Assembly (NCBI GenBank): GCA_047495785.1
Contig: JBLDXI010000001.1
Span: 2,728,001 to 2,792,000, forward strand
DNA length: 64,000 nucleotides
Direction of reading: 5' to 3'
From: Lepidodermella squamata
Lineage: Eukaryota; Animalia; Gastrotricha
The first letter of the stretch is position 1. Each line of letters starts with the position of its first letter. Shown in pieces: positions 1 to 64,000 of this stretch. The translations under genes and the position numbers were made by a program. The notes beneath the pieces are model-generated. The model was not told where the DNA came from and searched no databases. It saw nothing but the letters and a program-made list of their open reading frames with translations.

Positions 1-291
1 GAGACGCTTCATCAAAGTCTAGCAAATGATCTTCTCTGTGATCGAACGTGCTGCTTTCCAGATGCAGAGCTTGAAAGAATTTGGAAAAAGCATGAAATAG
101 AGCATTTGAAGTCAATTGCTCGAGTTTTTGTGTCAATCGGATCCGTTTATCAAACGAGGTGCAGTACTATTGTGGCGATTGACAACGAAGGAATGTGCCA
201 CTTTGTTGAATACACATGGGCGTTGGCCGACGAAGTTTCACAACCTAAGGCCACGCACGTTACTCGAGAATCATTCAAACTCGCAAAATAG
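1..291 (+). CDS. TANGO2: 3' end of a TANGO2 (NRDE-domain) protein; 5' part lies outside the window
   Basis: Frame 1 is open from base 1: ETLHQSLANDLLCDRTCCFPDAELERIW...ARVFVSIGSVYQTRCSTIVAIDNEGMCHFVEYTW...ESFKLAK*. This resembles the TANGO2 C-terminal motif [21 protein letters not shown]. Confidence 0.75.
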   Translation, partial: ETLHQSLANDLLCDRTCCFPDAELERIWKKHEIEHLKSIARVFVSIGSVYQTRCSTIVAIDNEGMCHFVEYTWALADEVSQPKATHVTRESFKLAK

Positions 292-378
292 ATTTTAATA
301 TTTATTAATGCGCTTTGCACGTGAATACCCAATCTTTAGTAAATTCTATGATTTGAAGATATTTTAGGGTGTTTAAAA

Positions 379-1799
379 ATGCCTATGAATAGATATCGGC
401 TGTTCAAGCAGCTGTGGAACAATCGTTATCCAGTGAGAGTATGGGGTAAAGACGTTATCCCGCCGGTTATTAAAGAAAAAGGTAAGTGAATAGCTTCACA
501 ACTCTGAAGAACTTCATATTATAACTTCGTAGGTATTCCGGTGATCGATCCCACTGTTCCGAAGCCTCAAGAGGAAATATCATGGCAACCACCTGTTCCA
601 GACGATCCTCGTTTCAAGCGATTTTATCCTCCCAAAGATCCAAAAACTCACCCGCATTGGCACGAGAAACCTGCAGTGTCTTTCGGCTACCCAGGGCAGT
701 TGCTGAGTGGCGTAAAACAAGCTCAAGCAATAACCAACACCGTGATTTATTCAAGTCTTCCGTCTTTATATGCGTCAATTAGTGGCGAATTGAATGAGCA
801 TCAGGATCAGTTGGTTCAACGACTGGCTTTGCAAGCTCACAAATGGTTCCCGGGCAGAGATCGCCTGCCGAAGCATTTCTGGCCAGAGTTTCCGAATTTC
901 AAACTTCGGTCAGAGAAAGGAATTCTACGCGAAGATACGCTGTAAGTCATTGTTAACCAAAAACAATCCGCCTTAAAGCCCTATTTTTTAGGCGAATGTT
1001 TCTGCATAATTTACTGCATTTTTGCGCTGTTTCTGCGGGGCAAAAAGACATTGCGACGCTGTTGAAAAGACGGTTGATTTACGATCCTCAAATTGTGGCT
1101 TCTTATGACGTTTTAGCGTCAAATGGTGAGACGCGCAAAATTCTAGTTCGCGGAACTCATGCAGCGGCGATTTCATCGATTGTCCCGATTCCTGCGTTTT
1201 CATCTTCTCAAGAAGTGAAATCGACGAGTAAAGCTGAGTTGCCGGGTCTGGGTCCAGTTTCCCCATTCATCGATCTTGAGCCTGAGAATATTTACCCGAA
1301 CGACTCAAATGGATGGATTTCGACGGAGAAATCGAATTTAGATTCGATCCGTTACCCGCATACGTTGTTTTTGTTTAACAAAGAGGCGCTTTGGACCCAG
1401 GAGGATTTCGAGAAGGAACCATGGACTAAAGAACAGCGCGATGCAAGGGCAATTCTATTCACCCATGCTTGGTGTGTGTCTTACGCGAAACAGCTGTACG
1501 GCAATGATGTGAAAGCCTTGCCGAAACCGGTTACTGCTCAATGCGTTCAGACCGATGGCGAGTCGCTGCATTTCCTCTGCTACCAGTTGAACACACTGGA
1601 CCCGGCTCGTCAAAGTGCTGCTGTTAAAAACCAGGCGTGGATTGATAACGGTGAAAGTTCGCTGTTCGTCAAAACAATTCTGCCGAAGCAATTTGCTCGC
1701 CAGGCAACTTATACTGATTTCGAACCAGCCGTGCTCAACCGCTTCGTGTCATTCTACGTCAATGGCTGTGAACAGCTTGCCAAACCAGCCACCGCTTGA
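379..1799 (+). CDS. MRPL37: Mitochondrial ribosomal protein mL37; exons 379-481, 533-941, 992-1799
   Basis: Motifs HPHWHEK...LLSGVKQAQAITNT and PVTAQCVQTDGESLHFLCYQLNTLD...KNQAWID match the MRPL37/MRPS30 family. Two GT-AG introns of 51 and 50 nt keep the frame. Confidence 0.88.
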
Positions 1800-1923
1800 C
1801 ATTGTTGCTCAAAAACAGTCAATAAATCAATCAAAGCGTTGTGCGATGAAATTTTATATAAATCGTGATGAATAAATAGAACGCATTTATTGTTTGATTT
1901 TCAAACATTTTTCGAGTCTCGAT

Positions 1924-2809
1924 TTAATAACGCTCAAGCCGGTCTTCAGGCTCTTCGTAGGCCACATTGAATTGTTGCAGCCGTTTCAAGTGCTCGTAGT
2001 ATGTATCATCTGGGACTATTGCTCCGTTTGGCGCACCTTTAGGCGGTTCCAGACCCTCAGTATCAGTTGCGACTCGGAGAGTCATGAAAAGTGGGCTGAA
2101 ATCGGGAAAACGTCAAGTTCTTTTACATAAAATAAGTACCGTCAGATGGGGTGACTTTAGCTGGTGGGGCGACTTTGACATGCCAAAATGGGGTGACTTT
2201 AGCATACCAAAAATCGAAGATGGTAAGGTAAATCCCCCATGAGTGGGGTACCGTTGGATAGCCCAAAGAAAGGCCAACCTGGCTGTGTACAATGTAAATC
2301 AATAAAGCCCACTTAGGGACATATAATAGCAGGTAAAGTTATGAAAAAAATTCAAAAATTCATATTTTTATTGAAACTTTGGTGATTGCTCACTTGACGC
2401 CGTCTGATCAAAATGGAAATCGTATGCCATTTTCAGACTGCATTTCCTCAAGGCTATCCAACGGTACCCCACTCATGGGGGATTTACCTTACCATCTTCG
2501 ATTTTTGGTATGCTAAAGTCACCCCATTTTGGCATGTCAAAGTCGCCCCACCAGCTAAAGTCACCCCATCTGACGGTATGCCATAACTTACCCTATCCTC
2601 GGTTCGTCGATAAGACATTTCGGATCGATACCCTAAAAACATTCTGAATAGGTTACATCAAAATCTCATGTGAACTGTCCACAAACCAGACCCTAAAAAT
2701 ATGCGAAAATTAAGGTATATTATGGAAATAAGTGCCTAATTTTTACCTCCTTCGGTTGAGCCCATCGTGGTATTCTGGGATGCCAAGAAAACCGCTTCCT
2801 TCTGTCCAT
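1924..2809 (-). CDS. Small unknown protein (~93 aa), or alternative 3' exon set of the neighbouring membrane-protein gene; exons 2809-2747, (2692-2687), 2632-2592, 2095-1924
   Basis: Phase-consistent splicing gives MDRRKRFSWHPRIPRWAQPKE-GL-GIDPKCLIDEPRIGPLFMTLRVATDTEGLEPPKGAPNGAIVPDDTYYEHLKRLQQFNVAYEEPEDRLERY*. It shares the RIPRWA...PRxGPLFM motif with the adjacent gene. Confidence 0.7.
2139..2576. mobile_element. Non-autonomous DNA transposon (MITE, Tc1/mariner-pogo type) inside an intron
   Basis: Perfect 125-bp inverted arms (2139-2263 / 2452-2576) beginning CCGTCAGATGGGGTGACTTTAGC, with TA on both sides (2137-2138, 2577-2578). Each arm carries three GGGG(T/C)GACTTT repeats. Removing the element and one TA leaves a typical 56-nt intron. 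Confidence 0.9.
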
Positions 2810-3037
2810 TGCCTGCAATAATTAAGAAGTTTTTAGGAATTCAATTAGAGAAATATATTATAAGGTACTCAGTTGGTCGCGCTATACATTTAATATTTAT
2901 TGAAAATCATGCAATAAACTTAACAAAAATATTAGAAAACAGTAAAACACCGATGTTTCTCATCCAATATTACACATCAAAACGCATAAATCCGGGAGGG
3001 AGGAACAGACACAGGTACACAAATTCACAGGTATGAG

Positions 3038-4569
3038 TCATTTAAGCAGATTATAGAAAGTCTCCAAATATGTGGCGTTTCCTATAATAACACATAAGAA
3101 GTAGTAGGATTTTTCTCGGTTTTTGCGACATACCTTCAGGCTTGAGAACCATCGAACGTTTCAATAATTCAGCTGCTCCAGACAGATCATCGCCGTCTGG
3201 TCCACCTCCAGCTGTCAGTCGCTGGGCCATGAATAATGGGCCAGGTCGTGGATGCTCTAGAACAGCACCGAGATTCGAGCCAAGATGAGCACCCTAGAAG
3301 TCGTTCAATTATACCTTCCATCAAATGAAATGAAGAGAAAACGCACCGTCGCCTGATCAGCCCAGCGTGGGATTCGATGATTTACCGTCACTTGCGGAAT
3401 TTTGATAGTTCCTCTAACAAACTGAGGCGCCGAGGTTGAAAACTCAGCCGGTCTCCGGCGTTCAGAACGTTCCAAAACCGTTCCGCGAGGTAGCTAATCG
3501 AAGGAAATACCTATTCAATTATCTCTCAACCCCATAAGTAGCGAACCAACTGAGCACATTTAGGCTACGATAGTGAAGCATCAGTTACTAGGACCTACGT
3601 TTATTTCTCGCTGCTCCCTGGCTAAAGGAGGAATCGTGCGATCACCAAATTGACCGCCCATATTTGTTTCTTGCTCGCCAACTTTACCAGTTGCCAACCA
3701 TGATGCTACTGCGGGTTTAACCGGGGCTGTATCGCCAACCTGAGGCTCCGTTGTCCGCAGTTGTCTGACAGTCGGCTGCTGCCTATGGCGATTCGGATCA
3801 TAATCACTAAAACAAGAAAGCCTTTCGATACATCTTCAAAGCAATTCGAAATGTCTAACTCTTCGTTGCCGTAGTCTGGCTGCGTCATAGATTGGCGCGG
3901 ATGATAATGCGCGTTTGTTGCCATTGGATCTGCTCGTTGACTTGTTCCGGCAGTACCGTCTCCGAAACGAACTCGGGATCCTGTCTGATCTTGGCTGTCA
4001 CGAACTTGACCTGGTTGATGCTGTCCCTGCTGACCTTTTCTATCTTCAGCCTTCGATTTTGAGTCTTGCGGACCACCTGCTGAGGGTCTCCTTTCGAGTA
4101 GAGAAGCACTGGATCCTTTTTGACCAGCCTGTTCCAAGTAAGGATAAGCGTTCTTCTCCGATCGAAGCGGTAAAGAATTTGGCGGTAAATTATTTCGTTT
4201 CTGACCCTGCTGGCGTTCCTGTTTTGCACCACCACCTGAAGCAGGCTGGTTTACCAACGGTCGGAATCGAACTGAAGAATTTGAAGGAGAACCGGTGCCG
4301 AAAAACGCTTTGGTTTTGCTCCAACAAGTTGGCTCTGGTCTTCTTCGTATGCAGTAGCAGTGGATCAGAACACTTATTAGAAGGACAATGCCAATGAAAC
4401 CAGCAGCAGCCCCAGCCGCTATAACAGCGATTGAACGCGTTGATAGTGAACCGCTTGAAGCAGTAGAGCTACTTGCGGTTGTTGATGAAGATTGAGCAGA
4501 AATTATTGGAATGTAGACCTCGATCAGCAGGAATGTTAGGATTATCAATACTTCCAGTATTAGAAAATT
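3038..4569 (-). CDS. Unknown type-I membrane protein: signal-peptide-like N-terminus, short S/T-rich ectodomain, one TM, Cys-rich juxtamembrane segment, long cytoplasmic tail; start codon not found in the genome
   Basis: Reads NFLILEVLIILTFLLIEVYIPIISA-QSSSTTASS...IAVIAAGAAAGFIGIVLLISVLIHCYCIRRR. It continues through ~50-nt GT-AG introns (last exons 3493-3347, 3293-3134, 3081-3038) to ...LKPEGNATYLETFYNLLK*. Confidence 0.72.
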
Positions 4570-4659
4570 CTAAATTATGTTAACAATTAGCAAAATCATA
4601 GAATCTCTTTCATTCTTTGACAAAAAAGCACAGAAAAATAACATGAAAAATATGAGTAA

Positions 4660-5778
4660 TCATTTGTTTTTCCTATATTTGTTTCTGTAAAAGAAGTCTA
4701 AGAATGATTCACCAACACCGCCTTTCCCAAGGCCCGTATCTTCGGTCGATTGCGGAGTGCTGCTTATCACCCTTTGCTCAGGAGTTGGCCATTTGAGCGG
4801 AGATGCTTCCGGCATGTTGGTTCCATTGCCTTGGTTAGGCAATGTTCCATTGTACGCTGGAATTTGAGGAGCCATGACGTTCGCTGGGCCGTAAATAATC
4901 GGCTGTTGGTATGGTTGCTGCGGATATTGAACAGGCTGGTAAATTTGCCCGGGCTGTTGTTGGTAGTATTGAGGTTGGGGCGCCGGTTGAAATTTAAATG
5001 GAATTTGCTCCGGCTGGTATTGCTGTGGAGGGAACTGTTGCTGCTGTGGCTGTTGTTGGTATGAAGTCCGAACTGAGGGAGGCGGAACGATAGGTCGATA
5101 TGTCGCTGGGCCTTGAAAGTCTGGCGCGTCATACGGAGTTACCTCGCCTGTTTCCTGGTATGAAGCTAAAGTTGGCTGTTGGATGATCGATTGTCTTTGC
5201 TGCACTTGGGCTCGAGGTGGTTGGGGTTCCGGTTCCATTTCTTGCTCCTCATAGTAAGGCTCTGGCTCGGGCTCAGGAGTTACTGGTAGTTGGATTGGGG
5301 GAGGTTGTCTTTGCGGAGGCTCTTCCTTAGGCTTTTCGACCTTTTTAACCGGTTGCACCTTTGCGGGTTTTGGCAGGTCCGATGAGATCACTCGACCTTT
5401 GCGCACTAGAAATATCTTGTTTCCTAATAACGTTTCAATAGGGGTGGCAATCTTACCGCAGCACATTCTGTTACGACAGCAGCACCAACATAGTATTATT
5501 GATAGGATAATGAGAATTAAAACGAAAATGAACGCAAAAATCACTGGGCCGCCTTTTGTAGGGTCGCTGAGAAAATCTCTAGCCGCGTCTGAAGTTGATT
5601 GCGTCGTAGTGCCCCCTGCATATAATGCGTAAAGCAGTCCAGTGTTGTAATAACCGCGTCGATCTGCAGAGTAGCCTCCATAGGCTAATGCCTGAAGAAA
5701 TGGCGATGCCCCTGTGAAATTAGTCTGTAAAAACAACGGGTCTGAACGCGCAAGTGCGTCCAGGAAGGGCGAAGACAT
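4660..5778 (-). CDS. Unknown single-pass membrane protein, 372 aa, intronless, with P/Q/Y-rich cytoplasmic tail
   Basis: Long ORF with one hydrophobic segment, VIFAFIFVLILIILSIILC, followed by WCCCRNRMCCGK. The N-terminus carries a repeat (SPFLDALA/SPFLQALA). Confidence 0.78.
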   Translation of the reverse strand: MSSPFLDALARSDPLFLQTNFTGASPFLQALAYGGYSADRRGYYNTGLLYALYAGGTTTQSTSDAARDFLSDPTKGGPVIFAFIFVLILIILSIILCWCCCRNRMCCGKIATPIETLLGNKIFLVRKGRVISSDLPKPAKVQPVKKVEKPKEEPPQRQPPPIQLPVTPEPEPEPYYEEQEMEPEPQPPRAQVQQRQSIIQQPTLASYQETGEVTPYDAPDFQGPATYRPIVPPPSVRTSYQQQPQQQQFPPQQYQPEQIPFKFQPAPQPQYYQQQPGQIYQPVQYPQQPYQQPIIYGPANVMAPQIPAYNGTLPNQGNGTNMPEASPLKWPTPEQRVISSTPQSTEDTGLGKGGVGESFLDFFYRNKYRKNK

Positions 5779-6971
5779 TTCTCACGGGACAAGTCGTCTC
5801 ACAGCCTCATCTCGTCTAATTTGACCTATAGCTATTTCAGCAGCATAGCTGGAACATGCGTTATTGCTAGACGCGTATCCAGGGCGTCTTTTCACCGGTA
5901 ACCAAGAGGCTATTCACATGAGCGCTGCGTGCAAAAAGCCAGCGCAGTCCGTTAAAACAGGGCATCAACTTGTATATCTCTCATTTGTGGCAGTTTTTAT
6001 TCACTCAGTCATTTGTGCGAAACCCATCAGGTCAAGCTCGCGCAAAGTTGTACATCATATTTTTCATCATTTAAATAAGAAACATAAACCGTTTGCTTTC
6101 TGTTAACCGCGCTAAGACATCATAATAACTGATTTTTTTATGCAGAAATTATTTTTTCGGTTTTTTCTTCTCTCTCCTTGAGGCACATGACATCGGTCTC
6201 ACCCATTCCATTCTTCAATATGCACAGGAGAGGAGTTGAAACTAAAAAAATGACAATTATAATGACGGAGAGCAGAAAAAAAATAAAACGAGTGACCAAT
6301 ATTTTGGGGCTATTCTTATCGAAGATGTAAAAAAATCGTGCTCAAATTTGAACAGTAAGATCGCCGTATTTATAGAATGGTAAACGGAGATTATAAGCAC
6401 CGGAGAACGTTTGCCATCATACTTTTCGTTTCTAGAAAAATGGGTTAATTTCAGCGGCATAGATGGTGACCGACGCTGGTAAACCTGTATAAAATACAAA
6501 TAAACGAAAAGTTAGTGATAGATAGATGAAAATAACGTGATATTTATTATTACGCGCGAATGCGTAAAACTCCGCCCCCTATCCTACAATAATTAATGTC
6601 GCGGTTTTCGCGCGTGAAGTATTTGCCAACAAGCGCATTTCCGACGGCTAGCCCGTTGATAAAACAAAGCGAGAGGGCCGGCGAAAAATGCGATGAGGCG
6701 CGAAATGTACATAATATGTGTCATCCATAGATGTTGGTGCAAAAAAAACGAAAACGAAAAACTAACCATCTCCGATAATTTGACGCCGCTGAGTTTGTTC
6801 CAGGGGTCCGAGAGATTTGAAGAAGCTAAACAATGTTGAAACAGGCAGGGCGCAATGAAAAAGCACATGTAGTGTAGAATCTGCTAGCTTTTCCAGCTCT
6901 AATTATATAGTGTATGTAGCATCGGGCACTTGAAAGACGCTTGATGTCGTGGTAGAAGCCAGAAGTTAGTG

Positions 6972-9900
6972 TCACACGTCTGTTTCCACGTCGTCGCTGT
7001 CGTCGAGGTGTCGACCGGACAGCGATGTCGCCAGAACGACTCGCCGCGGGGAGGTAGCTGCGGGCTGCGGGGCTGAGCTCGATGTAGGCTTGTCTTTGGT
7101 TCCGGCGACAGCGATTAGTTCTTCAGGCGGTGGAGTCACTTCGCTTCGACGAAAGACGCAGCTAGCTCCAGTTTCCGCAACAGGCCGGTGCGGCATTTGC
7201 TCGGCTACAACCACAGACGGTTCAACGACTTCTGTTGTTGTTGTATGAGCAGTAACAGATATCGAAGGAGCTAAAAAAATTCAAAAATGTGAAGGAAAAT
7301 TATCAAATTGAAGACGCATCATACCTAGGCCTCTAGTTGTTGAAGCTTCAGATACCAGAAGATTTTCGCCTTCTGAAAAATTCTGCTTCGGCCGATTTCT
7401 CCGTCTTCGCCGGCGTTTCGTGGAGAAAGTCGGGCAAGACTCGACGTAAACATAATTTACAGTTTTGTCGTCAGCTTCACTCTCACGATGGTAGAAATAG
7501 TTGAAATTTGAGACAATAACGGGTACAGGCAGTGCGATTGTCAAGACACCAGCAATAGCACACAATGAGCCAACCATTTTGCCCCAGAGGCCTCTAGGTC
7601 GCATGTCACCGTAACCCACAGTTGTCATAGTGACAACAGCCCACCTAAGATAAATAAAATAATGATTTTACGGGGTAAATAAATCAAATTTTACCAGAAA
7701 GCATCGGGAATACTACTGAATTGTTGCGGTTCCGTCTCCACCTCTGCGAAATACACAGCACTGGAGAAGAGTACAACGCCGATGAATAGGAAGAAGATGA
7801 GCAAGCCAAGTTCTCGCATTGAGGCTCTAAGCGTTTGGCCCAGTATTTGCAGGCCCTTAGAATGGCGCGATAACTTGAATATTCTAAACACTCGGACGAG
7901 ACGGATAACTCTCAAAATGGCTAATGACATGGCATGGTTGCTGCCCTTGCTATCATCTGCTATTACGGTGCCGAGAGTAATGAAGTAAGGAATGATGGCG
8001 ACGATGTCAATTGTATTCATTATGTTCTTGAAAAACTGAAATTTATCCGGACACGAAGCGAATCTAATCAGCAGCTCTGAGGTGAACCATATTATGCAAA
8101 TTGTTTCGATGAGGAAAAACGGCTCGGTGAATTTCGGAATATCGTCCTCTTCAATGGAAGTAATTGTTTGATTAGCTTCAGTAACGTTGACTATTTTGTA
8201 GTGCTTGAATTGTGGCAACGTTTCAAGGCAGAATATAACGATCGATAAAAGAATCACAGTTACGGAGAAAATAGCAACCACTCGAGCCCCCATTGAGCTT
8301 TCAGGAAACTCGAACAACAGCCACATTCTCCGTTGAAAACTATTAGCCGGTAGTACTCTTGTTTCGTCCTTCACATAGCCTTCTTCTTCCTTGTACTTTT
8401 CAACAGCATCATTGCCGAGTTCAAAAAATTTAATCTCTTCGAGAAAAACATCGAGAGGAACGTTAGTCGGCCGTCTCAGTTTGCCACCGCTCTGATAGTA
8501 GTAGAGAATAGCGTCAAAACTAGGCCGATTCCGATCGAAGAAGAATTCGTTCCTGAGAGGATCGTAATATTTCAATCGTTTTTGAGGATTTCCCAAGAGG
8601 CTATCCGGAAATTGGGCGAGAGTTCTTGACAGAGTCTCATATCGCATGCCACTGACGTTAATGATGAGCCTCTCCTGCAGATGATAACTAGGAACATCCT
8701 TTCCAATATTTGACGGGATGCCATGATGATGGTGATGGCTATCCGGATCTCGAAAGAAGGTCCTGGAAGAGAAATACATCGCGTTAATAGCATGATATTT
8801 GAGAGCGATGCAGAGTAATATTAGATCGCATATACCCAGAGACTTTTGTTGCTAAACCAGCAACACGGCTATTATTAAATAAAATTGACCATATGATATG
8901 TGATTGCTAGCTAACGCTACCATTAATTATCATCGTTTTTTGTCACACGCTCATCTCCACACTGGACGAGTCTGTGCGTGAGTCCGTGCGCCTAAGGGGC
9001 GTTAGAATCGGCGAACATATGTCGATGATAATGTGCAAAAGGAATGACAATATGCGTGAATAAAAAACCAACAAGTCTCACAAGAAAAGAAAGCGATTAA
9101 TCATGCAATCAGAACGATAAAGAAGTCATATTATTGACAGAATGATACTGCAGTTCAACTTACCGATCAACTGTGTTACTGAGTTTTTCTCCTACTCGAT
9201 CGTGTAATTTCAAGATTTGCGCACGCTCAATGTAACTGAATCCTCCAAGCGAGTCCGCGCTTGGGCCTAACGTTCTCAAGAAGAACTGAATCTTCGCAAC
9301 TTTCAACAACGCATAACGATAATGGAACTTAGCCCTCGAAAAGCGACATCCTCAGCAAGGTATCGATCATTCTCCCGAAAGACACTTTGGCACTCAATCA
9401 GCAAGTTTGAAAAAAATTACCGCGCATTGTTCAAGGTTGTTATAATTAAGTTATCATAATGCAACAATAAATATTTTAAATTAATTAAATAGAGCGGGAT
9501 AACAAAAGACAGAACAAACTGGCAGCATGGGATTTCTAAAAAAATTTTATTTGGGAGATGTTGGCTGGAAAACTTTCCATGGCCCAAGCAGCTCTTAAGT
9601 ACAATCTTCTGTTAAAGATTGATGTATATGTCAGATAGTCAGTTTTTAGCCATGTACTGTACGCGCTTAATCAGCGTTAACCAGTTTTTTGAGAAGATAC
9701 TGATCGCCATTGAACGCATCGCGACAGATCTAAGATTTGTTAAAGCGTTCAGACATTTGACCATTGGCAAGACCATTGGCCTGCATAAGACAGGATTAGC
9801 AGCAAAATCAACGATTTCAACTTTCAGCTCAACTTTCAGCTCAGCAACCAAGAAAGCGAGCAATTTGCAATTTGTAATAAATACATGTCAACAGTGCGAA

Positions 9901-12310
9901 ATGAGCGCCAGCGTAAGAGACGCAAAATTTCAGGACTTGACCTCTGACGAGACATAATAGCAAGAAATTTAAGGAAACTGATCGAGCTTCGAGGACGCAC
10001 TGGGGAGATCTTCTATTTCAAATCTCAGTGACATTAATCTCATTTTCGCATAAGGAATATCCCCACCTGACATCATTCGTAGATGAAATTTACATGCTTG
10101 GCACTTGACACAATCACAAGAATCACAAAAATACAGCCAGTAGTATCTGTGCTTTACTACGGTGCTCATTGCAAAATAGAGCTACTTGGCCAAGAATAAA
10201 TTTTTATTTGCCATTTAGCATTTAGGAGTAATGCGTGTTCTAATGTGGGTTTTTCCCAGGTATAGACGGATAGATATTTGGCGAAAAGAGTTTGGATAAT
10301 AAGTATTTACCTCGGGTGATGTGGGTCCATCATTGAGCCCATGCCGGAGTAGTTGACGATTGTCACCATTGTTGAAAGTTAGTTTTCAACTCCCTGGAAT
10401 ACTAAGGTCTCGAGACACGCGACATGTTAGGCCGCGCCGCCGCTAGCGTTGCTCCAATATCATTCACGCACGTCGATCGTATAAAATTAATAAGTTAGGC
10501 TAGGAACTTCTATCATATTAAAACATGAAGCGTTCAGATCGCTTGGATAAAAGCGGGCGACATCGAGGGGCTACCCTGGAGAAGCATGCTCCAGAAATCT
10601 TGGAAATCGTGTGAACACGAGTAGTTTTAGAATTTTTTGCCATTAACAATGTGGTCATCAAGCAAAACTGAATGCGTAGGAACACTTCTCTATGGAAACC
10701 TAACCGATAGAGCTAAACTTACATGCAGTTATTACATCGCTAAGAAATGTTAATATTATGCCTATTTATCTTCAGGGAATATAATTGTTGCAGGCTCAAA
10801 GATTTGGTCGTTCAACCATTTCTTTGTTATATCGAGCAAGATCAATAATAATAAAAACTCCGATCATTGTTTCCGCGTATAAAAATATTGGGGGAATAAT
10901 ATACTCTGCTGATATAATAGTCGAAAACTATATATAAGAATGACTTGCGTTATAGCTAGTGAGCATCGGATTCTCGGCCCCCCGCCCCAACATAATTGCA
11001 TGCTTTAGTGCTTTATCGCAATTGTCTCAATGGCGATGGCGACAATAGAGACCGGAAGTAAGGAAATATGCGAAAAAGACGCGCTCGTGTTCATTTTATA
11101 TCTTTAACTGGTGTCCATGTTACACTTCATAGTTATCATTATTATTGCTATAATATTAGCATGGCGAAACGGGTATTGTAAGAATAGATCAGAGCAACGA
11201 GAGACGACACGAGAAACAATAGTGCCGATGTACACTTATTAAGAAATAGGCCGATCGCGCCGAATTTGCTGTGGGTACTTTTTTAAGAGAGAATATGCCT
11301 CTCTCTCAACGCTACATGATTGCGAACTACGAGCGAAACTTAATCTTTATGGCAATTCATGTAAATTACATCGATCAACTTTTTGCTGGTATATTTACCA
11401 TTTTTCGCCGGATTTTTATACACATAGGCAATATATCAATGCGGCTATGTTCAAAAAAAGAGTCGAAGAGGAACCATAAGAATCGGATGAAAACGCAGCA
11501 TAACGATAGATCCGTTGTTTCAGTGCGATAAATGAATCGCCCAGTCTCTTGGCTTTTTGCTTCGAGAGTACTGATATACTCAAATAACTCGATAGTTCGG
11601 CGCCGTTTTGCATAATAGAACATAAATAAACAAACTTGTACATGAAACCATCATCATCTCTTAGGATATAGAGGCACATGAACACCGAAAATATCTTATA
11701 TATTATACAAATTGACAAAAAAGTAAGTATATCGCCGCGGCGTGCCAAACGTCCCCTTTATGCAACGCGATCTTGCGTTGTACCAAAAAGTATAAAAAAT
11801 TCGTTGATAAATCGCAATTACACCACATGCCAAGTCGGTGCGAACGATAATAATAAATAATAAAGAAAAAATAAGGCATAATTAAATGGGGGAAACAGCT
11901 AGAAAATGTAAGGTAAACAATTTTGATATGCGCCGATATACTTACCCTTCTTCGTCGCTATCAACCGGCGATAGCACTCGGCGATTGGCCTGCGGTGACG
12001 CGGCCTCGCAATCGATGAACGGCGATACGGCCTCGAGTTGCTGGAAATACGGATTCGACGATGATTCACCAGGTATCGGCGCCGCACTTTTACCTCGCGC
12101 CTGCTCGTCATCGCTGAAAAATCGCCGCAAAAGAGGCGCACGTCGGCAAGCTTTAACGAGCGTGTCGCGCATCGACTGCGGCCGATTCTGCGACAAGGCG
12201 CCCATGCTCGACGCTGACGACGTAGCCGCGTGGTGGTGGTGGTGCGACGAGCTCGACGCATTCGCGTTCGGCGTGTAATGCTGCCCGGTTTGTATGGCTA
12301 TGTTCATCAT
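6972..12310 (-). CDS. Shaker: Shaker-type (Kv1) voltage-gated potassium channel; exons 12310-11946 (or 10369-10311), 8762-7695, 7644-7325, 7270-6972
   Basis: T1 domain [14 protein letters not shown]...[21 protein letters not shown]4 [23 protein letters not shown], pore [10 protein letters not shown]6 PVPVIVSNF and C-terminal PDZ ligand ETDV. Splice phases are consistent. Confidence 0.97.
9639..9945 (-). mobile_element. Degenerate LTR-retrotransposon integrase fragment in a Shaker intron
   Basis: Interrupted frames read [10 protein letters not shown](Y)AGAHF ... [13 protein letters not shown] ... QANG(LANG)QMSERFNKS ... [12 protein letters not shown]. This resembles the integrase core pattern IVSDxGxxF...PQANGxxERFN...W. 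Confidence 0.45.
10311..10369 (-). CDS. Shaker: Alternative first coding exon of Shaker ([20 protein letters not shown]|)
   Basis: ATG-initiated 59-nt exon ending in a phase-2 AG|GTAAAT donor, matching the phase-2 acceptor at 8762. A TTCCAG acceptor lies about 25 nt upstream of the ATG. Confidence 0.7.
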
Positions 12311-15300
12311 CAACGCGACATTATTTGGCCGATCGTTGTTTCCAAGTTAGGTCATGGTTATTTTCTCGTTAAAATTTCACCTGGTGAGACAGGTGTAGAG
12401 AAAATTGCTATAACAGCTACGATCTAACGTGGCAGCATATTTTCCATGAGATTAATTAAATTAAAGAATACACTAAAAGGGAAAAAAATCCATAAGATCA
12501 ACATCAGGTTTTTTAGGAGGAAATTCGATTTTCTAAAACTTGAGGTGGCAGACTGAACTTTTTCGCACTCCTTACTTTTTACTCGGCAATATTATTTCGA
12601 GCAGGGTGTTTGGTACCTATGCATATAATTATAATAGCCATGCCCGAGATTGCTGTGCATTCGTCGCGTCAGTTGGCTCGCTATTTCCCACCCTGCGCGC
12701 GTTGTCAGGAACTGTGCGGCGAGAAAATACAATAATAATAGCAATATAATATGTATAAAAATCGAATAAATAATAATATTATTAGCAAAAATATGAAAGG
12801 GGAGAGGGGGCATCCTTCATTTAAGCCCCATCGTCACGGCCTCATCGTGGAACCTCAACGGGAAACGATTACACAGCTCTCACGCAAAATATATCACCTC
12901 GCGCTAATGCAGAAATGAAACATAATAATAATACGATAATAATGAAATTATATAATATATCGAAAAAGTAGCAGCATTGCAAAAGCAAAAGCGAATAAGC
13001 AGCGATGATATTTAACCGCGTAGCTCGGCGTAGTGTGACACTCGCGGCAATTTTTTGCAAACGCCCGGTTTCTTTTTTCTCGCCACCTAAAAAGCTGCCC
13101 GTAGATATGGCCGTGATAAATACTATATAAAATTAGGTTTAATAAATAAATAAAAAACAGTGACAGGCGCCTGATGTGAAAGATCGCACGCAATCGCAGA
13201 GAAGCTAGCCGCACTTGGCTACGATAAGATCTGGCGAGCGAGCGAAATGAATGCCAATCGTTATTATATTCCTATTCCTAATTATTATCGACGATAGGCC
13301 GATTGATTGCGCGCGCGCGCGGTGAAAACAGTTTTAGAGAGCAAAGTTTAATACTATAAAACATTCTAAAAGTTTTTTCAAGCTGTCATTAATAAAAATA
13401 TCATAATATTAGAATAATATGCCAATCGGCTGGTTCGGTGCTTGCGCGTCAAAGTGTCAAGAATATCAATCATTACGCGACGACTAAACGTGTAATAACG
13501 AATTAATAATTCATCTATAGATAAAAAAAATAGAACGATTTGTCCCGTCTTTGCCATTCAAACAATTAAATAACCGATTAAATCATAGGGTTAAAATAAT
13601 GCCGAAAAGCCAGGTCTCTTCGAATAATGTTAGCACTAGAAATTGATTGTTGCCAGTGGAAATATTGAAACGCAACAGTAGACGTAACAGTTAAGGTGTT
13701 TATTTGTATTTCATATCAGCATCCGCTTCGGGCTATCAAGTTGAATTATAGCAGCAGGAACGGGAGGCCGCAATATATTGGTAACAGTTTAAACCGAAAA
13801 AAAACTAGGTGGAAGTCCTCTCCAGTGCGTTCAGGTTTGAAAAAGGCTCAGTTTTCACCTTGGTCGAAAAAAATCACGACTATTTCAGCATTAATAATAA
13901 TCGCGCCGCATGCATCCAATATTGCATCGCCAAATTATTACCTTAATACTTGAATTATTACTTACATTGCATTATTATTTCAAGTTGATAATAATAATAA
14001 GCGAAGTTGAGAGATGAGCTGTGTAGAAGACGGCTGTGTTTAGTCCAGGGTGAAGCTGTGCGATTAGCATTATGCCTATATAAAGGCCTAGCTGCCATGA
14101 TTGATTGCGTTCTTCATTCGGTGTTTCCCTTGGCTCGCTTGCAGAATTATTCACGGCCTCCACGCGCGCGAGAAGCGCTTACAAAAAACAAACTGCGCCC
14201 TCGGAAGCGCTCAGCATGCAGGTATTTCAGCCAAGATCCGGCATTGATACGCCTTGGTTTCATATACCTATGAGCGAACAATAATAACGATATATTTTTG
14301 ACGAAAGAAATTATCGGACGAAACATGGAAAAGGCCGGCGGCGCGTTGTATAATTTGCATAATCCAGTGAGTGAGATGGAGGCACGAGTAGGTATCGGAA
14401 CTATATTCACCAATGTTTAAGAGGTGCTTTTTATATTGCCGAAGATTAGCACGCGATGATCGAGAGAGGTTACGGCGAGTGGAGGAGACTACGCAAAAAA
14501 CCAGCCATGAGCCACGGCCATTTTCGCACACCCACCTATTCGATTGAGGCGCGCCTGGCCAACGCGCAAGCATGGCAAGGAATCGTAATAAGTGCCTGTA
14601 TTAATAAAAAAAGCGATGAGTTTTAGGTCGAGTGTGTGAATTAGGAACACGGCGCGCGCGCACGGTTGGATTAGTTAGTAGGGAAGTCTGGATATATAGG
14701 AAGCCTTCAGAGTACGCGCGCCGGCGGAGGCAAATCACCGATGCCATAATATCGTTTCGTATATAATACGGCTTCGCGTTTTTTCTCCTTCCCTCGAGTA
14801 TGTATTAACCGCTACTATGATTTTTGTATCATCGCGGCCTCGCCGATCGGCACAGACAACTTATTATAAGCTAATTTTAACTCACATCCCGCGCACCTAT
14901 ACACTTCTTTATTCTGCCGAAACGTAGTATATGCTTTTATTTAAAAAATCGCCACAATGAGCCGATCGCGCGAGAGACCCTAGCGATTCATTACAACGGA
15001 TGTATTTATTTGCACCGTTTGGCCAGCGGGGCCTCTGTTTCCGAGTCTATGAAAAGAAGCTCAGGTCAGGTGTTGAGTATTATAATGTATTGAATTTCAT
15101 TTATAAACCGCTACTATATCACTTCGCGAGCTAGATTTTTTAACTTCAACATCATTCTCACCGTGTACGATTTATCCACATTTTTTCGCACATTAATACG
15201 CTGCATTACATTTGCGCGCTTTTTTTAAGGTTGATTATACATAAACAAAAAAGAGCGCCGCACAATTTGCAACAGTAAAAGCGGCCAGTCGGTCGTCGCT

Positions 15301-17222
15301 CGCTCGCCTTCGCCCACGGCCTCAAAGAATTTCTATCGAGCGTAACCGATTACCTGAGCAATATATATGCATAAAAGGTGTATATTGTCGAAACTCATCT
15401 GGGTGTGTAAAAAAAGAAGGAAGTATAGGGCGTATGATGCACACACGTGTTTTATTGTAAATAGTACGTGATCAACGCACGTTCTGCACCGAGGTGTGCA
15501 AAAAATGAGGCGAGCGAGCCTGTGAACACCGTCCGATTTTATTCCTTTTTCACATCAGATGAAAACTTTCATCTAAGTAATAGCATCTTTATTGCCTATC
15601 ACTCAATCAGATTCGAGAAACAAGTCCGGTTAAAATTCGTGATGATGGTTGGTTATAGTTGATGAATTTGATTAAAATCGATTTAAAGTTCGGATTACAC
15701 GTCGCCCAGGAAATTGAAGGTAGCTCTGAGCACAAGATAAAACGCGATGAATCGGCAAATATTGACATGACAATAGGTTTTCATTCCTTTTACGTGTGAT
15801 CGTCACGGTCAAAAGAATTTTCGTTGTGAAACGCATCAAACAGAAAACGACACGATAAATATGATATGAAATTGAATGAAAGGGAGGACGTTTTTTTATG
15901 ATTGATGAATTCAGCCATTCATCTCGCTGCTTTATATGTCCGCGCGCTGGGGTGAGATTACTATCACTCTGTATCGTGTTTTCTGGAATAATCACCGATT
16001 TCTCAGTCTTCATGGGTGAAGATAAGGAGCAGCCAAAGTCGCCAAGAAAGCCGACAGTTTGTGAGGTAACTTTTTACCAATTGAAGCTATTCGTTTATAC
16101 ATTCAATTGATGCGAAACATTCGGGGCAAGTTTTATGAGTACAGCAGTTTTCATAGGGATCTGGGAATAATTTATTCCTATTGGCCAAGCAAACGACCCC
16201 AGAGAAAACTGAATTTATTGGCCGATGGGAAAACTTAATTAGGGTCCGGGAATTCCGCATCATATCGTCTTTCTATTGTTTCAGCCCGTCGAATTGCTAC
16301 GTGTTATTACAGTTAACAAACTTCAGCAGACTTCTAGCTCTTTTCACCTATCGTGAAATGGGTGGTTTTTAATCATATCCTTGTTACCTTTTCGAGGAGG
16401 CGCAAAGAGATGACCTTTTAATGAATTTCAGGTTGATTTCTCTTCGAATATACGCTGATATATCACAATATAGTAAAAAGTAAAAGGAAAATCAAACTTC
16501 TAGAAATCCTGAATTTTCCGCAAAAGGTGAATGAAGATCGTCGATGTTCTGATGAAAGGACTCATCTCCAGCCATTTACTAAATATTTCGAATTTGAATT
16601 TGACGTCGCCCGCATTCATGACGATTCCTTTCAATAAGAGTAATTCCTTGCAACAATTTTCAAATTTATGAGACTGGTAATTAATTAATTGTTCTAGCCT
16701 AGCCATAACTCAGGAACACTGCAATAGCTTTGGCAAAAGCGAACATCTAACATACGTTCTTGAACCGTTTGATACCAAATGCGGGCTGAAATTCTTACTA
16801 CGAAATACGAAACATCGACTCGGAAAGAGAGCTGCGGGCTCAATGTGCAATTCGTCATATCTAATTATCAAAATGTTAATCAATTTTAGCATAACATTAC
16901 GAGGTGACTGATCTTGGTCAAACCAAAATAATTTCCTCACCAATGCCAGCTAAATTTGAGTAGAATTTATAATGACAGATGACATTATAAATTATATAAA
17001 ATCCCTCCAGTAGTTTATATTGATTTTTGTACCTGATTTGAGGCCTGCCCCGTATTAAAGCCCATTTGAAGGCCTTTATTGTATTTGAGAACGGGCATTT
17101 ATTCGGGTAAATACGAAATACGGGTAAAATTCAGTTTCATGCAAAATATTTATGAAATAGCTGGAGATGAGCTCTTTCATTGACATCGACGAGCGACGAA
17201 ATCGAGATTGAGGTGGTTTCTA

Positions 17223-17401
17223 CAGGGTGGCCACAAAAAGCCGCAGGGGGCGAAGTTGATGCCTAATATCAATTCAATGAGAAGTTTCAAAAAATTGAGG
17301 ATTTGCGTCGGTAAAAAAGATTGCTTGAATTTCTTAAAACTCCTCATTAAAATGATATTAGGCATCAACTTCGCCCCCTGCGACTTTTTTTGGCCACCCT
17401 G
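17223..17401. mobile_element. Tc1/mariner-type MITE (179 bp, nearly palindromic)
   Basis: Termini CAGGGTGGCCA...TGGCCACCCTG with TA on each side (17221-17222, 17402-17403). Imperfect inverted arms extend roughly 75 bp. Confidence 0.88.
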
Positions 17402-18662
17402 TAAGGATTCGTTGCAGTTTTCAAATCTAACCATTATGCCATTCCCAACATGAAATTCTAGTTTTCTATTTTCTTTCTATTGGAAATAAAAATCTAAATT
17501 TTTTGAGCTTCATGAAGTCATTTCATGTTGCAAGTTTAATTCCGCATCTTGGAATCATGCTTTTGTTATTGGAATTTGTCAAGATTTTTCTATTGCAGGT
17601 ACGGGAGTATCCTCAAATCAGAATCGCATATACTCCCAAGCACGAAACGAGGAGTCGAGTTCGGTACGCTTTGGTTACGATACGGAAATGTTGTTCAACA
17701 TTTTCAATTATGACAGGTATGCTCCGGGATCTGTCAGCGTCGAATCAGCTTATGAGGCTCACGTTCCCGCTCAACTGCGACGCCCTTTCAACCCCAATTA
17801 TTTCAGATTTTGACGAAAAAGACCGGAAAACTCACAATAAATTCACTTTACTTCTTTCAAGCTTCGGCTTTTGAAATGCGAATCCGAATGACAATTGCGA
17901 ACCAGAAAAATTAACACCGATTTCTTTTCAAATTGTATCATTACCATCTTTACAATAATATGCAAAGACTGCTCTCTATGTTGTGTATAAGTAGCCATTT
18001 GTTAGGATTTTGATATAAAAATAGCCAAGTAAAAACACCAAGAGTTTCGAGAAGCAAACCTCTTTCAATAATTCGCGCGGTTAATATGTTTTTGTTAATA
18101 AGAAGCTGCGTTAATAGTTCATATCGTACAGGCGATCAAGAAGTTACTTTTTACTGTACATAACAACCGAAATGAATGCCCGAAATGCGTACGAGCTCTA
18201 TCAAGTAGCTGAGGAAAGGATATAGCATGTAGGTTTACGCATCATATCATCTCTTCTTTTACAATTCGAAGAGATGGAAAAACGGGGTTTCCGTTTCGTG
18301 AAAACACAGACTGCAAACTGATGATTGTGCCCCATTTGTAACATAAAAATCTAAGATATTTCTACGATACCTCAATCAATCGAAGCTAACATCGATTCAT
18401 CTACGCAAGCAGTGGAAAACTCTGTGGACAATAGCAACAAAGAAACCTACGACCTAAATAATCGATAAATAGACACGAATGTTGGAGTAAAACGGCTTGC
18501 AGAAAAGACAGAATGAAGAATGAGGCAGAGCGAAGCCGAGAGAAAGTATTTTTTATATTATTTTTCTTTTTTCTTAGTATAGTGTAGCAACGGCACATTT
18601 TTTATCGAACGGTACAGCGCGTTTTGCACGTTTCGAACTATCGATCGATGTTCGTCGCCAAA

Positions 18663-20083
18663 TCATTCGTAATACGGTGTGCTGGTAGTTATGTTGATAA
18701 GATCTTTCGTCCTAAACGCAAAACAAGCCATAACAAATTGATTAATTTATGATAAACGGATCGATGATTGGTAACTCACTTCTTGCCGAACTTTATGAAC
18801 AAAATAAGCAGCAGAAGGCCAGCAGCTAAGGCGAAAGCTCCAACAATTATGTAAACGTAGCCGAGGAAATAATTTTTGCCGCCTAACCACGAAACGGTTG
18901 TGATTACAAAATGCTTTGTTCCAGAGAACTGAGTAACCGGGTAGTCTAGGAAAAAGAACAAATAATTATTTTCAGATCAGTACGCGCCGAATTATCGTAC
19001 TGTAATTGATGTGCAATGTGTAATTGCCAGCAGGTAGGCCTTTCGAAAATGCCGGGTCGCCAGAGTCGTGAGCCACCTTTCTGTACAATTTTCGGAAATT
19101 CGGGAACGCGGCAGTTCGCATCCACACTATGAGATCTTCGTTCTTCAAGCCATTATTTTCAGTGTCGTTCAATGGAAACTCTGGCTCGGGGTCCAGATTC
19201 AAAATATCTCTTTGCCAGTTATTCGGGCGCTGACTTTTGGCAAAAGCTGGAGAAATGAATTGCTTTAATTGCAAAAAATATCAATTTTATGGTGCTTACC
19301 ATCGGTCAAATTCGGACCAGGTGGGTTATTGAATCGCATTGCCTTGTCGGAAGGCCAAGCGATGCCCTTCTTCGTAACTTTGACCGGTATGATTTGATTG
19401 CCGGTATTGAAGAACAATTTGAAACTGTCATTGAACAAACTGTTGGCCAAAGCTCCGCATGGAACGATGGGATAGGCACTGCTGTTCTTCGTAGAGTAAG
19501 GATCGCAGCCTTCCTGTGCATCGAGTTTGCCTCGCAGCTGTTGGTCATTGCGCGACTTGGCATATAGACGATGGTTTTGATAGTAATTAGTCAGGCCATA
19601 GTAAAATAATGACGGCACCTATTTTTCAAACGTAAATATGTCATCGCATTTGACAATCTATGAGATGAATTACCGGAACACCAGGGTTAGGAATTATTAC
19701 AGCTCTCTTGCAAATACAAGTAGCATTGCCTGGGTTGTCGGCTAAAAGCTGCGCGCAATTTGTATTGCCAGGTACAGGAGTGCCATTCAAAAATCCATCG
19801 CCAAAGCAGTTTGTGTAATCTACATCTATCTCAATAATCTATAATAAAATATGGTGTTACGTGAGATGCCTGAGAAAATTGAATAGTAACTTACGCTATC
19901 TGCAACATTGAAGATCCAAACTCCAAGAGGAATAAAGGCGATTCCCACGGCAAAGAACACGGGCAACACAGAATAAGGAGTAAGTACAGGTTGACAGGCA
20001 GGGAGACGCTGCTGTCTGAATGCAGTATCTTTCGGCCTGTTCGGATACTTGTTTTCAGTTTCAGAATCTCCAGTGTCTGCCAT
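18663..20083 (-). CDS. TMEM30A: CDC50/TMEM30A P4-ATPase flippase beta subunit; exons 20083-19895, 19838-19674, 19618-19300, 19246-19001, 18945-18780, 18711-18663
   Basis: Motifs [67 protein letters not shown] and [11 protein letters not shown]. Confidence 0.95.
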
Positions 20084-21978
20084 AATTACTTAACAGACAC
20101 GGCTAGATAAAAGAGAATAATAATCAAGAGAGATCAGAGCACAGAGCCACTTTCATTTAAGCGGCTTTTTCGTAACGGATCAAAAGAAGAAGCGAAGGTA
20201 GAAACACCGGGAGCTGAAAGTAGTTGAGGCATCAAGATGTAATGAGCTACGAGCCACTAGACAATAGCTAGTACATAAATTATAAATGATAAATGTTATC
20301 TCTTAAGCATTACGTAATTTTAGTTAATGTTGTATCACGCAAGTTGTGGAATATTGGAGACAGATCGCAATATTTAGGCTTTAGGATAAGTATAGGTATA
20401 GGATAGCTGTAGTTGGACATCGTCTATCGTAGATCGTGGAACTCTCAAGAAGCAAGAATCAAGAATCATCATAAGTAACTTTTTTGTTTCCTTGAAGCTT
20501 GAAGCAGTCCTGTATCAATTAATCGGGAATCGGGACTCGCGATCACCTAGGCATTATGCATGGGGCAGCAGTCAGCGACAGCCAACAGCCAACTATGTCT
20601 TTACCTGAGTCTCCCCCATCCTACTACTCGATTTTGGCCCGGTTAATCACGAAAGTTATTTCCGTGAAAAACAATCAATGGGCATAATATTTTGTAATAC
20701 TAATTACTAACACTATATAAATTGTTAGTTTAAATGTATTTGGAATGCTATGATTGTAAACTTATGCGGCATGCTTTTTCCTTCAGAGACCGGTGGTGGT
20801 CGCCGACTGGTGGCGACAAGAAGCCAGTGACTTTCTGTCTCGCGAGACACGTGGCGCATAGGATTTTTATTTACTCCAATACTCGAATGCTCCCAGGTAT
20901 CGTTCGAATAATCAGCTGGGTGGTGGAAGGTGGAAGTGAGGCAAACTTTCCAGTTCCACTCAGCGTTAGTCGCAGCTCATGGTTGATCGCTCATGAGCGT
21001 GGGAGAGGGCGTGTCTCTTGAATCTACAATCATAATGCTGAGTGCTGATAGGGCGGATCATCTTGCTGCCGACGGCCCGACTCCGGCAATGCGATCAAGA
21101 AAATCGGTCCAATTGAATTATTAGCCGAGCACATGGCCATGGTTTTTCGGTATGAAACATTGAATTCGGTAGTAGGCACGGGAAAAATACGGGAATTTCT
21201 TTTAATTTTCAGCATATTTAATTACATAAAAAACACCCAAGTAAGCCATGGTGCCATTTGGCTTTCTCGGTTTCCACAGTAAACGCTTAAGTGCTCTGCT
21301 GAGCAGGCGCGACGTAATGTCGCTATGACTTCCCCACTTTATTGGCTGTCATTGATTCTGTTCTCTTTTGAATATGGAACGGTTCCGAACGGCTCCGAAC
21401 CAGATTCCAAACAGCGTAAATTTGAATCAAGAAATTCGATGGAATGCAGCTGGTCCAGCTTCCAGCTTCAACCTGAGAACCTAGGAATTACTTATTCTTT
21501 GGACGTAAATTTGGTCTGATAGAATCACTAATGGCTATCGAACATTCTTGTTTGCAGGCTCTGAACAACTCCGTTAACAGTTTTCCTCCGGTCAACTATC
21601 AACTACTTATCCCCTCGAATATCAACACGCAGTGTTTATAGTCTGTTTATAGTCTGTAGAACGACATTTCCAAACAAGCATTAAGCTAGTAAAAAGTTGT
21701 TGCTGTTGTTAATTTTATTGCGACTGCGATTGTGAAAACTGCGGGTGCTCTTAAATTTCGATTCACACAACTTGAAAATTCGTCTAATTTTTAATAATTT
21801 CCTAAGGTCCCGGAATGCTTTTTTGTTCCAGTTGTGCTAATGAAAAGAGAGAAGAATGCCTCGCCTGTGTATAAATATCTGCGATTGAATATTAAATTTT
21901 CTGAGGTGGGAGACGTGTTTTGCAAGTCCCCGCCTTGTTTTATACTAGAGCGTTATTTGAATTGTTTTGACGAGGGTC

Positions 21979-22212
21979 ATGGTACCCCCTGCACTGAAGA
22001 GTTTCCGCTTCGATGAAAAAAGCGGTTCAAAGCTGACAATTGCTGATTTGGCTACTGCGCTGAACCAGTTTCGCGATATGGTCGTTGAATGCCTGGATGA
22101 TCTGAGTAAGAAAGTTGAAAATGCTGTTGGACCGGAAGGTTCAGTCAGAGCCGAGTTAAGTGACCAGGAACGGTTGTTTACCAATCGAATCGACGATCAT
22201 TTCGAATTGTAG
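21979..22212 (+). other. Short helical/coiled-coil ORF, possibly the 5' remnant of a non-LTR retrotransposon ORF1
   Basis: MVPPALKSFRFDEKSGSKLTIADLATALNQFRDMVVECLDDLSKKVENAV...; protein-like composition, isolated in an intergenic region, no continuation found. Confidence 0.3.
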
Positions 22213-22960
22213 AGTTCTTGGGCGTCAAAGCTTCCGAATAAATGCGCAGCTTGGACTCCATTATCTCATAAAAAGTTGACTCAAATGCGGTATTACAGGT
22301 AACGCCTATTTATTTTTCAATTGTAAATAATAATATAATATTTTATTATACGTATCTATAAGGCAGTAATAAGGTAACATATGCTCACCGTAGCAGCAAG
22401 ACTTTGAAGGGTCCTTTTCATAGAACAAAACTAGTAATGAAGATACATGATACCGGTAGATCTCAATTTAAAGAAATTCTTCAACGGCCGTAAACATAAA
22501 CGGAAGACCTGAGAAGCATAACCATCGCCAGATCTATTTCAACAATAGGTATTTCAGATACCAAATAATAAATTTCAGATACATTTGCATATTATGAAAA
22601 CAAATTGTTGATGCAAAATCATACAGGAAAATTTCGTTCTCTCATCTCTCAAAATTTCAATCAAAAATAGACATTTGCCATCGATGTCGTTGCATAATCG
22701 TGTCGAAATAAGCAGTAGAAGAAGAGCGCTAATTATCGAACGGAAGCCCAAAGAATTAACACCGGATAATTGATCGAGGAAGATTAGAGCGATCGAGCAG
22801 CGTAACTCCATCAGACATCGGTTTTGCAACATGAGCATACATGAACCAAAATCAGATGGGCAAAACAAGGTTAATCGTTTGCGAGCAGAAGACGTTGGAA
22901 CAAAAAATATCGAAAATAATAGTGCATCAAGTCTATTCAAAATATTCAGTTTCGTTTTAT

Positions 22961-24927
22961 TTAGGCCTTGGGAACTGGAGTCGGAGCAGGCGCTGGAGCA
23001 GGAGAAGCGCTGCCTTTGCCGCCCGTGTATTGCTTCAAGTAATCAGCGACCTCTTTGCGATCGAACTTGATGGCATCGTCCAGAGGTGTGAAATTCCAAC
23101 GATCCTTTGGAGTAGGATTGACGTGGCTAACAATTAAACAAGATGAACAAAATCACTGAATTAAAGACAGGACCTACCATTTCTCCAGTAAAAACTTGGC
23201 GACTTCGACGTGACCCTCAGCTGCAGCCAAATGGAGAGCAGTACTAGTAAATATAGAATTTGTTTTTAAATTTTCTAAAAAAAAAAATGCTCAAGCTACT
23301 AACCGGCCATCGTAATCGCTCTGAGAAACATCCATGCCCTAAATCGATAAAGTGGTTAGAAACCTGCCAAGCATAGCTAATTTTTTCAATTTTACCTGAA
23401 GATAAAAGCGGCGGAGAGCAGAAACATCACCATTAGCAGCACTGAAAAGGAGAGCAACGACCTGGTTTGACTGGCTCTGAATTTCGCGGCGGCGCGGGTC
23501 ATATTTCTGCTGGGTGTGGCGCAAATTGTCGTAGTTGTGGAAGTTGAAAACGCGAACGATGTCCTCGCAGAAGCGAATACCGCGAACTGAGTTGCCCATT
23601 TCATCAAGAGGCGGTGACCACGTGCAAATTCCCATGACGTTGGGAACAACGAGCAGGATGACACCGGAAACGCCCGATTTCGCGGGGAGACCGACCTTGA
23701 ACGCAAATTGACCCGAATAATCGTACATACCGCACGAGTGCATCAGAGATAGGGTGTTTCGAACGGCTTCGCCGGTCAAAACACGCTCGCCTGTCAGAGG
23801 GCAAATACCTCCATTGGCCAGGGTGGCTGCGATAACGCTCGAAGAGTCAGCATTAGCTTCAACAGAGCAAAGCTGGAAGTATAGGTCCAGGGTGTCGTGG
23901 AGGCGGGCATCCTTCGGGAAAACCTTGTTTTCCTGCATGTAATAACCAAGAGCGAAATTTCGGTCAGCGGTTTCGCGCTCAGAAAGGAAAGTCGAGTTGC
24001 TGAAGCCGATGTACTCGCCGCCAGCTAAACGGCGGTATTCGTTGAAGACATAATCGAAACGATCGGCGATCGACCAGCTTGTTTTGAGGAGAGAGCAGGT
24101 AGCAATAGCACCGGCGTTAATCATAGGATTGTGAGGCTTGTTGTGATGGTCCAATGAGAGTTCATTAAATGACCGACCGCTTGGCTCCTGACCGACATGT
24201 TCATGGACTTCGGAAGCAGTCAAGTCATTCAATGCAATTGCGTAGTTGAGAGGCTTGCTGGATGATTGAAGGCAGAAGGGAATCCGGGTATCACCAATAG
24301 AATACCTCTGACCATCAACAGTACAAACGGTAACAGCCCTAAAATTCAGCACTCATTCAAAAAAGAACTAAACCAAGTCATTATTTCTTACCAATAATTC
24401 GGGTCAAAGCGAGACAGCTGAGGGATATAATCAGCGACCTTGCCACCCTTGCAATCCTTGCATTTGTAGTACATTTCTTCGATGACTTTGGTGAAACGCT
24501 GAAATTCCGGGATGATGAATTCACCCTCAAGAGCTTGGCAAATCAGCTCGCAATTCTCCTGAATGCAATCAATAAATTGCTCGCGGGTAAGTTGAATGCC
24601 TTCGGCTGTTAGAACATCCTCGGCAAAATCCGAAGTGGCTGTTTTGCGATATTCCGACAATTTCTTAAAAAATTGGCGAAGACGAGGGTCTGATTTGCGA
24701 AGACCGGTATGGAACAGCAGCTGAATAAAACGATTCATTGCAACCATCTCAGTTTTCTCATTTTTCATTAGTTCGAATAGCAGTTCTAATTTACGAGCGT
24801 CCGTGGCTGAATTGAGCTCTTGAGATCTAATTGCAGTGAACATTAGCCGGCTTTACACTTCAAAAAACTTCATTGAAACTTACACTTTCTTCAGCATCTC
24901 GTCCATCTCTTTCTTAGTAGTAGACAT
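22961..24927 (-). CDS. GLS: Glutaminase (GLS family, C-terminal ankyrin repeats); exons 24927-24884, 24825-24392, 24338-23396, 23338-23304, 23243-23178, 23126-22961
   Basis: Motifs [71 protein letters not shown] and [12 protein letters not shown]. Confidence 0.96.
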
Positions 24928-25720
24928 AATTTCCAATCACTGATACGAAACCTATAAAATATGGGAAAATGTTAATTCTGCCAACTAACAAACAGAAAAG
25001 ATTTTGGGGATAGCACCGAGCAGATTGATGCATCTGCTTCAAATTAATTCTATTTGCATCGGACCTTCGTCAAACAATCAAGCTTAGCCATGGAAAAGAT
25101 TATGCGTTGATAGGGAAAGATGAATCAACTCATATCAGAGGATCAGAGATCAGAGGACAGAAAGGTCCATTCTGAAGAGTTGGATGACTTGGGAAATTTA
25201 AGAAATGCACAAAGCAACACTACTTTCCAATTTCGATAGATTCAGAAAAATCGATCAAGGTAAAGGTAGGTAAGCTTCGATTTCTTGTTCCTTTTCCTAA
25301 ACCAAAAACATTCTGCGAAAAAACAGTCGTTCAGTTAAGCTAGAATCAGTCTTAAAGCAACCATTCTAAACAGGTACGTCAAATAAAAAAATAACAGTGT
25401 AACACTCGAGGGATTGTATAACGCTAGATAAATTTAGAATTTCACGGAACGCGACCGTAAAATGACATCTTAAGATTTTGAACGTAAAACGACACATCCG
25501 CAAAGTTAACAAGGCTCTATTACTTCAAATTTTCGATATTCGACTGTGTGGATACGAGTTAAAAAAATGTTAATACGTCATCAAATATAAAAAATCTTAA
25601 TTTTGGAAGGGGAAGCGATAGAATTGGGACAATGAAAACGAAAACGAAATCATGTCCCAATTATATTGCTCACAACTAATAATAAGTCAATCTAGTTGGG
25701 TGCAAGGAAGGGCGATTATC

Positions 25721-25749
25721 CCACATCCACATCCACATCCACATCCACA
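25721..25749. repeat. (CCACAT)n microsatellite
   Basis: About 5 tandem hexamer units. Confidence 0.85.
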
Positions 25750-26368
25750 CATATCATAAAAACGCATCAGCCCAAACATCAAACCTCTCTTGTTCACGGC
25801 GATGAGGTTTGAGGGTAGGTATCTGGAGGAGTGGCAAAAAATGACCTGTGTGCGTGCAAGGAAAAAACTAAGAACCACAGATGAGATCGACCTCGTTTTT
25901 TGCCAAAACTGTCAAGGTCGAATTTTATTTTCGATAAATTGCAACATCAAAACGTGGAAAATAAAATTGTAGCAGTGCTGATGATTTCGCTCGGCTGATA
26001 TTCGGATATTTGTTAATAAATGATTTTTTTAGTTCGAGTTTTCTGGAATTGCCAGTTTTTCATCCTCGGGCCGTAGGCTGTGTGGTTAGTTCATTCTGAT
26101 TTATCGATTCAACAAATTAGAAATTAGATTTCCCCTTGTAGCCTATGACCGATGCTATCGATTTTGCATTTGTTAGCTTAGCAGTTTTTACAGCTATCGA
26201 TAGCACCCGTGAAAACCATCAACTGTGATGATCGGGCTGCTCTATCATCTCAACCCTCAGCCTATGAATACCACCATAATTGGTGACTGAGCTTTAAATC
26301 CATCCATCCATTCATTAGCCTCGTATACATCTCTATAAGTTATCATAGACACAACAAAAAGAACTTAC

Positions 26369-26412
26369 CTCAAATACCGCCGCCTGAAACCAGAAGACAA
26401 GAGCATCTGCAT
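26369..26412 (-). CDS. GLS: Alternative upstream first exon of glutaminase encoding a mitochondrial-presequence-like peptide (MQMLLSSGFRRRYLR|)
   Basis: 44-nt ATG-initiated exon ending in a consensus AG|GTAAGT phase-2 donor, compatible with the exon-2 acceptor at 24825. Confidence 0.62.
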
Positions 26413-26883
26413 TTTATATTTTTATATTGATCCTGCTACAAACCAACATTCATCACAATTGTTTTCTTTGTTGAGCTATCTTCTTTTTTATACATATAAG
26501 TTACATGATGTTTTATAACTATCTAATCTTGTGTACAGTTTAAATCGAACCTAACTAATCCATTGTCTTTTTTTACAGCTGAGCTTTCCAACTTTTTCTA
26601 AAAACGGATGAATGGCTCATAAATAAATAAAATAAATAAATAAATATCAATTACGCTGGCTAGATTACTTCTGTTAGGACAAACGGCACCCATTTTCGCT
26701 CTTCGCTCTAGCTGTATCTCGGTGCCTCGAGTGTAGCTACCTCTACCTTTCTGTTGGTATTTGTTGGTCTTATTTCGTATAGGTTTCATTATTACCCATT
26801 TGGTCATCTATGTATATTATTTTCAATTGCGTTGTATTTGTTTCATTCTTTAGTCTATTGACTTGACTCTTGCGAGTACACTT

Positions 26884-28627
26884 ATGGCTGGCGATTTTGC
26901 CAAGCTCCTCGACAAAGCTAAGAAAAACTATGTTCAGCAGCAGCAGAAGGTGATATTTCTTGCTAAAACTATAATTGAGTGTTTACGCCTTTTCTTATCC
27001 AGTTTCATAAGGTAGCAACTTCCATGGTAGATTTGCGCGGCACTGCTCCTGCTGAAGCGAAGAAGACGACCCCTGTGACGAAAAACCCTGCTCAAAGCAC
27101 ATCCAGTAAGACTGAGTTGAATCCTTTCAATAACATAAATTTGCATTTTTAATCAGGTGGTCACAATGGTCTCGCTTCCTCGATATCGGCAATCAGAGAC
27201 AATCATCTCAAAAACGTTGCCAAGTAACATTGATGACGATACTTTTTTAATTTGGCAGTTCACAATTTTGCTTCCAGGAAAGTTGAAGACATCCAGAAGG
27301 CCAAAAAGCTAGAAGAAAAGAAACGAGCTGCAGCTGCTGCTGAGCAGCGAGCCTTACAAGCCCAAAGTGCTCCGAGGCCGTCAAACAAACCTGCGGCTCA
27401 AGGAGTTGACTTCAACGTGAGTGTCACCCTTCGCCAAATAATTGTCTTTTTTATCAATGAGCTGTGATTAGAAATTAATGCAAGTCGCCCAAAAAAATGC
27501 TGCCGCCAAAGCTAACCCTGGAAGCATGGCAGCAAGTTTTCAGAAGGAAGTTAATCAGCTGATGAGAAAGACGTCGGCTAGCAACGGCCCTATCCCTCCA
27601 AAAAATGGTGCGGTTTCATCACTGAATCGGATTCCTAAGAAACCGTCTGCTGCGCCGAGCTTTAATGTAATTTTTCTTTTTAACACATGTAACTCGGTTT
27701 TTTATCTAACGCTTAATATAGGATATAATGCAAAAAGCCCAGTCTAATCTGTCTGGCGGGACTACAGGCAAAGTCAAGGTGTCTAATATCACTAATAAAC
27801 CTTCCTCAGCAACAGCGCCCGTCAGGAAAAGTACCTCGGCTGCGGTTGGCGTTTCACTCAAATCGCGGAGTGCTATTACTAAAACGGCTAAAACAACTAA
27901 CGGGGTGTCACGTACCAGCAGTATTTCTACTTCCAAAAAAGTCACTACTACTACTACTACTACTAAAGCAGCGAAAAACGTGGCAACGCCAAGCAAAAAC
28001 CTCTCAAATGGAAAACCGCTGGCCAACAAAACTGTGGTTAACGGCGTTTCCCGGCCTGCGACCAGCATGGGGAGACCAAACCAACTACCGACACAAGCTA
28101 AATCAAAAGTTCAATCAGTGCCGGCGAAAGCTGCTCCCTCTCTAACTCAAGCTCCGATGAGGAAGCCTTCGATTCCACAAAGAGCACCTGAACGGCCGAA
28201 AACATCTGGTTACTACACCGCCCCGAGAGAAAAGCCGTTACTTCCGTTCTTGGAACAGGCGGTACCTGTCAAACGGAAATCGGCGCCGGTTAACGATTAC
28301 TACGCTGATGAGGAGGATTCAGATCTGGACGGATTTATTGTAGACGATGACGAGGTTGATGGCGAGTATCATCCGGTCTCAAACGTGTCAAAATTAATCA
28401 GAGAAATCACTGGTTACGACCCGAGTCAATTCGAAGATGACGAAGACGATTGTAGGAACATGGAAGCTAGTTATAAGGACATCGTTCGAGAAGAAGCAAT
28501 CAGTGCGAAAATAGCGCGCAAGGAAGATCTCGAAGATATGCGGCTGGAGGAAGAACGGAACAAGAGGAAATTGATGAAAAAACTGGAGATGGAAAAGGCC
28601 GCGAAGAAAATGAAATTGTCTTCCTGA
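26884..28627 (+). CDS. SPTY2D1: SPT2 homolog (histone chaperone/transcription elongation), multi-exon
   Basis: N-terminus MAGDFAKLLDKAKKN. C-terminus EEDSDLDGFIVDDD...SKLIREITGYDPSQF...CRNMEASYKDIVREEAISAKIARKEDLED matches the SPT2 domain. Confidence 0.9.
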
Positions 28628-29039
28628 TGATTGTTAAGAAAAACATAACCAAGTCAACTTATTTCCATCTCTCTCTCGCGTTTCTCTGAATCTTACAACG
28701 CGACAAAGTGGCTTTCATCGATACGTGTCACTCTTAGTCTTTCGGCCATAGCAGTTAATTTCAGTTCTTGATTGATTGAGTTAGCGGAGGAATATTTGTC
28801 AAATTGACATTCAAGATCAGGAATATAATTGCTTGCCTTTTGTATAAAATGTTACTTCCTCTTTGGTCCGGGAAAGTAAATGAGACGCTGTAATCGTCAT
28901 TTATGAGCTAGTTCAGACCTTGTTGTTGTTTTCGTTTTTTCGAATACTATTGACCAATGCTGACTCGCGTGAGAAGCGAGCCGTGTAACAAATGCGATAT
29001 TTTACTGGCATAATTTTAACATTTTATTTTCAATTTTAG

Positions 29040-29767
29040 GTTGCTTTAAAAGGCTTAGAAATTCAGCCGCACCAGCAACCTCCAGCCCTGATACCCGCCC
29101 CGTTTCCTTATAACAACAACATTCCATTCAATGTTGCTCCGCTGATTCAGCGAATAAATTTGAACTCAACAAACGAAATGCCTCCTGCTCACTCATCGCA
29201 ACGATTTGTCAGAGCGACAAAGCCGTTGAAGTCGATTACTTCAGAAGAACCTGTCGGAATGGTTTCGTTTGAAAATCGAACAGCCTCGACATCGGCCGAG
29301 CTGTTTTGGCTTGATTTTCAGGGTCGGCGAATTTTTTATTGCACGCTGTTGCCCCGGTATCACTTCACGGTTACTACGTTCAAAACGCATCCTTGGGTTT
29401 GCTTTGATTCGAAATCTGGCCGGTTCCTTCACATGAATGGTAAGATTTTTAAATTTCCGAACAAATTCGATAATTTTAAATAATTTTAGGTGAGTACGTT
29501 TATTATCCTGAAAATTCTGTCGGAGATGCAATGCCGCACGAATTAATGGACGAACCCGATATAGTTGTGGCAATCACAGTGCCACTGACTTCGCTTCAAG
29601 AACTCGCAATGGCTGCTGTTCGGAGGTCGTTTACGCTCAAACAAGTGAAAGCTGCTTACAAAGATAAAAAATCACCGCTCAGATTATTTCCTCGACTATA
29701 CGACACGCTAGTGGAACGCTACAAGCCTTTAAATTTTTTGACCCTAGCTGACCTTGGCGTGTCTTGA
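29040..29767 (+). CDS. VHL: von Hippel-Lindau-like E3 substrate receptor (beta domain plus BC-box); start uncertain (28957, acceptor 29040, or Met 29178); intron at ~29440-29489
   Basis: Motifs LKSITSEEPVGMVSFENRT...LFWLDFQGRRIFYCTLLP...TTFKTHPWV and ITVPLTSLQELAMAAVR. Confidence 0.85.
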
Positions 29768-30070
29768 AAAAGCATATTATTTTTTCATCTTGTTGTTAAT
29801 ACCTATTATTATTTTTCTATACAAGCATAAAATGCATTACCTATCTGTGCACGATATGACAAGGTAAAATAATATTCAGTTATGGTTTTTTTACTATTAC
29901 AGTTCCTACCCAACTTTTTATTTACATTATTTGTAAACGTGGCAGTCGTAATACTTGAATTACTGTATTATTGTAATACAAGCAATGAAAGAACAATAAA
30001 TTCTCATATTTAAATTGTTTTCGTTGATAAAAACTCCTTATTTTGTTGTACATTAGAAAATACCTGAGAA

Positions 30071-31383
30071 ATGTCTTCAGGCCTATGGGGTGAATGGCCG
30101 TCGTGGCAAATGTGGCAGGAAAGCATACAACGTGACGTTGATGAAAAAGTTGGTAAAAAATACGTCACATGTGTTCAAATAAGAGAAGCACGCTATTTTT
30201 TGCTGTGTAGATAATTGGCCACGGTCTGCTCACTCAACTAACCAAGCTCAGCCGTGAAGTGTTTTCCCTGCAGGATGACGGCGTGTCAACCCGGCAAAAA
30301 ACACCCGCCTCGAATCTTCTCAGCCGCTTAGAGCTGTTACTCACGCTCGCATGGGAGCATTTGAACACTGGCCGGTGGTCGGAGGTTCCACGTGCGTGGC
30401 GCTACCTTTATGCCTACTCGAGCCTGCTGAAAGCTCGAGTGATGATTACATCGCACGGTGACGTCACGGGCGGATTGAAGGCCGTTGACATGGCTATTTT
30501 GATGGGCGCACCAATATTTCATAATTACCTGCCAGAAATCGCCGAAAAAATTCACGCTGAAGTAACAAACAAATCAGCCTTAATAAATTACGATTTCGAA
30601 AATGAAATTTCCGATGAAAAAAATATTCCGAAACTACCAGAAGTCGTTCTAGGTAACCACAGGGAATTGAGGCGGATAAAAAATTTATCGGTCACAGATT
30701 TTATGCTGAATTATTTCGATTTGCAACAGCCTTGTATCATCGAGGGATTAGCGCGCGAATGGCCAGCGTTCGATAAGTGGCAGAATTTGTCGTATTTCCG
30801 AAGAACTTGCGGCTTTCGAACCGTTCCGGTCGAAATCGGTCAGCGATATACTGACAGTGATTGGGGTCAGAGGCTCATCACGGTTAAGGACTTCATCGAA
30901 AACCACGTTGTCAAGGATAATCCGGCGTATTTAGCTCAACATCAATTGCTTGACCAAATTCCTGAATTGAAAAGGGACATCGTTGTCCCCGATTTCTGTT
31001 TCGTTTCTGATGAAAATATGGATGATGATGATGAGACCCGGGTTGAAATCAACGCCTGGTTTGGTCCGAAAACTGTTTCTCCCCTCCATCAAGATCCGAA
31101 AGACAACATTCTGACGCAAGTTGTCGGGCGAAAATACGTTCACCTGTTTGATCCGAAAGAGAGCGAGCTGTTGTACCCATTCCCTGCTGACCAAATGCTC
31201 AGTAATACCAGCCAAATCGATTTATTAAACGTCGATTACGACAAATTTCCCGAGTTCGCTGATGTTAAATCTGGTCAATTCGGCTTCCTGGAACCGGGCG
31301 ATGGTTTGTACATCCCGAAAAAGTGGTGGCATTTTATTTCATCCACCTCTAAATGGTCTTGTTCAGTGTCTTTCTGGTTTTAA
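30071..31383 (+). CDS. KDM8: JmjC 2-oxoglutarate oxygenase JMJD5/KDM8; second exon starts at 30211
   Basis: Motifs AWEHLNTGRWSEV, RTVPVEIGQRYTDSDW, YLAQHQLLDQIPELKRDI, SPLHQDPKDN and WWHF. Confidence 0.94.
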
Positions 31384-31619
31384 CAATAATAAAAAATACG
31401 GACGTTCTAGCAGACATTTTCTTTATTTCTTGCTTTTTTCAACCATCGATTCGGCCGTGACACATAAAGACAACTACAATTTTTTCATCAAATTTTGGTA
31501 TAACAGAGTTGACTCGTTTTTATCATGTTCAGAAAGCAATACCGGCGATTTTTCATCAAACAGCGGATCAGATACTCAAGCCGATCCATTTTTGTGTATT
31601 TCATGTTACAAGAGATAGC

Positions 31620-31650
31620 GAGAGAGAGAGAGAGAAAAAGAGAGAAAAGA
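31620..31650. repeat. (AG)n-rich simple repeat in the convergent 3' UTR region
   Basis: GAGAGAGAGAGAGAGAAAAAGAGAGAAAAGA. Confidence 0.75.
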
Positions 31651-32171
31651 AACGACGTCTAGAGATGATGATGATGAAGACCCAAAATAGCGGAACGTGA
31701 CATCACTGATAACGAGCGACAGCCGATTTGATGATGCGGCCAATGCAAATTAGCGCGACAAAAAAGCGAGCCGACGACGTGTCTTTGAGATGGCACAAAA
31801 CTAAACACGACAAAATTTACTACCAATGAAAACGTTGCTATAAGCGTCCATATTTCCGTAACAGTTCGAACCTCCAAAAAAACGCAAGCTTCAAATGGAA
31901 AAATGAGAGGCGTGTTGATAAGAGTCTACAACAAGCAGTAGTTGATAGATCAGATCACGTGGCTAGTTGCAACGCAGACGAAAATCAACGAGTGGCTACG
32001 ATTTGTTACAATTTGTCATCCAGATTTTGAAACACATGTTTTCGTTTTCTACACACCCTGCGCATTGACGCTATGTTTTGTAATGTTTTTCTGTGAGTGA
32101 GATCTGATGGTGTATGTGACTTGCGCGAATCGTATAACAACAGCATCTCAAATTCCGAAGCTTGCGGCTAG

Positions 32172-35100
32172 CTATTTCGGCGTGCCCGATGAGCCTCGAA
32201 CGAGCCGGCGCAACAGCATGGCGGCGCGGCGATAGCGGCGATCACGTTGGCACGTGGCTGTGTGCAGTCGCAACAGAATACTGGCCTGCTCGAAGTTGTT
32301 CTGCTTCGACACTGATACTCCGAGCTTCTCCTTCGAATAAGACTCGTCAACTGGACGCGGTTCGCTCTGTATATCCTAAGATTGAAAATGAAAAAATTAA
32401 GAAACAGCCAAAAATGGGTGTGACTAGTATACCCTAAAATTGGGATTCCAGTCTAAATTTGAGGTTCCAAAACCAGACTTATCAACATTATGGTTTTTCG
32501 AGTTTAAGGCGCATAAATTTAGTCTTAAGGATGAAGAGTCAAGAAAATGACTTATGTCAGGTCCAAACTTGAAATATTACAGAAACCCGCATCACCTTAT
32601 ACAATTCTAACGGTAAATACTATATTTTGTAAAGTTTAAGGTGGCTTTTATTGACTCACCGGGGCTGTTTCCGCTGTGCTAGACGCCGCTACAAAAGCAG
32701 CGGCTGCCGAGGCGGCCAACTCGTAGAAGATGACAGCGGCATCGAGTCGTTCCATCTGCGCGAAAATCGCGCCTAAACGCGACGCAGCGGCAGCCGCGGC
32801 CGACTGGTTCGGGAATACAAGCGCACTCGCCGCCGCGACCAGCGAATGGGGCAGGTAGCCGAGGTGGCGAAGAAAATCAGATAGTTCCAGCAATGGAATC
32901 GCCGCAACGTTGGCGTGGCCGTGCGACGATGATGTTGCAACAGCTGCTGACAGGCAACGAGTTGCCTCTGCTGCATTGCCCCGCAACCGCCAGTACCGGG
33001 CAGCCAGGGTCAAAGGCAGCCAGCCATGCGCGTCGTCCGAGCAAACATTCGACCGGCTGCTATGATGCAAATGCGAGGCTAAAATCGCGGCCAAATGTCG
33101 ACTAGAGTCCAATTTCAACGAACTTTGCAACTGAGCGGCCCACGGTTGTAAATGAGTTTCAGGGTGGTAATGCAGATCAGAAATGGACGAAAACTGGAAA
33201 ATCGCCGAGAAGTTGGAATTTTTCGCATTTTCACTCGCGGGTGTTTTCAGCTCCGGTTTTAGGTAGGGCGGCGAGCACTCGCAGAACGGCTCGGAAAACG
33301 CCGAAGTTTTCGCCGGTTTCTTCGCTTGATCGGTGCTGCGAGACGATGCCAGGGCAACACCCGGCATTTGACACTCGGGATTAAGCCGGTCGAGCAAATT
33401 ATCCAGCTGACCCTCGGCCACAATCGCCAACGGATCGGGCAACTGAGCAGATTTCGCCTCAGTCACCGTTTTCGCCCCGTCCAAACTACACGCGGCGGTT
33501 GATGTAGTATAGCCGTTCGGATTTCCGGGCGAAACCGACCGTCTAACGGCTAATAGCAGCCGAATTCGATTTTCCAGGTCATCAGACTCGGCCAGCTGCT
33601 TCGGAATATGGAAAGCAAACGGGTCGGATAGGGTTGGCTTCAAACGCGGGGCGTTACTCGACCGCCGCGATAGATTCGAGACAACATTGGCGATGAATTT
33701 CGAAATCGTAGCCGGACTACGCGGGTAATCACCGGCCGGAATTGCGGTCATGTACTCACTTAAAGCTTGATCACAAGTCGTCTCGCCGCATTGCAGCGAA
33801 TCCAGCGAGCGGCGCAAGTCAAACTTCGGCTGAAGCGTTTCGACGAAATGCTTGGCTAGACTGTTAATACTCACGATATGCGGCATGAAAGCCTTACTGC
33901 TCGCACAATGCGGCGAAATGGTGCCATTTGCGAAAACTAGGCAAATTTCTAGCCGATTTACCACCTCCTCAGGCGGCGGGGGTATGGTTATCAGATGCGG
34001 ATCAGCCGTCAGTTTTCCATCGGGTGAAATGCTCAGCCTTGCATAGGGTATCGATGAATCGGAATATTCGACAACGAGCTGCTTTTTCAACGGTTGATTC
34101 TCACGATCTTCCGCCTTTTTCGACTCATCGCTCTCAACGGGTGGTTTTGAAGTTGTGGTTCGGACGTACAAATCCATAACTCGACCACTATTCGTGCGTG
34201 ATTCAAGCAGCGTCATAGTCCCGTCGAGAAAATCGAGGACAGGGAAGCCGTCCGGGGTTCTCACCTTACCATCATCACAACTCCCGCTTAATTCGCAGCT
34301 TTCATTTTGATTTTCAGATTTATCAGCTACCGAAACCATTCTCTGCCTCTGGTAACAGGCGATCGACTTCAAATGCCGTTCAGCCAGCTTAAAATCGGAT
34401 TTTTGGCGCAGAGATTTCGCAAAATGACTAATTGCGCCAAGCAAATCGCCCTTAACAGCCAGCATACAGCCCATGAAGTAGTTCGGCTCGGGGTCGAAAG
34501 GAGCAGCGGCCAACGCCTCAGTAATCGCATCTGTCGCCTCTTCAACGGCCGACAATCGATACATTAACCCAGACAACGCTGTTAGCGGCATGTCTCTAAA
34601 CGCGAGGGGAACATGCGAAATCGCCGCCTTAGCACAATCTGCCGCTTTATTCAACTGCCCCAACGAGTGCCAATACGTTATCGCCAGCGTTTCAACCAAC
34701 CAAAGCGGCATTTCGCCGTTCTTCTCAACTTCTAACGGGTTGCGATTCGACTGCAACGCCTGGGTCATTTCCTTAGCTAGCCTGCGGCCTAGAGTTGCTA
34801 TTAAGGTGGGTATCGCCGATTGACCACCAGCTGCCTTGATGCAGGTTGCGTTGCACCCAAGTGCTGCTAAGATTTCGAGTTGCAGCGAAGTCTCAGCAGG
34901 ACTAGGTGTTAGAGATTCAGCATCGTCCAGGTCTTCACTGGTCAGAAACCGGTTGATAAGCCACTCAGATGTCGCAAACGCGCCGACAGTTTTGCTTGAT
35001 TCATTCTTCGCAACCACACAAATTGGGTCGCTGCTACTGCTTGAAAACCACTTCTTATCACCAACCGCCGGAAACGCCGAGAAGTTGAAGCCTTTATTCA

Positions 35101-37844
35101 TAGGCGGGCTAAGGATCGGGTCGTAGTCGGTCCATTTCGGTAAACGCACCGATTTGCACTGCTCTTCGCTCGGCCAATCGAAATCTTCAAAATACAGCGG
35201 CTTTTCGTAGGTCGACCACGCCCGATATAGCCAACGTGGCCCAATAAAATCTGGTTCCGTAAACTTATTGACTCGACCTGGTAACCTCGACACAACAGGT
35301 CTCACTTTTCTCGGATCAGCGTATTTACCAATGCCAAGTTTCGCCTCGAGTTTATCAGCCCAGAATGGTTGATGGTCAGGTGGCAGGAATGGGCTCGGGC
35401 ATTTTATACTCGACATAGGGTCGGTACTTTCAGCGTACTGGCAATACGTGATAGTACCTCGTCTCCGCTCAGTCTCCACCCAGTTCTTGTACACAATTTC
35501 TTGAACGGCGGCGAATTCGTCCGAAACTTGCTCATCCCGCATCTTACTGATTGTCCGCTGCAGTGCCATGAGCCTGGCTTGTTTAGATCGCAAGAGTGCT
35601 AGGGCAGATTCCCATTCTTTGGCTTGTTTGTTCAATGCAGTTACTAGAGCTTGACGGCACCGAACAGCGTGTAGCCGCAGTTGGGCTGAGGCGACGAGGC
35701 GGGGCTGAAGTTGTAGTGAGGCTTCGTAGTGGCGCGAGGCCTCGTCGTCGCGTTCGAGTGACGCCAATATGTTGGCGAGGGTAAAATGTAAAACACTAAG
35801 ACCGGGGCTCAGATCGAGCGCCCATTGCACGACGATCGCCGCGTCGTCAGACTGGCCATTGCGGTGCAGAATATTGCCAAGATTCAATAGAGGCTCTGAT
35901 TTGTATTTTCTGCAAGCAAAAGAAAAATCCATGATTTTTCCGAAAATGCAAGAATTCGAAATAATTGCGAACATTAAAGAAAAATTGCAAACAAAAACCT
36001 TCACATTTTCTCAGTCTAGGAATAATAAAATCCTTACGATCACAAATTTTGATAGATTCTACTTTGCAGCCAGAACAATTCAATATTTACGCAAGCTACT
36101 ATCCTTATCAAATTCGACTATCTAAATCCCAAATTTGGAGGATCGAATTGGGATTCATTTTGCCCAATCTTCAACAATCATCTCTTCCGAAGACGACTCT
36201 GTTTTACCATTTCCGACATTTCCGGAAAATAGTTGTTCACCAACTTTTTAGATAGATACCAAATCGTTCGTGGCGCGGAAGAACAAGCACTTCAAGCAAA
36301 AACCTAGTGCTAATGATGGGGTATTTTTTGCTTGAAGTGCTGGTCTTGTTTAGATTGCTTGTTCTTCCGCGCCACGAACGAAATATTTTTCAAGGGGCTT
36401 AGTTTTAGCGGAACCAAATTTTGTAATTTTCAATGGACCTAAATCTACTCTTCGAAACTTTCAAGGATATCAGGATTGATGACCATAATTTAGAATAAAT
36501 AATTATCTTCTAATTCAGCGGAAAATGCTGCATAAGACGCATTCTTTACTATAGAATAGATACATTGCCTGAATTTTGCATATTCGAACATATTCGAAAA
36601 GCGAGCCTTGGCTTATCTAAAAAATTAGGTTCCGCAACCTGCAGACTTGGTTCCGCTACAGTCAAATTTAGTTCCGCTCAAATATATTTGGTTTTTTTAT
36701 ATGTTTTATTTATAATGGGTCTGATAATCAACATCTTTCTTTTTATTTCCCCATAAATACTAAGTATTTTAAAATTCCCGATTCAATTCATAGAGCGTAA
36801 ATATAGACAATTTGTTCCGCTACCAGGTGAATAATTTAGCTCGCACTTGACATCGGACAATTTTTGTCCTACTAACCCGGTTAAAAAAAACAATCATTCA
36901 TTTATTTTCAATACCAATACCGCAACTACTGGTAGTTCTTTTGATAAAATTATGGTACATCCACTTACGTTGGGGCGTAATGAAGAGCTCGACGAAGGCA
37001 TTCAATAGACGCAGATGTATTCCCTTTCATTCTCCAGAAAAATGACGCCATCGAATAAGCTACCCAAGATTCTTGGTTCTGAATACATAGACAAATTTAG
37101 TAAGGCGAAAGGTTCAATAAAAACACGTCATACCCTTTTCAAAGTTTGCTGAATAGCATGTCCGAATTGGTCGACGGTCATTCCAGGCGGTACGACAACG
37201 CTCCTGAGTGCAGTCTCGGAAATCGAGGGCATTTTCTTGCGATTGCGTATACTCGACAAGTGTTCCATCGAATGCATAGAAAAGTCCATTTTGTGAGCCC
37301 AACACTTCGGTTCCTGGTACGGATTGGCCGGCTGTTGTTGGTGCAGCTTAGCTGACCCGCCTTTACCCGACGAAGGTGACAGCGACGTAGTAGCCATGTC
37401 TAATACACTGTGAACGTTGATATGATCCTCCAATTTCAAACCATAATGACTGAGCGGTAAAACAGTTGACGTGTAAAAATCAAATTCGTAGACAGGCTTG
37501 CCGGCCGCTTTGCAGTTGTCATCACTCTCCATCACCTCCTTTTGCAGGGACCAGATGTCGGTTTCATCGAGTCGAACACCTTCCTTAGGCTGCAGATCTT
37601 TAAGGTGGTCGCGGACGCTTTTCATTTCATTCGCGCGGTCCATTTGCTGAAACACCGCGGCCAGGTCGTAAGGCCGCCGTAGGGCAAATGCCGAGTCACG
37701 TGACGCTTGAATTCGGCCCCGTTCCGTCACTACCCAGTGCGTCATCGCATTGACGCCGCAAACAATCGTCAGAACAACGGTGATCAGGTGCAGGAAGAAG
37801 TCGGCGCCGCTTGAGGGGCATTTCATCATTGACAAGCGGACCAT
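32172..37844 (-). CDS. TTC17: Tetratricopeptide repeat protein 17; exons 37844-37134, 37078-36969, 35909-32660, 32375-32172
   Basis: Signal peptide followed by THWVVTERGRIQ...FALRRPYDL, FSMHSMEHL, SFFWRMKGN...CLRRALHYAP and repeated YWR..G...A..CL TPR modules. Confidence 0.9.
36264..36381. repeat. Short fold-back (hairpin) element in a TTC17 intron
   Basis: 26-bp perfect inverted termini TCGTTCGTGGCGCGGAAGAACAAGCA / TGCTTGTTCTTCCGCGCCACGAACGA, plus an inner inverted pair AGCACTTCAAGCAAAAA / TTTTTGCTTGAAGTGCT. Confidence 0.8.
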
Positions 37845-38152
37845 TTCTTTCTAGGTTGTTCAGTACGTGTGAATATCGAACAAGAAATAGCCACAACAGC
37901 TCACATTGCTAAATTAATAATTCAACTCTAAAAATAAGAAAAAGTCCAGAAATTGTAGAAAACGGTCGTTGGTATTTTTAAATACCGAGGCAAAAATCAC
38001 AGCTTAAAACTGGAGAAAAAGTTCAAACCGGCAGATTGAAAAAAAGAAATAGAAAACCCAGATTAAACACGAAAAATTCCACCTTAATCCCTCGAAATCA
38101 CTAATTTTAAGAGTTTAAACTGGGTTTCCTGAGAGGCAAGTTTAATCAAAAT

Positions 38153-40689
38153 TTAGGTGCGTTTCGGCGCATTATCGGCCGTCATTGAAAGCGAATATTG
38201 GCCACCGCTGAAATTCAACTGACCAGCAGCCACCTTACTGTCGAGAAATATCTTCAACTGAGCGGCTGTCATATCAGGCGGTGAGTTGTTGGCGACTGTA
38301 AAAGCTCGCAGCATTTGAACGATGCGTTCCAAGCTCAACGTATGCAAATTCGTCAAAATTCCGACAACGTACAACCAGAAAACTTGCAGTTCTTGCTCCT
38401 TTTGCCGCGCGACTGAAACTGTCATCGCAGCTTCGGCCTGCTCACCCTCGCCGCCATTCGCAGACGCGGACATGGCTGATGTGATGATGTCTCCTGTGGC
38501 GGATGCGCCGGTTGACGGTCGTCTCGAGACGAGTTCAAAAATTTCCGGTTCAACCTCTTGTAGAATCTGCCGACCCATCCAATAGACTAAACGTTGGCGG
38601 CAAACTGGAGTGGGCAATTCACAAGCGGCTGCCAATTCAGCTAGCGACCACTTAGGCCTGCGTGAGAGTAAAAAAATTTCGTATTAAATATTTAACAAGA
38701 TGGGTGTTTTTCTTTGAATAAATAATGATACCCCGTATGTAATTTTGTATTCGAAATGCTGCTAAAATGAACATTTTCGAGCGAAACAAGCGAGAAATTT
38801 CATACAAATTCGTCGAACTATGAGGCTGTACAGCTAATTCTTCTTTTGAAGTAAAAGCTAGCTAACGTGACTCAATTTTCTATCATCAGCTGAACATAAC
38901 ACTATAAAGGCATCTTGACTTAAAACCCCACTCACTTTTCAAAAAACATGTAGAGAAGGACGGCATAGACCGGCGTGGCTGACACCTCAAGCTTAGACCC
39001 ATCGTTGTACTCCAGTTCGAGGGTAACACTGCCACAATGAGCCTGCCAGTCGATGGCACGTTGGCGCTTATGAGAAGGGAACGCCTCGGCCAGGGACCGA
39101 AGAACAGCATCCATAGATTCGGGTAGATGCAGATTGTCCTCCTTTAACGGTGGCCAATATTGGTCTGAGATGATGAGGAATGAAAACGCGATTCCGGGGA
39201 ATTTTCGAAGAGGGCCGCAGCTCGGGTCTGTTACCAAACTGCTGGTATTAGCCGAGTTCCACGCCGCGGCGAAAGATTCAGAATTTTGGACGTCATTCAA
39301 CATTACATCACAGTTCGACAGGGTAGAATCACCCACGACGCGTTTTAACAGATCCAACTGGGCTTGTTGTTCGGAAATCGGGCAATTAGCCCCGGCGTCA
39401 GTGGTTAGCAACCTCTCGGCTAGAAGATTCGTATATTCGACAGCAAACGCCTTTCTCGAGCCGAATATTGAGACTAGCGAGTCGACAACATCACCGCCCT
39501 TTGGTAACAGGTTTCGATGTCTGGGTTCAGGGCGCCATTGCCGCCAAGCTGCGTCGAAATCTTCGCCCTGGTCGGTCATCGAAAGGCTACTCAGAATTTG
39601 AGGATCGTCTATTAGGCACTGAACAACAGCTCGAATAGCATCGGCGCGGAGGCGAAGGTATTTTTGGAAGAGTAGAACAACGTGATCGGTGAAATAGCCG
39701 CGAGCCACCTTATCGAGTACGGAAAGGCCTCGAACCAGTTGAACATACGTCGATAAGACCTCGGCAGTCGGGACTCCAGGGTTGAAAACCAGGGTTTCAA
39801 TATCGGATGCCAATCTCTTCAGGAGTTTCGGGCTGAAATTTTTATCCGCTTCGAGAAGTGAAGCCAGATCTTTCAGAGCAGCTTCGGAAGACGGGTAGCG
39901 AGATAAAGTTCGATACGCAGTTGCCATATGCATATTAAACGCGACTTGTTTGAACAGTCGCGGAATAGAATCGCACGAAAAAGCGAGTGGTGATTCGGCG
40001 AAGGAAGGCGCGGCTTGAGCGATGAAGTTCAAAAAAGCTGTGCACAGATCGATGAAAGAGTCAACTGTAGGTTTTATTGCATTTCCGGAATACGTTGCGG
40101 TGAAAAGCGACGCCGATAGATTCAACGTGATGAAATTAGAAAAAACCTCGCTGAGATCAGCAAACGCTTCCAGGCAGAACCCGCAATCGCTGAGAAGAAA
40201 CGTCAAAGTTGTTGATGTTAGCGATAAAATTTCCGGGCAGAAACATGATGCAGTTACGCAGAACTCGGTGTGGACGCTCAAATTCGACGAAGAATTCGCG
40301 AGAGCTGACAACGCATTAGTCAGCATGTTTTCGACGATTTTATTCAAATCAGCCGGCGGATTGCAGATCAAAACACCGCCGGCGTATTTGAGCAGTTCAG
40401 CGTTGTACTGTTCTGGGTTTGGTAGACCGCAATCGTTGAGAACTGCGGTGATATTTCGGCGAATCGCGTTGAACATTTCAACAACTTGCCGCATTCGCAG
40501 CAGTTTGTCATCGAAAGCACCGGATCGCTGGAAACCACCGATGAGCTGTTGAATAATGCGACCGATTCGTTCTTTCGAAGCTTTTAGCGTCGCCTTGACC
40601 GGCGTTGCACCGGGCATTGATTTCAACAAAGCGCTGAGATTGGGGTTTGTTGCCATGGCTAGCGATAGCGGCGCGGCTATTTCAGTCAT
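38153..40689 (-). CDS. ANAPC2: Anaphase-promoting complex subunit 2 (cullin-like); exons 40689-38936, 38657-38153
   Basis: Motifs FNPGVPTAEVLSTYV, YLRLRADAIRAVV, WRPEP, DVVDSLVSIFGSRKAFAVEYTNLLAERLL and CDVMLNDV; C-terminal winged helix FWLYVVGILTN..LSLERI. Confidence 0.92.
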
Positions 40690-42120
40690 CCTGATAAGGT
40701 GAAAAATGCAACATTAGTGAAAACTTTTCGGGCAAGATGACTAACTGCTAGTAATTATCATGCCGCGCGTGAAAGGTGAGCAGGCTGCGTAGGACGAAAC
40801 ACGTTAAATTAGTGCAATCGATAGATAGTGTACAGCCTTCAAATCAATGAAGCTGCTGCAGCGACGCCACGTCAGCAGTGCGAAATGCGATAGGTCTGCC
40901 TATCAGCCTGACCGCTTGCAATGATTGGCATACATGTACGCAGGTAAAAAGTGGCGACTGTGCCGTGCAATAATCAGAATAATAATATAGCTCGAGCATT
41001 GAGGCGGAAACACCACATTTTTATGACAAATATCGGAGGTTGCTATGCGCACATTCGCGAAGACACGCTCAATCGATAACCCGCGTGCGCCAAAATACCT
41101 ATAGCTCAAATAATGCCGGCGCAGTCAGTGATTCACCGCGCGAGGAAAATTCGATAAAAACAACTACTTTTCCGCAATAATTAAACAGTAAAAATCACCA
41201 TATATGTGCACGCGCACTTTACCTGCATTTTTCCTGGTAGATAGCGAGCTCGGTAGGTATATTTGTAGTGAGTCACCTTAATGCATCAGCGCGACGTGTT
41301 TATCTTCCGATCTATACATATATATACACGCATCCATCTCTCTACTGCAAAAACAATATTGCGAAAAATTAATCTAGGGAGCAAGGGGTCGTGTCTCTTA
41401 GAGATAGTGAATAGGCGAAAAATTAAGCGCCGACAGAAATTTTTCAGTATAAGCACACAGTCCGAAAAAAAAACAGCGCGACCATAAAATGAAAAATAAG
41501 CATGACTCATATCGCAAATGAAAGAAATAACTTTAGGTTTCGGTGCATGAATTCTACTATATGCATTACTATTGAAAAGCTGAACAAACATATTATAGTC
41601 GACTTACCTCAACCGCCCAAGTAGCCGGTCAGTTAATTAATTATATCAAAGATTAGATCTAATAATGCAGAAAAAAATGATGTTCATGAATTTTTTCATA
41701 AATTAATTTAACAAGTCGATTTTAAAATTCCGATTCTCAATCGCGGATATACAAATTTCAAAAAATTAACAATATTCAACCGATTGCCTTTCACCCTTTT
41801 CAGTAATCATTGGAAAAATGTTCATTGATTCAATATCATATTAGGCAGCTTTTATATATACAGCGAAGAAATTAATCGTCGAATTTTTTGTAAAAAAAAG
41901 CCTCGATATTTCTCAACGTTCGCAAAGGTAATTCGCATCAGGCCGAATCATTTAAGCAAAAATAGCGGTGGAATTCAGCACAAACATCATCCGTCATAAA
42001 TCACACCGGCTTTCATGTGTAGGGCAGAATTGAGCATAAGATAATCATTGCATTATACAGTTACAATTAATATTGCGAAATCACAAGTAGAAGCACAATT
42101 TGAACTATTTAGCGTTCTAT

Positions 42121-45100
42121 TTATTTCTTATTGGCAAACCAATCATCCTCGTCGTCATCGTCATCGTCGCCAAAAAGAGCCCCGCCTCGGGTAGTAGGCA
42201 CAGGCGGTGGAGGCGCTTTGTTGTTCGCGGCTTCGGGTGACTCATCTTGGTCGTCGATTTTACTTTGGTCCAACAGTGACAAATTGTTATCGCTATTATT
42301 TGCTGGCAGTTTTTCAGCGGTAGGAGCTGGAGCTGGAGGCATTGCCGAAAACATATCCTGCAATCAATACAAATTAAATTATAAAAATGGGAGAAACGAC
42401 TTACAAAGCACAAAAAATACGATTAGGTGTTGAAAAAATATTAAATTGCGCGCAGAAAAAATGAAATAAAAAATTGAGGCGCGTGCGAGGTCGCGAGCCA
42501 CCAAAATAGCGCTCCGAAATAGCACGTGTTCAGAAAATTGATGATAACCTCAATAATCGAAATTCTGAAATCAAATTAGCAGCCAATTTGTCAACAGGTT
42601 GAAGCCTTGATAGCTAATTCTAGGCTCAGAATAATTTCGTACAATTAGGATCAAGTCCAGTTCTGAACTTTGGCGAGGGCGGTCGTACGACAATCGAGTA
42701 GGCTCGCTCAAATACAAGCGCCTGTTTCAACAAAGGCCTAAAACGCCGCCAAAAACTTGCACCGAATATGCGTGAATAAGGCAATTAAAAATATGAAACG
42801 CATTATCTTCAGTTTTTTTCACTAAACTGTGAAATTAAAAATACAACATGGGTGCGCAAGGAGGACTGAAATAGTTTGACGTATATTTTGGTTAATAGTT
42901 CAAAAAAACGTGACTCGAAATAGAGATGAAACTTGAGATGGATAGCATTCAATCGAAGAAATATATACCTCCATGTCTGAATCAGAATCGTCGCCGAAGA
43001 GCGATTCTTTTTTCTTTGACGGTTCTTCCTTCGGAACTGAAGATTCAGTGGAGGATTCAGGCTGCGCGGTGTGTTCCTCTTCGTTTGATGGAAGCTCCGG
43101 TTCTGGTGCCGCTGCGGGTTCCGGCTCCGGCACCGGCTCCGGCTCCGGCTGGCTGGGCTCTTCTTTCTCCTCCGGTTCGGGGAGCGATTCCTCTACAGGG
43201 GGAGGATTGCTGGAAGACAAAGGATCTTCAGGGACTTCTTCCTGAATCGCCGGCGGCTCGTCAACTTCCTCAGACTTATCCTCGGAAATTTCTTCAACTT
43301 TCTCCTCGACAGCGGGAACTTCCGGTGTTTCTAGTTGTTCAACTTCAGGAGTTTCTGATTGCTCGACTTGCTCGTCAGCAATCTCATCAGACGCCTGGTC
43401 GCTATTTTCTTGATTTTGCTGCGAAGGGGATGGTTCTGGAGTCTCCATTGTGACTTGCAATGGATCAAAGGCAGGAGGCTCGTTACGCTCATCGTCAGCG
43501 GTTTCTTGATCCTCCTCAACATCAGGGTTACCCTTAGCATCCTCGGGCACAACATGATCACGATGGACAGGAGTGATAGTGGGCTCCTCGGTGGCACCTT
43601 CGGGTGTTATATACACAGGAGCAATACCGCGGGGATAATCGCTCGAATCCTCATCTTGCTGTGGCTCATATTCTCTAGCGTCGTTTTCTTCTTGAAGTGA
43701 ATGATCGGAAACATCTCCATTTTCAACAACAGCGTATGACGACCCCTCGCTGTCCCTGGCAGTTGGTTCCGGGGGCTGTTCCTCATTTACCTCCGGTTTC
43801 TCTGGCTCCGCTGGCTCAGGAGGCGCTTGTTTTTCATGAACTTCATTGATTAAGGTGGGGGCAGCGACAGGTACTGGGACTTCCTCCCTTTCGATGGCCT
43901 TAGCGGGTGGGACAACCGCAGGAGCAGCAGAATTTCCACTCAAGAAGTTCAAAGTAGTCTGCTTAATGACAGCTAGCAACGTTTTCAGCACCTCTGCGCC
44001 TAAGTATTCACTCTCGTTCGAAATGGAGCCTCTCGAGGACTGATACACCTGGTTCATTATCGTTTTGACTTGCTTCGAAACTTTTGCCTCGACATCAGCT
44101 GGCGATAACGCTGATTGGAATTGCTCACGTTCTTGCGCAATTTGAGCTTCGTGCTGCTCGCGCATTAATTGCATTTTCGACTTGAGGGAGGAATTAACCT
44201 GTTTTGAGTCATCAAGCTGTCGCGTCAAGTCTTGAACTTGCGACGTCAAAGCATGAACTTCGGCAGATTTTGCGCGCAAATCCTGACCAACTCGCTCACG
44301 ATCGGCAATAATTTCCTGAATTTCGCCCATTTTCGCCTTCAATTGCTCGCTGAGACGATCGCCGTTTGATCGCGATACTAAAATATCGTTCTGCAACCGG
44401 CTGATTTCGTCTTCGAGGGATCGAATTCGACCAGATGAAGCAGTTTGGTCTTCACTAGCCTTGCTAAGCAAATCTGTTAGACTAGAATCCTTGGCGGATA
44501 GAGCTGCTTGGGTCATTTCAAGTTGCTTCTTCAAATCCGCGATTTCGGTTTGAAGAACCGCAACACGACGCCTTTCGGTCGTTAATTCACCCGTAGCCAG
44601 CGACTCTGAATCTTTCGCAGCGGCGGCTTCTTGCTGCATTTTCTTGACAGATTCAGCCGATTCTTCAACGGTTTTCGCAGCGGCCGCGACTGATTCTTTC
44701 ATCGAAATCACTTCGTTACGTAAATCAAGCTCAGCACGTCGTTTTTCTGCGACCAACAGGTGGAGATCGCCGACTTCAGCGGTTAGCGTGCTAACTCGCA
44801 GGGCAAGAGCAGCTTTTTCTTCCTCCAATTGCAAAACGCGACCCGCCGTTTGCGCAGCCGAGGTTGAAAGCGCGTCACTTCTATCTGAAAGAGCTCGGTT
44901 CGACTGTTCAATCAATTTTTGCTTATCGATAAGCAACTCGGAGACGCGTAAATTCAAGTCTTCAATTTTCGACTGGCGAGCTTTCAAATCTTCACGAAGC
45001 CGCTCTTCCTCGGCAACCATGCGTTGCAGGGCTCCGAGAACAGCTCGGCCGTCCAGCGTTCCACCCGCGACTTCAATAGCAGCTGAAGACTGAATCGAAT

Positions 45101-46524
45101 GCTGATGTTGCTGCTCGATTTTTTGTCCGATATTATCAAGTTTGTCCTGCATTTTCGACAGAGCAACCCGCATTTCTGTACTGTTTTGCCGCGTTTCCAT
45201 GAACAAAACGCTCCATTCGGGCCGCTGAGCCTCTTGCTGCTGCGGTATAGGACTAGCAACCTCCTGGACATACTGCTGTTGCTGTGGCGTGTAAACGGGC
45301 GATTGATATAAAGCGACCTGCTTACTGGTAGCTAAGGCCGTTTGAGGTACTAAAGTGGGTATCGCCACTCCGGTAGCACCAATCATAACCCCGGGAGTAC
45401 CAGGTACCGCAGTTTGGGTCCGGTAGACCGGCGGTTGCTGTTGTTGCTCAGTTTTCGCTCGCCTTTGCTTCGAAGGAGAGGATGTTGGCACTGAAACACT
45501 CTCAGAATCTGAGTAGCCCTCCTCCTGTTCACCATGCTGTCCACCCGCTGGTTCAGGACCGGGAAATACGTGCTGGCCTAACTTAGCCATTCTCGATAGA
45601 ATACCACCCCGGCCTGATGATTGAGACGAGTCCAAATCACCCGCAATCGATGGCTCAGCAGCAGACCTGGAAGACGGGCCTTTCGCTCTCAGAACAGTAA
45701 CGTCATAAACCAGGAAATTTCCGTCATTCTGTAACTGGGCAGCGATCCTGCGACCGCCAGGAGTTGCCATTCCAACAACAATTTGACTCAAGCCAACTTT
45801 AGCCGCGGAAGCTTTCAATTTAAATTTCTGCTCCGACTGACTTTGAACCGCGGTACTAGCACCATTTGAGGCTAAATTGAACGCGACATAGTTACATTCG
45901 ACCTTGTAACCGTCAGCGATAACTTCGGGATTTTCCCCACCGAGCAACACGTCTTGTAAAACCAATGTCTGCTTCGCATTCGATAACGTCCTGGCTACGG
46001 TGATTTCGAAACAAAATTTCGCCAGGCTATCGGGCGTGTCGAAGCGGGCGGCCCAGTTGCAACCGGTATCGTCGTAGAATGAGCCGTAATTATCGGCGCG
46101 AACAATAAATTTGAACTTTTCTCCGACCATGGTTAGAGTCAGCGGTAATTTCTCGCCTTTTGGACCTTGTTTATACATGATGAGGATATATTGCCGGGAG
46201 GCGGCGACTCCGAGCAACGAAATGCCGACTTTCCCTTGTGACTGGTATTGGTCGCCTACGAATTTGAAGCAATCGACAGCCATAGCGACCATGGGCTTGG
46301 CTTGAGCTAACAAAGCAGCTGCTTGGTTGGTAGCACCAGTATTTTGCTGAGCTTGGACTTGTTGCGTTGTTGAGCTTATCGAAGCTGAAGCCGGTCTCGC
46401 CGAGCCAAACGGGACTGCGGCCAATCCAGATGTCGGACTATGAAAAAACTATTATAACAAAATCCTCCTTAATTTTTAAGAAAACTCACCCAGAAAAGTC
46501 AACGTCGTCATCCTCGTACGACAT
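42121..46524 (-). CDS. FKBP15: FKBP15-like protein (degenerate FKBP domain, coiled coil, acidic tail); exons 46524-46490, 46437-42969, 42357-42121
   Basis: N-terminus DDDVDF, YGSFYDDTGCNWAARF, FMETRQNSTEMRVALSKMQDKLD, VKTIMNQVYQ and C-terminus LFGDDDDDEDDWF. Confidence 0.88.
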
Positions 46525-46654
46525 GACACACAAAATTCAATCAAAAACTAAAAATTGAAAAGTTGATTGTACATCTTTGAGTATATCATATATTTCTTAT
46601 AAATGAAAGCCTATGGAGGTAGAAGAGCAGAAAAATAAAACAATTATTCATCTA

Positions 46655-48613
46655 CTAGGATGCTCGAACACCAGTAGCAGCTCTGTTGATTGCGTCCATA
46701 AGTTTGTTTTCGTCAACATCTTCAAAGATATCGCCCTTTTTTGACGACGTTTTCACTTGCAGTTTAATGTTACGATCAAATTGTTTGTTATTATTGTCAA
46801 CAATGCGATCGCCAACAATTCGAACCTCCGAATTTTTACCAATCATTTTCAAGTCGTGAGCCGCGGCGAGACGGTCGATAACTTGCCGTTCGACTTCGTA
46901 TTTAATCGAACGAGCGCCGTAGTGAACGTTGTAGCCATCGGCGAGAATGTCGAGAGCTGAGCGGTCCCAGGTTAGTTTAATTTGATGGCGTTTCAGCGCC
47001 CGGTCGGCCCATAGATTGAGTTCTTTCGCCACCAATTGCATCAATTCACGACGGCTGAATGGCAAAAAGTAGACGAATTCATTGATTCTTCCCAGAAATT
47101 CGTCCCGTTTGAAATGCGACTTCAATATCGGTCGAATGACGTTTTCTTTGAATTTTTTCGAAACCCAAACAGGCTGAGGCTCGTCTGACGAGCTCTCTGC
47201 CTCTTCCAACACCTGCCTTCCGTCATTTTCATCGCGCAATCGTTGGGAATAGCTGGCAATTTCGTCACTGGCTAGATTGGACGTCATGATGAAAATTGCT
47301 TTCGTGCAAACGATTGTCTTCCCTTTGCCATCAGTCAAACGACCTTCGTCGAAAAGTTGAAGTAAGACTGTCAGAACATCAGGATGAGCCTTTTCAATCT
47401 ATAAAAAAACGTCAATTTCGCAATTTTGAATTTTGGGAAGTCTCACCTCATCAAAAAGCACAATGGAATTCGGAAACGCCTCCAATTTTCCGGTTAATTG
47501 ACCGCCTTCATCGTGGCCGATATATCCAGGGGGAGATCCTATTAACCGCGCAACACTGTGCTTTTCCTGGTATTCAGACATATCCAAGCGAATGAAGCCT
47601 TTTGTACCAGAACCGGTGTCTTTATCAGCATCTTTTTTCGATTCTTTCGAAGACTTTACCAAATGCACTGCAACTTGCTTGGCAAGCTCGGTTTTACCAA
47701 TACCGGAAGACCCGAGGAATAACATGACTAGCGGGTGCTCGTCATCAGCCCAGCCCGACTGCCAGCGTCGAATAGCTGCTGATACAGTTCGAATCGCCGC
47801 CTCCTGCCCGACTAAACTTTCCCGCAATCGCTTCTCTAAGGGGTATCTCAAACGTTCAGCCGCCTCTAATTCATGCTTTTGACTGTCAAATTTCGTTTCA
47901 TATTCAACCAAACGATCGTGTAAAGCATCGTCTAATACGTAATCTGAGGGCCGATAGCCCATGTCATTTTCTATGGTAGGATCGGCGCCTGCGTCCAATA
48001 ACGCTGCGATTATGTGTTCATTTTTCACATTCACAGCATAATGAAGGGCGGTACAGCCGCGAAATGTAGTTCGGTTCGTATTAAGGTGGTACCGATCCGA
48101 GAATTCAGCATCTCGCCAAAGCATAATTTCCAGCGGCGAAACTCCCAATTCCTGCGCTTTGTCGTAAATGTTAGTGAAATAATCGCCGAGGTTAGGGTCA
48201 GCGCCGGCTGATAACAGCGCAACTATGGCTTCGAAATGACCCGACGCAACGGCCAAATGTAACGGAGTCCAGCCGAGTTGGTGGCGGCAATTTACGTCCA
48301 CGTTACCCGACGCCACAATCTGCTTAATCTTGTCAACAGAATTGCTTCGAACGGCTTCAAATAATTGTTTCTCATTGCCAGAATTATCGTTATTTTTCCG
48401 CCGATTCTTACGTGGAGGAGGTGGAGGCTCCAAGAATGACGCTGCCAATGTGACAAAACCTAGTCCGGTAAGCAGCTTCAACCGATTTTTCGGCGGATCT
48501 CTCCTTTCCCTATTTCTGTTGCTCCATTTATACGACGCGTAGGACAATAACCGTGGATTGCTCCGAGTTGACCGAAGAGCTGAAAGACTTCTTGATACAA
48601 TACGACTTAACAT
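46655..48613 (-). CDS. CLPB: Mitochondrial disaggregase CLPB/Skd3 (ankyrin repeats plus AAA+); exons 48613-47447, 47398-46655
   Basis: Arg/Ser-rich presequence, [12 protein letters not shown], Walker [37 protein letters not shown] and [12 protein letters not shown]. Confidence 0.96.
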
Positions 48614-48744
48614 TTCTAGAAGAATACGAAAAAATTCGGCGTAATTTTTCTTGGAAGAACGACACTTTTTCTTGGAATGCTCATCTTAAATTTTCGCGCG
48701 TAACGACGCAACATTTTTTGTAGAATTTATGATAGGTTTCTATT

Positions 48745-50131
48745 TCAAGCAGATGAAACGCGGCTGGTGATTGCAAGGGCAGCGCTGTGCGTCGCATGCG
48801 CCGCGGCGGCCTCAGTTGAGGTGTTAGAACCAGGTTTCTCAGAGAAATCATCCAGCAGCAGATCGACTTGAACGCGCATCTGGTTCAAGCGGCGTTGAAT
48901 TTCGCGCCACTGCTCCATGCCAGAGCCAACGTAATGGCTCCACATGAGCGCCAACACGCGGACCCGTTTACCACCCTGGTCCAAACGGAGACGCGCCAAA
49001 CCAGTCTTAACGACTAAAAAATCCATTTAATAAACAATTCACCTCAATTTTAGAAATTTACCATCCAAGAGGAAAGGCTCGACTTTGTTGACGTCAATAT
49101 CGACTTTTTTGGCAACAACTTCGTAGGTCAACTCGGTTTTACCCTCGGCAAGGTGCAGGAAGGAAAGAACGCGGAGTTTGGCAATAGTAACATCACGACC
49201 GAGGCCGAGACCGTCTAGGAAAGCACCATTATCCTTCAAGAACTTGTTGTACTCGTCGACTGAGCCACGCATCAAAATCATCAACAGGTCATGGATACGC
49301 TCGCCTTCCAGCATTTGAACCGGTTTCAAATGCGTCAGAGAATCGAAGTTGTAGATTATAGAGTCGCTGATGTGAGCAACGATGCATTCGGTGGCTTCTT
49401 GTTTCACGGTTGGCGCAACGTCCTCGGGTACACCTTTCAATAGCTCAACCAAACATTCGCGAACTCGCTCCCTAGAGTGGAAATGGAGCTCACTGAAAGC
49501 CTGATCAAATCTGTCTCTGAACTCACTTTTGGTTAGATGCCTTGAAAACGACGATGACTGCGCGCCAAATTGACATTTTTTCGGCCGGTTTCAAATTCCA
49601 TTCGCCGATGAAATCATTAATCTGATCGGCCGTGCTCGGGAAGCTGCCGAGCAGTTTATGCTTAGCGGCCCATTCGAAGACAGCAATGAAGCTCTTCGTA
49701 AAGAGGGCGGACTGGTCTTGAGGAATTTTGACTAAGAGATTAGTAAGCAATTTGAGGCGCAACGAGAACTGAATAGCATCCATAGTTTCACATCGGATTG
49801 TCAGTGAGGCGATGAGCGCGTTAACAGCTTCAACCAATTCAGCTCGGTTGTTTTTTGACGTCACAACGACCAGAATGCTATGCAAAACCATGTCAATTGC
49901 TGTGAAAGAATTTAAATTGGTAAACAGAAATGTCAAAAGGCGTGAAAATTTACATTTAAAGGTTGGGACTTTGCCCAAAACCTTCTCCAGCAACTCGATT
50001 AGCTGTAGAGCTGTTACTTCTTCAGGCTTCTCCACCTTAAGTGTTGAATCAACCGCTTTCAAACATTCGACGATGTCAGCGGTTTGAGCAGCAGTCGTAA
50101 CATCAGGATCGGTGAAAACGTAAACAGACAT
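48745..50131 (-). CDS. EIF3M: Eukaryotic translation initiation factor 3 subunit M (PCI domain), 4 exons
   Basis: Motifs MSVYVFTD, FDSLTHLKPVQMLEGERIHDLL, KLRVLSFLHLAE, VEPFLLD-VVKTGLARLRLDQ and QWREIQRRL. Confidence 0.85.
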
Positions 50132-50343
50132 CTTCAAAATTAAGGTGGCCTAAAATAACAAAAATCTGCAATTAAATGTCACATCGATTTATAGAACAAA
50201 AGACAGAATAAATCGGATTTTTAAATGTGAAAATACCACCGGGTCGAGAATATAATGCAGGCAACAAAATTAAGTTACAATTTTGAAATCAATAATTTTC
50301 ACTTGAATGAAATAGAATGATGGATAACTATAGCTAATGAAGC

Positions 50344-51783
50344 TTATGCACGTAAGAAAGCAATGCCATCTTCAGATCCTGAATCGTCGTCTTCCTCAAA
50401 CTGATCGTCGTCACCACTAGCATCCGAGTCGTCGTCGTCTGAATCAGCCTCATCAGCGTTCTCAATATTGAGTCCCTCAAACAAACGCCCAACACATCCA
50501 CCCCCAACCATCGAATAGTGAGCATACGGATCGTTTCGATCAAGCACGCTATTGCATAACCAGCAGAAATAGGTGTGACACTTGGTACAAGACATCTTAT
50601 TGCAACCTTCGATCTTTTGACACCAAGCTTTACAGGAAGGACACTTGCGACAATTTTCTTTAATGAAGGAATTCGAATCGTATTCTTCGATTGCCTGTTT
50701 TATCGCAACTCTGCCAAATCGCTCCTCAAGTTCCTGTTTTTTACCCTCATCGCCGGCGAGATACTCAGCCCTTAGCTCCTCGATTTCACTTTCGTTCAGC
50801 TTACAGGGCGATACACCGTGATAAGTTCTGCGACAGTATACACAAAACACTAAAGTACACGAAGGGCAAGTTCCGGATGTCGATCCTTTGTCGTAAATTA
50901 CAGGATATTGACATGTGGGGCGAGGGCAGTAAGCCAAATCGCCTATATCATCCAGGCCCAACTTTAACAGCAATGTATCGTAACGAGCATACGATGTTTT
51001 ATCAACCACACTGCGGACGAGAGACTCGGTAGCGACGGTTTCACATTTTTCAGCAGGGCAATTCATTTCACGAACGTTTCCTTCTTGAATCTTGTTCTTG
51101 AAGTAGTCACCAAGGCATGCTTTGCAAAACAAGTGACGACACGGCTTGATCACAGCGGCACTTTTGCCAATCCTATCACATAAACATATTGTGCATGAAA
51201 AAGGAGTCGAAAGCAAATCGGCAGCTTCTTGCTCGATGTCGAACTGCTCACACGCTCGCATGCGATCTGCAGCAGAAGCTACTGAGACGTCTAAGTTAGA
51301 AGATTGTTCGACTTTTTGGAGCACCTTTCGCAAGAAGACATCGCATTCCTTGGCAACAGCAGATAAATCAATCGGCGACTCGATTTTCAACAAATCGCGT
51401 GCTTCGTCTTTCAAGAACATAAACCACAAAAAGAGAATTTCCATATCTGGATTTTCTGAAGCGATATCGATCAGCCTGTCGCGAATAGTGATGAGCTGCA
51501 ATGGCCGAAGCCAGCAACATGCTAACGTGAAATTGGGCTTTTCGGCATGAGGATATTCCGTCGGCAGCGTAAAATAGAGGTATATCGGTGGAAGATAATT
51601 AACGTCGAGGGATTTTGATATAGAACCATCAACTTTGGTAACAAATGTAAATGGTGAATCCAATTTGAAATGACAGGAGTAACAGCCCGAGTAAAGTCCT
51701 GTTTCTGAGTGCTTATTGACAGACAAATCGGCACTCTCGTAAATGCTAGTCAACGCAACAATTTCACCGTCTTGGCGGTCCAT
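50344..51783 (-). CDS. RNF14: RWD-RBR E3 ubiquitin ligase RNF14/ARA54, intronless
   Basis: RWD domain QDGEIVALTSIY...YLPPIYLYFTLPTEYP; RING1 CTICL..CRHLFCKAC; IBR YCPRPTC; RING2 KCPSCKAWCQKIEGCNKMSCTKCHTYFCWLC; PYAHY. Confidence 0.95.
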   Translation of the reverse strand: MDRQDGEIVALTSIYESADLSVNKHSETGLYSGCYSCHFKLDSPFTFVTKVDGSISKSLDVNYLPPIYLYFTLPTEYPHAEKPNFTLACCWLRPLQLITIRDRLIDIASENPDMEILFLWFMFLKDEARDLLKIESPIDLSAVAKECDVFLRKVLQKVEQSSNLDVSVASAADRMRACEQFDIEQEAADLLSTPFSCTICLCDRIGKSAAVIKPCRHLFCKACLGDYFKNKIQEGNVREMNCPAEKCETVATESLVRSVVDKTSYARYDTLLLKLGLDDIGDLAYCPRPTCQYPVIYDKGSTSGTCPSCTLVFCVYCRRTYHGVSPCKLNESEIEELRAEYLAGDEGKKQELEERFGRVAIKQAIEEYDSNSFIKENCRKCPSCKAWCQKIEGCNKMSCTKCHTYFCWLCNSVLDRNDPYAHYSMVGGGCVGRLFEGLNIENADEADSDDDDSDASGDDDQFEEDDDSGSEDGIAFLRA

Positions 51784-52704
51784 GATATATTTATATCATA
51801 TCTAGAAAACAGAAAAAGAAGTCAAAATGCGAGTAAATCCGAAATATGGCATATTGAATACTTATTTTGCCTTTCGCCAACCATCAACACCCAAAATCTC
51901 CAATTGAGCGTGATTTTTGCGTTAGGCGTAGGTAACACAATGAACGCAAAGGGCATTTATTAAGCAAGAGTCTAAGAGTTGAGAGCTCAGCGACAAAATA
52001 TTCACTATTAAAAGAGCAAATAATCGGGTCCATTCAGTCGGGTTCCGTGGAAACACGAGTAACAAAATACTTGAACGGATAGGATTTTACAAATTGTTTT
52101 GTGTTGTATGTTGTACGAGCAAAAAAGGATCTCAACCCCTACGGTATGAATCCATGCGTATTATATTAACAAAAATAATAATGGCCTAATCCAGAAGATC
52201 ACTATTTATCATCGTTTATCAATTGATTGGTGTCATTTAGGGATATCGAATATCGAATATCGATAGGTGTCTGATGTCAGACCGAATTCTGAGCGGCGCA
52301 TTACGGGTCATGGGTCATGTTGTCTAAAATAACATGCATCTTGCACATATTGATCGAATATTGGCGAAAACGCGGATAGCGCAAATATCCACCATAGTCC
52401 ATGATAACTGAAGCTAAATAGGTGCGAATTTGAACCCTACGGAAAACCCTCAATCCAGGATTTGCTGAAAAACGGTTCCGAAAAGCAACAAAAAACGGCC
52501 ACCGGATAGCGGCTAGGATCATTCATGCTTGACGTTTATTAAAATTTTAATCATTCACCTAAATTAACAGTTTGTTTTGTCTAAAAAACAATATTACAAA
52601 ATCTTAAGCGTCCTTAGCAATTTATGGTCCTCCTTGAATTTTTTAGCCCCGGTAAAGCCAATCGAAACAGATAATTCAAATACCTATATCTGCAACATAA
52701 CGCG

Positions 52705-55700
52705 ATGGTATGCTTAGTAGAACTAAATCAACCTTTCGTCTAATTTTTGATGTTAACAGCCGCCGAAAAAGGACGGTAAAGTTTCGGGTAATTCTACGGC
52801 CGTCGGATCTAGCAAGAAGAAAGCGCAAGAAGATGTTTTGCGCAAGTTAGCGGAAGAGGGTAAGATTTATTCATAAAATTGTCTTATTCATCTATTTCAG
52901 TCTTCTTATTTGTGATTTCATAAATTTGTCAGTGAATTCTAACGCAGCTATGCCTACTGCCAGGGAATTACATATGAAAAAATTGGGTACATGCAGAATA
53001 TTCACATATCGTCGTTTCAGTCACTCTTTAGTTGCAGTAAAATATATCTACTGAGGTTATCTAGAATTATTTAGAGTTATAATTCACCTATTTTTTGGTT
53101 ATATATACATTGCATCACAGGATAAACTAAATTCAGTCACTTATCAATAGATGTCGATATGATTTGCCTAATCTAAACCTTCATATGTTTGCGTCTTTAC
53201 AGAGGAAGCTCGGAAGAAAGCGGAGGAGGAAGAAAGAGATCGAAAGCGCCGAGAAGCAGAGCAGTTGGCAAAAAACAAGGAAACCGCAAAACTAGTTTGT
53301 ATTTTTGGCTTATCTCACAAGTTTGGTATTATATGAAATCGCCATTAATTATTACAGGAGAAAAAGCTGAGACGCGTTCAGTTAGGAGAGCTTGAGGCCA
53401 TCATCGATTACAACAAATCGTGCTCTGATCGAGTTGAAACTGAGCGCAGGCATACGGCTAAGGTAGTCTTAAAATCATGGCAAATTGGTTTCATGTGATG
53501 AGGCTATATTTATTTTTAGTGGAATCGCTATCTTAGGTGTGATGGGACTCCCGATCCAACAATTCCGGCTGAAATAAATACTTACATAAACTTGCTACTC
53601 GAAGAGCCTCGTTCTGATGTGGACGATGCATTTACAAAGTGCAAAGTGCTGCTCTCGGTATGAAATATTCTTGACTAGAAGTTGCTTTGAGTTGATTAGA
53701 TCGTTCTATCTTTAGCTAGTAGAAGAACTTAGTTTCATCATAAACGATACGCCAGCGGACCAAATTTCACCTGAGGCTTTGGAACAGTATAAAATGGTAA
53801 GCAATCATGCTATATCAGCTGAAATCGCTAATTTCTTTGCGTAGACGTTGGCGAGATTGGAATGCCTAATACAGTACAAACTCGATCAAGCTACTTACGA
53901 TGAGCTAATTCATGCATCAGAAAACGTGAATCCAGAAACTTCGAACTTGGAAAGAACGCTACGCGCACAGGAAATCATCGCTCTATGCATTTGGGGCAAT
54001 TTAATTAAGAACCCTAGGTAAGAAGAGCAAGGAAATGGCTGGAATTCGATTTCTAACTATTAGCCTTTTATAGGATTCGGTCGCACGATTTTCCTGATAT
54101 TGGCTTCACTTTCGAAATACCAAAGCCGATCGGCAATTCAAGCGTCGCTGTCAGAGTTTTGCACACTGCCTTCGATCATTGCTCTCATCTGACCAAAACA
54201 TTCTATCCAAAGAAAAAGATTGTTGAAGGTACGCTGCAGTTACTTTTTAGCGCTAAATGATGTCAACCCCTCGTTTTATGTTTTCAGTTGTGGAACAAAA
54301 GCCAGTCGTCGTTGTCGAGGAAAAACCCGCTACGGTTCCAACTAGTCAGCAAAAGGAAGACTCTCAAGAAGACGAGGTTTTTCATTCAAAACCTATATTG
54401 AAATATGAACTGTTTAGAGTATTTGATCTAAATTTTCCGCAGACAAAGTCGCACGCTAGCGAAGAATCTAGCGAATTAGTTAGTTGGTAGAAAAATGCAT
54501 GCTGTAGCGTCAGTAGATGAATTTCGTTGTTTCTGTGCGTAGCTGATCGCGAAATGCGAGTTTTACCTAATATTGTTGTCTCGTAGAAATACGTTTGAAA
54601 ATATAGCTGTTAGTGAATAGTCTGTAGCAGGAATGTAGAATTTTGATGACGATTTCGAAAATTATTTGCTTAGGATATCCTCGCTCAACTGAACTTTCTC
54701 GAGAAACCGAAAAAGGAGAAAACGGAAGATAAAGTCATCGTTGAAGAGGAAGAACCAGAGTACGATGATGCACCTACGCCTCGTGAGTTTTGTTGTTTAT
54801 AACCAAAATTATGTTCGTAATTTCAATAATTATCCAGCGCCCGAGGAATACGAAGACTACGAGGAACTCATCGATGTCGTTGATTTGCGGCAGAACCAGC
54901 CAGTTGGGGGCATTTTCCACATCAACTTGTTGCAGCTACCGCCTCAGCCGAAAACGGTGAAAAATTGGACAATCCGATTGCTACAATCACCGGCACAGTT
55001 GCATTTTGTCGACTACGTTGCAACTACAACGCATTATTACCCTGTCGCTGTTTCACTTGCTGGGCCAATGTCGGAAACGTTGAATTTTGCCCTTGGTTTT
55101 TCCAGAATGCAATACACTTTAGGTTTGTTTTGCTTGAAGCTTCTAAATTCGCTTAAATTTTATTTTGCGATGATAAGACGAAGAGGAAATTAAAAACATG
55201 GCTGGTCTCTTTCCGCTCTTGGGTATTCCAGAGCGGAAAGGTATAGGCGTTGCTCCGCCTAGGAAGAGGTTAATTTACAAGGAAGAAGAGGCTAATTTGG
55301 ATGGAAGTGAAATGCCTCGCGAAAGCAAAACCATGGACTCGATTCCAGATATCCCAATTCCAAAACCGCACGATCCTCCTGTTGCCGATCCCGAAATCCC
55401 GTCGAAAGTTGAAAATATTGAAAAATCTGAAACGATGGTGCTGAAATCCGAGCCAAGTAAACCGGAGGTGGAGCCAGGACTAGAGGCAGAGGTCACGAAT
55501 CAAGAAAACGAGCAAGAAAACACCGAAGATTTCGATCCTGATAGGCAAGAGACTTCGCTAATCGATGTCGATAATTTAGACGACGGAACCGGCGATAATC
55601 AACCTGAACAAGAGGCTGGCGAGGAGGAAAACCCGAAAAGCTCTTGGCTCGGCGATTTACTCGAGCAGCCAGTTGTTGGCCAGGAAATAATGCTAACACC

Positions 55701-57506
55701 TAGAGCTGAGGATGAAGTAGCGTACAGCAAACACGAACGTCTGCTAAAGGGAGCGAAGAAGCTAACGAAAAAGTTGTCGAAGATTTCAACCGTCGCTCCA
55801 GGAGAATTAGCCGCGGCGGAAAAAGCTGAAAAGGAAAAGGAGAAACCGGCGAAGAAAACAAAGGCGAAAGCTAAAGTTAAAAGCAAGGCTAAACGGCTAA
55901 CTAAGACAAAAGTAGCGGCTATTGTTGCAATTGTTGACAGTAAGACGTCGCCCGAACGACCGAAGCTGTTGTACCAGCGTTCACCGTGATCACCCTTCGT
56001 CGGTTAAATACAATTATCAAAATGTCATTATAATTTTTCCAATTAAATTGCATGTCTAAGCACCGAAAAAAATCAAATTTCCTTGGTTTAAACGCTGTTT
56101 TTCTGTAAACACAGGCAGCTCTGGTGCCCAGCCAACGTTGAGTGAAGGCAGCCACCAAAAAGAAGGCGAAGGTGAGAATAAGGACAAGGAAACTAGGCCT
56201 CCAGTTCCAGTTGTTCTCAGGTTTGTGGTCGACAAAATGTTTTAAGTTTTTGAAAAGTTAGCCCTTAAATTTCAGGCTTCCACAAAACGTGATGTTCTTT
56301 GAAGCTCCTCAGGTCGCACGATGGGCTGACGACAGAAAATGTTGGGTTTCGGATGCTATCACGAATCTTCAGTACAAAGAAGGTGGGTCTTCAAGTTTCA
56401 ACTTTAATTAAAATATAAATCTTGGTTTTATTCTTTTAGATCAACGCCTGATCTCATTTAGGCTGGAAAAATTCGGAGTTTTCACGCTTATCCAAGACCG
56501 GCATATCAACATGCCATTCCAATCTTGGGAAATGCGGCCTCTTGGCCTCAATCGCGTCCTTATTCACATCGTGGCAGCGATTGCTGAGGTTGAAATTGAA
56601 ATTGACGAGGACAAGTGCGCTCTTGTTAAGCCGGACGATAAGAACGAAATCAAGCATTTGATCGGCAAATTCATGCCGTTGGACAAACTTATCGAAGCGA
56701 TGAGAAATGCTGGCATCAACTTGTTTCCGGAGCCTGATTCTTACAAATTCGTTGGCATTCAAAATAAGGTATGCATATTTGTATAAAATAATTTCGGGTT
56801 TGCCAAGCGGACAGCCTAAATTTAAGGTTCCAAATTCTAGATCGAAATTTCCCCAAAATTAAGTTTTCGAGTTTCAAATTTTTTACTAGAATCTGAATTT
56901 ATTATTACCTATGTCTAACTGATAGATTTCACTAAAGAGCGGTCAGTTTCGATATCGATTCCAAGTATTGATTTTGAAAATTGGTGATCATTCCGATTTC
57001 AGAAGTCTAGGTAGCCAATCAGGGCCAGGGCGCTCCAATTTAGTGCTGGAACCTCTATTTCATTGTTTCTAATATTTCTACTCAATACTTCTTTCTTTTA
57101 CCAGAATCGTCTGGTCGAGAAACGGACTTATCAACACATGGCCCTAGTAGCGTCTGGAATGGCTTTTTCCTGGTCTAAATGGAACTCGGACTGCAACGAT
57201 AGTCGTAAATGCCTGCTCCAGGGCGTGAGCTGGAGCAACAAAGAAGCGCCACTTGAGGACGATTGGAAGTTGATCCAAGTCGAGCGCCACCGGGCTGTTC
57301 AACTCGCTATGGGCGAATTCGCGGAATCATTCAGCGACGAACGACTTCCAGACTCGCCATACTTTGCCACTATTTTCCATCTGGCCAAGCACATGACTGG
57401 CGGGTCTGAGTCTCAAAACTGGGGCCGCATCGTCGACTCATCGTATCAATTCATATCCACGGTCGGCAAATTTCTATCCGCAACCCGTCTGCTAGTTTTC
57501 AGCTGA
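52705..57506 (+). CDS. DNAI7: CASC1/DNAI7 (IC97/CFAP94), axonemal inner dynein arm I1 intermediate chain; many short exons, first coding exon is ATG only
   Basis: M|PPKKDGK..., E/K-rich coil, WNRYLRCDGTPDPTIPAEINTYIN, LCIWGNLIKNPR, VGGIFHINLLQLPPQPK, DRHINMPFQSWEMRP, GINLFP and FSWSKWN. Confidence 0.9.
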
Positions 57507-57694
57507 GAAAAACGCTCATGAACAACAAAACAAAAAGCGATTCTATCGTGCCACTTATTTTATTATTGAACACTCATTATCATACTGTGATTCATCATTA
57601 TTTTAGCGTTGGTTTTACCAAACATAGCTTGCGATAAAAAGAAATTGAAACACCGTGGAATTAATCTTGGATAATAAAAGGCACAACCTATCAA

Positions 57695-60600
57695 TTAAAG
57701 TTGCAAAGATTCGAAATACTTCGCATCGTTCGCTTCTTCCTTATCACCAACGACCTTGCTTCGTACAAACTTGCACAGCTGATCGATTTCGGCCTTGATT
57801 TCGTTCAGCTCAGCGACCTGTTTCTCATCAATGCTATCAGCTGATGATTTGATTCGAGCCGAGATTGAACTATTCACGAATAAATGACGTAGACAGGCTA
57901 AGAATCGGCGAGCTGAATCGAGAGTTCGCGCATCCGTCAATTTCTGCGATAAACGAACGCATTCAAGAGCAGCTAATTGAAAATTCGACTCGCGATCTTC
58001 GACTTCTTTCAGAGATTTCGAGCGTAGAGTGACGTCGAGTAATTTTTCAAGGCCAGCCAGAAGTCGACCAGCCAGTTGTTTTGTTGAATTAGCCGTTGTA
58101 GTTAGCAACATGGTCGAACAGAAAAGACGCAAAACATTCGACAAAGCTTCGCCGTTCAGATTTTTCAAATGATTATCCGTCAGTTCTTTCGTTTTGTTCG
58201 TGACATCGATAAACTCAGCATCAACGCCCAGTTTTTTCACGGCCGATGACGACGCTTCGCCAGCTTCATCGCCCGACTGCTGGCCAAGCCATTGGCATAA
58301 CCGGTTTAGAAAATCGTCGAAAGCCGTGAAAAGCTCGTCTGAGTGGCGCTTTTCGCCGGCTTCAGCAAAAATATCGATGACTGTTGTAAGGGCTTTATAA
58401 GCCACGACGGCATACTCGAGTTGAGATTTTCGAGATTCGCGAATCAATGCGCTGACGATCAATGATTGAAGATCCGAATTGAACTTCGAAGCACCAACTT
58501 TTTGCACAAATTTGATCAAAACCTGAAAATAAGAGAAAATACATATAAAAATGACTATGATCTTAAATATTTGCGAAAAACTAAGTTAAACTACTAGAAT
58601 CGAGGACAGAATTACCCTGGACAAGCATGGCTTGTTTTTTTCAAATGAATAGCAACGGCAAACGATAAAAATGTCATACAACATCATAAAATGACCTTCC
58701 TTACCAGCTTTCGAATGGCGCAAAGCTCAATATAATTAGAGCGATAGCCAATTTTTGAAAAAATTCTTGAAGTTTTTGAAATCGATCAATTGCTGAAAAA
58801 TTGTATGAAGGATGAATAGCTCAAGAACTCACAAGACACTATGCAAATGAGCTTATGCATAAATGTTCAAGAGAGTGGCTATTCGCACATATCATGTACA
58901 ACAAAATTGCTATTCGTACATATCGGAAATAATATTAATAGAACACTGGAATCAACCGGTATAACTTGAAAAGCACTTTTGATCATGAAACAAACGGAAC
59001 GTCCGAATATTCCGACCGAAACTGGAAAAGCTGCACGGAAATGTGGGTTAAGCATTTTCGAAACAACCTTGAGACGACGGATGAGAACGCCACCAGCCGA
59101 GCAGAGGGATCCTTCGGCAGCTTAAAAGTCATTCTGCAAGCCACGCTGGGAAAATAGCCCAAAATCGAAGCCACAGTTCCAGCTGTCTGCGAGACAATTC
59201 GCGCCAAACGAATTCAGCCTGTCTCTGACGAGTTCGAAAACGTCCTGTACAAGGCATCATTTGCAGTTTCATCGTTAGCTGTTAAGAAGTACTTTCAGCA
59301 ATTGAAGGCTCTTAAAACTGTCGAATACAAAAAGTTGTCGGCGCCCGTGGCAGCGGGTCGAGCAATTGTTGGATATCTGCCTGCAAGCGATCGAGGTTTT
59401 CAATTCCATAACATCGGAGACTGTCACTGGGTTCTACTCTGGAAGGCAAGGTCCAGGTGTTCGACTCTATATCAGGGGGTGTTCCTGCATCTTTAGCGAA
59501 GCAGTTGATGGACAAATACAGAGTTCTCGCGGAGAATGGTAGCAATCCGTTGATCTTGAACGATGCCAGAAGCAGGATAATCTGCTCGACTGTGGTGTGT
59601 TCGCCGTTGCGTTTTTATGCGAGATACTGCTCGACGGAAATCCTTTGGCCGCTATTTTCGACAAGTCGAAGATGCGAGCACATTTGATCAATTGTTTGGA
59701 GAATCAAAGCCTGGAGCGATTCCCTGCTACTAAGAAAAAGGGGCGCACGCCCGCCTTAATATGCTGGTCTCTGCTTAAATCATGCATTCATTATTTCGCA
59801 TATGTACGAATAGCAACACCCAATGTTCAAATTGCCCAAAAATTGGGAGAAATGCAGATTGATGAGATTCCGCCCATCATTTCCGAATTTTCTAAATTAT
59901 TCTCTTCAGAAAGTAACCCCACGTTACAGTATGATGAATTTCATTTTCAAGGAAAAATAGTAGAATATTACCTCTAGAATGGTTTCTTTATTCGGCCAAG
60001 TTCGACCCTGAAGAAGTGGTAAAAGGCAACCACTCATCAGCCGTTGAACCTGAGCTTCCGTCAAGTGATTCGCCAGTCGCTCGCCAATCGTCTCCACCGC
60101 AATTGCAGTCTGAAGCCTCAGGCCGTAACGTTGCGTTTCCGCACATTTTGCCAGCAATTCACAGGTTGGATCGGCATATTTGCGCAAAGCAGCCTCCGTG
60201 CCTTGACTCACAACTTCTGTCCAAATATCGTCCCAAGGGTCGTTGGACGGCGGGTTCGGCAGGCGGCGCCATTGTTGTGTCCGCTCGTCTTCAGCAACTG
60301 CTTTCTCGTGCATGGCAAAATGCAAAACTGGGACAAGAGAAGCTTGAATTTCATCGGCTTGGAGCAACTCGCCAGGGCTGTATTGAGTCAAGGATTTCAA
60401 TAGGGAACACGCAGCTTTCGCCAGCATAGGGTCACTGTCATCGCCCAGTTGTAAGGCTCCCTTCAAATACCACTCCGATGCTTTGGTAGCGGCTTTTCGA
60501 ACCAGACTTTCCGGCCTCAAGCAAGCGATTTGAGCTGCCGCTGTGCCAGCTAAAATTGAGAAATCAGATACATGTAAATTGACAGCGATTCAGCATTCAT

Positions 60601-63600
60601 ATTGACGAATTGGGTCATTTGGAAAAAATCAAATATAACCAAGTTCTAATCGAGTTCACCCCTGAAAATGGGACTATCATTAGTTGAAAACTGTTTCCAG
60701 CCAGAAATTGGCTCAAGAGAACATTAAAATCGCTCAGAAGTTTGACCGTCATCGAAGCAACGAATTTCTTCAGACTAAAATCAGCCCTGGAGGACTGGTA
60801 CTCCGCCTATTGGAGCTATGCGAAAGGCTTAGGTCCACTGTCATACAATATGCCGACGACACCACCATTTACTTTTCGACAAAAAAAAGAGTCGGAAACA
60901 GCTTTACAGCAGAATCTTGACAATCTTATTCACTGGCTAGGCTAAAATTGTTTGAAAGTCAACGAAAAAAAACGGGACGTGGGTATCAATTTCTTTTTTC
61001 GCACAAATAACTGACCTGATTTACGAACAGGCTCGCTGCGATCAGCGCAAGACCCAAGCAGCGCGTTAAACAACCGATTCAGGGCCGCGTCAATTCCCTC
61101 AGCATTCAGCGTAACCTTTCCGCCTCGGAATCGTCGTAGAACCAGCGTCACAATCGCCTGGCAAGTCGCAGTTCTCGTCAGCAGACCGGCAGTTGGTTTC
61201 AACAAATCAGCCAAACGAAGGAATAAATCAGGCAAATCCGACAGCTGAACGATATCCAGACACTGCTCAACCGCAACGCTCGTCGGCGACATCCCAGCCA
61301 CTCGAACTCGAATCGCCTCCAACGTAGCTAATTCAGCCTCATCACCAGCACGGGTAGTTAAATAGGACAGAACTTGCGGCTCTAATGTAGCAGTCGCCTC
61401 GAGTAGGGCGGTAATCAACTCGCAACAATGCGGGGCTAATAACGCCTCGCCAGCTGATTCAATCAGCAGCATTAAGGTGGCTAGACTAACAGCTCGAACT
61501 TCCTCAGCCTTGCTGTCGACGCCAGTTTTGAACAGGGTGTCAATAACCTGGCCCAGGCATGTAGACGCACCTTCGGAAATCGAGTCTTGCGTATTGTTTT
61601 CCACGCCTTTTCTGGCCTGGGCTAGGCGGACGGTTACTTTTTGCAGGCTTCTCGCCGCCCTAGCAGCTGAAACTCGGACCGATTCTTTGATATCGTCGCA
61701 CAAATGCAAGATCGCGTTCCAAAAAACTGGTAATTTAACGAGGAGGCGCTTGTCATGCGGGTCTACGATGACTCGAACGGCATCGGAGAGAGCTCCGCAG
61801 GCTGATTCGCGGACACGCCACAGCCGGCTGGGCAGTGAAGTCTCAATATCGGCGAAAATTGCGTCGAGATTTGCGTTGACAAGGTCGCGAACATTGCCAG
61901 CGCCTGGGGCGGAGGCGAGAACCAGCTGCCATAGGGATTGCATTGTTTGCCGAACGTTAGCATCAGGATCGAACTAAAAAATGGATCAAAACATTCATTT
62001 GAATGATAATCATAATGTATAATGTAAACTATATTTCTAAGGGATTCTAAGGTTCTTAGAAATAAATCTCAAGTTCTTAATGTTGCTCTAAGAAACAACT
62101 TCAAGAACTAAGAGCTAAGGAAAACTGTGTCAAGAAGTCGATTGAGACCAGAACTCTGGCTGAAGAGCACAACTCAAATTGGACAATCGAGGATTGTGGG
62201 CAAGGAAGAATTCGAAGTTAGCTTTACTGACAGAATAGAAATAGCTTCAACAATGGCCAGCTGGTACCTGCTGAATAATGATTTGCTTTTTCAAATCTCA
62301 TCTCATCACACTGTGCCGTTGTACCTCAACACCTGGATAGCCATTCTCTACTTAGTGTTCTTAGCTTTATTATGAAATTGCAGACAAGAAGCGCTGTCTT
62401 CTTTCAACCTATCTGGAGTACCTCGAACACATTCTTGAAGATGCCCCGAAAGAGTGCTTCTACTTACAGCCACGTAATCAAGTTTGGTTCGCGAAGTCAC
62501 CTCTCGGCGAGCACACGATGCGAACAATGGTTAGCGAAATGATGTCGTCAAATGGAATTGATGGGCATTTTTCTAATCATTCGCTTAGGGTACTGCGGCG
62601 ACAAGGATGTGTGAATTTGGTCTCAATGACTACGAGATTAAGAAATTGACCGGTCATCGGTCAAAAGCCGTGCAAAATTACAAGCGTCCTATGCCGTATA
62701 AAATGGCTGCTTCTTCTCGGGCAATTTCGAGCACTTCTACGACAGAAACGCCTGCGCTCAAGCCTGGCGATTCAACTCGTGGAGCCGATGCGGATATGTA
62801 TGCGTCTAATTCGATGTTCGATGTTCGAGCCCGTTATCCGAAATAGGGTACATTATCTGATTTTAGGAAGATACCGGACTAAGATAACACGTGATAACAG
62901 CATTATTTGAAGTACTATGGTGGTTCTTGCAACTTCGCTGCAGAATAAAAAAATTAATCTAAATTTTACCCACCTGATAGCGGTATAATTTGCCAATTCC
63001 AGCCAAAAGCGACCCAGCAAGCTGTGTATTTCCCGTAGTTGCAGCTTTCGTTTTCTTGAGTGCCTTTTCACGTTTCGCAAAGATGGAACCAAGGCCAGCA
63101 GCGGCTGAAGATTTCGTCAACCAGCTACATTGATCATTAGCCAGTTCCATAAATCTGAAAATGATGCATGTAAACTCCGACGTTAATCACTGGTTAAAAA
63201 GCATAAATACCTGTAGATGAGATCAGGTTGGTTTAAATCTGAGGCCAAAGAGCAGAGTTCTTTGTAGGTATTCAACTTCTGACCCTCCGGCATTTCGCCC
63301 AATTGGCCCTCCTTAAAGACTTCAGTCTGATTCGAAACCGTGAGGTTGACGGTTTTCCGACCCATCAATACGTCAATCAAGGGCTGGAGTTGCTGCTCCT
63401 GATCTTGCTCAGGTACAGCTTCATACATGAAAGCCAACAATTCACACAAACTGAATAAAATAATGGAAAATTGAAATTTCAAATGAAAATTCGAAAAAGT
63501 TGGTTACGTTTGTTGAATGTGAGCGTTGTCTTCCGTAAGCAGATGAAGCATAGCCTGGTTAACCGGGGCGAATTTCGATCGTACTGTTTCGACCAGAGGC

Positions 63601-63830
63601 TTCACTTGAACGGCTGATTTCAGGATGACCAGCAACGTGACCAGGCCGCATTCTCGGACAAATTTGCTAGCGTTTCGCAACTGAGTGTTTAATATTTGAT
63701 CGATCGCACGATTCAGATCGCGAATGGACGCCTCTATCAACGGCTGGGTGGTTCCATTTTCACCGCCGAAGTTCAACTTGGTTTTCAGGAGAACGTCATC
63801 CAAAGCATCGTAACTCGCCAAGTCCACAAA
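57695..63830 (-). CDS. ECM29: 3' portion of proteasome adaptor ECM29 (HEAT repeats); 5' part outside the window; upstream boundary approximate
   Basis: Motifs [71 protein letters not shown] and LQGRTWPNKE. Confidence 0.93.
58871..59821 (+). mobile_element. Internally deleted Mutator-like (MULE) element with transposase and Ulp1/C48-like protease remnants, in an ECM29 intron
   Basis: 9-bp TSD AATGTTCAA (58862-58870 and 59822-59830). Imperfect TIRs GAGAGTGGCTATTCGCACATAT / ATATGTACGAATAGCAACACCC (18/22 match). Frameshifted WVKHFRNN...ATSRAEGSFGSLK and HW...FDS...QKQDNLLDCGVFAVAF...FDKSKMRAHLINCLE. Confidence 0.85.
60820..60945 (+). mobile_element. Non-LTR retrotransposon reverse transcriptase fragment in an ECM29 intron
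   Basis: VIQYADDTTIYFS (YADD at 60849-60860), followed after a frameshift by ALQQNLDNLIHWL. Confidence 0.75.
62380..62846 (+). mobile_element. Crypton-type tyrosine recombinase (DUF3504-like) fragment in an ECM29 intron
   Basis: RCLLSTYLEYL...FYLQP...WFAKSPLGEHTMRTMV...FSNHSLR/(frameshift)TAATRM...IKKLTGHRSKAVQNYKRP, which retains the HxxR, H and Y catalytic pattern. Confidence 0.82.
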
Positions 63831-64000
63831 AACTAAATTCAATGAAAACAATTTAAATGGGGAGTGCGCTCCAGGTGTAAACTCAAAATATAGTCGAGAA
63901 ATTTGGATTTTTTTCATAGAATCATGGAATTTTTATTGGGTTTGCTCTGGTGCGGCTGCCGCGGCCGCCGTGGCGTTTATCGCCCGCCGTTTTTGCCTCC

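What the first reader, a model, noticed from the sequence alone, without database searches (positions are those of the whole stretch)
4480..4660. Membrane-protein gene with no genomic start codon: initiator AUG may be donated by a trans-spliced leader
Seen: 90 nt after the upstream gene's stop (4660), an acceptor AATTTAG| at 4570 opens directly in phase 0 into NFLILEVLIILTFLLIEVYIPIISA-QSSS. This is a complete signal-peptide-like sequence lacking only Met. The acceptor's TAG is itself an in-frame stop. The next in-frame ATG lies far beyond the TM segment, and the ATG+GT combinations I tried in the spacer give the wrong phase. Known: flatworm spliced leaders end in AUG, which can act as the initiator. 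Inference: this ORF is completed by SL trans-splicing, which would also hint at the lineage. VHL (acceptor 29039, open phase-0 frame for 46 codons before the first Met) and eIF3m (18-nt open in-frame leader) fit the same model more weakly.
Basis: partly seen in the sequence, partly recalled or inferred. Interest (0 to 1): 0.85.

Follow-up and report, generated by a model that had tools for sequence, protein, structure and literature searches.

The report
Start-codon-less membrane-anchor extension of gene
The "membrane-protein gene without a start codon" is really a long, ATG-free, in-frame 5' extension of a conserved five-exon gene that follows its neighbour operon-style; whether its first methionine comes from a trans-spliced leader or from a CUG codon cannot be settled from DNA alone.

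Summary
On the minus strand AATTTAG| ends at 4570 and an ORF opens in phase 0 (NFLILEVL…). The TAG is in frame, and the first in-frame ATG is codon 216 (3924).

New context:
- The ORF is not a stand-alone gene. It is exon 1 (4569-3860) of a five-exon gene. A 53-nt intron joins it in frame to conserved exons.
- A related metagenome species has this gene, with a positionally conserved acceptor 87 nt after the same upstream gene, its own ATG 20 nt later, and no membrane module.
- Window ATG 3888 is the positional homolog of that start.
- The 675 nt from 4599 to 3924 contain no ATG in any frame, yet stay open in frame.
- The only optimal-context near-cognate in the extension is CTG 4557-4555 (A at -3, G at +4), just before the hydrophobic segment.

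Best reading (about 0.4): the mRNA is trans-spliced at 4570. A minor membrane-tethered isoform starts at CUG. Leaky scanning gives the conserved short protein from AUG 3924/3888.

Main rival (about 0.27): an AUG donated by the spliced leader (SL). A second ATG-less, phase-0 exon in the relative keeps the idea alive.

Other windows of this scan also noted SL-type acceptors across this genome.

The parts
4660..5778 (-). Upstream gene: 372-aa membrane protein with no signal peptide, one TM segment and a Cys-rich juxtamembrane stretch. Stop TGA at 4662-4660.
   Evidence: ORF. Its homolog P0001 in a metagenome relative has conserved N- and C-termini that end at the same place.
4573..4659 (-). AT-rich (23% GC) intercistronic spacer. 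It is open in the same frame as both neighbouring ORFs. It holds ATGs at 4644 and 4599 (in frame) and 4613, and a possible degenerate poly(A) signal AATGAA at 4614-4609.
4570..4576 (-). Splice acceptor AATTTAG|. It has no usable paired donor. Its TAG is an in-frame stop.
   Evidence: The position is conserved (90 vs 87 nt after the stop) and an 11-nt core is identical in relative L002.
3860..4569 (-). Exon 1, 710 nt, open in phase 0 from its first base. It encodes a signal-peptide-like segment, a Ser/Thr-rich stretch, a TM segment with an RRR stop-transfer, and a ~150-aa low-complexity tail. No homolog was found.
4555..4557 (-). In-frame CTG (codon 5) with A at -3 and G at +4: the candidate non-AUG initiator. 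It would give M-EVLIILTFLLIEVYIPIISA|QSSS.
   Evidence: It is the only optimal-context near-cognate in the 215 codons. The chance of such a CTG within the first 8 codons is 2.8%.
4354..4434 (-). Predicted transmembrane segment (residues ~46-72, AVIAAGAAAGFIGIVLLISVLIHCYC), followed by IRRR.
   Evidence: Kyte-Doolittle 19-residue windows above 1.6.
3925..4598 (-). ATG desert: no ATG in any of the three frames between ATG 4599 and ATG 3924, a gap of 675 nt.
   Evidence: About 9.5-10 ATGs are expected from composition. With codon shuffles, P(no out-of-frame ATG) is 0.006. This is the longest sense-strand ATG-free run in a coding region of the window.
3886..3924 (-). The first two in-frame ATGs (3924-3922 and 3888-3886). 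ATG 3888 (MTQPD…) is the positional homolog of the relative's start (MEVRPD…).
3807..3859 (-). Intron 1, 53 nt, GAAGA|GTTAGA…TTTTAG|T, phase 2. It joins exon 1 in frame to the conserved exon 2.
   Evidence: Sequence. The spliced frame is open for 422 codons. Homology to the relative resumes exactly across the junction.
3038..3806 (-). Exons 2-5 of the conserved gene (3806-3599, 3493-3347, 3293-3134, 3081-3038 including TGA), with introns of 105, 53 and 52 nt.
   Evidence: Identity to the L002 ortholog is 117 of 193 residues (61%). Exon 4 is 77% identical. No Pfam family matched.

Best explanation
The region is the 5' end of a five-exon gene, the second gene of a same-strand, operon-like pair.

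Its pre-mRNA is cut and capped by spliced-leader trans-splicing at AATTTAG|4570. This step is inferred.

The conserved ~195-aa protein, with orthologs in a related species, starts at AUG 3888 (or 3924). In this lineage the first exon has grown by ~680 nt. The added sequence stays in frame, has no stop, and has no AUG in any frame.

I propose that a fraction of scanning ribosomes initiate at the near-cognate CUG 4557-4555, which has A at -3 and G at +4. That would make a minor long isoform: signal-peptide-like segment, Ser/Thr stalk, TM helix, cytoplasmic linker, then the conserved domain, so that the conserved domain is tethered to a membrane. The remaining ribosomes would scan on, unhindered because no AUG intervenes, to AUG 3924/3888 and make the ancestral soluble protein.

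Shown: the exon structure, the open frame, the ATG desert, the CUG context, and the orthology of the short form.

Inferred: trans-splicing at 4570, use of the CUG, and the existence of two isoforms.
For: Gene model:
- A 53-nt phase-2 intron gives one 422-codon frame.
- Residues 229-421 align to the relative's protein residues 3-191 at 61% identity. The relative's start matches window ATG 3888.
- The relative lacks the extension, so the short form is the ancestral, functional one.

The extension looks translated:
- It is stop-free beyond chance (0 of 20,000 shuffles).
- It has positive codon bias only in this frame.

The extension also looks scanned:
- It has zero ATGs in all frames over 675 nt against ~10 expected.
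- Codon shuffles give P = 0.006 for no out-of-frame ATG, and there is no Met in 215 codons.
- Together these two properties are what alternative initiation by leaky scanning requires.

The candidate start:
- The only optimal-context near-cognate in the extension is the CTG at codon 5, directly before the hydrophobic core (chance 2.8%).
- The downstream AUGs have weak contexts (C or T at -3).
- The first 100 nt are unstructured.
Against: - There are no transcript or ribosome data.
- The extension has no homolog anywhere and is absent from the only relative. Conservation, the usual criterion for non-AUG extensions, therefore fails.
- Its codon score (+0.10) is lower than that of conserved genes (0.17-0.40).
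- The signal-peptide-like start is encoded by T-rich, spacer-like DNA and could be accidental.
- The exact phase-0 opening at the acceptor is needed only by the SL-AUG rival (one chance in three otherwise).
- The ATG desert was noticed post hoc. Long ATG-free runs of 413-449 nt also occur in another low-complexity coding region of the window.
Confidence: 0.4

Rival explanations
1. The spliced leader of this organism ends in AUG, as in flatworms. Trans-splicing at 4570 places that AUG directly in phase 0, giving M-NFLILEVL….
For: - The ORF opens in phase 0 at the first exon base, at a positionally conserved unpaired acceptor.
- A second case exists in the relative. The first exon of the small downstream paralog in L002 (acceptor cgttttag|CCAAGG at ~2501) has no ATG and no good near-cognate. 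It is conserved from its first codon. Its acceptor sits exactly where the window ortholog has its ATG (gcag|GCA ATG, 2809-2807): both give M plus 10 residues before RIPRW.
- The mechanism is documented in flatworms. In S. mansoni the SL AUG is in frame in 28% of trans-spliced transcripts, and more than 40 cDNAs need it (Cheng et al. 2006, as cited in PMC9851317).
- Scan notes report SL-type acceptors genome-wide and an SL-like gene in the rDNA unit. These notes are unchecked.
Against: - The SL sequence is unknown.
- Only flatworm SLs are known to end in AUG. Chaetognath SLs, for example, end in …TTTAAA (PMC2481426).
- No flatworm appears among 68 RNF14 hits. The best named hits are molluscs at 37-39%.
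- The eIF3m and VHL 'support' is not conserved in the relative.
- There is no excess of in-frame acceptors (11 of 24, p = 0.14).
- Out-of-frame phase-0 reading frames are not depleted relative to a control phase.
- In the relative, an SL AUG on this same gene would open a ~40-codon overlapping out-of-frame uORF.
- The L002 paralog could instead be an alternative 3' cassette, spliced from the phase-0 donors of exon 2 or 3.
- This model gives no reason for the ATG desert unless the SL AUG is leaky.
Confidence: 0.27
2. The extension is not translated. Only the conserved short protein is made, from AUG 3924/3888. In this reading, 4569-3925 is an unusually long leader, or the relic of a membrane-protein gene that lost its start and fused to its neighbour.
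For: - The relative makes do with a 20-nt leader and no membrane module.
- The extension has no homologs and weak codon bias.
- The ATG desert fits a leader kept free of upstream AUGs.
Against: - A 215-codon stop-free frame that is in frame with the downstream AUG, across a correctly phased intron, is very unlikely for an untranslated leader (0 of 20,000 shuffles).
- A decaying relic would not stay ATG-free in all frames.
- Leaders in this genome are typically 1-40 nt.
Confidence: 0.15
3. A genomic exon ending in ATG is cis-spliced to 4570. The candidates are the mini-exon-like 6823-6767 (ttgtttag|…GAGATG|GTTAGT), which would leave the upstream gene nested in a 2.2-kb intron, or the GGT|GTTGGT donor at 4716, which would give a fusion protein.
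For: - ATG|GT first exons do occur in this window, for example 52705.
- The 6769 site has both a good acceptor and a good donor.
- Any ATG| exon is automatically in phase with 4569.
- Unchecked scan notes describe genes nested between a leader exon and coding exons elsewhere in this genome.
Against: - The 6769 site lies in the probable 3'UTR of the Kv gene. About 0.1 such site is expected there by chance, and 11 occur in the window.
- Nearer acceptors would compete for its donor.
- Introns here are 48-105 nt, apart from one of ~490 nt that carries a repeat.
- The 4716 donor would delete the conserved C-terminus of the upstream protein.
Confidence: 0.08
4. Assembly or sequencing artefact, or stop-codon readthrough. 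In this reading the TAG at 4572-4570 is really a sense codon or is read through, and translation starts at ATG 4599 or 4644 in the spacer.
For: The spacer is open and in frame, with two in-frame ATGs, and is closed only by this single TAG.
Against: - A 29-codon open frame in one given frame of AT-rich DNA has roughly a 1-in-13 chance.
- No known readthrough context follows the TAG (TAG AAT TTT).
- The TAG is part of an acceptor conserved in the relative.
- The resulting hydrophobic N-terminus would be atypically long.
Confidence: 0.04

Closest known systems
[quoted passage not shown] 2006, J Biol Chem 281:733; summarised in PMC9851317)
   Same: - An unpaired acceptor in phase 0 with a long ORF.
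- No genomic in-frame ATG before the N-terminal targeting sequence.
- A genome with operon-like packing and acceptors just upstream of most starts.
   Different: - The leader sequence is unknown here.
- The lineage is not shown to be a flatworm.
- There is a conserved internal AUG start with an ATG-free path to it, which the flatworm cases do not require.
Non-AUG (CUG) initiated N-terminal extensions with leaky scanning to a downstream AUG, as in FGF2, MYC and the conserved human set of Ivanov et al. 2011 (from my own knowledge); non-canonical starts on trans-spliced mRNAs are reported in PMC9851317
   Same: - An in-frame, stop-free extension upstream of the conserved AUG.
- A CUG with purine at -3 and G at +4.
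- No AUG in any frame between the two starts.
- The extension adds a targeting or anchoring signal.
   Different: - The extension is not conserved: it is absent in the only relative.
- It is very long (about 220 codons).
- It sits on a presumably SL-capped mRNA.
- There are no profiling data.
Nematode/tunicate/chaetognath-type operons resolved by SL trans-splicing
   Same: - Same-strand genes 87-90 nt apart.
- A poly(A)-signal-like element ~40 nt before an unpaired acceptor.
- Microsynteny of the pair, and of RNF14-eIF3m-CLPB-FKBP15, is conserved in a relative.
   Different: No SL sequence or transcript evidence is available. Acceptors here are mostly TAG rather than CAG.

Membership tests
SL-donated initiator AUG (flatworm type) | The spliced leader ends in AUG immediately before its donor site | not testable with these tools
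   The SL RNA gene is not in the window (Rfam scan). The one ATG|GT…Sm-like match, at 52705, is an ordinary first exon plus intron. The scan note s1-373945 places an SL-like gene in the rDNA unit, but no sequence is given.
SL-donated initiator AUG (flatworm type) | The acceptor is in phase 0 with the ORF and no stop lies between the acceptor and the coding body | tested here: met
   The frame is open from 4569 for 422 codons after splicing.
SL-donated initiator AUG (flatworm type) | The mRNA is actually trans-spliced at that acceptor | tested here: inconclusive
   Only indirect evidence: there is no usable cis donor, and the acceptor is positionally conserved in the relative. There are no RNA data.
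SL-donated initiator AUG (flatworm type) | The organism belongs to Platyhelminthes, the only phylum with a known AUG-terminated SL | tested here: inconclusive
   The best named RNF14 hits are molluscs at 37-39%. No flatworm is among the 68 hits. Closer relatives occur only in unnamed ENA metagenome contigs.
SL-donated initiator AUG (flatworm type) | Other genes of the genome show the same dependence or phase bias | tested here: not met
   The eIF3m and VHL leaders are not conserved as coding in the relative. In-frame acceptors number 11 of 24 (p = 0.14), and there is no depletion of overlapping phase-0 frames. One further candidate exists, the L002 paralog exon, but it has a cis-splicing alternative.
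Non-AUG-initiated N-terminal extension with leaky scanning | A near-cognate codon in strong Kozak context at the 5' end of an in-frame open extension | tested here: met
   CTG 4557-4555, context ataCTGg. It is the only such site in 215 codons.
Non-AUG-initiated N-terminal extension with leaky scanning | No AUG in any frame between the upstream start and the main AUG | tested here: met
   Zero ATGs in 4598-3925.
Non-AUG-initiated N-terminal extension with leaky scanning | The extension is conserved at the protein level in other species | tested here: not met
   The extension is absent from the relative's ortholog. No homolog was found in 5.8 billion clusters within the length range searched.
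Non-AUG-initiated N-terminal extension with leaky scanning | Initiation at the non-AUG codon is seen by profiling or proteomics | not testable with these tools
   No expression data are available.
Downstream gene of an SL-resolved operon | Same-strand neighbour about 100 nt upstream, 3'-end signal in the spacer, unpaired acceptor before the ORF, arrangement conserved | tested here: met
   The spacers are 90 nt here and 87 nt in the relative. The signals are AATGAA here and AATAAA in the relative. The acceptor core is conserved. The poly(A) signal here is only a variant.

The most novel reading that the evidence does not exclude
A metazoan outside the flatworms has a spliced leader that ends in AUG. 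Here it is used to bolt a signal peptide and membrane anchor onto a conserved soluble protein. In the sister species it supplies the start of the small RIPRW-motif paralog. Under this reading, SL-donated start codons would be a recurrent route by which downstream operon genes gain or replace N-termini.
Probability: 0.15. Interest if true: 0.6.

Novelty: new member of a known kind. Interest (0 to 1): 0.35.

Why it matters
If either translated model is right, this locus shows how a soluble, conserved protein acquires a membrane-tethered isoform. Its first exon grew by ~680 nt without gaining a single AUG.

It is also a clean single-locus test of a gene-annotation question for the whole genome: does this organism's spliced leader carry a start codon? 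If it does, predictors that demand a genomic ATG would truncate such genes.

If the leader turns out to lack AUG, the locus becomes a good candidate for CUG initiation on a trans-spliced mRNA.

Tried and rejected
**Spacer and cis-splicing options**
- ATG-plus-GT combinations in the spacer give introns of 73, 62 and 52 nt, all out of phase.
- The in-phase intron 4584-4570 is 15 nt, far below the 48-nt minimum seen here.
- The fusion through GGT|GTTGGT (4716) is rejected because the upstream protein's C-terminus is conserved up to its stop.
- My first alignment of the relative's ATG GAA GTT with window CTG GAA GTA was dropped. The relative's exon 1 matches ATG 3888 and its phase-2 donor better.

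**Homology and family searches**
- Homolog search with the 287-aa ORF: nothing.
- Pfam on exon 1 and on exons 2-4: only sub-threshold Mid2- and DAP10-like hits on exon 1.
- BLASTP of exon 1 against the upstream protein: no paralogy.
- JGI metagenome scan with the exon-4 alignment: nothing.
- Exact-sequence look-ups of window proteins: not on record.

**Lineage and SL sequence**
- Lineage identification through the RNF14 hit list, the protein atlas and the literature was inconclusive.
- A search for an SL gene in the window found only an ordinary ATG|GT first exon.

**Statistical and structural tests**
- The phase statistics of acceptor-to-ATG leaders were not significant.
- A search for an RNA hairpin downstream of the CUG found none.
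Full report
**1. Observation**

All coordinates are on the minus strand.

- The upstream ORF (5778-4660, 372 aa) ends with TGA at 4662-4660.
- Ninety nt later AATTTAG ends at 4570.
- From 4569 the frame reads NFLILEVLIILTFLLIEVYIPIISA QSSS….
- The TAG of the acceptor is in frame.
- In-frame ATGs occur only at 3924 and 3888. Spacer ATGs lie at 4644, 4613 and 4599.
- None of the spacer GT sites gives a correctly phased intron of plausible size. The one in-phase GT…AG (4584-4570) is 15 nt, whereas introns in this window are 48-105 nt.

The open frame is real in the statistical sense. None of 20,000 shuffles of the 645 nt was stop-free. Codon usage trained on eleven well-supported ORFs of the window is positive only in the stated frame (+0.10 against -0.26 and -0.30), though this is lower than for conserved genes (0.17-0.40).

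**2. What the ORF belongs to**

The 287-codon ORF listed mechanically (stop at 3706) is not the gene.

A 53-nt intron, GAAGA|GTTAGA…TTTTAG|T (3859-3807, phase 2), joins exon 1 (4569-3860) in frame to four more exons: 3806-3599, 3493-3347, 3293-3134 and 3081-3038. This gives one 422-codon frame.

Exons 2-5 are conserved. The only database relative of the upstream protein (P0001) led to ENA metagenome contigs L001-L003. In these contigs the same upstream gene is followed, after an 87-nt spacer, by the ortholog of exons 2-5.

A local alignment gives 117 of 193 identical residues, window residues 229-421 against the relative's 3-191. The relative's gene starts ATG GAA GTT CGG CCT GAT TT|gtaagt, 20 nt after an acceptor. 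Window ATG 3888 (MTQPD…, phase-2 donor 29 nt later) is its positional homolog.

The relative has no counterpart of the 680-nt extension. No homolog of the extension was found at all, and Pfam gives nothing.

Larger synteny is conserved with the same metagenome organism (L004, L005). It covers RNF14, eIF3m, CLPB, FKBP15, ANAPC2, a TTC17-like gene, a JmjC gene, VHL and an SPT2-like gene. The comparison is therefore between true orthologous loci.

**3. The acceptor**

The spacers are alike in length (90 and 87 nt). The 11 bases ATTTAG|AATTT around the acceptor are identical. The relative has AATAAA, and the window AATGAA, about 40 nt upstream of the acceptor.

The upstream protein's C-terminus (…SFLD.FYRNKYRK) is conserved right up to the stop. 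This argues against the cis fusion through the GGT|GTTGGT donor at 4716.

Unchecked first-stage notes report similar unpaired acceptors before most start codons across this genome. My own sample confirms them for many genes here and in the relative. I therefore accept 4570 as a trans-splice-type acceptor of a downstream operon gene. This is an inference, because there are no RNA data.

**4.

Between ATG 4599 and ATG 3924 there is no ATG in any frame, a gap of 675 nt.

- Composition predicts about 10 ATGs (mononucleotide shuffles). The sense-strand coding density of this window predicts 9.5.
- Shuffling codons, which keeps the Met-free composition, still predicts 4.3 out-of-frame ATGs, with P(0) = 0.006.
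- The absence of Met from 215 codons is itself unusual. The Met frequency is 1.7% in the training set and 1.3% in the similar upstream protein.
- The other very long ATG-free runs in the window lie antisense to coding regions. The longest sense-coding ones are 449 and 413 nt, in FKBP15.

The stretch is thus both kept open in frame and kept free of AUGs. The first property suggests translation. The second suggests that scanning ribosomes must pass through it to AUG 3924/3888. Alternative initiation by leaky scanning needs both.

**5. Candidate initiators**

Codon 5 is CTG (4557-4555), with A at -3 and G at +4. It is the only optimal-context CTG, GTG, TTG or ACG in the 215 codons. The chance of an optimal CTG within the first eight codons is 2.8%.

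Starting there gives M-EVLIILTFLLIEVYIPIISA|QSSS. This is followed by a Ser/Thr stretch, a TM helix (residues ~46-72) and an RRR stop-transfer. The downstream AUGs have weak contexts. No stable structure follows the CTG (z = +1.2).

**6. Testing the SL-AUG idea**

The SL gene is not in the window. The single ATG|GT…Sm-like match, at 52705, is an ordinary first exon ending in ATG plus a 52-nt intron. The scan's note of an SL-like gene in the rDNA unit carries no sequence.

The lineage could not be fixed.
- The best named RNF14 hits are molluscs at 37-39%, with no flatworm, rotifer or nematode among the 68 hits.
- The only closer sequences are unnamed metagenome contigs.

From the literature:
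- Flatworm SLs end in AUG. [quoted passage not shown]
- Chaetognath SLs, whose genes often lie in rDNA clusters, end in …TTTAAA (PMC2481426, PMC12460157).

- The relative's eIF3m leader is also 18 nt but has an in-frame TAG.
- The relative's VHL has 64 nt between acceptor and ATG. Its ORF is in phase 1, and phase 0 closes after 12 codons. The window's 46-codon VHL leader does look coding-like (+0.19).

With a rule-based choice of acceptors, 11 of 24 acceptor-to-ATG distances are multiples of three (p = 0.14). Out-of-frame phase-0 frames overlap the CDS no less often than a control phase (3 of 13 against 4 of 13). I see no genome-level footprint of an SL AUG in this sample. Flatworms show none either, so this test does not exclude the model.

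One observation does favour the model. In the relative, the first exon of the small downstream paralog (RIPRW…PRIG.L.M module) has no ATG and no good near-cognate. It is conserved from its first codon. Its acceptor sits exactly where the window ortholog has its ATG. The alternative explanation is an alternative 3' cassette spliced from the phase-0 donors of exon 2 or 3.

**7. Other alternatives**

- An ATG|GTTAGT mini-exon-like element (6823-6767) lies between the Kv stop (6974) and the upstream gene. It would be in phase with 4569. However, it needs a 2.2-kb intron containing a whole same-strand gene, and it is compatible with chance: 11 such sites occur in the window.
- The spacer is open in frame, with ATGs at 4644 and 4599 closed only by the TAG. 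Readthrough or an assembly error is possible but has no support.

**8. Verdict**

The locus is a downstream operon gene whose conserved short protein starts at AUG 3888/3924. It carries a lineage-specific, AUG-free, in-frame 5' extension encoding a membrane anchor.

| Reading | Confidence |
|---|---|
| CUG initiation plus leaky scanning | ~0.40 |
| SL-donated AUG | ~0.27 |
| Untranslated leader or relic | ~0.15 |
| Cis-spliced ATG exon | ~0.08 |
| Artefact or readthrough | ~0.04 |

Either leading model is a new instance of a known mechanism. The decisive data are the last three bases of the SL and 5'-end reads at 4569.

Noticed in passing
L002:2501-2560 (relative) vs window 2812-2747 (minus): The first exon of the small RIPRW…PRIG.L.M paralog downstream of the gene has no ATG in the relative. 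Its acceptor sits exactly at the position of the window ortholog's ATG (2809-2807). Poly(A) signals precede the acceptor in both species. It is either a second SL-AUG candidate or an alternative 3' cassette.
   Followed up: partly
window 7506-7619 (minus); Kv gene ~8779-6974: A Shaker-type Kv channel gene carries a full-length match to the Rfam potassium-channel RNA-editing signal (RF00485, 87 bits). The protein ends in ETDV, a PDZ-binding-type C-terminus.
   Followed up: no
window 6767-6823 (minus): An exon-like element with a good acceptor (ttgtttag|) and a donor directly after an ATG (GAGATG|GTTAGT). It lies 150 nt after the Kv stop. Its downstream partner is unknown.
   Followed up: partly
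window 52647-52760 (plus): A first exon that ends exactly with the start codon (…GCGATG|GTATGC), followed by a 52-nt intron and then PPKKDGKVSG…. Start-codon-terminated first exons therefore exist in this genome.
   Followed up: partly
window ~2150-2590 (minus): A long intron (~490 nt) in the downstream paralog holds a pair of ~100-nt inverted repeats. This looks like a MITE-type insertion, read by eye from the sequence.
   Followed up: no
window 37844-37128 and 35974-32648 (minus); L005:5545-9679: The 238-aa secreted-looking ORF and the 1108-aa TPR ORF are probably one TTC17-like gene. In the relative, the first ORF runs into a GT…AG intron that joins it to the TPR ORF.
   Followed up: partly
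window 29040-29177 (plus): The VHL leader is open in frame for 46 codons from its acceptor, with coding-like codon usage (+0.19). The relative's VHL is also open upstream (21 codons) but in a different phase relative to its acceptor, and the sequences do not align.
   Followed up: partly
window, e.g. 55334-56028, 37688-38322, 44435-45019, 60850-61385: The other very long ATG-free runs (535-694 nt) all lie antisense to coding regions. This means the CAT trinucleotide is strongly depleted on coding strands here.
   Followed up: no
window 4040-3990 (minus), residue ~190 of exon 1: The low-complexity cytoplasmic linker contains RVRF, which matches the PP1-docking RVxF pattern. This is pattern recognition only.
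   Followed up: no

Follow-up and report, generated by a model that had tools for sequence, protein, structure and literature searches.

The locus described here raises the question of whether four genes lying close together on one strand of the genome of the gastrotrich Lepidodermella squamata are expressed as one transcription unit, with messages separated by spliced-leader trans-splicing, or are independent neighbours. A handful of animal groups are known to have operons resolved in this way. Among some 8.4 million full-text papers and preprints no report of trans-splicing or operons in gastrotrichs was found, and the L. squamata genome paper mentions neither.

Direct reading of the window (the whole stretch of DNA analysed, 64,000 nt) bears out the co-oriented layout given in the preliminary description. 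The genes RNF14, eIF3m, CLPB and FKBP15 follow each other head to tail on the minus strand, with stop-to-ATG spacers of 212 nt (RNF14/eIF3m), 131 nt (eIF3m/CLPB) and 130 nt (CLPB/FKBP15):

50344..51783, minus strand, RNF14-like RBR E3 ligase gene, a single exon of 479 aa (ATG at 51783, stop at 50346-50344)
48745..50131, minus strand, eIF3m gene (ATG at 50131, stop at 48747-48745) with four exons (50131-49954, 49899-49527, 49471-49062 and 49013-48745) and introns of 54, 55 and 48 nt
46655..48613, minus strand, CLPB gene (ankyrin-repeat mitochondrial disaggregase; ATG at 48613, stop at 46657-46655) with two exons (48613-47447 and 47398-46655) and an intron of 48 nt
42121..46524, minus strand, FKBP15-like gene with three exons (46524-46490, 46437-42969 and 42357-42121; Pfam FKBP15, PF23649)

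These are mutually unrelated housekeeping genes. The RNF14 product carries an RWD domain (residues 3-127) followed by the RING1-IBR-RING2 order of its family (Pfam zf-RING_2 196-243, IBR 267-327 and IBR_1 376-412), and its named relatives are annotated as RNF14. The spliced models of the other three genes were searched exon by exon. The third exon of eIF3m matches PDB chains of eIF3 subunit M (E = 6e-23) and the Pfam PCI match is weak, as a whole the picture of a PCI-domain protein similar to the solved eIF3m chains. CLPB displays Ank, AAA_2 and ClpB_D2-small in the domain order of CLPB/ANKCLP, its Walker B motif being split by the 48-nt intron (FDE|IEKAHPDV), and the named relatives of its product are annotated as mitochondrial disaggregase or CLPB. 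The run has a single canonical AATAAA (42125-42120), and the stop codon of FKBP15 (42123-42121) falls inside it.

The preliminary description had also placed a T-rich tract and an AG shortly before each of the four start codons (AG at 51803-51802, 50151-50150, 48617-48616 and 46549-46548, at 18, 18, 2 and 23 nt from the ATG), and the sequence agrees at all four positions:

51802..51820, minus strand, pyrimidine tract and TAG acceptor, 18 nt upstream of the RNF14 ATG
50132..50343, minus strand, spacer 1 (212 nt), TAG acceptor with its G at 50150, 18 nt upstream of the eIF3m ATG
48614..48744, minus strand, spacer 2 (131 nt), TAG acceptor with its G at 48616, 2 nt upstream of the CLPB ATG
46525..46654, minus strand, spacer 3 (130 nt), TAG acceptor with its G at 46548, 23 nt upstream of the FKBP15 ATG

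For counting, we used a strict acceptor rule, a YAG whose preceding 12 nt contain 8 or more pyrimidines, of which 6 or more are T; the rule was written after the sites had been seen. It was calibrated on hand-curated introns, the automatic harvest of cis-introns giving a flat profile when loose and 7 introns when strict, and it passes only four of the nine curated cis-acceptors. The 120 nt upstream of RNF14, eIF3m, CLPB, FKBP15 and the next gene of the strand, ANAPC2, each hold a single match, always 1-23 nt from the ATG. With a background chance of 0.066-0.115 per 25 nt, such a site near the ATG in five of six genes has a probability of 7e-6 to 1e-4; acceptors adjacent to the ATG are far commoner than chance under this post hoc rule. 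TAG is the acceptor triplet in 10 of 11 candidate trans-acceptors versus four of nine curated cis-acceptors (Fisher P = 0.05).

The spacers had been described as free of any donor of consensus strength. This is nearly right: under a lax donor rule, the sole site upstream of an acceptor in any spacer of the window is a weak GTGAAA at 50302 in spacer 1, spacer 2 having no donor-like site and spacer 3 none upstream of its acceptor. Apart from this GTGAAA, the acceptors of the run have no cis partner in the spacers, and we count this for the operon: unpaired 3' splice acceptors, as a spliced-leader operon should have them, stand 18, 2 and 23 nt before the three downstream ATGs. The possible signals for 3' end formation speak against the operon. 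No spacer contains a canonical AATAAA, and in five of six spacers the AG is preceded, at 21-43 nt, only by A-rich variants of this hexamer, for example TATAAA (36 nt) in spacer 1 and AAGAAA (29 nt) in spacer 2; such variants are common in AT-rich DNA. The spacers have a G+C content of 25-33%, and the distances from stop codon to acceptor, with those of the relative described below, are 61-194 nt.

On both sides, the run is bordered by longer intergenic DNA:

51784..52704, unstranded, head-to-head intergenic region (921 nt) that separates RNF14 from a conserved, divergent gene with small exons; DNA unique in the genome
40690..42120, minus strand, wide gap of 1,431 nt between FKBP15 and ANAPC2; unique DNA
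38153..40689, minus strand, ANAPC2 gene (Pfam TPR_ANAPC2, Cullin and ANAPC2), with a CAG acceptor 1 nt before the ATG
32648..37844, minus strand, TTC17-like TPR gene, separated from ANAPC2 by 308 nt; its TAG acceptor has its G at 37928 and precedes the ATG by 83 nt

The divergent gene starts with an ATG at 52705-52707, directly followed by a GTATGC donor, and the head-to-head region is presumed to be the bidirectional promoter region of the run. The wide gap, which has no coding similarity to the relative described below, presumably ends the four-gene unit and serves as promoter or outron region of ANAPC2. ANAPC2 and TTC17 are a separate tight pair.

A distant relative, represented by metagenome sequences (L001/L034, L003 and L033) and seen in three independent samples, allows these features to be compared. 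Its proteins are 50% identical to those of the window for RNF14, 68% for eIF3m exon 3, 63-71% for CLPB and 43-54% for FKBP15, the last exon of which is conserved. The same four genes are co-oriented with spacers of 106, 158 and 94 nt; co-oriented genes with the very short spacers of spliced-leader operons are thereby found in both the window and the relative. Acceptors stand 18, 11 and 33 nt before the three downstream ATGs, that of eIF3m at 18 nt as in the window, and no strict-rule acceptor was found upstream of RNF14, the first gene. The relative's spacers hold no donor-like sites. Only 61 nt separate the CLPB stop from the FKBP15 acceptor, leaving little room for a 3' UTR and a promoter. 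Intron positions differ between the two species, and alignment of their non-coding DNA gave nothing above noise. The spacing classes are kept in both, with tight spacers of 94-212 nt and a wide gap of 1.2-1.4 kb, that of the relative (~1.2 kb) lying at the same place between FKBP15 and ANAPC2. The head-to-head arrangement is also the same, with ~243 nt from ATG to ATG. Collinearity extends past the cluster to ANAPC2, TTC17 (N-terminus 68% identical, acceptor ~67 nt before the Met in the relative) and a convergent JmjC gene. JGI metagenome contigs, scanned twice with RNF14 and eIF3m alignments, revealed no further relatives.

The genome of L. squamata also contains leader-like RNA genes. Each 8.46-kb rDNA unit has in its spacer, on the 5S strand, two paralogous spliced-leader-RNA-like genes, composed of a 32-33-nt exon, a GT donor, an Sm-like AUUUU(G/A) site and a 3' hairpin; the exons end in ...CTGAG and ...CTAAG, without AUG. 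These are candidate leaders by their anatomy, their folding being no better than that of shuffled sequence (z = -0.6 and 0.0), a point against the operon. DNA searches with their modules returned the rDNA copies only, and a search for a further leader gene by prefix and donor patterns yielded a single-copy orphan on contig C9, two unrelated sites and nothing else. The leader of bdelloid rotifers, searched as a pattern, has no match in the genome with up to 2 mismatches allowed. Transcripts were searched with the exact products of RNF14 and SPT2, by word search with RNF14, CLPB exon 1 and the 5' part of eIF3m that is free of stops, and, for FKBP15, with its large exon against cluster representatives. 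No same-species transcripts of RNF14, CLPB, eIF3m or FKBP15 were found, all matches being to the relative (43-68% identity) or to other phyla.

On this evidence, RNF14, eIF3m, CLPB and FKBP15 probably constitute one transcription unit, an operon of the spliced-leader type; that it is co-transcribed and that a leader is added at exactly these acceptors we infer from the sequence. Initiation would take place in the 921-nt head-to-head region, as the spacing indirectly suggests, the wide gap lying only before ANAPC2 and the head-to-head region before RNF14, and all four genes would be read through from there. For the release of every downstream message two coupled steps would follow: the cistron before it would acquire its 3' end, and a capped leader would be trans-spliced to the TAG acceptor that lies 2-23 nt ahead of the following start codon. 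FKBP15, where stop codon and canonical AATAAA overlap, would be the last gene of the unit, with ANAPC2 and TTC17 forming their own pair behind the gap of ~1.4 kb. The operon proposed in the preliminary description is supported in part: for the four-gene core the layout is real and kept in the relative together with the downstream acceptors, and leader-like genes are at hand. A unit that also takes in ANAPC2 and TTC17 is unlikely, with 1,431 nt (~1.2 kb in the relative) lying between FKBP15 and ANAPC2 and the latter forming a tight pair with TTC17.

The alternative that survives best, although we consider it rather unlikely, is that of four independent, tightly packed genes, each with a compact promoter located in the spacer or in the final part of the preceding gene, or overlapping one of these, possibly trans-spliced and never sharing a polycistronic precursor. 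Monocistronic genes are also trans-spliced in animals that use leaders. The run-starting genes RNF14 and ANAPC2 have ATG-adjacent acceptors in the window as well, so that an acceptor alone is no mark of a downstream cistron. Conserved gene order is likewise not specific to an operon, because collinearity with the relative runs beyond the cluster and this synteny needs no operon. Moreover, the promoter of RNF14 must fit in the ~243-nt head-to-head region of the relative, which indicates that promoters can be compact here and keeps this explanation alive. Against it, the 61-194 nt between stop codon and acceptor would have to accommodate the upstream 3' UTR and poly(A) signal in addition to a promoter, whereas the plausible start of a new unit, before ANAPC2, keeps more than 1.2 kb in both species. 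In the relative, furthermore, a strong acceptor precedes every downstream gene but not the first gene.

A single six-gene unit from RNF14 through TTC17 would account for the common orientation of all six genes (chance about 0.03), their collinearity in the relative and the acceptors upstream of the ANAPC2 and TTC17 ATGs too. We regard it as very improbable: the FKBP15-ANAPC2 gap is ten times the other spacers and has kept its size in the two species while its sequence has not been kept, and the canonical AATAAA, the only one of the run, already occurs at the FKBP15 stop. Least probable is the absence of trans-splicing, with genes that are merely close and tract-AG motifs arising by chance in AT-rich spacers or acting as pyrimidine-rich initiator or 5' UTR elements, an explanation favoured by the low G+C content, T-rich runs being common in such DNA, and by the post hoc acceptor rule, but opposed by a motif that is found once per upstream region, never more than 23 nt from the ATG (with the P values given above), always ends in YAG like cis-acceptors and recurs at the homologous genes of the relative, where non-coding DNA is otherwise saturated, and by the leader-RNA-like genes of the genome.

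Beyond the four-gene operon itself, the two rDNA-embedded genes invite the conjecture, an improbable one in our estimation, that the downstream genes of such runs could receive a specialised leader from one of them and the promoter-proximal genes another leader class, in an SL1/SL2-like split that would have arisen independently of nematodes. If confirmed by RNA, the locus would represent a clean and deeply conserved example of an operon in a phylum near the flatworms, in which four genes that act in translation control and protein quality control would leave a shared head-to-head promoter region with a second pair behind them. It would then help to date the origins of operons in Spiralia and to correct the gene models of this genome.

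The locus is no new kind of system. In nematode operons of the Caenorhabditis elegans type, which are resolved by SL2/SL1 trans-splicing, co-oriented and functionally unrelated housekeeping genes are likewise separated by spacers of roughly 100-200 nt, with an acceptor just before each downstream ATG, a promoter region upstream of the first gene (presumed here) and leader RNA genes linked to the 5S rRNA genes (leader-like genes here). Beyond the difference of phylum, the gastrotrich run differs from them in that an SL2-type downstream leader is not evidenced, in its shorter stop-to-acceptor distances (61-194 nt including the 3' UTR) and in internal genes devoid of a canonical AATAAA. Operons of the Ciona type often have almost no intercistronic sequence, unlike those considered here. 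Flatworms, for which a sister-group relation to gastrotrichs is usually assumed, have leaders ending in AUG; in L. squamata the ends of the leader-like exons are ...CTGAG and ...CTAAG, without AUG. With the operons of Ciona, Oikopleura and Schistosoma, the locus would have in common that a single leader class resolves very short intercistronic regions, and it shares with them a compact genome and short introns.

The window is eukaryotic, with a G + C content of about 38-51% (2-kb windows) and introns of about 50 nt. RNF14, eIF3m, CLPB and FKBP15 are consecutive on its minus strand, with a divergent gene upstream and two further genes downstream.

Genes of the run and its neighbours
52705-53460, plus strand: divergent gene
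51783-50344, minus strand: RNF14; single exon, 479 aa, with RWD, RING and two IBR domains
50131-48745, minus strand: eIF3m; four exons, exon 3 matching solved eIF3 subunit M chains (E = 6e-23)
48613-46655, minus strand: CLPB; two exons, with ankyrin repeats, AAA_2 and ClpB_D2-small
46524-42121, minus strand: FKBP15; three exons, match to PF23649
40689-38153, minus strand: ANAPC2, downstream of a 1,431-nt gap
37844-32648, minus strand: TTC17, 308 nt after ANAPC2; first exon a 238-aa ORF

Direct reading of the minus strand bore out the preliminary description in all details: the stop-to-ATG spacers measure 212, 131 and 130 nt, and the coordinates of the AG dinucleotides are exact, each AG following a T-rich tract and lying 18, 18, 2 and 23 nt from the ATGs of RNF14, eIF3m, CLPB and FKBP15, respectively. 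The reading we favour, as reasonably probable, is that these genes form a four-gene operon resolved by spliced-leader trans-splicing. Transcription would begin in the head-to-head interval 5' of RNF14, the unit would end at FKBP15, and ANAPC2 and TTC17 would constitute a separate tight pair. Canonical AATAAA is absent from every spacer, variant hexamers alone occurring 21-43 nt before the acceptors, and poly(A) signals in the spacers are ambiguous. The eIF3m-CLPB spacer also contains a short upstream ORF (48617-48685, minus strand, ATG at 48685) in frame with CLPB, whose stop is the TAG that doubles as candidate CLPB acceptor; trans-splicing there would drop this ORF from the mature message.

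The seemingly empty 2.9 kb upstream of RNF14 contains the conserved divergent gene, whose exon 1 terminates with the start codon itself (ATG 52705-52707 / GTATGC) before a 52-nt intron, and whose small exons encode a lysine-rich product (MPPKKDGK...KKKAQEDVLRKLAEE...PTARELHMKKLG...). The true head-to-head distance to RNF14 is thus 921 nt. At the other end, the last exon of FKBP15 is conserved and ends at 42121; its stop codon is contained in the sole canonical AATAAA of the run. The second FKBP15 intron (42358-42968, minus strand) is 611 nt long, about ten times the local norm, and unique in the genome; the distantly related species described below has a 43-nt intron at this place.

The database relatives of the run all belong to that one species, recovered in three ENA metagenome samples as contigs L001/L034, L003 and L033 (L001 and L003 share 99.1% identity). 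Protein identity with the window is 43-71%, the next best match of FKBP15 anywhere being at most 31% identical; intron positions differ, and no non-coding similarity is left on alignment. Gene order and strand are the same, with spacers of 106 nt (RNF14 to eIF3m), 158 nt (eIF3m to CLPB) and 94 nt (CLPB to FKBP15), a gap of about 1.2 kb from FKBP15 to ANAPC2, and 114 nt between ANAPC2 and the called TTC17 start (about 180 nt if measured to the likely Met). Collinearity extends past the tight cluster to ANAPC2, TTC17 and a convergent JmjC/Cupin_8 gene, as in the window, and the divergent gene is also kept, with the same intron position at its start codon (L034, about 652-650, minus strand). Because collinearity outruns the tight cluster, conserved order cannot be credited to an operon; the operon-specific remainder is the conserved spacing, the tight spacers being tight and the wide gap wide in both species. 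Since the head-to-head region of the relative spans just about 243 nt, compact promoters are feasible in these genomes, which keeps alive the alternative that the genes are transcribed independently from such promoters, unlikely in our view but the most probable of the alternatives. A single six-gene unit from RNF14 through TTC17, an extension considered possible in the preliminary description, is improbable: 1,431 nt of unique DNA separate FKBP15 from the downstream pair.

Candidate trans-acceptors were scored with a strict rule (YAG whose preceding 12 nt include 8 or more pyrimidines, 6 or more of them T), which 4 of 9 hand-curated cis-acceptors of these genes satisfy. Exactly one strict site occurs in the 120 nt upstream of the ATG in each of RNF14, eIF3m, CLPB, FKBP15 and ANAPC2, at most 23 nt away in every case, and that of TTC17 lies 83 nt before its ATG. 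With a background chance per 25 nt of 0.066 window-wide, rising to as much as 0.115 where non-coding DNA is AT-rich, near-ATG acceptors in five of six genes give P between 7e-6 and 1e-4. Since the rule was devised after the sites had been seen, the relative provides the fairer test. There, TAG acceptors with pyrimidine tracts precede the ATGs of eIF3m, CLPB and FKBP15 by 18, 11 and 33 nt, the eIF3m distance being identical in the window; the CLPB acceptor falls below the strict rule, no strong acceptor precedes the first gene, RNF14, and just 61 nt separate the CLPB stop codon from the FKBP15 acceptor. TAG is found in 10 of 11 candidate trans-acceptors versus 4 of 9 cis-acceptors (Fisher P = 0.05). 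Under a lax donor rule the spacers of the relative hold no donor-like site and those of the window a single one upstream of an acceptor (GTGAAA at 50302), leaving the acceptors without a cis partner; that no trans-splicing at all occurs at these sites is the least probable reading.

Candidate leader genes were sought in the L. squamata genome (121.2 Mb, 151 contigs searched; the published assembly comprises 122 Mbp in 157 contigs, PMC11660948). On its 5S strand, the spacer of the 8,460-bp rDNA unit contains a pair of paralogous modules organised like spliced-leader RNA genes: exons of 32-33 nt starting with AAATATCTGCG and ending in ...CTGAG/GTTAGT or ...CTAAG/GTATGA, an Sm-like AUUUU(G/A) site, a 3' hairpin and a T-run. 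They do not fold more stably than shuffled sequence, and from sequence they are spliced-leader-RNA-like, candidate leader genes only. Every 8.46-kb unit carries the 5S gene and both modules on the strand opposite 18S/28S. A 32-nt motif (...CCACATGCACRTGGTCATTGGCGAC) occurs twice in the spacer (4170-6322 of the rDNA locus L010 on contig C2), one copy preceding 5S by about 25 nt and the other lying between the two modules, the second copy having no recognisable gene downstream. A single-copy orphan related to module A (contig C9, 579852-579883, minus strand; locus L035) carries AAATATCTGCGAGTGAATTATAACTCTCAG as a 30-nt exon, with GTTAGTATC following it; it lacks a clear Sm site and probably represents a leader gene copy that has decayed or diverged.

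Elsewhere in the window, a full-length match to the Rfam potassium-channel RNA editing signal K_chan_RES (7506-7619, minus strand; score 87 bits, cut-off 51) sits inside a Kv-type channel gene (BTB_2 and Ion_trans, ORF 7691-8779). A 274-aa ORF (57695-58519, minus strand) resembles the tenuivirus/phlebovirus nucleocapsid family weakly and below threshold (Tenui_N, E = 1.5e-4), and is possibly an endogenous viral fragment.

Exact look-ups, word searches and cluster representatives yielded no same-species products of the four genes in sequence databases; transcript searches for spliced genes used single exons as queries. In two intron-less Logan RNA-seq contigs (L031 848-3120, SRR19411394; L032 239-2511, SRR12463347), CLPB follows a DIM1-family gene at a distance of 5-20 nt. 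These contigs come from another, GC-rich lineage whose CLPB is 51% identical, and look like dicistronic transcripts joining CLPB to a different partner gene.

The literature searched contained no report of trans-splicing or operons in gastrotrichs. Nematodes, tunicates, flatworms and some further groups are known to have spliced-leader-resolved operons; within that literature, Gastrotricha would be a new phylum.
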